Source: Octopus vulgaris
Lineage: Eukaryota
NCBI GenBank assembly: GCA_951406725.2
Contig: OX597824.1
Location: 17,484,001-17,548,000 of the forward strand
Direction: 5' to 3'
Length of the DNA stretch: 64,000 nt
Shown here: positions 1 through 64,000 of the stretch, in pieces
Layout of the letters: every line of letters starts with the position of its first letter
Numbering within the stretch: position 1 is the first letter of the stretch
Program-made: the position numbers and the translations under genes
Notes under the pieces: model-generated
Seen by the model: only the letters and a program-made list of their open reading frames with translations
What the model was told of the DNA's origin: nothing
The model's database searches: none

Positions 1-78
1 CGTCGTATTTATGTATATATATATACATATAAAAATATAAATACATATAAATATATATATACATTTATGTATATATAT

Positions 79-110
<32 letters not shown>

Positions 111-1126
111 ATATACATATATATATGTATATATATATGTGTGGTATGTATGTGTATGATGTGTGTGTGTGTGTGTGTATATATGTATATGTAGTTTGTG
201 TGTATGGCCCGCACACATGCATAGACGCGCACGCGCACGCACACGCGCACACACGGGCGGGCACGCATATACACACACCATCCTACCCCAAAGAATTCTT
301 TAAACAACACACATCTATTTACACCACCCTGGAACCAATCAAAAACAGCCCCCCCCCCACACACACAGACACTTGTATACGTGTATGTGCACGCACACAG
401 GGAGACACACACACTCACACCATTCTCACCTCCATAAATGCACATATATACACACGCAGCACCATGTCAAATGCCATCCACACACATACATGCGTACACA
501 CGCACACACACACACACAACACCATGACAACCACACACGCGGTTGACAAACAGACACCATCTGACCATATACTACAGACCCACAGACACATCTATTCACA
601 CCATATGTATTATGTATGCACACTCACATACACGCAGAGACACACATATTCACCTCATCCTAACCCCAAAATCATTGATGCTTGAAGGAGAGCCAAAAAA
701 AGCAAAAAAAACGGGTACATCCTTTTCAATTCCACATTTCTGCTAAAACGGACAGGTCAGTAACAACCTAACCACTACATTAATGTAAATCTTTATGAAT
801 TCATAATATTCTGTACTGAACTTTTTTAATAATTCCTCCTGGAAATTACCCTGAGATGTATAATATATTTGTTTAAATCTTTTCTGCCCATTTTTTCAAT
901 GAGCTTGTTAAACCTCTTTATATTCTCAACATACTGTTGTACTTTTTTATGTCCTTAACATGTCCCTGTTACCAAAGACTGTATATATATATGTAATGTA
1001 GCAATTTGCAACAACCAATAATTAACGCAACCAAACTTCCACATATTACTTTTGACAATCTTTTTCCAAAGAGTGAAACCGGTAAAGTAAATAAACATCT
1101 TTTAAATTACATTTTCAAACCTTCTT

Positions 1127-1482
<356 letters not shown>

Positions 1483-1655
1483 TTTTATACATAGAGCTTT
1501 ATGAAGAATGATTTTTGTAAAACGCATGCGTAGTATATAATAGATGAAATACAGGGATTAACGGAAACTGGTGGGTAGTGAGATGCCATCAAATGTCCCC
1601 GAATAGTTAGGAAGCATGTTATTCATGTAGTAGAATGAATGAAATAAATTTTAAC

Positions 1656-1811
1656 TGTAGGAGTGTCTCTGTGGTAAGTAGCTTGCTTGTGGTTCCGGTT
1701 TCAGTTCCACTGCGTGGCACCTTGGGCAAGTGTCTTCTGCTACAGCCTCGGGCCGACCAAAGCCTTGTGAGTGGATTTGGTAGACGGAAACTGAAAGAAG
1801 CCCGTCGTATT

Positions 1812-1876
<65 letters not shown>

Positions 1877-2101
1877 CTGTGTGTGTGTGTGTGTGTATGT
1901 GTGTGTTTGTCCCCCTAGCATTGCTTGTAACCGATGCTGGTGTGTTAATGTCCCCGTTAGTTAGCGGTTCGGCAAAAGAGACCGATAGAATAAGTACTGG
2001 GCTTACAAAAGAATAAGTTCCGGGATCGAGTTGCTCGATTAAAGGCGGTGCTCCAGCATGGCCACAGTCAAATGACTGAAACAAGTAAAAGAGTAAAAGA
2101 G
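1656..2101 (+). mobile_element. SINE-C, near full length (tRNA-like head, CORE-like CCTTGGGCAAGTG, internal (TA)n(TG)n, CR1-type tail)
   Basis: A-box/B-box-like head (GTGGTAAG..GGTTTCAGTTCC); colinear with copies at 46650 and 59397; ends in (GTAAAAGA)2. Confidence 0.9.
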
Positions 2102-2173
2102 TATATATTTATGTTAAAATATTAAGAACTATGGACACGATAAACAAGTATTTAACAAACATTGGATTGAATT

Positions 2174-2374
2174 TATGACACAAGGCCAGCAAATTTTTTT
2201 GAGGGGAGTCAGTAGATTACATGCCCCAGTGTTCAGCTGGTATTTTTTTCATCGTCTCAGAAAGGATGAAAGACAAAGTGGAACTCAGTGTATTTTGATC
2301 TCAGAACGTTAAAGACGGACGAAATGCCGCTAAGCACATCCGGCGCTTTAATGATTCTACCAGCTCCCCGTCTT
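2174..2374 (-). mobile_element. Old SINE-B copy with tail-2
   Basis: Degenerate match to GAAAGGATGAAAGGCAAAGTCGAC..CTCAGAACGT..GACGAAATGCCGCTAAGCA. Confidence 0.75.
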
Positions 2375-2962
2375 AAGTTTTAAACAAATATTAAGTGCCA
2401 AGTTACATGAATTATGTTGGAAAAATAAACAGAAGCAATGGGAAAATATTCTGCAATGTCAAAAAGATATGACAGTGAGTAGCGAAATAAAAATTAAAAA
2501 ACAATCATCTTGGGAATGTTTATGAAATTTTCGTACTGACTGCCAATGCACACATCGAGGTAAAGATCTTGGGATATACTTTGAAAGAAATTAATAAAGC
2601 GTTAGTAAAGATGCAAGAGATATTAAAAGGAATTACAAGAATATTAAAGGGGAAAACTGTATTAGCAGATAGGGAAGGAAGAGATAAAGAAAAGTAAAAT
2701 TCGTAGAAGTGATACAACTATGGTGAACCGAGTAAAAATTTTGAAGGAAAATTAATTAGATAGGATTGAAAATTTCGTCAAGAAATCTATACGGATATAA
2801 AAGTATACGAAAGTCAGTATAATACTATTTATTATCATGTAGTTTTTAAAAATACATTTGGTAATCCTGGTAACAAGACGAGGTTGCCAGAAGCAAAGAA
2901 AAGTGATATATACATCTACGTAAGGACCTGACTATGTTTAGTTAGAACCAAACGCGCACGCG

Positions 2963-3096
<134 letters not shown>

Positions 3097-3195
3097 TTAC
3101 ATACATATATATAGAGATAGATATATATCATATATATGTTGTTGTTGTCTTCTTTTCCTTCTTCTTCTTCTTCTTCTCCTCCTCCTCCTCCTTCC

Positions 3196-3759
3196 AATCA
3201 GGTCTCTCGCCATTATCCGCAAAGAATAATCTCTAATTCGAGCCGGCTCTAAGCTACTAAGAATGCGTGTGGCAACTTGAAGATCCACCCACCACACGCG
3301 ATAGACTGGCGGTTGCACGGGCGCGAAAGAAGATTTATGTTCCTATAACCTGTGTTAATTCTGTAACCCTTTAAAATGGAAGATAAGAACGTTCATTTTC
3401 GACACTTGATGCTTAGGGAACCAGACAAAAATTGCTGCAACTGGGCTGGGATGTGTTCCCCAACCCTCCATATTCACCAGATATTGCTCCCTCGGATTTC
3501 CACTTATTCAGGTCTCTGCAGTATAGTCTTAATGGTAAATATTTCAATTCCTTGGATGACGTAAAAAGATACCTTGATGAATTCTTTGCCATGAAATAAC
3601 TCCAATTCTGGGAAGAGTATTTTCAAGTTAAAGGAAAGATGGAGACGCATTGTGCAACAAAATGGTTCATATTTGGTTGATTAAAAATATAATGGCTTAT
3701 ATTTATTGAACTTTTTCTTTCCTTTAAAAATCGGCACGAACTTTCCGGACAACCCAATA
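3196..3759 (+). mobile_element. Internally deleted mariner transposon relic with right TIR
   Basis: N-terminus MEDKNVHFRHLML joined to TRQKLLQLGWDV..PPYSPDIAPSDFHLFRSLQ..KERWRRIVQQNGSY (YSPDxAPSD motif); terminus CGGCACGAACTTTCCGGACAACCCAATA; left TIR not seen. Confidence 0.9.
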
Positions 3760-3849
3760 CAATTATGTTCCTGCAAAAAAATATATTACAGATCGTTATA
3801 GTTACGAAATGTAACGCAGATAAATAACTTCACAGACATCAGGATGATC

Positions 3850-5400
3850 TCGGAAAAAATCTAGAAGTCTTCTGATGATACAGGATATAAAAGCATAATC
3901 CCCAAACTGCACCAGCAACAGCTGAAAAACTAAAATATAAATCTACAGCATATAAATGGCCCAAGTCAGTTTATCATAGCTTCAATGCCAAATGCCCATT
4001 CTCTTTAAAAGAGACCCCGACAAAAGATCAGGTTGAGGGCTACTGGAGATCTATAAAGGAAACGAGTGATAAGTCCAACAAAGAAGCTGTATGGATAAAA
4101 GAACTGGAGCGGGATAACTGCCAACATGTTCAGTAAAAGCATAATGAAATAGACGGCAAGTTACTGGAAGCAGTTCTACAGAAAATGTCAATCAGGAAAT
4201 ACTCTGACTGAGACCTCATAACTGGTTGAAGAATTTCATCTTTTATCGGCGAAATCTTATACTACGGCATGGAGGAACTATAAAAGGCTCAGAAGAACGA
4301 CTCCAATGGTTATCAACTGCAACTACTCTACTCATCCCTCAAGCCACTCTTGCTAAAAATTACCACCCAATAGCCTACCAGGACACCATGTACATAAAGT
4401 GCACTGGGTGCCTGAATCTGTTCTTTCAAGATCATTGTGCCACCAACAATACTATAACACCTGAGAAAGCTGGAGGAAAGAAGGAGTCGTAGGTCTGTAT
4501 ACAGATGCTACTAATTAACTAAATTATCATGGAAAGAACAGCAAAAATCACAGGATCTTAAGTGTGGTCTAGCTGGACAACCAAAATGATTTTGATAGAA
4601 TGCCGCATGGTTGGATTATGAAGGGTTTAGAGTTAGCGAAAGTCCCACATCCACTTGTGAGTACTCTTGATCGCCTGACTTGGTACAGGAGGAAATCGGG
4701 TCACATAGCATTCACTGCCAAAAAGGCTTCTTTCAAGGGGATAGCCCCTCAGTGTTGCTCTTCATCTTATTAAAACCCTATCATACCTGCTCAGAAAACA
4801 TAGGGGCAATAGAAATGGATCCAGAAATATCTCCCATCTTTTCTTTGTGAATGGCCTGAAAGTGTAGGGGCCAAATACTAAATGCTGGAAAAAATTGGCG
4901 CTCATTACCCAATTGGTGAATCCAAATGTACATTTTTGACATAACGTAGAAAAGTTATGCCCTCCTCTGAAAACATAAAACTGCACGGCATTACAATACA
5001 ACCTTTAGAATCAGATGACAATTATATGTATCTTGGAGAAAACGAGAACGACATACATAATGGACCCATAAATAAGGAGAGGACCTGGAAAGAATATCTC
5101 AGGAGAGTAAAGAGAATATAGTCGTCAGAACTCTGAGCTCACAAAAGGCATTTGCCCACAACACCTTTCTAGTGCCTGTAATCACACCTACGTTTGGCCT
5201 ACTGAACTGGTCGCTACAAGAACTCGATGAGCTAGATGTTTGAACTTGCAAGTTGTTCTGTGTTACAGGAAACTCCATCATCAATGGAGATATAGACAGT
5301 CTATACTTCCGAAGCAATGATGGTGGACGTGGTTTCAAAACAGTATTAATGTCATATGAATCATAAAATACACTGACGCTGAAACATCGGCAACTGATAA
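3850..5400 (+). pseudogene. Heavily degraded reverse transcriptase of an R4/Dong-like non-LTR retrotransposon
   Basis: Ordered remnants across frames: KNYHPIAYQDTMY, FDRMPHGWI, GFFQGDSPSVLLF, ISHLFFVNGLKV, YMYLG, AHNTFLVPVITPTFGLLNW, DIDSLYFRSNDGGRG. Confidence 0.8.
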
Positions 5401-5612
5401 GGAATTCAGTAAGTATCTTTCCTAAGTTTATGACAATGCAACCAATCTATAATAATAAATGCCCAATCGAATTTCTGTGTGTCAGTGTGTCACTCTTTGA
5501 TCCCCTCTGTCACTATTCGGTGATACTTCTACTCCTCTTGCTGGGGTGAGAGTAATAGTAGGCATAGAGAATGTGAGGGCGGTAGTACGTGCATTGGGAC
5601 CATTATTTATAC

Positions 5613-6198
5613 ATTTTTCTTTACTACCCACAAGGGGTTAAACACGGAAGGGACAAACAAGGACAGACAAACGGATTAAGTCGATTATATCGACCCCAGT
5701 GCGTAAATGGTACTTATTTAATCGAGGTAAAGTCGACCTCGGCGGAATTTGAACACAGAACGTAGCGGCAGACGAAATACCTATTTCTTTACTACAAACA
5801 AGGGGCTAAACACAGAGAGGACAAGCAAGGACAGACAAACGGATTAAGTCGATTATATCGACCCCAGTGCGTAACTGGTACTTATTTAATCGACCCCGAA
5901 AGGATGACAGGCAAAGTCGACCTCGACGAAATTTGAACTCAGAACGTAGCGGCAGACGAAATACATATTTCTTTACTACCAACTAGGGGCTAAACACAGA
6001 GAGGACAAACAAGGACAGACAAACGGATTAAGTCGATTATATCGACCCTAGTGCGTAACTGATAATTATTTAATCGACCCCGAAAGGATGAAAGGCAAAG
6101 TCGACCTTGGCGGAATTTGAACTCTGAACGTAGCCGCAGACGAAATCCGGCCACAAATTTCACCCGGCGTGCTAACGTTTCTGCCAGATCGCCAACTT
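5613..6198 (-). mobile_element. SINE-B tandem trimer (all tail-1)
   Basis: One head plus three body/tail units; junctions near 5781 and 5964; flanked by CCATTATTTATAC / CCATTATCTATAC (TSD-like). Confidence 0.92.
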
Positions 6199-6365
6199 CC
6201 ATTATCTATACCTTGTCTTATATATCACTCTGTGTAAAAAACCGACTGGGGCCCAGCCACAGATCTGCAATATAGAATTGTGATGAAACGTAAACTCGGA
6301 GTTCTTTTCAATAATCTAAACAATATTGTCAGCCTCGTGTGCAAACGGAGAGCTTTACAGAGAAA

Positions 6366-6408
<43 letters not shown>

Positions 6409-6789
6409 GATAGATTGCTAGAAATATATATATCAAGAAAGAGATAATTAAACAGATGCATAAACAGTAAGAATGATAACTATGTATATATGCGTACTTG
6501 CATATATCTATGCATAAGCGTGTTAGCGTTAAGACTCCGCGTCAGCGTGGGCTCTGTACACATACGATATAACTTTTATTATTATCGTTATTATAGTGAT
6601 AATAGTAATTATAACTGAACAGTCGTACCGTACCCTCTTCTGTATTTTTGTATACGTAAATAGGAATTTGTATTCAAATATTCCCGAAATAAATATTTAG
6701 TATAAGACAATCACACGTTAGCATACATATATTAAATTATTGCGAATTGTAATTTGATTAGAATTAGAGAAATGTGAAATGCAGAATTT

Positions 6790-7860
<1,071 letters not shown>

Positions 7861-8008
7861 TACTGTTGTATGTATATCTTGATCGAGAAGAAATGAAATA
7901 GATGGATATACGCCAATAGAGAAGTAGTCAGCGAGATAGCGATAGACCGGTAATTAGACAGGCAGATAGACAGACAGACAGATAGATAGTTAGATAGATA
8001 AACAGATA

Positions 8009-8995
8009 ACTTTTTATTGTGGCCACACAGGGCTAAACAAAGACATAAATAATGGACGAAATACAATGTAGAGTTTTTTCTTTTCGGGGTGGGATGGGTG
8101 GTACATACAAAGAAAAAAAAAACGTTCGATCAATAGGGATCTGTGGGTTGTGTGGCGTATAAAAATATAATATATCTATATATATAAAACTGTAGTTGTG
8201 TGAGTGTCTGTCCCCTTCGATTTAGATTCCTAACTACTCCCACACTTTGCGGTGCAGTTTAACCAAATTCGGGTATCTTATAGTCGTGATTCATATCGAG
8301 CCCGTCTGAGTATTAGCGCGCGTCTACGATGAGTCTACAATTTTAAAAATAATTTAACATCATTTCTTATTCCATTTTAATGCATAATGTTTCGTGTGTC
8401 GATGGCGGCGGAGTTGGCGTCCATGGTCACACCTGCACCTGTTTGCTTCTTCCCCTTCTTCCCTCCCTCGTGAAGCTATGGGGAAGGGAGTGTAAGAAAT
8501 CAACGTCGTAATGCGTTGTCAAGGAGACCAGCGTTCTTTTAGAACAACGACTTCATGGCTTGAAGACACCAAAACAGAAATGGCTAAGAAAGCCCGAATT
8601 GGCATCTATAAGGGAAGTAACTCTCTAAAAATGCTTATATAGTTATTTCCCTTACAAACCCGAGCAACGCCGGGCGATACTGCTAGTATATATATATAAA
8701 TAAAGTTCACAGTTTAGGTGTAGCCCTGGAAAGATAACCTACAAAAAAGGCCAAGGTCACCTCAGACAGTTCGAAAATGAACATATGAGTAAGTCGCCTT
8801 ACATCTCGTTGTCTCTTTTGGTCACAGATTTACGCTTAAAGTAGTGTCGTCTTTCATACTGACCATTTTTGCCACTTTCACCCACTTTTTATTAAAACAT
8901 TCGTTCGACAAAGCCTTCCTCTCTATTCTCATCCTCCTTTTCAAGTGGTACTTGAAAAAGTTGACGAGGGACCGACCAGAGAGGAAGAGAGATTC
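8009..8995 (-). mobile_element. Tx1-clade LINE 3' fragment (copy c), interrupted by a Helitron
   Basis: 8822-8995 reverse strand reads [57 protein letters not shown], homologous to the C-terminus of ORF 40953-42695; 3' end AGCCCTGTGTGGCCACAATAAAAA abuts degenerate GATA/GACA repeats. Confidence 0.9.
8175..8686 (+). mobile_element. Non-autonomous Helitron
   Basis: A|TCTATATATATAAAAC start; 3' hairpin CCCGAGCAACGCCGGG then CGATACTGCTAG|T; inserted between A and T without TSD. Confidence 0.88.
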
Positions 8996-9464
8996 ATAAA
9001 GAGTTAGACAGACTGATTGATTGACTGATCGATTGATTGAATTGCTGATTGATAGAAATTAGGAAAATGAATGCTAGTATTGTTTGTTTGCAAAATGTAG
9101 TCAATAGAAATTCAATTTTTCTCCGTAGAATATTTTGTCTCTTGACCGTCAGATTTATCATGAAATTACATTTGAAATTTGCTCATAGGAACGCTGTTTG
9201 GATCTGCTATATACCTTTAAAATCAACTTAGAGCTACACTTACATCCGAATAATGTGCACATAGTTATAAGAATGTCGATATAATAGATTGATAATGTTT
9301 TTCTAATTAGGATGAGTTATGAGGCATTCAGTTAGGAACGCCAAACGTAAGTTTTGTTGTGAAATGCAGTTTTTTCTACAAATATGTGATTTACATTTAT
9401 AGAAATGTAGCGTAAACCTTGGCTTGTATATACGCGCGCGCACACACGCACACACACACACATC

Positions 9465-9496
<32 letters not shown>

Positions 9497-9502
9497 TATA
9501 TA

Positions 9503-9874
9503 CTAGCAGTATCGCCCGGTGTTGCTCGGGTTTGTTTCGACCCTTTAGAATTTGAATTTTTGAAAAGTAAAAATTTTGCATTATGTAGCTTGTTATTCTC
9601 TCTAAGTGAACATTTTTCTAGTTGAAATACACCGAAAATGGCGACTCGTAAAAGTAGGGATTTTTTTTTTAAAAAAAAGCACCTTTTGATGTAAATAATT
9701 TTTGGTGTTAACATGGTCCTATTTGGATTTTTTTCTTCTACGGAATAAAGAGCAAGCCTTCTATCATACTCTCAATTTTGGTCAACTTGCGCCGCAGGGT
9801 CTTGGAGGAAATAGTGTTAGTTGAAGGCTACCAAACCTGCCACACACAGACAACTTCAGCTTTATAAATATAGA
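9503..9874 (-). mobile_element. Non-autonomous Helitron, second family
   Basis: Reverse strand A|TCTATATTTATAAAGCTGAAGTTG ... CCCGAGCAACACCGGGCGATACTGCTAG|T. Confidence 0.88.
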
Positions 9875-10287
9875 TAAATGCAGACTTCCAAAAAAAAAGA
9901 GAAAAAAAATGATAATAATAAACAAACAAAAACAACCACATATTATGAACATTACAAATGCAGTCTGTAAGAGTAACAATAAAAATATGCTTGACTTTAC
10001 TGAAATTCAAAATGTAAATTTGTGTTCCTTATCTGCATTCAAAGATGGAGCTTCTATCGTTGTCAGAAAACAGGCTCCTTCCTTAAAGGAAGATTTCAAA
10101 TAATTCGAATACGTACCTACTTACCTACACACATACGCACACGTGCATAAATATATATTCATGCATATATGAATACGTGCATACGTCTATATATATAAAT
10201 ATATATATATATGTATGTATGTATATATATACTAACATATATATATATATGTATATATATATGTATGTATATATGTATGTATATATG

Positions 10288-10516
<229 letters not shown>

Positions 10517-10527
10517 CATATATACAT

Positions 10528-10898
10528 ACGTTACAAGAATGTTTGCAAAAGGGACAGGAAGGCCTGCAATATCAATATTAGCGGTTGGGAGGCAGTTGCC
10601 GGCAACCGTGGAGACTGGCGACGTACCGTAAAAGAGGAAATACAAAGGAATGACAGAGAGAGAGAGAGGAGAAATGGAAAGACAAGAAAAGACGTCAACA
10701 AGAAACTATGGCATTACAACCAGCCAGGAAGAGTCTTCACTACATTTGCGGTACCTGCCAGAGGGGGTGTTTGTCCAGGATAGGACTACACAGCCACAGC
10801 AGGAAATGTATCAGGACATGAAATGAAAAAGCCGGACTAGACTACTTTATGCCGCAACTCCATTGTCTCCCGAGACAAAAAGGATGCCAACCAACCAA

Positions 10899-10901
<3 letters not shown>
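10528..10901 (+). mobile_element. RTE-clade LINE 3' end
   Basis: [35 protein letters not shown] then, after frameshifts, [20 protein letters not shown]; short UTR CCATTGTCTCCCGAGACAAAAGGATGCC plus (AACC)n tail. Confidence 0.88.
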
Positions 10902-10934
<33 letters not shown>

Positions 10935-11219
10935 TATACATACTGACACATACATGGGTGTACATTCAGTCACTATGCAGTCTTTTGTGTATGTATATGT
11001 TGATAAGCACATAGACATGTGAGTATTATGCCACCTTACCCGCTCAATGTATATTGTATACACGCACAATATATTCAAAATTATGAAGTACATTACAACT
11101 TCTCTTATCCCAGAAATATAATGTACAATACAGTTTTAGAATATTAAATTTTACTACGCCACATACTATTCAAGAACCCCCCCCCCTTCCAGCACAAACC
11201 AAAAATAGTATCCATAGAC

Positions 11220-11420
11220 CAGTGGTTTTCAACCAGGGTTCCGCCAGTACAGTCCAGGGGTTCCGCAAGAAGTTATAAAACTGCTAAAATCGGCAGTAAT
11301 TTTTAATTCTCGTGTGCAGATATGTGTGCATAAGACTATTCAATTATTGCACAGGGGTTCCTCGAGCCAATGGAGTGTTTCCTTGGGGTTCCGCTCCAGC
11401 AAAAAGTTTGAAAAGCACTG
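11220..11420. mobile_element. hAT-type MITE (201 bp)
   Basis: TIRs CAGTGGTTTTCAACC / GTTTGAAAAGCACTG; perfect 8-bp TSD CCATAGAC (11212-11219, 11421-11428); repeated subterminal GGGTTCC. Confidence 0.93.
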
Positions 11421-11481
11421 CCATAGACTATAGAATACTCACATACTGACACACATACACATATACACACACAAGCACACA

Positions 11482-11535
<54 letters not shown>

Positions 11536-11592
11536 AACACACACACATACATATATATATTGGCGTGGGTAGTGTTGTAGTAAGAAGCTTGC

Positions 11593-11734
11593 CGAGGTCG
11601 ACTTTGCCTTTCATCCATTCGGGGTCGATAAATTAAGTACCAGTTACACACTGGAGTCGATATAATCGACTTAATCCGTTTGTCTGTCCTTGTTTGTACC
11701 CTCTGTGTTTAGCCCCTTGTGGGCAATAAAGAAA
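11593..11734 (+). mobile_element. 5'-truncated SINE-B (tail-1) inserted in the SINE-C head
   Basis: TSD TAAGAAGCTTGC at 11581-11592 and 11735-11746. Confidence 0.93.
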
Positions 11735-12021
11735 TAAGAAGCTTGCTTCCCAGTGACATGGTTCCGGTTTCAGGCCACCAGGGAAAGTGTCTTCCTCTAT
11801 AGCCTCGGATTGACCAAAGACTTGTGAGTGAATTTGGTAGACTGAAACCGAAAGAAGCCCGTCGTATATATGTATGTGTGTGTGTGTCTTTGCGTATGTG
11901 ATTGTCCACCAACACCGCTTGACAACTGGTGTTGGTGTGCTTACGTCGCTTCACTTAGCAGTTTAGCCAAAAAGTTCGACAGAATGAGCACCAAACTTTA
12001 CACAAAAAAATAACAAATACC

Positions 12022-12342
12022 TTTATTTATTTATTTATGCACCCTTATCAAGCCTAGCCAGGCTCATGGGCTCGGTTTCCCGGTTTCTATGACGTATGTG
12101 TTCCCTCCCAGCTGGATGGGACGCCAGTTCATCGCAGCGTTACTCAAGAAACAGGAAGAAGGAGTGAGAGAAAGTTGTGGTGAAAGAGCACAACAGGGGT
12201 CACTACCAACCCCTGCCGGAGCCTCATGGAGCATTTAGGTGTTTTCGCTCAATAAACACACACAACGCCCGGTTTGGGAATCGAAACCGTGATCCTCCGA
12301 CCGCGAGTCCGCTGCCCTAACCACTGGGCCATTGCGCCTACA
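12022..12342 (-). mobile_element. SINE-A, tail type 1
   Basis: Head GGCGCAATGGCCCAGTGGTTAGGGCAGCGGACTCGCGGTCGGAGG..GGTTTCGATTCCC; V-domain-like CTGGCGTCCCATCCAG; (AAAT)n tail. Confidence 0.9.
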
Positions 12343-13199
12343 CAATAAGTACCTAGATTGGCTAAATTTATTTAAGGCGATGCCCTAGCTTGGTCGCAGT
12401 CTAATGACTGAAAGAAGAAAATAAGGGGGAAAAAAGGGAATGCTATGTATGGAAACAGACGAATTGAAATTATAACTAATCTTCAGTCAGTTACCACATC
12501 AAAAATCTATTCTAGCTTGTATTGGAAACTTCCATGGAATAAAGAGCTACTAGGAAATTATCCTTGTGCTTAGCACTCATGCGTGTTGCATATTTGTGCA
12601 TTTTAATGTTCACCATTGGCGTATGTATTGAATACTCTTATCGAATACGCTTCTAGGGAAACAATTTTTCTGCAAAATTTTCTATAAATTCTTTCTTGGA
12701 ATATTTTTCACACTGATATGTTCTTACATGTATAACCTATGATCCCCGCTAGGTTATTTTCAGCGTGTTTCGAATTTAAGCAAGCGATGCGTACACGAGC
12801 AAACCTCATGCAATCAGTCGCTTGAGGACCAGGAACTAGAAATTTCGAATAGTGACGAAGGCGAATTCAACTTTGTATCAATAAATAAATAAATAAGTCA
12901 AGAAATAAATATATCTTAGGATGTCTGCATATATCTAAATACCAATTCCCTCTCTTTCACTATCTCTCCCTCACTCTCCACACATACATACAAAACAAAA
13001 CACAAATTTCTACATGCACTGACGCCAAATACTGCACATATAGACAGTTACATACAAACACACATACACACACACTTGTATATATACACATACAAACAAA
13101 CAAGCGAACAAAGAGAGATCCTGTTGATATTGTTGAAATTCCAATGAAGCAATCTTGGATGTAGGTTAGAAACCGGCTCTTTCTCTATTGGCAAGAAAT

Positions 13200-13350
13200 C
13201 TACTCTACTCTAGGCACAAGGCCCGGAATTTTGAGGGAGGGCCAGTCAATTAGATCGACCCCATTACGCAAATGGTACTTAATTTATAGACACCGAAAAG
13301 ATGAAAGGCAAAGGCGACCTCGGTGGAATTTGAACTCAGAACGTAAAAAC
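13200..13350 (-). mobile_element. Truncated SINE-B (tail-2) interrupting a short repeat also present at 60270-60370
   Basis: CTACTCTAGGCACAAGGCCCGGAATTTTG..GATGAAAGGCAAAGGCGACCTCGG; flanks match GTTGAAATT.CAATGA..CTCTATTGG..GAAATAAAACT. Confidence 0.8.
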
Positions 13351-13830
13351 AGAAAAATTGTCAATAAATCATGAAATAAAACTGAATAATGAGATATATA
13401 TATATAGGCATATATGTTATTAATGACTTGTAGACACACAGTAATTCATTGTGTAACCATAATATATTGCAAAGTATAATATATTAGATAATATATTACA
13501 AAGTATATTAAACGTTTTTATAAGTCAATACCCTGTACTACCATGAAATCACGTGCTAAAATCATTTCTACAGATTTTCTGTAGAAAATGAAGCCAGTAC
13601 AGGTTTTGTTACGGCGATTCGTACCGGAGACGTCAGATGTAAACAAACAATAAGATCGAAGATGAAAAGATGGATAATGGGCGAGATTTTTGTCCTTCAT
13701 CAGTACCCATATAATCCATTAATCACCCATGAACTCATTGCTTGAATAGCCACTACGTATAGCGGTGTAACGGTATTGGATATACCAATTTACATATTAA
13801 AAACGCTCCTGGACGCTGGTACTAAATATT

Positions 13831-14413
13831 ATTTTCTACTCTAGATACAAGGTCCGATATTTTGGGGGAGGGAACCAGCCAATTAGATCGACCGCAGTAC
13901 GCTACTGGTACTTAATTTATCGACCCCGAAAGGATGAAAGGCAAAGTCGACCTCGGCGGAATTTGAACTCAGAACGCAACGGCAGACGAAACACCTATTT
14001 CTTTACTACCCACAAGGGTTCTAAACACAGAGGGGACAAACAAGGACAGACACACGGATTAAGTCGATTACATCGACCCCAATGCGTAACTGGTACTTAG
14101 TTTATCGACCTCGAAAGGATGAAAGGCAAAGTCAATCTCGGCGGAATTTGAACTCAGAACATAACGGCAGACGAAATACCTAATTCTTTATTACCCACAA
14201 GGGGCTAAACACAGAAGGGACAAACAAGGACAGACATAGGTATTAAGTCGATTACATCGACCACAGTGCGTAACTGGTACTTAATTTATCGACCCCGAAA
14301 GGATGAAAGGCAAAGTCGACCTCGGCGGAATTTGAACTCAGAACGTAACGCAGACGAAATACCGCTAAGCATTTCGCCCGGCGTGCTAACGATTCTGCCA
14401 GCTCGGCCGCCTT
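13831..14413 (-). mobile_element. SINE-B trimer (tail-1, tail-1, tail-2)
   Basis: Junctions near 14180 and 13995; imperfect TSD GCTGGTACTAAATATT / GCTGGTATGTAAATATT. Confidence 0.92.
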
Positions 14414-15152
14414 GCTGGTATGTAAATATTAATGCCATGTAGGCACACAGTATTTCGTTATGCAACTGTAATATGCTACAAAGTATATTGAACGTTTTTA
14501 TAAGTCAATATCGAGTCCTGCTGTGTTAGAGGAAACCTAAAAGTGGTCTGTTTATTCATATTTTTTAATTGAAGTGATTGAATTAACATTTGACTTTGCA
14601 GCGTCAAAATTTAAGTGTAAGAACATCTTAGGCAATGTATGTTGAAATGCACGCCCGCCTGAGAATAATAAACTAATCTCAAAAGTTAAGAAAAAAACCA
14701 AATTCAGAAGAAACTTCTTAAACAAAGAAGACTGAATATCAGAAAAAAATAATTACATGTGATTAAATGTCTTTGAAAACAGTAACGTATGTAGCATTGG
14801 CAAATTCCTGTAACGCCCGCAAATCTGCTATGGTCTGTCGCTCTGCATGGAAGTTCCCGGAATCTTCAAAGTATTCTAATAAGATTAGCTTCTAAGGTTT
14901 CTCTAATATGTCAGATGCCGACAGCTGCATGCTAAAATATTAAATTTAGGAAATTTAGCAAAGGGTAATTTGTCCTCATTGTTGGGCTCCCATAGTAATC
15001 AAGCGTCGAGGTTGACCCAATGAATATATTCACTTGGCTATTAGTTATGAGAAAAGAAAAAAAGAACAGAATATTAAAACATATTACACTCTAAAACAAA
15101 GACACACCCACACTTCTAGTAAGAGATGAACTCTTACTACTGAGACTCATTT

Positions 15153-15930
15153 ATAAAGTTCATTATTATTAACGTAAAAGAAGGTGTCTTTAACTTATAA
15201 TCAGCTAAGGCCACACTTGAAAAATCTGAGGATAATAATATGCAGTTTAATGCTGAAAAATTCCAGGCCCTGCGCTCTTAGCATCCAAAACTGAATATGA
15301 AACTTACAGGGAATTTCAATCCCAGAGCCTAAATCAATGAGGGACCTGGGTCCAAGTGCACATTACCAGGATGGCGACAAAGTGCAGACGACCGGCTGGA
15401 TGGTTCCAAAGAACAGTCAGAACCAGAGATAAGGAAACCATGATGGTCCTCTGGCGGACATACGTTAATAATAAAGTTCATTATTATTAACGTAAAAGAA
15501 GGTGTCTTTAACTTATAATCAGCTAAGGCCACACATGAAAAATCTGAGGATAATAATACGCAGTTTAATGCTGAAAAATTCCAGGCCCTGCGCTCTTAGC
15601 ATCCAAAACTGAATATGAAACTTACAGGGAATTTCAATCCCAGAGCCTAAATCAGTGAGGGACCTGGGTATCGACATGAGTGACGATGCCTCTTTCCAAG
15701 TGCACATTACCAGGATGGCGACAAAGTGCAGACGACCGGCTGGATGGTTCCAAAGAACAGTCAGAACCAGAGATAAGGAAACCATGATGGTCCTCTGGCG
15801 GACATTCGTCCTCAGCCGCCTGGATTACTGCTCACAGATATGGTCACCCACCAGTGTGAAATTAACAGGGGACCTTGAAGCAATCTAGAGAAGATTCACA
15901 AAGAAGATCGTCTCTTTGCAACAGCTCAGC
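15153..15930 (+). mobile_element. CR1-group LINE ORF2 fragment, partly tandem-duplicated with flank
   Basis: EDNNMQFNAEKFQALR..VRDLGIDMSDDASFQVHI..RTFVLSRLDYCSQIWSP..DLEAI*RRFTKKI; 15153-15461 repeated at 15471-15804. Confidence 0.88.
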
Positions 15931-16203
15931 TGATACACAAGAGGCAAGTGGCTGTAGTGAGAAACATGACTTTATAGGGATTATACAGCTATCAATCCAG
16001 GTAGACACAGGTGCAGAAAAATCATGTATTTCAACATAAAATATAACATGATTGGAATTACGATTATAGTTAGGTGTATTTCAGCTTCGACTGACATCAT
16101 TTGCCCACTTCTCATAAACAACAAAAGATTGTTAAATGAAATAAGAGATAAATTAGTTTCAGCAGCTCATGTAACATAGGACCCGAATTATATTTTTTAC
16201 AAC

Positions 16204-16430
<227 letters not shown>

Positions 16431-16643
16431 AGCGCCGGAATAATAAAAAAGAAATAGCAACATAAAAATATAATGCTAAGTTAAGCTTGGACAAAAACAG
16501 AAACTGCATATTTGCATTTGCATATGTGAACGGCATTCATTGCAAAACAACAAAAAAAAGACAAATCTGTCGCGATTCTGTTGTGCATAACGTCAAGATA
16601 TTGCGTTACTGCAGTTAGAATGCACAACAGCATAAGTGTACCA

Positions 16644-17888
16644 GAACATATTGGTAACTCTGTCGCAGTGTTTCTGACTCATTAAAACAATGTAACGTTC
16701 TGTTAATAAAGTATATTTAACCGTCGAGGTCGAATCTGTCTTTTGTCCTTTTGGGGTCGATAAATTAAGTACCAGTTGCAAACAGGGGTCGATCTTATCG
16801 ACTGACCTCCTCTCCCAAAATTTCGGGTCTTGTGCCTAAAGTAGAAAAGAATATGTTGGTAACTCTGTCGCAGTGTTTCTGACTCATTAAAACAATGTAA
16901 CGTTCTGTTAATAAAGTATATTTAACCGTCGAGGTCGACTCTGCCCGTTATCGTTTCGGGGTCGATAAATTAAGTACCAGTTGCACACAGGGGTCGATCT
17001 TATCGACTGACCTCCTCTCCCCAAATTTCGGGTCTTGTGCCTAAAGTAGAAAAGAATATGTTGGTAACTCTGTCGCAGTGTTTCTGACTCATTAAAACAA
17101 TGTAACGTTCTGTTAATAAAGTATATTTAACCGTCGAGGTCGACTCTGCCCGTTATCGTTTCGGGGTCGATAAATTAAGTACCAGTTGCACACAGGGGTC
17201 GATCTTATCGACTGACCTCCTCTCCCAAAATTTCGGGTCTTGTGCCTAAAGTAGAAAAGAATATGTTGGTAACTCAGTCGCAGTGTGTCTAACTTATTAA
17301 AACAACGTGACATCCACTTAATAAAGTATATTTATCCGTCGAGGTCGACTCTGTTTTTTGTCCTTTTGGGGTCGATAAATTAAGTACCAGTTGCACACAG
17401 GGGTCGATCTTATCGACTGACCTCCTCTCCCAAAATTTCGGGTCTTGTGCCTAAAGTAGAAAAGAATATGTTGGTAACTCAGTCGCAGTGTGTCTAACTT
17501 ATTAAAACAATGTGACATCCACTTAATAAAGTAAATTTATCCGTCGAGGTCGACTCTGTTTTTTGTCCTTTTGGGGTCGATAAATTAAGTACCAGTTGCA
17601 AACAGGGGTCGATCTTATCGACTGACCTCCTCTCCCAAAATTTCGGGTCTTGTGCCTAGAGTAGAAAAGAATATATTGGTAACTCAGTCGCAGTGTGTCT
17701 CACTTATTAAAACAATGTGACATCCACTTAATAAAGTTTATTTATCCGTCGAGGTCGACTCTGTCTTTTGTCCTTTTGGGGTCGATAAATTAAGTACCAG
17801 TTGCGCACAGAGGTCGATCTTATAGACTGGCTCCTCCCCGCCAAATTTCGGGCCTTTTGCCGAGAATAGAAAATAATAAAGTATATTT
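16644..17888 (+). repeat. Six-unit 205-bp tandem array, each unit ~70 bp flank plus 3' half of SINE-B (tail-2)
   Basis: TTGGTAACTC recurs at 16651, 16856, 17061, 17266, 17471, 17676. Confidence 0.97.
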
Positions 17889-17969
17889 GTTTCTTTTTTA
17901 GCCTCTAGTCACTCTCCTCACAAGCCATTCTTATGACCGTAACCGTTTTAGATGTAACAATTAACAAAA

Positions 17970-18217
17970 TTATAAGGTAAAGCCCCTTTCCGTGTCATAT
18001 AGACTCATAAAGCTAATTTCCCGTTTTTTTTGTAGCGTATATATATCCTCTATTGGACGGGATGCCAATCCGTCGTTACTCATTTTTGCCTGCATTATAG
18101 CAAAGTGAAATGAAGTGTTTTGCTTAAGAACACAACGCATTGCTGAATTCAGGAATCGAAACCACATTCTTCTGATCATGAGTGCAACACACTAACCACT
18201 TAGCCATGCGTTTCCAC
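17970..18217 (-). mobile_element. Old SINE-A-related (CORE/V-like) copy
   Basis: GGAATCGAAACCAC..CTAACCACTTAGCCATGCG head and GAAATGAAGTGTTTTGCTTAAGAACAC, as at 61095-61340. Confidence 0.7.
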
Positions 18218-18628
18218 AGATGTGAAAATTACGTCTTTGCTGTTCACAATTAGGAGTTTTGTTTTAATGTTTTCTTCTTCTGGAAATAAATGTTTCTTGT
18301 GAGCGATTACAATCTTGCATAAGTCCCAGCACAGCTTCTGTACAGAAAATTATTTAATACAAAACTTCAAACGAGTAGGTGACACATAGAAAAGACCCTA
18401 AGTCAAAATGGCTGTCATATCTTTCTCATATCCCATATACAATACCTACGCGCACTTACAAATAGGAAGTAGGTTTGACACATTGGATTATAAACTCTTC
18501 GACATGAAATGGGATTGACAACTCGATAAAGGGAAACCCCTTCAGAATTGATCAATTTGAAAAAATAGCAGTGAAGTTAACCTTAAATCGTTGATTTAGT
18601 TAAGATTAAAAGATTTTCATTATACTTT

Positions 18629-18838
18629 GTTAGTTAGTTAATATTTTTGGCTCAAAAAGCAAAAAGCAAGGCCATGTAGGGGGACATGGAGTTATGTACA
18701 GGGTGGTGTTCATGTAAAGAGTTCAGGCCACTTGTGGTCAAGGGAGACTTTGAACCGAGCGGTCGTTGGCATCTTCACCATCTCGTCCGGCAGCTTATTC
18801 CACGGATCCGTAACCCGAACGGAGAAAGCCCCTCTCCT
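18629..18838 (-). mobile_element. CR1 LINE extreme 3' end
   Basis: RRGAFSVRVTDPWNKLPDEMVKMPTTARFKVSLDHKW* is the typical CR1 C-terminus; short UTR and (AACT)n tail. Confidence 0.85.
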
Positions 18839-19203
18839 TTGTGTTGAAACACACAAGAGAATGGCAGTGATTACATTTCCTCTTTTGAAAAAAAAAGAAA
18901 ACAAAAAATACCAGAATAGTAAATACCAGTAATTAATTTCGGACACCGACAGTTTGTGGACAAACACCCAAATTTAGCAAAGGATTGTGAAAAATATTTG
19001 TGGTTTTAGATATTAGCAGGAGGCTTGCAATTCAAAGGATGGAAAAAATGGATAGCATCGACCTTACTGCTAAACAATAAAAAGGGGCTGTCGATTGAAC
19101 TCAGGACGTAATGAATTGGAACAAATGACGCATAGTATTTTGACTGATGTGATGACAAGTCTACGAGCTCGGTTCCACATTTTTAATAATTTTGCTATCA
19201 TAA

Positions 19204-19803
19204 GGCGGCGAGCTGGCAGAAACGTTAGCACACCGGGCGAAATGCTTAGCGGCATTTCGTTAATCTTTACATTCTGGGTTCAAATTCCGCCGAGGACGAC
19301 TTTGCATTTCATCCTTTCGGGGTCGATTAAATAAGTACCAGTTACGCACTGGGGTCGATAAAATCGACTTAATCCGTTTGTCTGTCCTTGTTTATCCCCT
19401 TGTGAGTAGTAAAGAAATAGGTAATTTCGCCTGTCTTTATATTCTGAGTTCAAATTCCGCCGAGGTCGACTTTGACTTTCATCCTTTCGGGGTCGATAAA
19501 TTAAATACCAATTACGTACTGGGATCGATGTAATCGACAACCCCATTGTCTGTCCTTTTTTGTCCCCTCTGTGTTTAGCCCTTTGTGGGTAATAAAGAAA
19601 TAAGAGGTGTTAGCACGCCGGGCGAAATGCTTAGTATTATTTCGCCTGTCTTAACATTCTGAGTTCAAATTCCGCTAAGGTCGACTTTGCCTTTCATCCT
19701 TTCGGGGGAGATAAATTAAATACTAGTTGAGTTACTGATGTCGATGTAATCGACTGGCCGCCTCCGCCAAAATTCCAGGCCTTGTGCTTGGAGTTGAAAA
19801 GAA
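19204..19803 (+). mobile_element. SINE-B trimer (tail-1, tail-1, tail-2)
   Basis: Junctions near 19420 and 19603; TSD AATAATTTTGCTATCATAA / AATAATTTAGCTATTATAA. Confidence 0.92.
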
Positions 19804-19827
19804 TAATTTAGCTATTATAACAAACTA

Positions 19828-20020
19828 CTCCCACAGAAAAGGCTCGTGTCTAACCCTTAGCATGTAAGGTGATGCTCACAGACTTTTGGGACCAGCATAG
19901 AATAGTGACGGTGAATTTTCTTGCAAAATGCACCACAATTAATGAGGCATATTATGATTTCTGCATCTCTGCAGGACACCATCAAAGCAGAGAGGAGGGG
20001 CATGCTGACCGAAGGAGTCA
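19828..20020 (+). pseudogene. Mariner transposase fragment
   Basis: KVMLTDFWDQHRIVTVNFLAKCTTINEAYY..LQDTIKAERRGMLTEGV. Confidence 0.82.
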
Positions 20021-20299
20021 ATTGTGCTATAGAATCTTCGAACATGCCGTTCAGCACTTTTCCTTGCTTGCTAACGTATCTGCCAGCACCTAACTTTAGA
20101 GTAGCAAAACCATTAACAATTATTCTTCAAGGCTAGTAAACTGCAAAATATAAATATCCACACTGCCACACTTCAAACGTACCTGCTATAACTCTTTATC
20201 TCGATTTGAATATACGTGAAGGTATTTAGAATGTCCAAACATATTTCTGTAAAGGTGCTAAGCACTGGTTCTAATCATAAATTAATAAGCGTAGGAGCG

Positions 20300-20649
20300 A
20301 GGTAAATGCAGTTAAAATAGCGGGGCCAGTGGAGTGACATTTGAGCGGCCCTTCAGAAATCGAACCTTCTTACGATACTTCCTGGGATTTCATGGTATGA
20401 ATTCATTGTCATTGCTTCGATTTGGTCGCCAATGCCATGTATTTAGTTTAAAATGAAGTAAAATTAGGGGGAGGGATCAGTGGGGTCCACTTAGGTGGCC
20501 CTTAAAGAAATATACCCCCTTAGCACATTCCCTGGGATTAGGGGAGATGCTGGTTTGTGTATCGTTGTCCTTGCACCACACGGTCTATAAGGTGTTAACG
20601 AACATACAAACGTGACAGACAGAGAAGCATCATTCAAAATTATAATGGA
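20300..20649 (-). mobile_element. Possible old Helitron-like element (5' part)
   Basis: Reverse strand A|TCCATTATAATTTTGAATGATGCTTCTCTGTCTGTCACG; internal degenerate repeat CAGTGG..GGCCCTT..CCTGGGATT twice; no 3' CTAG found. Confidence 0.35.
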
Positions 20650-21092
20650 TGAGGCAATATACTATTTGGCATTTGTTCTAAATCTTTACGTTCTGAGTTC
20701 AAATTCTTTCGTGGTCGACTGTTCATTTTTTATCCATTTGGAGTCAATAAAGTAAGTACAGGCTTAGCAGTAACGTCGATGAAGGGACTTGAACAAACGT
20801 CGTGGTCATAATAATTAACGATGATTTTTCGTATTAAGAAAAGGAATTTTAAGGGAGAGAACACCTGATTATATTAGATGCGATATACTTGAATATCCCT
20901 CTAGAATTTCTTCCCTGGATATTTGAAAACCCTTGAAGTATTTAGCTTTCGATCGAAGATGTATAATTAGTTACCACAAATGCATTACCTCCACGGCATC
21001 CAATTTCTCTACACATATGTATCCATGTACATGAGCATGTATACATACATACATACAGACAGACACACACACACACATATATATGTATGCAA

Positions 21093-21135
<43 letters not shown>

Positions 21136-21146
21136 CATATATTGTT

Positions 21147-21487
21147 GAGGCGCAATGGCCCAGTGGTTGTGCCAGAGGATTCGCGGTTTCGATTCCCAGA
21201 CCGGGTGTTGTGAATGTTTTTTGAGCGAAAACACCTGAAGCACAACGAGGCTCCGGCAGAGGGGTGTGTGGGCGGACTCTACTGTACACTTTGACCACAA
21301 CTTTCTATCGCTCTTTCTTTCTGTTTCCGTTGTACCTGTATTTCAAAGGGGCCAGCCTTGTCACGATCAATCTCCCCGAGAATTACGCGTCTGTGGAGTG
21401 CTCAACCACTTGCATGTTAATTTCACGAGCAGGATTTTCCATTGATCGGATCGACTGGAACCCTCGTCACCGTAATCGACGGAGTGC

Positions 21488-21490
<3 letters not shown>
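21147..21490 (+). mobile_element. SINE-A, tail type 2
   Basis: Same head; 3' module GTGGAGTGCTCAACCACTTGCATGTTAATTTCACGAGCAGG..CGACGGAGTGCC as at 47214-47597. Confidence 0.88.
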
Positions 21491-21526
<36 letters not shown>

Positions 21527-21528
<2 letters not shown>

Positions 21529-21595
21529 TTAGTTCAAAATGTGACCGTGTGTGTATCGTTGGCGATATTTTCCGTTTGTGTTTTCTTGTTTGGAT

Positions 21596-21600
<5 letters not shown>
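21527..21600 (+). mobile_element. Internally deleted copy of the Penelope-like fragment at 53617-53840
   Basis: Shares GTGTGTATCGTTGG and TTTGTGTTTTC.TGTTTGGATTAAC ends; embedded in (TA)n. Confidence 0.7.
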
Positions 21601-21630
<30 letters not shown>

Positions 21631-21802
21631 TTTGTCCTTTACTTCTGTCCGTAATTCGATGGCGGCGGTTCACAGTCTTCAATTTTAAATTTTTAATACC
21701 TCGAGCTTATAAGTTCTGTCGCCGAACAGCTGGGTGACGAAGAAGTAAAGACGCGAACAGAGACACAAGGACACACACAGACACACACACACCTACACAC
21801 AT

Positions 21803-21885
<83 letters not shown>

Positions 21886-22439
21886 TGCGTGTGTGTGTTG
21901 GTATACGAAGGGCTTCGGCTTCTGTTTTAGGTTCTGTCTACCAGATACACGAAAAAATGGTTTGGTTGACCCGAGAATATGATGGAACCCACATCCAAGG
22001 TGCCATACATTGAGACTGAACCCGAAACGATACGGTTGGCAAACTTCATATATACGTATGTAACACATATATGTATATATATGCACATGTTTTATATATA
22101 AATATTTATAAATAATATATATACACAAACAAAACAGAGAAGGTACACAGATATAGAGCGCTTATGTGTGAATATACGTGTGTGTATGTGCGTGACGGAT
22201 TTTGTGAGGGCGCAGGTGCTTCGTTGCATTCGTGTGTGTATGGAAGTTACATAGACTATGCTACACAAAGCGCGTGTTCAAAAGATCAATCTCTTGATGC
22301 GAAAAAGTATAACCAAGGATTATCTATGTAATTTTACATGCAGTCATGTAAGGATGTATAAAACGAAAGCACATGGCGCGTGCGCGCGATCACACGCGCA
22401 GTTACGAAAAACGCATACATATTTCTACGTAAAAATAGA

Positions 22440-28780
<6,341 letters not shown>

Positions 28781-29219
28781 ATTTTTGTGTGCATATGTCT
28801 GTACACTAATGTCTCTGTTGCTTCTGTTTTCACCTGTACCTAATTATATCCACAAATACAAACGATATGGAAAACAATAAGATCAACAACAACAGCAACA
28901 ACAACAACAACAACAACAACAACAGTTATAATTGCAACAACAAGAATTAATGTAATAACAATTTTATTTATTTATAGAAACCGAATTCTTTGCTTTATAG
29001 TTCCTGCTCCACATCAACACTTCACCTTAATTACTCTGTGTCTAGTAGCCGTTGATTAGATGCATTCTTCTATATGCATTTACATCTAATATATATTATA
29101 TATAATGAACTAGGCGACACTTTCACACCTAACATATCTGTGAAATTTCTTTTAATAACTCTCTCATCCAGATCTCCGTTCGAAATACTAATTTATATAT
29201 ACGCATTTATCTTAAGCAG

Positions 29220-29825
29220 AACTAATAAACATTCTACTATGGATGCAAAGCCTGGAATTTTGGGGTTAGATACATGGCTAATCGATTATTTCTACCTCCC
29301 CATCACCGTGCGAGAATAGAACTTTTTTTCGATTCTGAAAGGACTTCAGTGGAATTTGAACTTACAACGTTAACCCGGAAAAAATGCCGCAAAATAAGAA
29401 CTAACACATTTTCTACCATGGACATAAAGCCTGGAATTTAGGGTTTGGCACCGTGGCTAATCGATTACTTCTACCTCCCCACCCCCGTGTTTGAATAGAA
29501 TTTTTTTTATCCTGAAAGGGCGGGAGATGAAGTCGACTTCGGTGGAATTTGAACTCACAACGCTAACTCGGAAAGAAGTGCCACTAAATCAAAACTAATA
29601 AATTTTCTACTATGGACATAAAGCCTGGAATTTAGGGCTTGGGTACGTGGCTAATCCATTACTTCTACCCACAACCCCTGCTTGAATAGAAGTTATTTTT
29701 TCGATCCTGAAAGGAGGTTAGGTGAAGTCGACCTCGGTTGAATTTGAGCACAGAACGTAAACCCGGAAAAAATGCCACTAAACATTTTATCCGGCGTGCT
29801 AACGATTCTGCTAGCCCGCCGCCAT
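29220..29825 (-). mobile_element. Old SINE-B-like trimer (tail-2-like units)
   Basis: Three diverged units of ~180-200 bp, TTCTAC.ATGGA..AAAGCCTGGAATTT..GGAATTTGAAC; head at 29790-29825. Confidence 0.8.
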
Positions 29826-29854
29826 AATGATTACTAATACGATGTTAACTAAAG

Positions 29855-30060
29855 TGGGTGAGGTGGGAGAATCGTTAGCACGCCGGATAAAATGCCTAGC
29901 TGCATTTCGTCCGTCTTTACGTTCTGTGTTCAAATTCCGCTGAGTTCGACTTTGCCTTTTATCCTTTCCGGGAAGATAAAAAATAAGTACCAGTTGAATA
30001 ATGGGGCCGATGTAATTGCCTAACACTCTACCCTTAACTTGCTGGCCTTGTAAGAAAATT
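29855..30060 (+). mobile_element. Old SINE-B copy, head-to-head with the preceding one
   Basis: GAATCGTTAGCACGCCGGATAAAATG..GACTTTGCCTTTTATCCTTTCCGG..AAGTACCAGTTG. Confidence 0.8.
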
Positions 30061-30387
30061 TTAAACCGATACAATCCTAACTGTGAATATCTTAGTTTAA
30101 ATGTAGTAAAATATATTCATATACTCTTTAACACCCTTTGACACGTTTCAGTTATTTGACGGTGGTCAAGCTGGAACACTGCCTTTTAGTCGAAGAAATC
30201 TACCCCAGGGTTTATTCTTTGTAAGCCCAGTACTTATTCCATCGTTCCTTTTTGCAGAACTGCTAGGTTTCGGAAACATAAACACACCAACAGCGATGGT
30301 AGAGGGACAAACACAAAAACACATACATTTAAGTATATATACATATATAGTTGAAATTTAAAGAAAAACAAAAGACGAAGAGAGATA

Positions 30388-30873
30388 TGTAGTGACGTCA
30401 TTTTCCAGTCTGCGTGTGGGGGACGTCATTCTTCAGTGTGCGTGTGCGGGGCTGGAACCTTCTGGAAAGGCCTAAGGAAGTTCCCTCATGCACATGCGCT
30501 AGAGACTGGGGAAGAAAATTCTATCGCGTTCCTTGTTAGCGTCGTTGACTTGAGACACGGCTATTGAAGAGGAAGGACGTGTTAAACGTGTGATTAGCCT
30601 ATTCTCCTGTCCCAGACGCTTGGGATTTGACCTGCTCTTTTGCTGCTAAATTTGTTGTGAGGTTTATCTTACAAGTGTTAAAATTCAGCCTTGCTATATC
30701 GAACCAAGTGGATACCAATATACCAACGTGCTTCTTTTGTAAATAAGAAAATAAAGAGTCATATATACTTTTAAGGTTGCGTTCTTGTTCCTGACTGGTA
30801 GTTTCTGGAAACAAAAAAAAGGAAATTGTGTTACACCCAAACAGTGTTAAAAAAATCAACCAGTTCCTTTACA
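30388..30873 (+). mobile_element. Solo LTR (486 bp), Gypsy-like
   Basis: TGTA...TACA termini, 4-bp TSD GATA (30384-30387, 30874-30877), internal AATAAA near 30750. Confidence 0.72.
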
Positions 30874-30928
30874 GATACATAAATAAGAAAAAGGTGTATT
30901 AGTTTGATGCTCGGGAAAGTGAGAAAGT

Positions 30929-30964
30929 CTTTTATGTTTCGAGCTTACGCTCTTCACCAGAAAG
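30929..30964 (-). ncRNA. Degenerate minimal type I hammerhead ribozyme in a Penelope-like fragment
   Basis: CTTT-CTGGTGA-A-GAGC(GTAA)GCTC-GAAA-CATA-AAAG; core has A6 changed to G. Confidence 0.65.
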
Positions 30965-31544
30965 GAACACGAGGAAATAAACAGATGACGGGCTTCTTCC
31001 AGTTTCTGTCTACCAAATCCACTCACGAGGCTTTATTAGGCCCGAGGCTATAGCAGAAGACACTCTCCCAAGGTGCAACGCAGTTGAACTGAACCCAGAA
31101 CCATGTGGCTAGGAAACAGACTTCTTATCACACAGCCACGCCTTCGCCTATAGTATAATTTACTAAAATAACATGTGCTCGAAATTTAAGCGCCTGCAGA
31201 ACTCTTATGAATGTATCTTTCTCTCATAGGTTAACAACCGTTCATAGAAAGGTCTCGAAGTATATAAAAACAAGCCACTCCTAATTTAAAACCACCTCCA
31301 CCACCATATGGTTTGAATTTCGACCATAAGGTCGGTCCTTTAATCGCCTACAATTTTACAAGGTGTGATTCATATGAATATGTTTAGTATGGCATTGGCG
31401 GTGAGATCTAATCTGCATCTGTTGCTTCAGTTTCAACTGCTTGGTTGGGTGGCTTGCTACACTTCTGAAGGACATTAGCATTGTCCCACCTTTCGTCACT
31501 TCCTTACACACACATGCAAACACACGTATATTACGGTTTTCATT

Positions 31545-31799
31545 TGTCTTATACTTGGTTTAGTCATTGGACAGCAACCATGCTTGGGCACTGCCTGGAA
31601 GTGTTTTAGTTGAACAAGTCAATATCAGTACTTATTTTGTAGTTTAATAAAGCCTGTCACTCATTCTGACGTCTTCTTTTTACTGAACCGTGAAGTGGAC
31701 ATAAACAAACCAACAGAGGTTGTCAAGAGATTATAAGTGACAAAAACAAACACAAAGACACACACACACACAGAGACATCTAGAGAAAAGTATAGAGCA

Positions 31800-31864
<65 letters not shown>

Positions 31865-31865
31865 C

Positions 31866-31938
<73 letters not shown>

Positions 31939-32175
31939 CATACATACATACATACATACATGCATACATACATACATACATACATACGTACATAGACAGA
32001 CAGTCATACAAATAGATAGTTAGATAGATAGATACGTTGCTATTTTTTCGATTTCTTTTTAGCAAATCCACTCACAAGAATTTGGTAGACACTTACTATA
32101 GTGCAACGTAGTGAAACTAAAGAGGAAACCATTGAGTTGGTAAGAAAAAACCTTACAACACAGCTACGCTTACGC
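31545..32175 (-). mobile_element. Old SINE-C with internal tract expanded to (TATG)n(TATC)n
   Basis: Tail remnants 31545-31760, (GATA)n 31801-31938, head remnants 32035-32175. Confidence 0.7.
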
Positions 32176-32474
32176 CTGTTGAGGTCTTTGAAAATTAGAA
32201 ATTCCGAGAACCAGAAATAATTCAGTTTTGCAACAATTAATTCTTGCTGGAAAGAATAAAGTCTCTAGAATAGGTAGGGAAATTCTTGGGAAATTCTTTG
32301 GTTGAATGGAACAACACTTGTCATCCATACAGATGTAGGCTTGTGTCACGAGGGCAACATTCAAGTATTTTTTAGTTCAAAACTGACTTGTTATTGTCTA
32401 TAGCTACAGCTACTTCGAAATTCACTTTTTCCAGATCTCTCTCGCTTTAACTCTCTCCCTCTCTAACTATGCAC

Positions 32475-32533
32475 ATCCTTAAATCCTTAAAAATGCTTCA
32501 GCCCGAAGGCTGCGGCCATGCTGGGGCACCCCC
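32475..32533 (-). mobile_element. ~60-bp 3' stub of the CR1-group LINE at 53851-54200
   Basis: GGTGCCCCAGCATGGCCGCAGCCTTCGGGCTGAAGCATTTTTAAGGATTTAAGGAT. Confidence 0.85.
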
Positions 32534-32581
32534 GTTATATATATATATATATATGTATGTATGCAGGTATATATATGTATA

Positions 32582-32657
<76 letters not shown>

Positions 32658-32727
32658 ATATATATATGTATGTATGTATACATGTGTGTGCATATATACA
32701 TATGTATATATATATGTGTGTGTATAC

Positions 32728-32766
<39 letters not shown>

Positions 32767-32789
32767 GCTATATATATATATATAAATAA

Positions 32790-32941
<152 letters not shown>

Positions 32942-33582
32942 TCAAAGAGGGGGACAAAAAGACAGAGAGAGAAAGGAAAGGGGGAGAGAAAACAAACAGG
33001 AAGTCCGCTGACCGGCCCCACTTGTGAGCGTGGGCACGTCTGTATGTATGACCGTCTAAGATTTCAAAAGTGTACTTGTTTCTCATGTGACTTGATCTGG
33101 GAGTGCACGTTGACCCTAACTGAAAAACATTGTGAAAGAACCATCCTTATGAAGAAATGGGATTTTAAATGGCTCAATTGATAATTTAGACGTTCATAAA
33201 TTATGCGATAAGAAAGAAAAAAGACAACATCTACGGAAGAAGAGGAAAGGGAGAAAGGCACCCACATGGAGGACATTATGCGTAACACACACACATATGT
33301 GTGTATATATATATATATATATATGCATATAATAGTATAAATAGTATATAAGTATATGAATATATACATACATATATGTACATAGCTATATATATATATG
33401 TATATATGCATGCATATATGGGTACAGGACATAATAAAAAATGTTGAACAAAATGAGAAACGAAAACAGAAACAAAAACATACAACACAAGGAATATTCC
33501 CCTTCTTCAGTTGTCCCTCTTTCATCTACTCCGCGTTCCGAAGGTAACATATACATATATGTGTGTGTATATACATACTTAC

Positions 33583-33710
33583 TATTTCTTTACTACCCAC
33601 AAGGGGCTAAACACAGAGGGGACAAACGGATTAAGTCAATTATATTGACCCCAGTGCGTAACTGGTACTTATTTAATCGACCCCGAAAGGATGAAAGGCA
33701 AAGTCGACCT
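33583..33710 (-). mobile_element. Truncated SINE-B (tail-1)
   Basis: TATTTCTTTACTACCCACAAGGGG..GGATGAAAGGCAAAGTCGACC. Confidence 0.9.
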
Positions 33711-33956
33711 ATACGTATATATGTACACAGGACATGAAGAAACGTGTGCAACAAAAAGATACGAAAAACGAGTACATGGAACATGAAGTATTCTTTCGAA
33801 CAACGAAAAGCACAAATGGAAAACAAAACAAACAGCATAAAGAAGGAACCTTCATCAGCTGTTGGCTGCTTTTCTAGTCTTGTATTTCGAGCGTTTAACA
33901 ACAACGCTATCTATCTATCTATCTATATATATATATATATATATATAAATATGTAT

Positions 33957-34052
<96 letters not shown>

Positions 34053-34852
34053 GTATACATAAATATATATATATATCGATTGAGAGATAGACAACAGACA
34101 GACAGATAAAAATGAATAAAGAAAGAAAGAAAGAAAGAAAGAAAGAATGAACGACAGAAAGAAAAAAGACAGAAATTATGAAAGAGAGACAAAAAGACAG
34201 AGAATCAGAGAGAACGAGAGCCGGAGAGGTAGTCAGGTAGGTTGATATGAAGATGTTTAGGAAATCAGATTCAATAATATCCAATTGGAAGCTTCTACCA
34301 GGTAATTTTTTCTACGGTTTAACTTACAGTTTACCTTACACCATTGCACCCGACCCACGATATCCAGTAAGTAAACGAACATTGCTTAATTAATTTGATT
34401 AAACTAAGACGCGTGGACTAGTGGTAATTGCATTGCTCTCACAGTCGTAAGGTCGCGATTTCCATACCTGAAACAGGAACTGCATTTTTTTTCTTGACTA
34501 AAACACTTAGATTCATATTAATCCGGCCCACTCAACTTTAATCGATTGACCCCTTAACTGATTGGCGTGAGCTCGGTCACGTGTACGTCAAAGAAACTGG
34601 GTGACCTGTCCTAAGAATCCAAGTACATAAGGAAAATTGATGTCCACCGGTTGTTGATGTTGCTGATGCTAATGATGAAGGTGCAATCAGTGACCAGGTC
34701 GCAGCTCGCGCGACGTTTTTGACACTATATAACAAATAATAAACCTTTAAGTTAAACGTCTTTGTGTGTTTTATGCATGGGTAAAAATGTATCAACCACG
34801 CAACAATTGTATGAGATTATAATTATCTTCAAATTTCAACAGACTTTTAATA

Positions 34853-35704
34853 TTCTTTCCTACAATAGGCACAGGGCCTGAAATTCAAAAGAAGAGGACT
34901 AGTCGATTACATCGACCCCAGTGCTTAACTGGTACTAAATAATCGACCTCAAAAGGATGCAAAGCAAAGTCGATCTCAGCGGAATTTGAAAACAGAGCAT
35001 AAGGACGGACGAAATGCTGTCTAGGGTATTTTGTCCGGCGTGCTAACGTTTCTGCCAGCTCATCACCTTCAACAAATCTTTTGATATTCTTTCCTACTCT
35101 AGGCACAAGACCCGAAATTTTGGGGGAGGAGTCTCCTCCATTAGATTGACCCCCAGTACGGAACTGGTAATTAATTTATCGACCCTGAGAGGATGAAACG
35201 CAAAGTCGACCTCGGCAGAATTTGAACTCAGAACGTAGCAGCAGACGAAACACCTACTTCTTTACTACCCACAAGGGACTAAACACAGAGAGGACAAACA
35301 AGGACAGACAAACGGATTAAGTCGATTATATCGACCCCAGTGTGTAACTGGTACTTAATTTATCGAACCCGAAACGATGAAAGACAAAATCGACCTCGGC
35401 GGAATTTGAACTCAGAACGTAACGGCAGACGAACTACTGCTAAGCAATTCGCCCGGCGTGCTATCGTTTCTTATTTCTTTACTGCCCACAAAGAGCTAAA
35501 CACAGAGGGGACAAACAACTACAGACAAATGGATTAAGTCGATTTTATCGACCACAGTGCGTAACTGATACTTATTTAATCGACCCCGAATGGATGAAAG
35601 GCAAAGTCGACCTCGACGGAATTTGAACTCAGAACGTAACGGCAGACGAAATACCGCAAAGCATTTCGCCCTATGTGCTAACGTTTCTGCCAGCTCGCCG
35701 CCTT
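34853..35704 (-). mobile_element. SINE-B cluster: single tail-2 copy (34853-35069) plus trimer tail-1, tail-1, tail-2 (35089-35704)
   Basis: Junctions near 35471 and 35254; TSD AATCTTTTGATATT (35075) / AATCTTTTCATATT (35708). Confidence 0.92.
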
Positions 35705-35999
35705 ACTAATCTTTTCATATTAATAAATTGTTGATTCTTAGATGCTGAAAGCTTCAGAAACATACATGTTCACTTCCAGCTGCTTATGGTGGTCGAACCG
35801 TAGTACAAGGGTACCTAACTGCATATATATGTGACTTTTACCATTTGATCGATTGATTCATTAATGCATTCATATCATATGCAATGTATGATGATGTTGG
35901 TGATGCTTTTGGCTGTAGGCGACAAGAATAACAAGAAAACCAATAAATATTAATTAACTCAACACCCATTCCGCTCGAAATTTCGCTTATTTGCGGGTG

Positions 36000-37150
<1,151 letters not shown>

Positions 37151-38008
37151 GTGTGCATGTGCACAACACTGTAAACCGTGCATTTCTTTTTGCATCTGTG
37201 CACTAAATTCCCTTCACTAAAATATCTTAAACATTTCCATTCCATGAAGGCATTTTCAGAAATAACTCTCTACTTATTTTTCTTTATTCTTTGCTGTTTT
37301 ATTTCATTTTGTTTTATATTTCTTATACCTTCCAGAAAATCTGTAAATTCCATATTCTCGAAAATGTACCAAACCAAAGTAGAATGTAGGAAATTAGATA
37401 AAATACACACGTGGATCAATAATTTTCATTAAAGACCCGTATGTTTAATTATTAAAGAAAGCCGTTGTTTAGTTCGCGAGAGCGTTTATCTTTGGACGGG
37501 GAGAAATAATTAAGTTTCTCTTAAGGCCTATCACGAAATGTGGATTAATTTACTGAATATAAATGTGAAGAATTTACCCTTTAATATATATCCAATCATA
37601 TATCCAAGACATATTATCATAAGCAAATAATCACTTTCGTTTATATACTTTTGTTGTATTGTTTTCTAACTTAGGAACTGTGTCACACGTTTTGCATTGT
37701 CAAGAATATAGGGACTGCTATACTTGACGCTTCCTATATTTCATAGGCGTAGAATAGAAAGCAGTCGAGGTCTATTTTATCGGGTTTGAACTTATATAAA
37801 TTGTACGTCACAAAATGCAGGTACATCAAGCCGTTCATGCTGGAGGATGGATCTACTGATTTTTAAAATCCAAAGAGGTTTTGTAAATTTTGTTTCACTG
37901 TATCGCTTTTAATACTTGGTCCGATTAGGGCACATTTTATCGACTCCTCCATGGTGAAAAGCAGTTAAATCCATGTGATTTAACAACCCAAAAGTATTGT
38001 GTGAGCAG

Positions 38009-38051
<43 letters not shown>

Positions 38052-38099
38052 ATATCTATCAACCTACTTACCTATCTCCCCTTCTGTATATATATATAT

Positions 38100-38199
<100 letters not shown>

Positions 38200-38224
38200 G
38201 TGTGTGTGTTTGTGCGTGTTGTAA

Positions 38225-38598
38225 ACGCGCTGGTTTAGTGGTTAGGGTGTTGCACTCATGATTGCGAGATCGTGGGTTCGGTTCCCGTCTAAGCTCCACG
38301 CCACAACTTTCTCTCGCTCTTTCTTCCTGCATCTTGCAGCTCCCCTGCGACGACCGGCGTCCCGTCTAGGTGGGGTGCGTATAACCCAAGGAAACCTATT
38401 TCTTTATTACCCACAAGGGGACAAACAAGGACAGACATAGGTATTAAGTCGATTACATCGACCCCAGTGCGTAACTGGTACTTAATTTATCGACCCCGAA
38501 AGGATGAAAGGCAAAGTCGACCTCGGCGGAATTTGAAACCCAAGGAAACCGGGAAACCGGCCCTATGAACCAGGCATGACTCGAAAAGGAACAGAACA
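38225..38598 (+). mobile_element. SINE-A-related copy containing an antisense truncated SINE-B (38397-38536)
   Basis: TSD AACCCAAGGAAACC on both sides of the SINE-B insert. Confidence 0.85.
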
Positions 38599-38948
38599 GC
38601 ACATTTCAGACAACTGCCTACATGGATGGTCCATGATACCATAGAAATTGTCTTAAGAATGACTTAACCGACGACACTATCAAGTGATGGTTATTAAAAC
38701 ATATCCTGGGTCTGTTTTAGCTCTCTTTCTCTGTTCATGTTTTTTTGTCTTCACACACACTTACAACCAGAACCCAATCCACGATCTATCACCGGATGAT
38801 GCATTAAATGGTTACCTGCGCAGTATGGATACAGGCATCTCAAATTTACCTATTTCCAGGAAGATTAGAAAGGTATTGAAAGAGAAAAACCCTGCTAGAT
38901 ACATTTTGTATATGTATGTGCGTGTGTGTGTGTATATATGTTTGTGCG

Positions 38949-39125
38949 CGAGCTGGCAGAAACGTTAGCACGCCGGGCGAAATTCCGCCGAGGTCCACTT
39001 TGCCTTTCATCCTTCCGAGGTCGAAAAATTAAGTACCAGTTACGCACTGGGGTCGATGTAATCGACTTAATCCGTTTGTCTGTCCTTGTTTGTCTCCTCT
39101 GTGTTTAGCCCCTTGTGGGTAAAGT

Positions 39126-39127
<2 letters not shown>
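38949..39127 (+). mobile_element. SINE-B (tail-1) with internal deletion at AAAT microhomology
   Basis: CGCCGGGCGAAAT joined directly to TCCGCCGAGG. Confidence 0.9.
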
Positions 39128-39181
<54 letters not shown>

Positions 39182-39249
39182 TATCATGGTGAACCTTTAA
39201 TCCTCGCACATCTTTCTCCCTGTCCGGCTATTTTAGTTCTCTTTCCATT

Positions 39250-39352
39250 TTACCTCTCAAATCTTGAGGAATCTTTCATCGAGTTGGTACAAGACCTAAT
39301 CAATAGCAGATGTCATGTCATCATCACTTTGATACTGGTTCCTAGCCCAGTG

Positions 39353-39407
<55 letters not shown>

Positions 39408-39790
39408 GGGGAACAGATGATAATGAGATGGGGCCAAATCGTGAGAAGAGTGTCGGTGATCAATCAGTTCATATTCATCGTGACCCAGCTCACCTATTGA
39501 GACAAAAGACTTGTGTGCTGGAGCATTTACCTGATGACCCCTTTCGTAAGTTTTCTAGGGCTTGAGGTCTTGACAACCTTTCGTAACTGTCTCAGCAAGC
39601 TGGGATATTATGTCCATCTCTGTTGGTGTGGTCCAATGAACACAGTACTAATCTCATTCTCGAAAACTAAGGCCATGACCTTCCCTGCAGATGAAACGCC
39701 CTTGGTTTTCTTTCGGGCAGGTTCGGAGGGGTGTTTGAAGCGCACAGACTATCGCTTTTTCTCAGGTTCAAAGTGATGAACCCCTACTCG
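39250..39790 (-). pseudogene. Degraded mariner transposase interrupted by (GT)n
   Basis: KHPSEPARKKTKGVSSAGKVMALVF..LLRQLRKVVK..HQVNAPAHKS..DLAPSHYHLFPN..YQSDDD. Confidence 0.85.
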
Positions 39791-40329
39791 GATATTCCAA
39801 TCAAACACGGTTTTTCCACTGCAAACATATCTGGCGTTCTTATTTCAAAATATGGCTATCCTTGATAGGGAAATTTCAGGAAATTCTGTAATTATTAAAC
39901 TCAATCAAAACCACTGGTTCATGTTCATATAACTTTTCTCCTACTTTGAATCCATTACACTCAGCTAACATCTATTATTTGCCGCTACAAAAGAGTGGAA
40001 TTTCATGAATATGGAAAATCAAGGAGATAGCGATATATTTTATATAAATTTTTACCCAATCTTTGCATTTCATTCTATACGGGTGATGCATTTGATTGCA
40101 TTTCTATATATAAATCAACTGTAACGAAATCTGCGTACGAAGAATTAACTTTCTTGTTATCAGTTTTAAGACTATCTTTTGATTAATTACATTTGTTTTA
40201 AGATTTTTAAAGAAATTTTCTCGTGGAAAAATGATCCGAACTAAAGGAAAGAATTAGATATTTTGAAATTCATTAAATTACATAAAGAAATGAGAGAAAG
40301 TCAGGGAGAACAAGAAAAACAGAAATATC

Positions 40330-40373
40330 ATAACATAGGCAGATAGATGGATGGATGAATAGATAGATAGCTG

Positions 40374-40438
<65 letters not shown>

Positions 40439-40587
40439 ATAGATAAGTAGATAGATGGATAGATAGAAAGAGAGAAAAAGAGAAAAAGAGAGGTGAGTGT
40501 ACGCTGGAAACTGATAAACATACATAGAGACAGACAGAGAAACAGGTAGATAGATAAATCGGTAGATAGATAGACAGACAGACAGAC

Positions 40588-40648
<61 letters not shown>
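40330..40648. repeat. (GATA)n/(GACA)n tracts around a unique spacer; left flank of Tx1 copy a
   Basis: 40429-40648 is repeated at 43906-~44118. Confidence 0.95.
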
Positions 40649-40649
<1 letters not shown>

Positions 40650-43600
40650 CTTTCTTTTATTAGCCACACAGGGCTGAATACAGAGGGGACAAATACAAAT
40701 GCAGAGCTTTTCTTTTCGAGGGTGGAAAAAAATTAAAAAATGTAAGATTGCGATCAAAAGGGATCGAGAGGAGGAAAAAAAGGAAAAAAAAAAGGAATCG
40801 TGTATCACAGAAATAATGATGTAAACATTGATATAACAAGATTGGGTTCATCCGTGGGAAGAAAAGCCTACAGAAAAGACCACGGGAACCCCAGTCAGGG
40901 AGGAAATAACCACATGAGATCAAAAATGCTCTCTTTCTTTCTTTTTTACGATCTACAGGATCATGCTCAAAATGGTTTCGTTACTAGCACGCACCATCTT
41001 TGCAACATTCACCCATCTTTTTTTGAATCTTTCGCGAGACAAAACTTCCCTCTCCATTCTCACCTTCCTTTTCAAGTGGTACTTGAAAAAGTTGATGAGC
41101 GATTGGCCAGAGAGGTAAGTGTTTGTCTCTAATCCTTTCGCTCGAGTCCACCACACACATTCTTTCACCATGGCCACCAGTACGATGAAAACTGCCTTGC
41201 CTTCCCGGTTGAGGGAAGGGGGCGGACCAATTCTCACGATAGACTCGGCCGATAGGCGGATTCGTCCCACACGTGACAGCAGCCGTTCGGCATAAGCCCA
41301 CAGGTCGGAAATGGTTGGACATTGCACGAGTGTGTGCAGAACGGTTTCGTCGCTCTGACCGCATCTCGGGCAAGTCGGTCCAGTGTGTTTGGAACCGTGT
41401 CTGTAGAGCTTATCCCGAACAGGTAATGCTTCTCGATAGCACTGCCAGGCCAGGGATCTTTGGTGATTGTTCATAGGTCCCGGCCCGAAAGTTGTCCTGA
41501 ACAGGCGGGTCAGGTGTTCCTCGTCGACGCCCAGACTCTGCCCGAGTTCGTCGTCGCACCTCCCCTCCACTAATCCTCTATAGAATGCCTTTGTTGTGAT
41601 GGAGTCGCACAAGTTCGATCCCGGACGGCAGAGTTGCTTGAGAGCAACGCGACACTCGCGGTGCCATTCGCCTAGCCTCGGTCTCTGCTTGATCCATGAC
41701 TGTAGTTCGTCCAAGGAGACGAGCTGCGGGAAAGCGCGCCGCACAAAAGGCGACCACCCCTGTTCACCGTTGTCTATGAAGCGCCGGAGATGTCGCAGTC
41801 TCAGCGCATGTCTGCGCATCATCAACCACGGCATGCCCAGCCCTCCATTTAGCGGGTGTTGGCAGCAAATGGATCGCCTAACCATCGGAACGTTTCCCTT
41901 CCACAAGAAGCGGAAGAGTATGCGTTCCAGTTTGGTGATGGTAGGGTCGGGACAAGGCACGACGGTCAGACGATACTCGATGACGGATGCGATGTACGCG
42001 TTCGCCACCTCCGCCCGACCTTTTAGGGATAGCTTTCTCTCAGTCCATTTCTGGGTGAGAGTAGCCACCCTAGTCGTTATCTCGCCCCAGTTCTTCTCCA
42101 TTTGGAGGTCCGGACCGAACCAGACCCCGAGCAATTTAACCGGTCCGTCCGTCCAGCGTCCCACGATGGAGACGCTGTTGGACGGCATGGGCTTGCTTCT
42201 CCAGGTGCCGAGCCGCAAGCCCACTGACTTTTCCCGGTTAATTTTTGCTCCCGTTACCGCTTCGTATTCTTTCAGTGTCTCGCCGACCAGCTCGATGTGC
42301 TCGTAGCTCGACACTATGACGGTGACGTCATCCGCGTATGCAGACACGCTCCTCCCGCATCCCAGCTCTCGTGGGATGCCCCTCAGCGTCGCCAGTTTCC
42401 GCAGTAGTGGCTCAAGAGTCAGTACATACAGCAGCGATGAGAGGGGGCATCCCTGACGAACCGAACGCATGATGTTAAAAGGTCTGGATAGATGACCATT
42501 TACGCGAACTACTGAGCGGATGCCGCTGTATAAGGCAGCGATCCAACCGCGGAAAACTGGACCGAAACCAGCCGCTTTGAGGACAGCCTCCAAGTAGTGA
42601 TGGTCTACCCTATCGAAGGCTTTTGATTGATCCAAATTGATCAGCGCCCCAACCATGCCAGGATTTTTAACTACCCTGTCTATGATGTAGCGCATCAGAT
42701 GGAGGTTGTCATGAATACTTCTACGGCACGGCGCATGTTTGCGCCTTGTCGATTAGTTTCTTGATGACAAGCGCCAACCTCTCGGCTAACACCTTGGCCA
42801 AAATTTTCAAATCTGCGTTGAGCAGAGTGATGGGCCTGAAATTATCTATGACGTCCCCCTTGTTTGGGTCTTTCTTGATCAGTGCCACTGCTCCTCGCTT
42901 TACAAAAGCAGGAATACTCCCGTTCTGCTGCCAGTTGCAGTAGACAGCTGCCAAGACGCCTCCAAACAAGTCTGGCATATGAAAATAAAATTCGTAGGGC
43001 AGACCATCCAAGCCTGGTGACTTGTCTCTCGCGCAGCCTACCATCGCATCCTGTACGTCCGCAGCTGTGATAGGCTTTTCACAAGACTCCACCTCCCTTG
43101 CTGAGAGTCGTGGCAAGGCATGCAGGTAGGCACTAAAGTCCACTCTGCTTTCTGACTCACCACTTGTCCCAAACAGTTGGGTGAAGTGTTGTTGAAAAAC
43201 CCCACACATCCTTTTAGGCTCGAGCAATTCGCGCCCCTGTTCATCTATAAGAGACTTGATGGTGGCTCTGTTGCCTCGTTGCGTCTCCACCACTCGGGCC
43301 TCTTGGGCGGCTCCAACTCCTTCGTTCCTCAGAGCACGCATCCTAGCTCTGACAACGCATCCCTCGTGTTTGGCGTTGAGGTGTTGGTCGAGGGCCAATC
43401 TCGCCGCCAGTACGTTGGACGCGATACCAGTTCTAAGTGCCTCTTCTAAAACCTTAACTAATTCTCCCTCTATTCTATTTCGGTCTAATGCTAGGGCTCT
43501 AGTGTATCTGACTGATTCTGCTTTAATCGCTTTTTTTAGGGCATACCACCATCTGTTGTTGATGATGGTACCCGTCAAAGCTCTCTTAACTAATGTGCTG

Positions 43601-43905
43601 ATCCGGTCCCTGTAAACCTGTCGTGCTGTAAAAGACGCGTTCAGTTTCCAGTAACCAGGACCCTGCCTATGTGTCTTATCTAAGTCAAGTGTACAAGTCA
43701 CAAACTTGTGATCTGTGTAACTGACTATATGAAATTGTGGACAACCTACACTATTTTTATCTATTGTCCTACAGAATACTCTATCTAAGTATGATCTGGA
43801 CGACCCGATGCGGTTACTCCATGTCCACATTGGCACATTCGGGTGGTCCAGTCGGTACCTGTCAGACAGTTGGAAACGTCTGAGCAGGTCTTTGAGGCAT
43901 TTGCA
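40649..43905 (-). mobile_element. Tx1-clade (L1 group) LINE, 5'-truncated, copy a
   Basis: ORF2 from the end of the APE endonuclease through RT and CCHC domain, plus ~300-bp 3' UTR; long flanking direct repeat. Confidence 0.96.
40953..43905 (-). pseudogene. Tx1 ORF2 (partial endonuclease, RT, zinc knuckle) with one frameshift at ~42720
   Basis: SRSYLDRVF..YTDHKFV, GPGYWKLN, KSPGLDGLPYEFY, NFRPITLLNADLKILAK, LDQSKAFDRVDH, VRQGCPLS, AYADD, CPRC..H....C; CAVP|RSIHDNLHLMRY continues in another frame. Confidence 0.96.
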
Positions 43906-44064
43906 AGATAGATAGATAGATAAGTAGATAGATGGATAGATAGAAAGAGAGAAAAAGAGAAAGAGAGAGGTGAGTGTACGCTGGAAACTGATAAACATAC
44001 ATAGAGACAGACAGAGAAACAGGTAGATAGATAAATAGGTAGATAGATAGACAGACAGACAGAC

Positions 44065-44118
<54 letters not shown>

Positions 44119-44119
44119 G

Positions 44120-44151
<32 letters not shown>

Positions 44152-44165
44152 TAGATAGATAGATA

Positions 44166-44790
44166 TGTTTCTTTATTAGCCACACAGGGCTGCACACAGA
44201 TAGAACAAATTACAAGGTAGAGCTTTTCTTTTGGGGGTAAAAATAGGAGAGTGGTGGTTTTCGATCAAAAGGGATCGTAAAAGGAAAGTAAAAGGACAAA
44301 AAAAGGGGGGGGTTAAAAAAGGGGGATAGAAAAAAATGAATAATAGGGATCGTTATCACAGAAATGTCAATATGAAGTGTAAAGGGGAGGACAGGTGAGG
44401 TTTACCCGTGGAAAGAAAAGCCTACGGAAAAGACCACGGTAACCTCGGTCAATGAAGTCACATTTTGTATATTTTTTTTTTTTTTTTTTGCAAATAAGCA
44501 ACTCTCTGTATTAATTTTTATGGTTCATAGAATCATAGTCAAGGTGGCTTCGTCATTCATACGTGCCATCCTTGCTACATTCACCCATCTTTTTTTAAAA
44601 CATTCACTAGACAAAACTTGCCTCTCTACTCTCACTTTCCTCTTCAAGTGATACTTGAAGAAGTTGATGAGAGATTGACCAGAGAGGAAAGTGTTTGTCT
44701 CTAATCCTTTCAGGCGCGTCCACCAGATACATTCTTTCGCCATAGTCACAAGTATGATAAAAATAGCTCTTCCTTCCCGTTTGAAGGAAG
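44166..44790 (-). mobile_element. Tx1-clade LINE 3' fragment, copy b (different subfamily)
   Basis: [48 protein letters not shown]; distinct 3' UTR; (GATA)n on both sides. Confidence 0.94.
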
Positions 44791-44855
<65 letters not shown>

Positions 44856-44901
44856 GATAGGTAGATAGATAGATAGATAGATAGGTAGATAGATAGATAG
44901 T

Positions 44902-45000
<99 letters not shown>
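44791..45000. repeat. (GATA)n microsatellite
   Basis: Direct inspection. Confidence 0.97.
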
Positions 45001-45355
45001 CCCGGCGTGCTATCGTTTCTGCAGCCCTTCGTGAATTATATATATCAAGATTTTGGCATGCTTTACAAAAGTTGTTGCTGTTCTTTAGTATCTGATAGTC
45101 TCTGCCTAATTAGGTTTCGAGCACGGTTTCAAGTTAAGTACAAATATATCATTGTTCCGTTATCATTGAAGGTTCGATCATCTAATCTTTAATTTCAAGC
45201 AGTGAGGTATTTATCAAATGTGCTCATCTTATTATTTACCAGCCGCAAGGTGAAGATGACTTGGCTGTTGTTTCTAGATTATTGTCTTCTCACTGAAACA
45301 CTTCCAGACATCCTTGAATTGTTGTCATTATTATTGATGTTGATGCTGTTGCTGT

Positions 45356-45716
45356 TGAGCGAAGCGGTCTTCGTCCCATTAGTGCGAGAAGTCCGAAACG
45401 TGGTCCTTTGCTATTCGTAAGACCCGCAGAAGAGAAATCAGGTCAACCCCGCGACACCGAGAGCATCGACGGATGGATGAATGCGCATCTAGGCTCAGCG
45501 GTTGCATAGGAAGTCGGGGACAAGAAACAGGAAGAAAGAATGAGAGAAAATTGGAGCGAAACAGTACAACAGGGGTCACCACCACCCCCTGCTGGAGCTT
45601 CGTGGAGCTTTAGGTGTTTTCGCTCAATAAACACACACAACGCCCGGTCTGGTAATCGAAACCGCGATCCTCCGACCGCGAGTCCGCTGCCCTAACCACT
45701 GGGCCATTGCGCCTCC
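45356..45716 (-). mobile_element. SINE-A, tail type 3
   Basis: Same head; 3' module CCGACTTCCTATGCAACCGCTGAGCC..GGGTCTTACGAATAGCAAAGGACCACGTTTCGG; TGATGTTGATGC on both flanks. Confidence 0.88.
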
Positions 45717-45854
45717 TGATGTTGATGCCGGCTGCTTAGCTTTAGGTGACATCTGAACCACTATACATGTAACCAAAAGCTATTTAAATTTCATTTTGTT
45801 TGCCAGACGTTTTAAATCTAGTACTACATTATCCACCGGGTAATATATTTCATA

Positions 45855-46175
45855 GTGGAGGCGCAATGTCCCAGTGGTTAGGGCAGCGGACTCGCGCTCG
45901 GAGGATCGCGGTTTCTATTCCCAGACCGGGCCTTGCGTGTGTCTATTGAGCGAAAACACCTAAAGTTCCACGAGGCTCCGGCATGGGGTTGGTAGTGACC
46001 CCTGTTGTACTCTTTCGCCCCCAACTTTCTCTCTCTCTTCCTGCTTCTTGAGTACAGCTGCGATAGACTGGCGTCCCGTCCAGATGGGGCGGGGGTACTC
46101 ATACTCCACAGACACCGGGAAACCGGGCCCATGAACCTGGCTAGCCTTGAAAAGGGTACATAAATAAAATAAAAA
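45855..46175 (+). mobile_element. SINE-A, tail type 1
   Basis: Colinear with 12022-12342; TSD TATTTCATA. Confidence 0.9.
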
Positions 46176-46647
46176 TTTATTTCATAAAGGGCGAATATAT
46201 GTTGAAGGAAAGTCGCCTGATGTTTCTAGCTTATCAAGCGACCACATATTTAGGTTCTCATTTGCTGCTTTTAAATAAATTGTATGATTTGGATACCCAG
46301 TTTAGTTTCAGTTACACAAGCTGAAATATTAGACAAATTTGCTTTTCGTTTTACTCATCCTGTCGTTGTTCACATTGACACATTATTGCTGCTAGTTTTA
46401 CAGTTTATTCTCTTAACATTTAACATTAATTTCCTTATGATGAACAATAATCCTGCTGACGCATGTTTATTATTGTGGTTAATGTCTAAGAAATATATTT
46501 CCCTATGGACACATTGCTGGTTCATAACAGCTATAAAATAACCTCAATGGTTTCTTCTTTACGATTACAAATCTAAGCAGACATGATGCGATAACTATAA
46601 ACTCTAAAGTTAACGTCTCTATAGAATATAAATCATTCTTTTAGGCA

Positions 46648-47050
46648 TTGTGGCTGTGTGGTAAGTAGCTTGTTTACCAACCACATGGTTCCGGGTTCAG
46701 TCCCACTGCGTGGCATCTTGGGCAAGTGTCTTCTGCTATAGCCCCGGGCCGACCAATTCCTTGTGATTTGGTAGACGGAAACTGAAAGAAGCCTGTCGTA
46801 TATATGTATATATATGTATATGTATGTTTGTGTATATGTTTGTGTGTCTGTGTTTGTCCCCCTCGCATTGCTTGGCAACCGATGCTGGTGTGTTTACGTC
46901 CCTGCCACCTAGCGGTTCGGCAAAAGAGACCGATAGAATAAGTACTGGGGCTTACAAAAGAATAAGTCCCGGGGTCGATTTGCTCGACTAAAGGCGGTGC
47001 TCCAGCATGGCTGCAGTCAAATGACTGAAACAAGTAAATGAGTAAAAGAG
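46648..47050 (+). mobile_element. SINE-C, full length, short internal tract
   Basis: Colinear with 1656-2101 and 59397-59803. Confidence 0.92.
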
Positions 47051-47213
47051 CATTACATTAGAGATAAATAGAACACGGAGAAAATGGGTCCAGAAACATC
47101 TATGGAGGTACCGTATTAAGTATAAGCAAAACTCAAAACCAAACTGTCAGATACATCAGTATAGTGTGACATGTAGCTCTATGCCATTCACACCATACTT
47201 TTAAAGACTTAGT

Positions 47214-47597
47214 GGAAGCACTCCGTCGGTTACGACGACGAGGGTTCCGGTTGATCCGAATCAACAGAACAGCCTGCTCGTGAAATTAACGTGTAAGTGG
47301 CTGAGCACTCCACAGACACGTGTACCCTTAACGTAGTTCTCGGGGATATTCAGCGTGACACAGAGAGTGACAAGGCCGGCCCCTTGAAATACAGGTACAA
47401 CAGAAACAGGAAGTAAGAGTGAGAGAAAGTTGTGGTGAAAGAGTACAGTAGGGATCACCACCATCCCCTGCCGGAGCCTCGTGGAGCTTTAGGTGTTTTC
47501 ACTCAATAAACACTCACAACGTCCGGTCTGGGAATCGAAACCGCGATCCTATGACCGCGAGTCCGCTGCCCTAACCACTGGGCCATTGCGCCTCCAC
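47214..47597 (-). mobile_element. SINE-A, tail type 2, full length
   Basis: Perfect 17-bp TSD ACTTTTAAAGACTTAGT (47197-47213, 47598-47614). Confidence 0.94.
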
Positions 47598-48109
47598 ACT
47601 TTTAAAGACTTAGTAGGGGAGTAAAGAACAGTGCTACTGCCACATTTAAAAGACTTTGGAACTAATGACGCGAAAGAAGGGGGTAATTCAGAGATCTCAG
47701 ATGTGGTCGGAATGCTCGACATGCAAGTTACACGCGGTTATATATGAATGGAGTAGTGGTTTGAACCACCGACCATCGATGCAAAAAAAAAAAGCAAAGC
47801 TGACCGCGGCAGGATTGGAACTCGGAAAGTACAGAACCGGAAGAAATACCACAAAGAATTTTAGCTGACGCGATTGCGTTTCTGCCAACAGCAATGAACA
47901 ATAGTAGATAAATATGAGGAGTAGGTAAGAATTGAACTATGAATCACTATTCCAAAATATACACTAACAAAACAAGATCTCTTTTTGTTTTGTTCCTTTT
48001 AGTGGCCAGCGACATCTTGAGAGATGTAAGTATCTGTAGATAAATATTTCTGAAACGTCGCTATTGTCAACAAGAGCGAAATGACAACAATAAAACAGGA
48101 AATAACGAT

Positions 48110-48665
<556 letters not shown>

Positions 48666-49057
48666 AATGTTGCAACAACAGCAGATACATCGTTCCTAAG
48701 AGAGAGAGAGAGAGAGACCAAAAAAAAAAGGCACAAGAAAACACGCGTTAGCAGAAGAATTATTAGAATTCCTTAAGAGCTTTGCGAAAGTTTATTGCTT
48801 GCGGTTCGTTGTATGTTGATTATATCCACTACACAGTGTAAATTCTATTCATTAAGAGCAGTCGTTTTCGACTATGGAGTCTTAGAACTTTCTCTCTGAG
48901 AACGGTCGTGTGTGTGTGTGAGGAAATTTGATATAGAAATTCGATGGTTATTCATGATTAGGGGAGAATGTGTAATTAAATGCACAGAATGGCAGAATAG
49001 CAATACCCTTGCGTGAGTGTCACACTGAACGACAAACGTGTGTGTTCATCTAGGCAC

Positions 49058-49095
<38 letters not shown>

Positions 49096-49100
49096 GAATA

Positions 49101-49136
<36 letters not shown>

Positions 49137-49191
49137 TATATAAATGCATATATATATATATCTCCTTATATACATGAATATACATATATAC

Positions 49192-49247
<56 letters not shown>

Positions 49248-49669
49248 GTGTAAATATATATGTATATGCATATATGCATATGTATATAAATATGCAAGTA
49301 CGTATGCATGTGTGTATACATATTATAGATTTATAGATAAATGAGTATATATATATATATATACACACACAAAATATACATATGTATTATGGATGTATGT
49401 ATGCTGGCACTGACATACGTATGTGCATACATGCATGTATATATGCATATGTGCATGTGCATGTGCGTGTGTATGAGTGTATATGAGCGTGCATGTATGT
49501 ATATATATATATATATATATATGTATATACATGTAAGTATATATGCTTACGTACATATACTAATATATATATATATATATATTTATATGTGTATATATAT
49601 ATAAATAGATAGATAGATATACATATTTATACAAATAATATATATCTATATACACAAGTGAGTATATAG

Positions 49670-49728
<59 letters not shown>

Positions 49729-50231
49729 ATGGCTAGGTGATTTTGCGAACATAGTGTATGTATGTGTATTTTTATTTTACGCTAATAGAAACTCCCATTC
49801 GCTCCTAAAGTCTGTATAACGGCATAAACACGACACATCTTAATGGATATATCTATTGTCATCACAAATGGCGCATTAGATTAAACAGCTACAATAATGA
49901 GAACGGCTTCGAATGCTGCCATGAAAAAGAAGAAAAGTCACTCTACAAGATGGCGTACTCGAGTTAAACAAATAGATAAATAACAAGAGAAACCAGTACG
50001 TCAACAATAACAACTAATGCAACAACAACGGAAGCAGCAACAACAACAATGAAAACAACCCAATTAAGAGGAATAAATCGAAGAAAATTACAATCATAAG
50101 AATCGACAGTAAAGATCAACATTTTCGCAATAGTAATAAAGGTCAGGAGTGACTGCATTGGACCTGGTGCATTATTTGTGTCTATGTGTACGGTGTATGC
50201 CTTTATGTATTTAGGTCTGTATGCATGTATG

Positions 50232-50265
<34 letters not shown>

Positions 50266-50438
50266 TGTATGTATGTATGTATGTATGTATGCATGCATGT
50301 ATGTGTTCCCCTAACTTCTCTCTCCCTCTCCCCTTCTCACTATTTATCTATGAACAATCTATATATCCACATAAAACATACAAACACATACGTATATATA
50401 TATATATATATATTTGCATGCATGTATATATATACATA

Positions 50439-50489
<51 letters not shown>

Positions 50490-50609
50490 GCATAGATATA
50501 GACGTACATATATATATACACATATATATATATACATATATAAATATATATATATATGAACATGGAAACATTTGCATGATTATACATATATACATATACA
50601 TATACATAC

Positions 50610-50643
<34 letters not shown>

Positions 50644-50828
50644 CTGTGTGTGTGTGTGTATGTATGAATGTATGTGCGTATGTATGTGCGCCTGCATGTA
50701 TATGGAAGGTATATAGTTAATGGAATATTTCCTGCTTTTAAATAGTAAAAGTAACATTTTAGATTACCTGCAGTAAAATCAATTATGTGAATGTTCATTG
50801 AAAACCTTATGAATGAATATTTATACAA

Positions 50829-50938
<110 letters not shown>

Positions 50939-51569
50939 GTATATATATAAACATATATGTATGTATGTATGTATATATATATATACGTATGTGTATATAT
51001 GTATTCACTATTATAATTCTGTTTACTGTATGCACGGCGAAGGACACGTGTTCAAACGGTTGTGAGAACTTCTTCAGATGTTTAATGCTATTTTAATTTC
51101 TTTCTTCATCTTTTCATTTCAATCTAATATTGATTTGTTGTGTAATTTCAAAGTCATAAAGGTTGATGAAAGAAGGAAAATTGGATGTTGTGGCATTGAT
51201 GTATTTTTCAAGTTTTGGAAACTGCGCGCACGTGTGGAGGTTTTGGACACCTTTTGATTATAAGTTTCTTTTTTTGTTCGTTTGTTTGTTCTTTTTCTCT
51301 TTTGTTTATTTCTGTGATTCTGTGAATACCGAATGTAACGTTAATTTTTCTTATGACTATTGGAAAATTCAGTCGATGAAAGAAAGAACCTGTCAAGTAC
51401 TGATGTCGGTAAAATTATCTGTTACGCTCTCGCTAAAAGCCTGGCCCTCTCCCTCTTTTAGTCTTTTACTTGTTCCTGTCATTTGACTGTGGCCATGCTG
51501 GAGCACCACCCTTAATCGAGCAAATCATCCCCAGGACCTATTATTAGTACTGATCCTATCGGTCACATT

Positions 51570-51830
51570 TACCAGGATCTGCTGATCGTCAGATTAAGAA
51601 AAACATATTGTCAAGGTATCAGTCGCTCTCCGGCAGGTTTATGGTCGAACCTGTGGCAGTTGAGACCTCCGTCGTTCTTGGCCGCTGGACCATATCTCTG
51701 CTCACCCCTATCGGGGCGGAGATTACTGTGCGCAACTGCGATCCCCGTGATTCAGAGTGGTTCTTCTACTGCCTCTCCCTCTCTATCTTCCGAGGCAACG
51801 CCTTTAACATTTTGCTTGCTGGTACCTTGA
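51570..51830 (+). pseudogene. C-terminal restriction-like endonuclease region of a CRE-like non-LTR retrotransposon
   Basis: RYQSLSGRFMVEPVAVETSVVLG..IGAEITVRNCDPRDSEWFFYCLSLSIFRGNAFNIL resembles the recalled KY..L..F.PVAVET.G..GDPR..QRLS.AIQRGNA consensus. Confidence 0.75.
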
Positions 51831-51834
51831 GAAA

Positions 51835-52433
51835 AGCGGTGAGCTGGCTGAAACGTTAGCACGCCGGGCGAAATGCTGAGTGGTATTTTGTCTGCCGTTA
51901 CGTTCTGAGTTCAAATTACACCGAGCTCGATGTTGCCTTTCATCCTTTCGGGGTCGATAAATTAAGTACCAGTTACGCACTGTGGTCGATATGATCGACT
52001 TAATCCGTCGGTCTGTCATTGTTTGTCCTCTCTGTGTTTAGCCCCTTGTGTGTAGCAAAGAAATTGGTATTTCCTCTGCCGTTACATTCTGAGTTCAAAT
52101 TCCGCTGAGGTCGACTTTGCCTTTCATCCTTTCGGGGGCGATAAATTAAGTACCAGTTACGAACTGGGGTCGATATAATCGACTTAATCCGCCTATCTGT
52201 CCTTGTTTGTTCTCTCTGTGTTTAGCCCCTCGTGTGTAGTAAAGAAATTGGTATTTCCTCTGCCGTTACGTTCTGAGTTCAAATTCCGCCGAGGTCGACT
52301 TTGTCTTTCATCCTTTCGGGGGCGATAAATTAAGTACCAGTTACGAACTGGGGTCGATATAATCGACTTAATCCATCTGTCTGTCCTTGTTTGTCCTCTC
52401 TGTGTTTAGCCCCTTGTGGGTAGTAAAGAAATA
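51835..52433 (+). mobile_element. SINE-B trimer (all tail-1)
   Basis: Junctions at 52066 and 52250 (184-bp period); perfect 14-bp TSD GGTACCTTGAGAAA (51821-51834, 52434-52447). Confidence 0.95.
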
Positions 52434-52850
52434 GGTACCTTGAGAAATGTTTCATATATTGTGAGAAGCAGATGGATGTCTCTGTTACACATGTGAACAG
52501 CAGCTGCCCAATGAGGATACTACCTTCCGATGCGGTATGATATCATTAAAACAATATACAAGATGCAGAGTCATAACGTAAATAGAGACGACTTCCGAAG
52601 ATGAATTTCAGCATTTTGCATTTTTTATTGTATGTTATTAGTTCAGAAGCGCGTCGGTTCAATTTTGACTCTCATTGTTTACAATAGTTCAAATAAGGGG
52701 CGAGTTTGTTCCATTCAGTGACTTTATTTACTTCATTAGTACTATTTGGCTGTGTGATTTCTAACGTCCATCTGATTGATGCGTTATTTTGGCTAATGAC
52801 CCGATAAGTCAAGAAATACTGCACTAGAGATGAAGAGAGAACACGCACGC

Positions 52851-52887
<37 letters not shown>

Positions 52888-53205
52888 AACACACACACAA
52901 ACACACACACACACTCATTTATAGAGGCTAATATCGAAAATTTGAGAATGAGCCCTCAACACCGCACTGGTGGATAAATATTTTCCTTTCTATGTTAACA
53001 AGGTTACCAATTGTTTCATGTAATGGGAATCTCTTAACAATTATCAAGTGTTCTACTTAGCAACGTTGGCACTCGACTCCATAATGGAAATGTGAATCAA
53101 ATTTCCCATATGGCAGGCTTGATAACAGTTGTAGGCTTGGTAAGCAACAGATGAATGAATATATATATGAATAAATAAATGTATGTATGCATATACATAT
53201 AAATA

Positions 53206-53278
<73 letters not shown>

Positions 53279-53319
53279 CATATATATATATACGTATATT
53301 TACATACGTACAACTATAC

Positions 53320-53404
<85 letters not shown>

Positions 53405-53616
53405 TATATACGTATATTTACATACGTACAACTATACGTATATATATATACATTTATATATATATATATCACCGGGATCACCGTGTCTGACCAGGCTATC
53501 AGATGTTACTACACGTCGCTGGTCACAATGCGCTTCGCATTGTTTTAGCCTTTAAATGACGCCACCCCGTTGGCTAAGCGAGCAGGCCAATATATATATA
53601 TATATATATATATATG

Positions 53617-53840
53617 ATTGATTTAATATATGACATAGTGTGTATCGTTGGAGAATTTTTTTCCTCCGTCTTCCCTTCCTTGGATCTTTCCTTCTCCTAT
53701 ATTTCCGACGAAGAGCTCCGCTCGAAACGTTAAACCCTCCGTCTTTCCTTCTTTCCTGAGCGTCCAATAATACTATACTTGTTCTACGTCCCCGCGTTGT
53801 TGTGTTTTCTCTTTGTGTTTTCATGTTTGGATTAACTATA
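53617..53840 (+). mobile_element. Penelope-like pseudo-LTR fragment in (TA)n
   Basis: Contains hammerhead motif; shares ends with 21527-21600. Confidence 0.7.
53701..53735 (+). ncRNA. Minimal type I hammerhead ribozyme variant
   Basis: TTT-CCGACGA-A-GAGC(TCC)GCTC-GAAA-CGTT-AAA; U4 changed to C; palindromic AACGTT in place of stem III. Confidence 0.68.
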
Positions 53841-53850
53841 TATATATATA

Positions 53851-54200
53851 TCCTTAAATCCTTAATCCTTAAAAATATTTTAGCCCGAAGGCCGCGGCCA
53901 TGCTGGGGCACCACCGCTGAATGAGCTACACTAGTTTGTGAATCCACCTCTGATACGTGGCACTTGATCAACAAGGGAGTTCGATGCTGCTGCCCGCATC
54001 CGTGTCTCCTGTCGTGAGGTAGGTTCATCTGGGACTCCCAACAAGAAGAGATCCAGTTTAGTTTTAAAGAAACCCACATCCACACCATGTAAGTCTCTCA
54101 GGCATTTAGGGAGGATGTTAAAGAGCTGTGGTCCTCTGAAACCCAAGCTGTTGCAGTATCTGGACCTGTATTTTGATGGTGATGTTGGAATCCTTGGCAT
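53851..54200 (-). mobile_element. CR1-group LINE 3' end
   Basis: NSLGFRGPQLFNILPKCLRDLHGVDVGFFKTKLDLFLLGVPDEP..SNSL; UTR GGTGCCCCAGCATGGCC; (TTAAGGAT)n tail. Confidence 0.88.
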
Positions 54201-54281
54201 ATATGTTGGAATATATATATACATATATATATTATTTATATTCTTTTGTGATTGAACGCCACGCATTCTCTTGCAAGTAAG

Positions 54282-54344
<63 letters not shown>

Positions 54345-54814
54345 TATATATATATATATATGCATATATATATATGATAATGTGCATAAATGTGAATGTC
54401 CAAAATAAAGAATTGCTGACTGAAAGATAGCAATTCTTGAAAAATGTCACTGGGCTACATTACAATGTTAGGCGTAAAGAAATATTTCTCGCAACAACAA
54501 TTCTAGCAGGAGATATATTGCGTTGACCTTTGTAGCTGACATCAAATGCTTTTATAAATAGCGGGCGCTAATAAACCAATAAAGACGTCTACATGCCTTC
54601 ACTTATACCACAATAGTTTTATGGGTTATTAAACCATCATTGAAACAACTGCATAATTTGTTCGTACAGATTAGTAACACTCGACAGATCGCCGTCTATA
54701 ATTTTGTGCCTGGCCTGCAGCACAATTTACTGAAGAAAGGGGGAGTAATCGGCGTAGTAATAATTTCTGAAAAAGTGAACATTTTAGCGAACTGTCCACT
54801 AACTGTGTAATATA

Positions 54815-55046
54815 TATTTCTTTATTGCCCACAAGGAGCTAAACACGGAGGGGGACAAACAAGGACAAACAAAGGGGTTAAGTCGATTACATCGACCCCA
54901 GTGCGAAACTGGTACTTTATTTATCGACCCCGAAAGGATGAAAGGCAAAGTCGACCTCGGCGGAATTTGAACTCAGAAGGTAACGACACACGAAATACTG
55001 CTAAGCATTTCGCCCGGCACGCTAACGTTTCTGCCAGCTCGCCGCC
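54815..55046 (-). mobile_element. SINE-B monomer, full length (tail-1)
   Basis: TSD TAACTGTGTAATATA on both sides; best reference copy of the family. Confidence 0.95.
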
Positions 55047-55680
55047 TAACTGTGTAATATAGCTTGTGCTTTATCACAGAATGAAGCAACTGACAGATGT
55101 CGAATTATTCTCACACCTGAATTATGATACAACTGGTTGATTAGGATCTGCTAAGCCACTCAGGTGTCTGATGGCTATGTAATTTATACAACCCATCTAT
55201 AAATACAAGCAAACCTAGGCTAGAGATGGATATTTCATAACCCTTCCCGGCATATCTGTCTCGGGCAATAGAATTTGCACCATTGAGTTGTTGCTACCAA
55301 CTTTCACAGGCTGTAAACTCTCCAGCTGACATGACTAGGATGGATGGATGGATGGATGGAGGATGGATGGATGGATGGATGAATGGATGGAAGGATGGAT
55401 GGATGAATTGGATGGATAGATGGATGGATAGCTGGATGGTTATCATTTCCCAAATAAATCTTCTTGTCTTCTCTAGTGTCGTCCAAAAGAGTATAGAGTA
55501 ATACGTTTGGCAATTGTTTGGCAACAGTTTGTTTATAGTTTGACTGGAAGAGATGCAAACAAAATGAAGAGTCGATCCACAAACGAGCTTAAGGGTTCCA
55601 CACTGCATTTATTACAAGGTTTACGCTATAAGCTTTGTCTCGTACGGGAGGGAAGTTATTTGCCTAGAACTGAGTATCAT

Positions 55681-55789
55681 GACAAGTACAAACAAGAGAT
55701 CATACCTACCAAAGAAGAAGAAGAAGAAGAAGAAGAAGAAGAAGAAGAAGAAGAAGAAGAAGAAGAAGAAGAAGAAGAAGAAGAAGAAG

Positions 55790-55820
<31 letters not shown>

Positions 55821-55876
55821 GAAGAAAAAGAAGTAGAAGAAGAAGAAGAAGTAGTTGTAGAAGAAGAAGAAGAAGA

Positions 55877-55923
<47 letters not shown>

Positions 55924-56411
55924 CAGTAGTAGTAGTAGTAGTAGTAGAAGAAGAAGAAGAAGAAGAAGAAGAAGAAGAAGAAGAAGAAGAAGAAGAAGAA
56001 GAAGAAGAAGAAGAAGAAGAAGAAGAAGAAAAGACAACAAAAGCTATAAAGCAAATTAAATCAAAACTAAAACTAGAACAGCAACGGACCATGATAAAGC
56101 GATGGCAAGAAAAGACCCTTCATGGCAAGTACTGGACTAAACTAAATGCAAAAGAAATAGACAAAGAAAAACTCCAGCAATGGTTGAGAAGCTCAGGACT
56201 CAAAGCAGAGACAGAGGGTTTTTTAATTGCAGCACAAGTCTAAAGCCTCCCCACCAGAAATTACCAAAAACATGTAATGAAAAGAAATATAGCAAGTAAC
56301 TGCAGAATATGTGGAGATGGACAAGAAACAATAAATCATATTATCTCTGGCTGCCCAGTCCTGGCTAAGAAGGAATATATTCACAGACACGACAGAGTTG
56401 GGACCTACATC
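55681..56411 (+). pseudogene. R4/Dong-like retrotransposon C-terminal fragment, with adjoining (GAA)n(GTA)n tract 55714-56030
   Basis: WQEKTLHGKYW..IDKEKLQQWLRSSGLKAETEGFLIAAQV*SLPTRNYQK..CRICGDGQETINHIISGCPVLAKKEYIHRHDRV (CCHC plus RHD); left boundary uncertain. Confidence 0.88.
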
Positions 56412-56717
56412 ATGACCAACCATTGGATTGCACCTAGAAAGTTACCCTCCCAGGCACAACCGGGCAAGGTTGTTTATGGAAGACCAGCATACAGGCGTCC
56501 CCCTCCCCTCGCCACCAGTGTTATCCAAGGGAAAAGCAAAGGGGCCGATACAGATTGGCACCTGTGACGTTGCAACTCACTTCTGAAGCTGAGTGGACTG
56601 GAGCAACGGGGAAATAAAGTGTCTTGCTCAAGAACACGACACGCAGCCCGGTCCGGAATTCGAACTCACAATCTCACGATCGTAAACCCGACGCTCTAAC
56701 CACTGAGCCATGCGCCC

Positions 56718-56718
<1 letters not shown>
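56412..56718 (-). mobile_element. SINE-A-related CORE-like SINE with a further tail type
   Basis: Head GGCGCATGGCTCAGTGGTTAGAGCG..GAGTTCGAATTCC; GTTCTTGAGCAAGACACTTTA..GCTCCAGTCCACTCAGC. Confidence 0.82.
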
Positions 56719-56719
<1 letters not shown>

Positions 56720-56755
<36 letters not shown>

Positions 56756-57094
56756 TATACGTGCAGGTATGTATGTATGCATGTATATAGGTGAGTATGT
56801 ATGTTTGCATGAATGGATGTATGTATGCGTGTATGTATGCGTGTATGCATGTATGTATGTATCTATCTATCTCTCCATCTATCCATCTGTCCATCCATCC
56901 ATCTATCTATTTATCTATCTATCCACCTAGCCATATGTCTATCTATCTATCGATTGATCGATCTATCTATCCATCTATCTGTCTATCTATCCATCTATCT
57001 TTTTATATATCTATCTTTCTATCTATCTACATATCTACGCATACTGCATGTATGTATGTATGTATGAATGTATGTATGTATGAATGTATGTATG

Positions 57095-57125
<31 letters not shown>

Positions 57126-57409
57126 TGTATGTAAGCATGTATGTATGCATGTATGTATGTATGTATATATGTATGTAATGTATGTATGTGTGTATGCATG
57201 TATGAATGCATGTATGTATGTATGTATGTATGTATGTATGTATGAATGTATGTATGTATGTATGAATGTATGTATGTAAGCATGTATGTATGCATGTATG
57301 TATGTATGTATGTTTGTATCTATGTATGTATGTATATATGTATGTAATGTATGTATGTGTGTATGCATGTACGTATGTATGTATGTATGTATGTACGTAT
57401 GAATGTATG

Positions 57410-57440
<31 letters not shown>

Positions 57441-57470
57441 TGTATGTATGTATGTATGTATGTATGTATA
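56720..57470. repeat. (TATG)n/(TATC)n tract adjoining an old SINE-C head (57470-57625, minus)
   Basis: Direct inspection. Confidence 0.9.
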
Positions 57471-57906
57471 CAACGGTCTCCTTTTAGTTGCCGTCTGCCA
57501 TATTCGTTTGCATGTTTTAGGTCGGCCCGCGGTTATAGTAGAAGACAATTGCCGAAGTCACCACGCGGTCGAATTGAGCCCCAAACCATGTGGTTGGACA
57601 GCAAGCTTCTTACACCCAAGCGACGCATACATACATACATACATAAATACATGTACGTTTGTATTCCTCCATCTGCGCGCGCTTGCGTGTGTATATGTTT
57701 GGGCGCGCGCGTTTATATATATATGATATATGTGAGATGTAATGTTAACCGTTCGTTCCAAATTTGTGCACTGTCAGTGAAACTGTAATTTCGTTCCACA
57801 TTCCTCTCTCTCTCTACTTTCTATTTTTTTTGTTTTTATTTCCTCACCCCGCCCCCTTTTTTCCCTTTCCTATGTGCTTTGAGTGTGCTTATATGAGTCT
57901 AATATT

Positions 57907-57951
<45 letters not shown>

Positions 57952-58251
57952 GATTGTACGTCTATATGTGTGTTTGTGTTTGTGTGTATGTGTGTGTGTG
58001 TGATCCTAGACTGGAAATTGACAACACAGAGCTTTTTTTTTTTTTTTTTATGGGTCAAGCTATATGCGTGGGAACATGTCAGCAGATTGTTGCAGGGTGT
58101 GTCTCCTGATTAGAGTGACACAAAGCAAGGTCGGTCTGACTGTAGGTCTTAGGGCAGGCGGGGTTACACCGTTTTGGCTTTTTTTTGCGCGTCTGTGGTG
58201 TTATTACTGTAATTTTTTTACTAGTCATATTATCACTTATTATTATTATTG

Positions 58252-58328
<77 letters not shown>

Positions 58329-58466
58329 TGATTTTGTGATGTGTTGTTTTGTTATTTTGGCAGTAGGGGTTTTCTGCTTTTTCTAAGAACATGTTGGGAC
58401 ACTTGTCTACGTCTGGGAGACATAACATTGCTGACATAGTGAAGTGTAATACACATGTGTATAAAA

Positions 58467-58518
<52 letters not shown>

Positions 58519-58618
58519 TCACAGACATATATGTATTGACACACACACACACATATATAAATACATATATATACACACATGTATGTATATATATATATAT
58601 ATACTTACATGTATATAT

Positions 58619-58687
<69 letters not shown>

Positions 58688-58889
58688 GATAGATATAGAT
58701 ATAAATATATATATATGTAAACATATATACACAGACTCACACAATATATACACATACATACATGCGCAAACATATTCATGGAATCTTCTTATATATGCAT
58801 ATATATATATATATATATATAATATATATATAAATATACGTATATATATATATATATACATACATATATATACACATATATATATATAC

Positions 58890-58947
<58 letters not shown>

Positions 58948-59281
58948 GCATATATATATATATATATATACACAACGACACATGGATACATTTATAAATA
59001 TATTTACATGTATTAACATACGTATGTGTTTGTGTGCATTCCTCTGTGTGTGTGTGTGTGTCTGTCTGAACGTCGTCTGTAGATAAATGTCGTTTGACTG
59101 CCGGATCATATTTCAACAATGTGTTGCTACTTTAAGTAGAAACAGAATGTTGTATGCACTTATAAGTGACCTGATTCTAATAACGTTTCGTTCACTAATA
59201 TCTTTGTAAATCTGTATGAACGATTCCATGTTTAATATCGACTCTTTTTTTTTTTCATAAAATCCGATTTAATTAGTCATT

Positions 59282-59370
59282 TACGTGGTCTGATCAATAA
59301 GTATCCGGATTGTTGCCGTAGTAATGAAACTAAAGCACGCTGAGTGAAGCCGCATGGCATGAATTGACCC
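59282..59370 (+). mobile_element. Possible mariner terminal fragment
   Basis: TACGTGGTCTGATCAATAAGTATCCGGA resembles a mariner TIR; partner end not found. Confidence 0.45.
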
Positions 59371-59396
59371 TAAGCTCTGCTGTATATATGCACTAA

Positions 59397-59803
59397 GCGC
59401 AGGAGTGGCTGTGTGGTAAGTAGCTTGCTAACCAACCACATGGTTCCGGGTTCAATCCCACTGCGTGGCATCTTGGGCAAATGTCTTCTGCTATAGCCCC
59501 GGGCTGACCAATGCCTTTGTGAGTGGATTTGGTAGACGGAAACTGAAAGAAGCCTGTCGTATATATGTATATATATATATATATGAGTGTGTGTTTGTGT
59601 GTCTGTGTTTGTACCCCTAGCATTGCATGACAACCGATGCTGGTGTGTTTACGTCTCCGTCACTTAGCGGTTCGGCAAAAGAGACCGATAGAATAAGTAC
59701 TGGGATTACAAAGAATAAGTCCCGGGGTCGATTTGCTCGACTAAAGGCGGTGCTCCAGCATGGCAGCAGTCAAATGACTGAAACAAGTAAAAGAGTAAAG
59801 AGT
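59397..59803 (+). mobile_element. SINE-C, full length
   Basis: Colinear with other copies. Confidence 0.93.
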
Positions 59804-59807
59804 AATA

Positions 59808-59867
<60 letters not shown>

Positions 59868-60577
59868 AAATACAGGGTGAATACTTGATAAATGTAAGCA
59901 CCTGTATATGCCAGCTAGTGGTATAGGTGATAAGATATATGTATCAAAAGAAAAACAGGACGCAACGGATTTTGCGGTACATATGTTTCGGGCTTTATTG
60001 AACAACGTATATCTATGCATAATTGATATAACAGGTAGATCAACCTTCTTCAACCGCGTACAATTACCACACCAAAGACATGTATCACATTATCGCAGGT
60101 TTGAGAAAAGGTTTGGGAAAAAACCGAGTTTCGTTGCGAAAGTAAATCCTCATAGGCGTATATGGCATTGCGGGATATATATATATATATATATATATAT
60201 ACTTGTATGAATATATATAAATGTATATGAACATGTGTGTGTGTGTGTGCGAGTGTGTAACAAATTCCTTGTTGATGTTGAAATTACAATGAGGAAGACC
60301 AGCATTTAATTTCGAATCCGACTCTCTCTCTATTGGGAACAAATGTTGAAATAAAACTTAATAATGGCATACAGATATTCATTCATTGACACATAATTAG
60401 CACATATCTGTAAAAGTACATGGCTACATTAATAGCTGTGTAATTCTTTGGCACAGTTCTATAATACATGTGTGGCGTTCAGTTACTCAATAAATACTAA
60501 AAGACTGACATATTTAGTGTATGTCATATCTGTACGTTTTTAAGTACTTAATGCGTTTTTCATTTATCATATATATA

Positions 60578-60911
60578 TATAATTTACGAGATAAAGGCAG
60601 AAGAAAAATTCTAATGCCAAATATGCCGAAACAATTTTTTTTTTTTTTTTTTGTCGATAACCATTATAATTTATGCGTCTCGAGTAGGTATTTCAATTAT
60701 ATCTCGCGTATTTGCCGCTGAAGAGGGGCAAATTTCTTATGAGTTAACCCCGAAATTGGACCAATACGGTAATAACGAATTTTTTAGAGATTTCTATCGG
60801 TTTGTTTCGAGACGCATAAATTATAATGGTTATCGACAAAAAAAAAAACAAAAATTGTTTCGGCATATTTGGCATTACAATTTTTCTTCTGCCCATATCT
60901 TGTAAATTATG
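60578..60911. mobile_element. Foldback/MITE-like element with ~105-bp inverted arms
   Basis: 60580-60683 is the near reverse complement of 60807-60909; ~123-bp spacer; TA-rich flanks. Confidence 0.85.
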
Positions 60912-60997
60912 TATACATTTTACCTTTAAAGGCATTTTTTGATATGCTGGCCATTGATGATTTTTTTTTCCCGAAAAAAATTTTATCCTATATTAAT

Positions 60998-61085
<88 letters not shown>

Positions 61086-61094
61086 ATAAATTAA

Positions 61095-61340
61095 TGCGCT
61101 CTTTTAAAGCCCAGCCAGGCTCATGGGACCGGTTTCCCAGTTTCTATGGCATGTGCATTCCCAGCTGGACGGGACACCAGTCCATCGCAGCGTTGCTCAT
61201 TTTTGCCAGTGAGTGGACTGGAGCAACGTGAAATGAAGTGTTTTGCTCGAGAACACATCGCGTCGCCTGTTCCAGGAATCGAAACCACAATCTTACGATT
61301 ATAGTGATGACACCCTAAACACTAAGCCACGCGCCTCCAC
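61095..61340 (-). mobile_element. SINE-A-related copy (CORE-like plus V-like, tail type 1)
   Basis: GGAGGCGCGTGGCTTAGTG head; GCGATGGACTGGTGTCCCGTCCAG; ATGAGCCTGGCTGGGCTTTAAAAGAGCGC. Confidence 0.85.
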
Positions 61341-61384
61341 AAACACACACACACACACACACACACAAACGTATATATACATCT

Positions 61385-61462
<78 letters not shown>

Positions 61463-61479
61463 GTATATATATTTATATG

Positions 61480-61547
<68 letters not shown>

Positions 61548-62022
61548 GTAATAATAATGTAATATATATGCAGTAATATGAACTTCGAATTTTGGCACAA
61601 GGACAGTAAATTCGGTGAAGGCAGTAAGTCGATTACAACGACCCAATTACACCCCTGGTACTTGTTTTATCGACCCCAAAATGATGAAAGGCAAAGTCGA
61701 CTACGGCGTGGTAAGGATTCTGTCAGCTCACCACCTGCAATATTTAACTCTAATTAATCTTAACGAGATAATTAACACAAAAAATGCTCTCAACGGATAT
61801 CCATGAATAATTTTTTTTAAATTTGGTCCTTTGATAAAAGCACACACACTCACACACACACAAATACACACACGCACATATATACATGAATATATGTATA
61901 TATTTATATATATGTGTGTGTGTGTTTGAATGCTAATGTGTAAATCTAGGAATATGTATATGTATGTATGTGTTCACACGCGCACGCATATACGTATACA
62001 TTTATATATATATATATATATA

Positions 62023-63094
62023 TAATAAATATTAGGGAATAAATCCAAATTTACAGGGAATAAATCCAAATTTACAGGGAAAAAATCAGATTTAGGATTA
62101 AATCCAATTTTATAGTAAAATATGATATAATATTATTAGAGTCAAAACCACTATTTTGCAAAACAAACAAGGAAAGACTTAATCAATACATAAAATTTTA
62201 ATAAAAAGTAAAAAAAACGCCACTACAGTTGTTTCTTGTCTTGATCGACAATCTTCAGGTGGACTTCCAATCTAAAATATCAATATTTTAAAATATAAAA
62301 ATAATAATTTTAAAATAATTAAAGTATTAATGAAAAAATATAAATATATAATCTATTTATAACCTATATATAATCCATATATAATCAATATATAAACAAT
62401 ATATAAACTAAAATAAACCTATCAACAATTAAATATAAAATATAAAATATAAAATATAAAACAAAACAAAAAATAAACTATATATACACCCATACACATA
62501 TAACTAATTATATATAACCATATCTAAATACATACACTAAATCACACACCTATATATATATCCCTATACATACACATAAAAACGTCTAGGCAACGATAAA
62601 TAAATAAAATAGCTAAATACTTCAACACAATACTTATTCATACTCCCTCACACACACATACAACCCACATTCCCGCTCTAGAAACGGACATCACTTAAAA
62701 TTATGAACGGAGAAATGGAATAAATGGAATTAAAAATTATATTCACTTGGTAAAACGAACACTACTTAAAAATTATGAATGAAATAATGCAATAAAACAA
62801 CAGACATCGCAAATAGACACAAATTACTACGAATTCCTTAACAAAACTACCATGATAAACCAAAACTCATAAAAACATATAATGATAAAATCTCCCTTTA
62901 CTAAACTCTATAACATATCTATATAGCAATCCCCCTAACCTAAACATTCACACACAAATACACACACGTAAACCACACACCCACGACATATACAAATACC
63001 CACCCCACTTACACATACCTATACATACATATAAACCTCAACATATACTCCAAAAACCCACTTTTGTTTTGCAAAATAGTGGTTTTGTCTCTAA

Positions 63095-63105
<11 letters not shown>
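62023..63105 (-). mobile_element. Penelope-like element remnant with inverted terminal segment
   Basis: 43-bp inverted repeat 62125-62167 / 63063-63105 (1 mismatch), hammerhead at 62220-62262, (TA)n on both sides, 21-bp tandem repeat at 62032-62080. Confidence 0.8.
62220..62262 (-). ncRNA. Minimal type I hammerhead ribozyme
   Basis: CCAC-CTGAAGA-TTGTC(GATCAA)GACAA-GAAA-CAACT-GTA-GTGG: stem I 4 bp, intact CUGANGA/GAAA core, stem II 5 bp, GUA cleavage triplet. Confidence 0.85.
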
Positions 63106-63131
<26 letters not shown>

Positions 63132-63617
63132 ATATAAGTATATATGAATTATGTGTGTATGTAATTGTTGTATGTATCAATTAGTCTGTCTATCTTTCTG
63201 TCTCTCTGTCTTTTTCTCTATCTCTGTTTCCATCTGTCTGTCTGTCTCAATATATATACGCACGTACATATCAATGTGTGTATGAAAAGCATTATGTTTC
63301 GCAGATATGACGAAAGAGGGCATTCAAATATGGAATATATGCTACAGAATGTGCAGTCCCCACTGATTACAAGTGATTCTGTTTTAATCCCAAATGTCAC
63401 ATCATCTCTTTGAAGTAGTTTCGTCCATTTATCAACAGTTCCTCTGTCGCAAGAAAAACATCGGTTCTCGAGGCACCGACGGCGAAAGAAAAGAGGGAAA
63501 AAAAATGCGTATGAGTTAGAACTCACTTGGTGATGTAACATTTTCTGTACAGCCATTTATAGATACATACATATACACACACACACATACATTCATATAT
63601 ATATTTATATATGTATG

Positions 63618-63700
<83 letters not shown>

Positions 63701-63714
63701 GTGTATATATATAT

Positions 63715-63761
<47 letters not shown>

Positions 63762-63885
63762 CACGTTTGTATATGTGTATATATGTATATATATATATAT
63801 TTCTGTATCTCTCTTCTCTCTCCCCTCTTTCTCTCTGTTCCCCTCTTTGACTATATATGTATATGTGAGTGTATATAAGGATGTA

Positions 63886-63922
<37 letters not shown>

Positions 63923-64000
63923 TTATGCATGTATATATATATATATATATTCATACATATATGTCTGTGTGTGTGTGTGTGTTTGTTTGAATTTCTGTAT

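Follow-up and report, generated by a model that had tools for sequence, protein, structure and literature searches.

Sequence homology between the poly(A)-free 3' ends of an octopus SINE and of L1/Tx1-group LINEs

The window analysed here, the whole stretch of 64,000 nucleotides of Octopus vulgaris DNA, is AT-rich and SINE-rich, and about a quarter of it (15,866 of 64,000 bases) was masked as simple repeats. A SINE with 34 core matches in the window (SINE-B) is built as a monomer of about 235 nt, consisting of a head, a core and then one of two tails, tail-1 or tail-2. Matching contigs number 1151-7340 per sequencing run, and with its 5' truncations and target-site duplications the element fits a short, interspersed, non-coding SINE. 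Motifs seen by eye in the head are presumably A- and B-box-like. A tRNA was sought in the head: ARAGORN returned 0 genes, and Rfam, applied to 54790-55070, gave 0 matches up to an E-value of 10. For a tRNA-derived head, the SINEBase rule asks for a stretch of 60 nt that is 60% or more identical to a tRNA (PMC3531059, available in part).

Tail-1 is the true 3' end of seven SINE insertions. A full-length monomer (54815..55047, minus strand) is bounded by a 16-bp exact duplication, and 5'-truncated monomers lie at 11591..11736 (plus strand; 12-bp exact duplication, private base at 11698), at 38397..38537 (minus strand; 14-nt internal deletion, 14-bp duplication beginning GGT) and at 33583..33710 (minus strand; duplication uncertain). 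In a further monomer, at 38948..39128 (plus strand), the terminal tail-1 is degenerate and followed by a (TA)n tract, and no clear duplication is present. The other two insertions are trimers of three tail-1 units, at 51836..52433 (plus strand; 14-bp duplication beginning GGTA) and at 5612..6197 (minus strand; duplication of about 15 bp with 2 mismatches). Flanking duplications of 12-16 bp are present at five of the seven, a size that is not specific to the L1 group. The units of trimer 51836-52433 have private changes in common and look like products of tandem duplication rather than of repeated insertion.

Trimers with the order tail-1, tail-1, tail-2 occur at 13826..14413 (minus strand), with both junctions at a GGT site, at 35085..35705 (minus strand), with an AGAA junction after the first unit and a GGT junction after the second, and at 19204..19806 (plus strand), where the units end at 19419 (tail-1), 19602 (tail-1) and 19806 (tail-2). 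In the last of these, unit 1 has head and core, units 2 and 3 have part of a head and core, and the whole is flanked by a 14-bp duplication with 2 mismatches (19190-19203 and 19807-19820). A trimer of diverged, tail-2-like units at 29211-29826 (minus strand) indicates that multimers exist without tail-1 too. A SINE-derived satellite of six head-to-tail 205-bp units, each of core, tail-2 and spacer, occupies 16721-17878 (plus strand).

Other elements are also found in the window. A second family of SINEs is present at 46650-47050, 59394-59785, 1659-2083 and 30987-31150, with another 3' end and a (TA)n/(TG)n tract in its interior. In one segment it is similar to the terminal part of the SINE-B core, and one of its copies (head around 11725-11864) was the target of the tail-1 insertion 11591-11736, at an AGAA site in that head. 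A third SINE group has one head and body and two tails (12041-12346, 45852-46157, 45521-45716, 47218-47598, 21143-21487 and 61090-61335), and we presume that it may be OR1/OR2. Two LINE fragments on the plus strand, at 10528-10900 and 56030-56410, we take to be RTE-like and R4/Dong-like, respectively; the visible 3' end of the former gave no match to tail-1.

Three copies of another LINE, here a, b and c, lie on the minus strand, and all three are 5'-truncated. Copy a (40651..43905), which is cut off within the endonuclease region, codes for the domains RVT_1 and zf-RVT. Its ORF2 is in two frames, with a frameshift near 42722-42727 and a stop at 40953-40955, and is followed by a 3' UTR of about 300 nt that ends in the tail common with SINE tail-1 (40651..40693), has a predicted hairpin with a CUGUGU loop, and is succeeded directly by (TATC)n. 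Copy b (44166..44790) shares 80% identity with copy a along 276 nt. It has TATC at both junctions, the tract at its 5' junction extending over 44791..45000. A SINE head fragment at 45000-45030 (minus strand) breaks off at this tract, and its remainder was not seen in the downstream sequence that was inspected. Copy c consists of the ORF2 end with the first half of the 3' UTR (8690..8986; 70% identity to copy a over 283 nt) and of the remaining 3' UTR with the tail (8008..8175, tail at 8008-8052), with the 13-nt hairpin motif as in a and b and a degenerate TATC tract thereafter. It is interrupted at about 8180-8690 by an insertion whose 33-nt end motif recurs inverted at 9503-9535, and which we assume to be Helitron-like.

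Copy a is flanked, on the minus strand, by a 220-bp direct repeat (40429..40648 downstream and 43906..44125 upstream, 217 of 220 positions identical), which starts with (TATC)n and of which about 160 bp are not pure (TATC)n. Read as a target-site duplication, this repeat would be of unusual length, such as a second nick in the next TATC tract might leave; alternatively, it may be a local duplication or an assembly artefact.

The first-pass annotation had named this element a Tx1 LINE. Its RVT_1 and zf-RVT domains, the PF03372 domain carried by full-length relatives and the profile scores place it, at the level of sequence, in the L1 group (L1 and Tx1). A profile made from the ORF2 half of copy a and 28 relatives gave 512-577 bits for three Tx1/YTX2-named proteins, compared with 393-395 bits for human L1 ORF2p and 93-135 bits for R2 proteins, and in single-sequence comparison the LINE protein scored 175 bits against a Tx1-named protein versus 75 bits against human L1. 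This order of scores points to an L1-group element that likely belongs to the Tx1 clade; the L1-group part of the name is thus sustained, and the Tx1 part is a placement by similarity rather than by a rooted tree. Members of the Tx1 clade have an ORF1 with zinc knuckles. In a tree of 121 RT segments, midpoint-rooted with weak deep support and built without an L1 outgroup or the closer homologues found later, the LINE groups with 28 unnamed proteins (support 0.989) and not with Tx1 proteins of vertebrates. Among named relatives of its protein, the closest belongs to Argonauta hians, an octopod (64% identity, with 97% of the query covered); a protein of a cuttlefish has 36%. A cluster look-up of 9 relatives gave no informative names, protein scans of prokaryote and viral contigs gave no relative, and a metagenome protein scan gave 32 distant LINE loci. 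At metagenome locus L009:1200-1500 (approximate), some 500 bases past a related RT gene fragment, lies a candidate snRNA-like sequence that we take to be a U2 snRNA gene.

It had been claimed that the SINE tail at 19559-19600 matches the 3' end of copy a in 38 of 43 columns, both segments lying at the extreme 3' end of their elements. A global alignment reproduced the identity (38 identities, 4 mismatches, 1 gap) at the same coordinates. The position agrees for the LINE, of which 40651 is the 3' end, but not for the SINE, since 19559-19600 is internal to a trimer: this tail (19559..19602, plus strand, with a predicted hairpin) closes unit 2 of trimer 19204-19806, is followed by the AGAA-site part of a SINE head, and the duplication-bounded end of the trimer carries tail-2 instead. 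Without the A-rich final 10 nt (the AATAAA end), 28 of 32 bases are identical between the quoted tail and copy a. Among 2000 dinucleotide shuffles of the query, compared with copy a on both strands, the maximum was 22 and none reached 28 of 32; 200 shuffles against the whole window gave a maximum of 24, and a 24-nt tail pattern had 14 matches in the window versus 0.00 expected. Of the 15 SINE copies in the scan, which match copy a at 21-28 of 32 positions with a mean of 24.7, the quoted tail is the best. The count is ungapped, penalises indels in two copies and leaves two more, with a 14-nt deletion, below the scan cut-off, and a private C>T loop change supplies one of the matches of the quoted tail. 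On the LINE side, the A of copy a at 40679 is a minority letter, the SINE-like G making up 72-90% of summed contig depth in four of four runs, where depth is no copy number. The tail of copy b (44168-44209) matches the quoted SINE tail at 35 of 42 positions. Poly(A) is absent from all three LINE ends and all 17 tail-1 ends, and both elements stop at AAAGAAA and about two further bases.

Chance or convergence upon a U/G-rich element and an AATAAA polyadenylation-like signal could produce a resemblance of this kind, inasmuch as the final 10 nt are a generic A-rich signal and the TTTGTCCCC motif occurs also in an unrelated SINE of the window. Against this explanation, the match of 28 of 32 excludes the signal and exceeds every shuffle, and a comparable match is absent, on both strands, from the 32 metagenome loci of related LINEs (best local score 29, opposite strand). 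Chance or convergence was rejected on the shuffle test and the three-copy alignment, and its probability is regarded as negligible. Alignment shows SINE tail-1 and the three L1/Tx1-group LINE 3' ends to be homologous, poly(A)-free sequences. Tail patterns had 0 matches in the metagenome, viral and prokaryote collections, and since the 32 loci of distant relatives show nothing like the tail, it is lineage-specific. A better-matching non-Tx1 LINE was sought in the window and the 32 metagenome loci, and none was seen there.

The tail belongs to the LINE lineage as a whole. All three copies carry it behind UTR blocks in the same order, with unalignable spacers between the blocks, and a 13-nt motif, AGCCCTGTGTGGC, is invariant in copies a, b and c despite their 70-80% identity. 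The end of copy a (40646-41095) was compared at 80% likeness with Logan contigs of 4 of the 24 listed runs (three organism codes), one of which may be the source of the assembly; for loose ends, 24 of 636 rows were listed. All 30 bins of 40646-41095 are covered in each of the four runs, and no contig in these runs covers the entire stretch. Contigs that leave copy a at 40692-40694 continue in LINE-UTR-like sequence in runs X1, X4 and X9 (131, 139 and 150 contigs) and in SINE sequence in run X20 (8 contigs), and single contigs bridge tail and UTR (X20 record 9, over 40646-40883, and X4 record 17). Past the terminus, 132, 157, 190 and 7 contigs of the four runs give a (TATC)n consensus, with an agreement of 0.56-0.59 in the large runs and 0.96 in X20. 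It had been allowed that the shared segment might be a SINE scrap stuck onto a few Tx1 copies; this is ruled out by the contigs that run from UTR to tail and by the conserved UTR blocks of all three copies. A SINE fragment added to one LINE was rejected as well, by three copies 70-80% alike and by contigs that lead from UTR through tail to (TATC)n. Further sister families exist, as indicated by loose ends at 41044: there, 43-58 contigs of three runs go on in frame with ORF2 but in diverged sequence. The tail was not seen in the contigs of the sister family that branches there.

The direction of the transfer is suggested by relative ages. Divergence from the group majority averages 5.2% in 16 tail-1 cores and 15.1% in nine tail-2 cores, counted with 16 of 17 tail-1 units (5676-5770, with an internal deletion, was left out), with 1 of 6 satellite units, and with unit 2211-2309 as tail-2. 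Tail-1 thus sits on younger units and tail-2 on older ones with head and core common to both, so that tail-1 is newer than the body that carries it; it is also younger than the split of the tail-sharing LINE copies, which favours transfer from LINE to SINE. The reverse, in which a LINE ancestor captured a SINE 3' end, might seem attractive because SINE tails outnumber LINE tails in the window by 17 to 3 and because LINE-SINE chimaeras form easily. It is nevertheless considered very improbable: the tail-sharing LINE copies differ from one another by 20-30%, versus about 5% for the tail-1 SINE units, the older SINE units bear the other tail, and none of the LINE tails is preceded by a SINE core. 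Tail-2 did not align to copies a, b and c of the LINE (best score 18), and a direct link between them was rejected on that ground.

Both SINE and LINE tails contain a predicted stem-loop with a 4-bp stem, 12 nt from the end; in the quoted tail, 19578-19581 would pair with 19587-19590 around a loop at 19582-19586. The loop is CUGUGU in 3 of 3 LINEs and CUUGU in 13 of 17 tail-1 and 8 of 10 tail-2 copies. Stem positions are paired in 59 of 68 cases for tail-1, 34 of 40 for tail-2 (2 of 6 satellite units included) and 11 of 12 for the LINEs, through three different stem sequences; the corresponding values are 30% for positions taken at random and 0 of 13 for an upstream CTTG of the same tail. The stem counts lack independence, as copies of one family are related, and the choice of loop positions followed sight of the sequences; a conserved hairpin is accordingly suggestive only. 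Folding z-scores for seven tails range from -2.40 to +0.15, with only copy a below -2. In the zebrafish L2 system (ZfL2), stems can be swapped and loop swaps abolish transposition (PMC4176376, in part). As loops there are not interchangeable, the one-base loop difference speaks against the LINEs of the window as the cognate partner of the SINE.

The unremarkable folding energies, and a concentration of the SINE-LINE differences in the hairpin itself, would also suit a tail that is a Tx1-derived relic, on a SINE that is moved by relaxed recognition or by another clade (RTE, CR1 or R4). RTE, Dong-R4 and CR1 elements have been recently active in Octopus vulgaris (PMC13282606 Table 1, in part). 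For this relic reading one may also cite the RTE-like and R4-like fragments of the window; these labels are our presumption. A relaxed enzyme would nevertheless find no poly(A) or simple 3' repeat to hold, the motif is kept among LINEs 20-30% apart, and tail-1 marks the younger SINE wave. The preference for GGT and AGAA sites described below further points to a nuclease that selects its target, and preferences of this kind are common among Tx1-clade elements (PMC4494074, in part). A relic tail is, on balance, rather unlikely.

Insertion sites separate the two elements. TATC follows all three LINE ends, is found at the 5' junctions of copies a and b also, and recurs in contigs of four of four runs, against a background in which 0.9% of sampled window 40-mers hold at least 4 TATC; the LINE thus shows a target-site preference, which is frequent though not obligatory in the Tx1 clade. 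TATC follows none of the 17 tail-1 units, in agreement with the earlier observation that the SINE copies do not lie in GATA tracts. Ten of these 17 adjoin the SINE's own head, 8 at GGT and 2 at AGAA; among the remaining 7, three flanks start with GGT or AGAA (p about 1e-4, window frequency 1.5%), and one more has such a start in the 5' copy of its duplication. In four further runs, compared with 11670-11746 at 88% likeness after GGT/AGAA junctions had already been seen, loose ends past the tail-1 terminus are GGT/AGAA head junctions or AT-rich flanks, and neither a TATC consensus nor an upstream end resembling LINE UTR is present in the 24 of 126 loose-end rows listed. The insertion signature of the GATA-family LINE (TATC at 3 of 3) is not that of the SINE (0 of 17), and for this reason the SINE is not classed as a partner of that family.

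The GATA-targeting family of the window might itself mobilise the SINE if targets were set by RNA-DNA pairing, such that a read-through (UAUC)n RNA pairs with the nicked target and SINE RNA reading into GGUA or AGAA pairs with others. The co-terminal ends (AAAGAAA, then CA or TA) agree with this, as do the non-SINE targets, which match the first bases of the next multimer unit as microhomology priming would give. Copy a is also young, with 3 differences in its 220-bp flanking repeat, so that the GATA family was active recently. We hold such mobilisation to be unlikely nonetheless. The LINE loop CUGUGU is invariant in three of three copies and unlike that of the SINE, which is the kind of change that abolishes ZfL2 transposition (PMC4176376, in part); TATC at the 5' junctions of copies a and b is what a sequence-specific nuclease would give; and no SINE tail of the 17 is in TATC.

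A sister family of the LINE is therefore proposed as the working partner of the SINE. The tail, being family-wide in LINE 3' ends, would be the source of the SINE tail, and a tail swap from LINE to SINE is suggested by tail-1 on the younger and tail-2 on the older units. The terminal hairpin would be the handle for ORF2p, by analogy with L2 elements, in which the loop sets specificity. The partner would be a sister Tx1 family with a CUUGU loop, as the loop and target differences suggest, whose ORF2 protein would nick GGT/AGAA sites instead of TATC repeats. Many multimers would arise as tail-1 SINEs land at two sites in the heads of other copies, some being likely tandem duplications. The first-pass annotation had hedged toward a sister family with different targeting, and the different targets and loop fit that suggestion, but no sister was found in the window or in the contigs listed. 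A CUUGU-loop tail behind LINE sequence was not found in the window, nor was a sister LINE locus in scans of the metagenome, viral and prokaryote collections. Taken jointly, the proposals that the SINE acquired its tail from the LINE, that ORF2p recognises the hairpin and that a sister family is the partner are judged reasonably probable.

A broader and more tentative reading, possible but short of an even chance, is that of an octopod Tx1 radiation without poly(A) in which the hairpin loop serves as a family address, the SINE swaps tails, and its multimers are self-built. CUGUGU would then denote the GATA-targeting families and CUUGU a family homing into the SINE head, and the SINE would have hopped between families, acquiring tail-2 and then tail-1 with the loop kept, its multimers forming by landing in its own head. 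Should this broader reading be true, it would provide an animal L1-group system with stringent recognition, in which loop and target can be read in pairs from sequence. It has been an open proposal that the L1 group ancestrally recognised a specific 3' structure, a capacity lost toward the poly(A)-reading mammalian L1 (PMC3472496, in part). That proposal has so far rested on plant and algal pairs, to which an animal L1/Tx1-group radiation adds a direct test, made possible by a poly(A)-free animal 3' end that is common with a SINE and whose loop and target vary by family. Such a radiation would, in addition, be a likely engine behind part of the octopus SINE load, SINEs making up 11.6% of the O. 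vulgaris genome (PMC13282606, in part).

Among known systems, SINE/LINE pairs that share a tail are textbook cases for the L2, CR1, RTE and I clades (PMC3747384 Table 1). The octopus elements resemble those pairs, ZfL2-1/ZfL2-2 included, in having a short co-terminal 3' sequence with a predicted stem-loop (PMC3747384; PMC4176376, in part), and in that stems appear to vary and loops to be kept; here, the SINE appears to have swapped tails on a fixed head and core. They differ in that the LINE is an L1-group, target-specific element, the 3' tail has no simple repeat, and recognition is predicted. In the L1 clade itself, the plant and algal pairs of ZmSINE2/ZmSINE3 with LINE1-1_ZM and of SINEX-3_CR with L1-1_CR have a similar conserved 3' end and hairpin, the conserved 3' end of the monocot L1 lineage being about 45 nt (PMC3472496 and PMC3747384, in part). 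Only 3 such SINEs were reported among over 800 L1-clade LINEs, with none listed from animals or from Tx1 (PMC3747384).

Within animals, the crocodilian SINEU and Tx1-Mar provide another case of a SINE tied to Tx1-clade LINEs, likewise with preferred sites inside another repeat and with tandem SINE copies that were read as sequential insertions (PMC4494074, in part). That link consists of targets and 5' heads in common and of age, SINEU having a poly(A) end (PMC4494074, in part), whereas the link here is a poly(A)-free tail, and the LINE of the window does not have the SINE's target. The LINE is comparable to the Tx1 families Kibi, in (TC)n, Koshi, in (TTC)n, and the crocodilian families in (TTCC)n/(TTTC)n, which are likewise inserted into a microsatellite in a single orientation and have its repeat on either side (PMC4494074, in part); unlike these, its target is (TATC)n, and the midpoint-rooted tree places it outside the vertebrate Tx1 proteins. 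A (TATC)n-targeting Tx1 family was not found in a literature search. The SINE is like the octopus SINEs OK, OR1 and OR2 (PMC4824008, in part) and the tRNA-Core/tRNA-Deu classes (PMC8967140, in part) in its abundance, Pol III-like boxes and central domain, a likeness by description only, and the portions available of these two sources mention no partner LINE. Neither a Tx1-tailed SINE nor a partner for an octopus SINE appears in the available portions of PMC4758252, PMC4824008, PMC5786205, PMC3531059, PMC8967140, PMC10294476 and PMC13282606. The literature search found no tail-sharing Tx1 SINE, octopus SINE partner or Tx1 3'-end assay, and Repbase or Dfam may annotate the pair. Judged by its sequence, with a co-terminal 3' segment that is family-wide in the LINE, the SINE together with the LINE radiation appears to behave like a stringent SINE/LINE pair.

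Follow-up and report, generated by a model that had tools for sequence, protein, structure and literature searches.

A 5'-truncated Tx1-like LINE, here named E1, is bracketed in the 64,000-nt stretch of DNA under study (the window) by two nearly identical copies of one segment, S1 on its 3' side and S2 on its truncated 5' side. The repeat abuts the element at the point of truncation, matches it in age and is found in two copies in the window, so that it behaves like a long target-site duplication; most likely, the E1 case is a one-off event of this type, which is a rare but known outcome of LINE insertion. The features that need to be considered are listed below in window coordinates, with the strand given for the element copies.

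40341..40437, left GATA tract, of which 40374-40437 are 16 pure units; the start of the duplicated segment lies 9 nt inside its right edge
40429..40648, S1, copy 1 of the duplicated segment, on the 3' side of E1, with a terminal (GATA)15 at 40589-40648
40649..43905, minus strand, E1, Tx1-like LINE with 3' UTR (about 40649-40952) and RT and zf-RVT domains; 5'-truncated, one frameshift
43906..44118, S2, copy 2 of the duplicated segment, adjoining the truncated 5' end of E1, with a terminal (GATA)13 and a spurious ATG at 43998
44118..44165, extra GGTA-GATA-GACA-GATA unit that repeats 44038-44117 and is absent from S1
44166..44790, minus strand, E2, a 3' fragment of 625 nt, older than E1 and either from the family of E1 or from a sister family, with GATA on both sides, 81% identical to E1 (215/264 aligned)
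44791..45000, GATA array next to E2, on its 5' side
8006..8989, minus strand, E3, a third 3' fragment, interrupted and degraded, with a degenerate GACA/GATA run at its 3' end

The duplicated segment and its junctions with E1

Self-comparison of the window yielded an ungapped match between 40429-40648 and 43906-44125, at an offset of 3477, with 4 mismatches over 220 nt (pairs 40438/43915, 40486/43963, 40560/44037 and 40642/44119; BLAST E, 3e-110). The first 213 nt (40429-40641 versus 43906-44118) contain 3 substitutions and are 98.6% identical, confirming the first-pass annotation, in which the segment was described as recurring at 43906-~44118 with about three substitutions. The non-repetitive core that was pointed out on that occasion is also borne out: the inner 84 nt between the GATA/GACA tracts (40462-40545), of which the core is part, differ at 1/84 positions, and with 40455-40570 as the query the only full-length matches in the 64-kb window were S1 and S2 themselves. 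With low-complexity filtering, the window contained 4 dispersed pairs with a length of at least 60 nt and an identity of at least 95%, of which S1/S2 was the longest. The right-hand GATA tract comprises 15 units in S1 and 13 in S2; the duplication is about 212 nt long if this tract belonged to the target and at least 160 nt long if the tract is the tail of E1 itself. Chance similarity of microsatellites as the source of the match is ruled out by the 83/84 identity of the inner part. A pair of LTRs was also rejected, since the Pfam matches included neither an integrase nor an LTR-type RT and since, on either outer side, the repeat passes into the flanking array without a break.

S2 contains, at 43998, a minus-strand ATG that shares the reading frame of the endonuclease fragment of E1; it is a false ORF start created by the duplicate, as had been proposed from the letters alone. 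At 44038-44165, a compound GATA/GACA unit of 80 nt is followed by a head-to-tail repeat of itself without an element in between; from this 48-nt repeat beside S2 it appears that the GATA array duplicates its own pieces also without insertion.

The 5' junction was compared by eye with contigs from three runs (15, 21 and 14 contigs, with a consensus agreement of 0.69-0.73). The related family contigs match 12/16 of the last bases of E1, including all of the final 6, and then diverge from the window beyond 43905, which places the truncation at 43905, with S2 beginning at the next base. As far as a related-subfamily consensus with an agreement of approximately 0.7 can tell, the 5' join would have been made with neither microhomology nor extra bases. 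On the 3' side, the repeat abuts E1 within 0-8 nt, inside the GATA tract. S2 starts with 10 nt of pure GATA; in S1, position 40438 belongs to an AATA variant (pair 40438/43915). This difference may reflect either a later mutation or a join made through GATA units.

The divergence between S1 and S2 is 1.4% (3/213; 95% range, 0.3-4.1%). In approximately 1 kb, E1 has at least 3 positions at which 88-100% of the family depth carries another base in all three runs (a lower bound, being drawn from 40 of 69 rows), and with a divergence of 0.3-1% per copy 1.3-4.3 differences between S1 and S2 are expected. By contrast, the divergence between E1 and E2 (49/264, 19%) would predict approximately 40 differences where 3 are seen, so that the duplication must be far younger than E2; an old tandem duplication of the segment together with the element was rejected on the same count. 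The sequence comparisons thus indicate a duplication about as old as the insertion of E1, within a wide interval. The 1.4% difference between the copies could also be allelic, leaving room for exchange between homologues.

E1 and its family

E1 retains a reverse transcriptase domain (PF00078, E, 1.7e-21) and the C-terminal zinc-binding zf-RVT domain (PF13966, E, 3.6e-8), with a frameshift near 42722-42727 and zero stop codons in either frame segment. Truncation took place inside the endonuclease, at approximately residue 162 of a 1153-residue relative, with loss of ORF1 and of the 5' UTR. The endonuclease fragment, of which the C-terminal part only is left, gave no Pfam match of its own, and it aligns with residues 161-258 of a related protein (P0121; E, 1e-12) that contains an APE domain (PF03372). 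In phmmer searches, E1 scored 175 bits against the ORF2 product of Xenopus Tx1 (YTX2_XENLA, P0229) as opposed to 75-76 bits against L1 ORF2p and 43-50 bits against R2, identifying it as Tx1-like. A quick RT tree of 21 rows, built with no L1 outgroup, groups E1 with an Argonauta protein and 3 others (support, 100), this group being sister to vertebrate Tx1 at a support of only 81 in the same outgroup-free tree. The best animal-named match is from Argonauta hians (64%), from which we infer an octopod host.

In three contig sets, 2291, 1481 and 2146 records align to 1.2 kb of E1, of which 499, 178 and 375, respectively, are at least 99% alike; the summed contig depth over E1 is not a copy number. 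Judging from these alignments, E1 is a member of an abundant family with close relatives.

All three family copies in the window (3/3) abut a GATA/GACA run with their 3' end, which corresponds to two independent sites given that E1 and E2 share one array, and such runs cover 1.4% of the 64-kb window. At the 5' end GATA is found in 2/3 copies, and the 5' end of E3 runs into a degenerate GACA/GATT stretch. The family may target GATA, with a (TATC)n tail as the alternative source of the GATA at the 3' ends. Within 40341-45000, E1 and E2, of very different ages, lie in one GATA array, 260 nt apart and in the same orientation.

Other Tx1 families are reported to target microsatellites, namely, Kibi in (TC)n, Koshi in (TTC)n and crocodilian Tx1 in (TTCC)n/(TTTC)n (PMC4494074). 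As in these elements, the Tx1-like ends of the E1 family abut a simple repeat; the former are found in pyrimidine repeats, whereas the E1 family is associated with (TATC)n/(GATA)n, likely in an octopod host, and with target and tail not fully separable. The criterion applied to Kibi and Koshi is that more than 20% of the family flanks consist of the repeat at both ends (PMC4494074); here the values are 3/3 for the 3' end and 2/3 for the 5' end, out of three copies only, two of which are in one array. For Octopus vulgaris, 421 insertions from 13 L1-Tx1 families with recent activity have been described, in a paper whose main text is silent on target sites (PMC13282606). No report of a Tx1 element targeting GATA/TATC or of a long Tx1 duplication was found in the main texts of the openly accessible literature. 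GATA/TATC may therefore be an unreported Tx1 target, although Repbase or the supplements of PMC4494074 and PMC13282606 may already list a Tx1 family that targets GATA; what is mildly new here is that octopods would have a Tx1 family associated with this repeat.

The flanks of the other members, for which the first-pass annotation had called, were compared in the window. Those of E2 share pure GATA only (54 nt), which makes a duplication unmeasurable there, and those of E3 show no long duplication, their best exact shared word being 9 nt; since E3 is old, this absence is weak evidence. Of three copies, E1 has a long duplication, E2 cannot be measured and the old E3 has none, which lends no support to the earlier claim that each insertion would duplicate its own target. 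Searches of sequence collections gave no additional family locus with usable flanks: a 20-nt 3'-end pattern found 2 loci in metagenome contigs, both chance matches without element or GATA, and protein-based locus searches confirmed 0/52 and then 3/21 candidates in genome contigs (the 3 from one locus, L003) and 0/3 in viral contigs.

Origin of the duplication

The anatomy, the truncation point and the relative ages are observed, whereas all of the nicking and joining is inferred; we lean, on somewhat better than even terms, towards S1/S2 being a long target-site duplication made once, at the insertion of E1, with a distant second nick. With this assumption, the endonuclease of the element would nick the tract that now ends at 40648/44117, on its GATA strand and close to its right end, and reverse transcription would be primed at this nick. 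Synthesis would stop inside the endonuclease gene, at the observed position 43905, the cDNA end would be joined without microhomology to a nick or break in the opposite strand approximately 212 nt away, probably pre-existing or host-made, and fill-in would copy the segment to both sides of E1. The three substitutions and the two-unit change of the tract would have arisen later, and the far end would lie in GATA mainly since the whole site is GATA-rich. Against this course speak the pure-GATA start of S2, which a GATA-guided switch would also give, and the element-free 48-nt repeat adjoining S2.

A possible but rather doubtful explanation, the nearest to that of the first-pass annotation, is that the second end was guided by the tracts, in that the neighbouring GATA tract was cut by the element nuclease, or cDNA extended by a few GATA units annealed there, on the same, sister or homologous chromatid, with a length of the duplication that would follow the tract spacing. 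The distance from the left end of the segment to the edge of the left tract is indeed 9-19 nt at most, S2 lacks the AATA variant of S1 and opens with pure GATA, the 5' junction is in GATA in 2/3 copies, and bridging of sister chromatids by L1 cDNA has been proposed for a tandem duplication in a tumour (PMC7058536). However, GATA runs occupy 129/281 of the positions 20-300 nt away (46%; 89/241, 37%, outside the right tract), 20-27% of those up to 500 nt away and 13% of those up to 1 kb away, so that, with a local share of 20-46% by chance, a left end in GATA carries little weight, and the right end in GATA is accounted for by the family habit, as 3/3 family 3' ends are in GATA. Furthermore, the first nick would be in GATA and the second in TATC, on the opposite strand, so that the two nicked sequences would differ. 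For the second site, a much lower specificity is reported of APE endonucleases (PMC6895275), although R1Bm recognises both its sites (PMC1919474), a precedent that makes recognition of two sequences possible. E3 is without a long duplication and a single case cannot establish a rule. It is quite unlikely, in our estimate, that an octopod Tx1 family would have GATA arrays as its target and, as a routine, use the next GATA tract for the resolution of its second end. Thus, of the earlier reading, the target-site duplication around a Tx1 element is supported, as judged from abutment, age and the presence of two copies, whereas its proposal that both nicks fell in GATA tracts, whose spacing fixed the length, is not supported in view of the local GATA share, of E3 and of the TATC strand.

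The same final order of parts would result from two steps: E1 would first have inserted in the right tract with a short duplication of the ordinary kind, after which GATA tracts of chromosomes with and without E1 would have undergone unequal exchange. The internal duplication of the array without an element (44038-44117 versus 44118-44165) provides a local precedent, and the 3 differences between S1 and S2 could be allelic; however, the 3-4 GATA units at the junction offer scant homology for a crossover, and two rare events of similar age would be required, which makes this course unlikely. The S1/S2 divergence is also within the range that alleles could show if two haplotypes had been joined through GATA tracts during assembly. 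Such a join would have had to occur through only approximately 16 nt of GATA and exactly at the truncation of E1, and to leave copies that differ in 3 bases and in tract length, so that an artefact is regarded as very unlikely. Finally, S1 lies 3' of E1 and S2, formally, 3' of E2, as if the family carried the segment along by 3' transduction or as a repeat dispersed with its copies. This last explanation is scarcely credible: E1 and E2 are 81% alike against 98.6% for S1 and S2, E3 is without the segment, there is no third copy in the window, and transduction accounts for one copy but not for copies at both ends.

R9 elements, whose nuclease is restriction-like, resemble E1 in having a long duplication around a non-LTR element in a natural genome; they are rDNA-specific with a reported 126-bp stagger, whereas E1 is of the APE type and its duplication is one case of three. 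The 126-bp duplication made by R9 of bdelloid rotifers (cited in PMC9977147 and PMC6895275) is the precedent that the first-pass annotation had rightly invoked. The RTE precedent named together with it was not found in passages from PMC1291365 and PMC2887409, where the RTE copies have duplications of 10-20 bp. The latter is also the usual size for APE LINEs (PMC6895275). Duplications of more than 100 bp have been reported for up to 10% of L1 insertions in HeLa cells, a share that rises to 57-91% when the cells are NER-deficient; as a model, the authors speculate that an unrelated nick at a distance is involved (PMC5223499). These human L1 cases are close to E1 in that an APE-type LINE is involved, the listed sizes of 242-277 bp match and a distal second nick is proposed; they were obtained in cultured cells, mostly NER-deficient, whereas E1 is a natural insertion of a Tx1-like element in a microsatellite array (PMC5223499). 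Dualen-4b_cRei of Chlamydomonas, with long duplications in more than half of its insertions (median, 900 bp), shares with E1 variable long duplications on both sides of a LINE insertion (PMC9977147). There they are a family trait, possibly due to two nucleases, whereas the relatives of E1 carry an APE domain only and a family trait is not demonstrated. Also HERV-K (HML-2), for which 250- and 111-bp duplications are reported, the former confirmed by empty-site sequencing (PMC5488345), shows rare long duplications in a class that normally makes short ones, although, unlike E1, it is an integrase-based LTR element.

As a single event, E1 adds a case from nature to an outcome of LINE insertion that is rare but known. 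A caution for annotation also follows, as S2 creates a false ORF start and repeat searches capped at approximately 50 bp would miss the duplication. The choice of the second strand is the least understood step of LINE integration, so that a family rule, if true, would matter more: an APE-only LINE would make long duplications as a family trait, adding hundreds of bases per jump, and by multiplying its landing sites it would have helped the compound microsatellite arrays of octopus genomes to grow. A family with hundreds of young copies, such as may be found among the 421 recently active L1-Tx1 insertions of Octopus vulgaris (PMC13282606), would make such a rule testable by a genome survey.

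Distant relatives and other repeats

The locus L003 (1-13233), on a contig assigned to an Arenicella metagenome-assembled genome, is a head-to-tail array with a unit of approximately 6.55 kb containing an intact Tx1-like element, 94% identical to P0121 and a 45% relative, with no microsatellite at its ends and no Rfam target; Rfam gave zero matches on both this locus and the window. L003 is likely animal contamination and a tandem-forming relative. A 1.8-kb contig assigned to Herbaspirillum sp. encodes a 63% relative (P0005) and is likely animal contamination of a bacterial assembly.

A SINE-like repeat of approximately 184 nt is abundant in the window and often in tandem (5614, 11736, 14180, 19602, 33583, 35472, 52433 and others); by its look, it may carry a tRNA box and a Nin domain. 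Its 3' approximately 45 nt are common to the Tx1 family (76-88% identity), it has no GATA flanks, and with a related Tx1 it likely forms a LINE-SINE pair. A six-copy tandem array of 205 nt (94% matches) at 16643-17878 is related to it. A tandem pair of approximately 320 nt (91%) is present at 15153-15809. An inverted repeat at 45584-45989 has 133-nt arms that are 92% complementary and separated by 140 nt; copies related to it lie near 12026-12346 and 47402-47598, and it is possibly a MITE.
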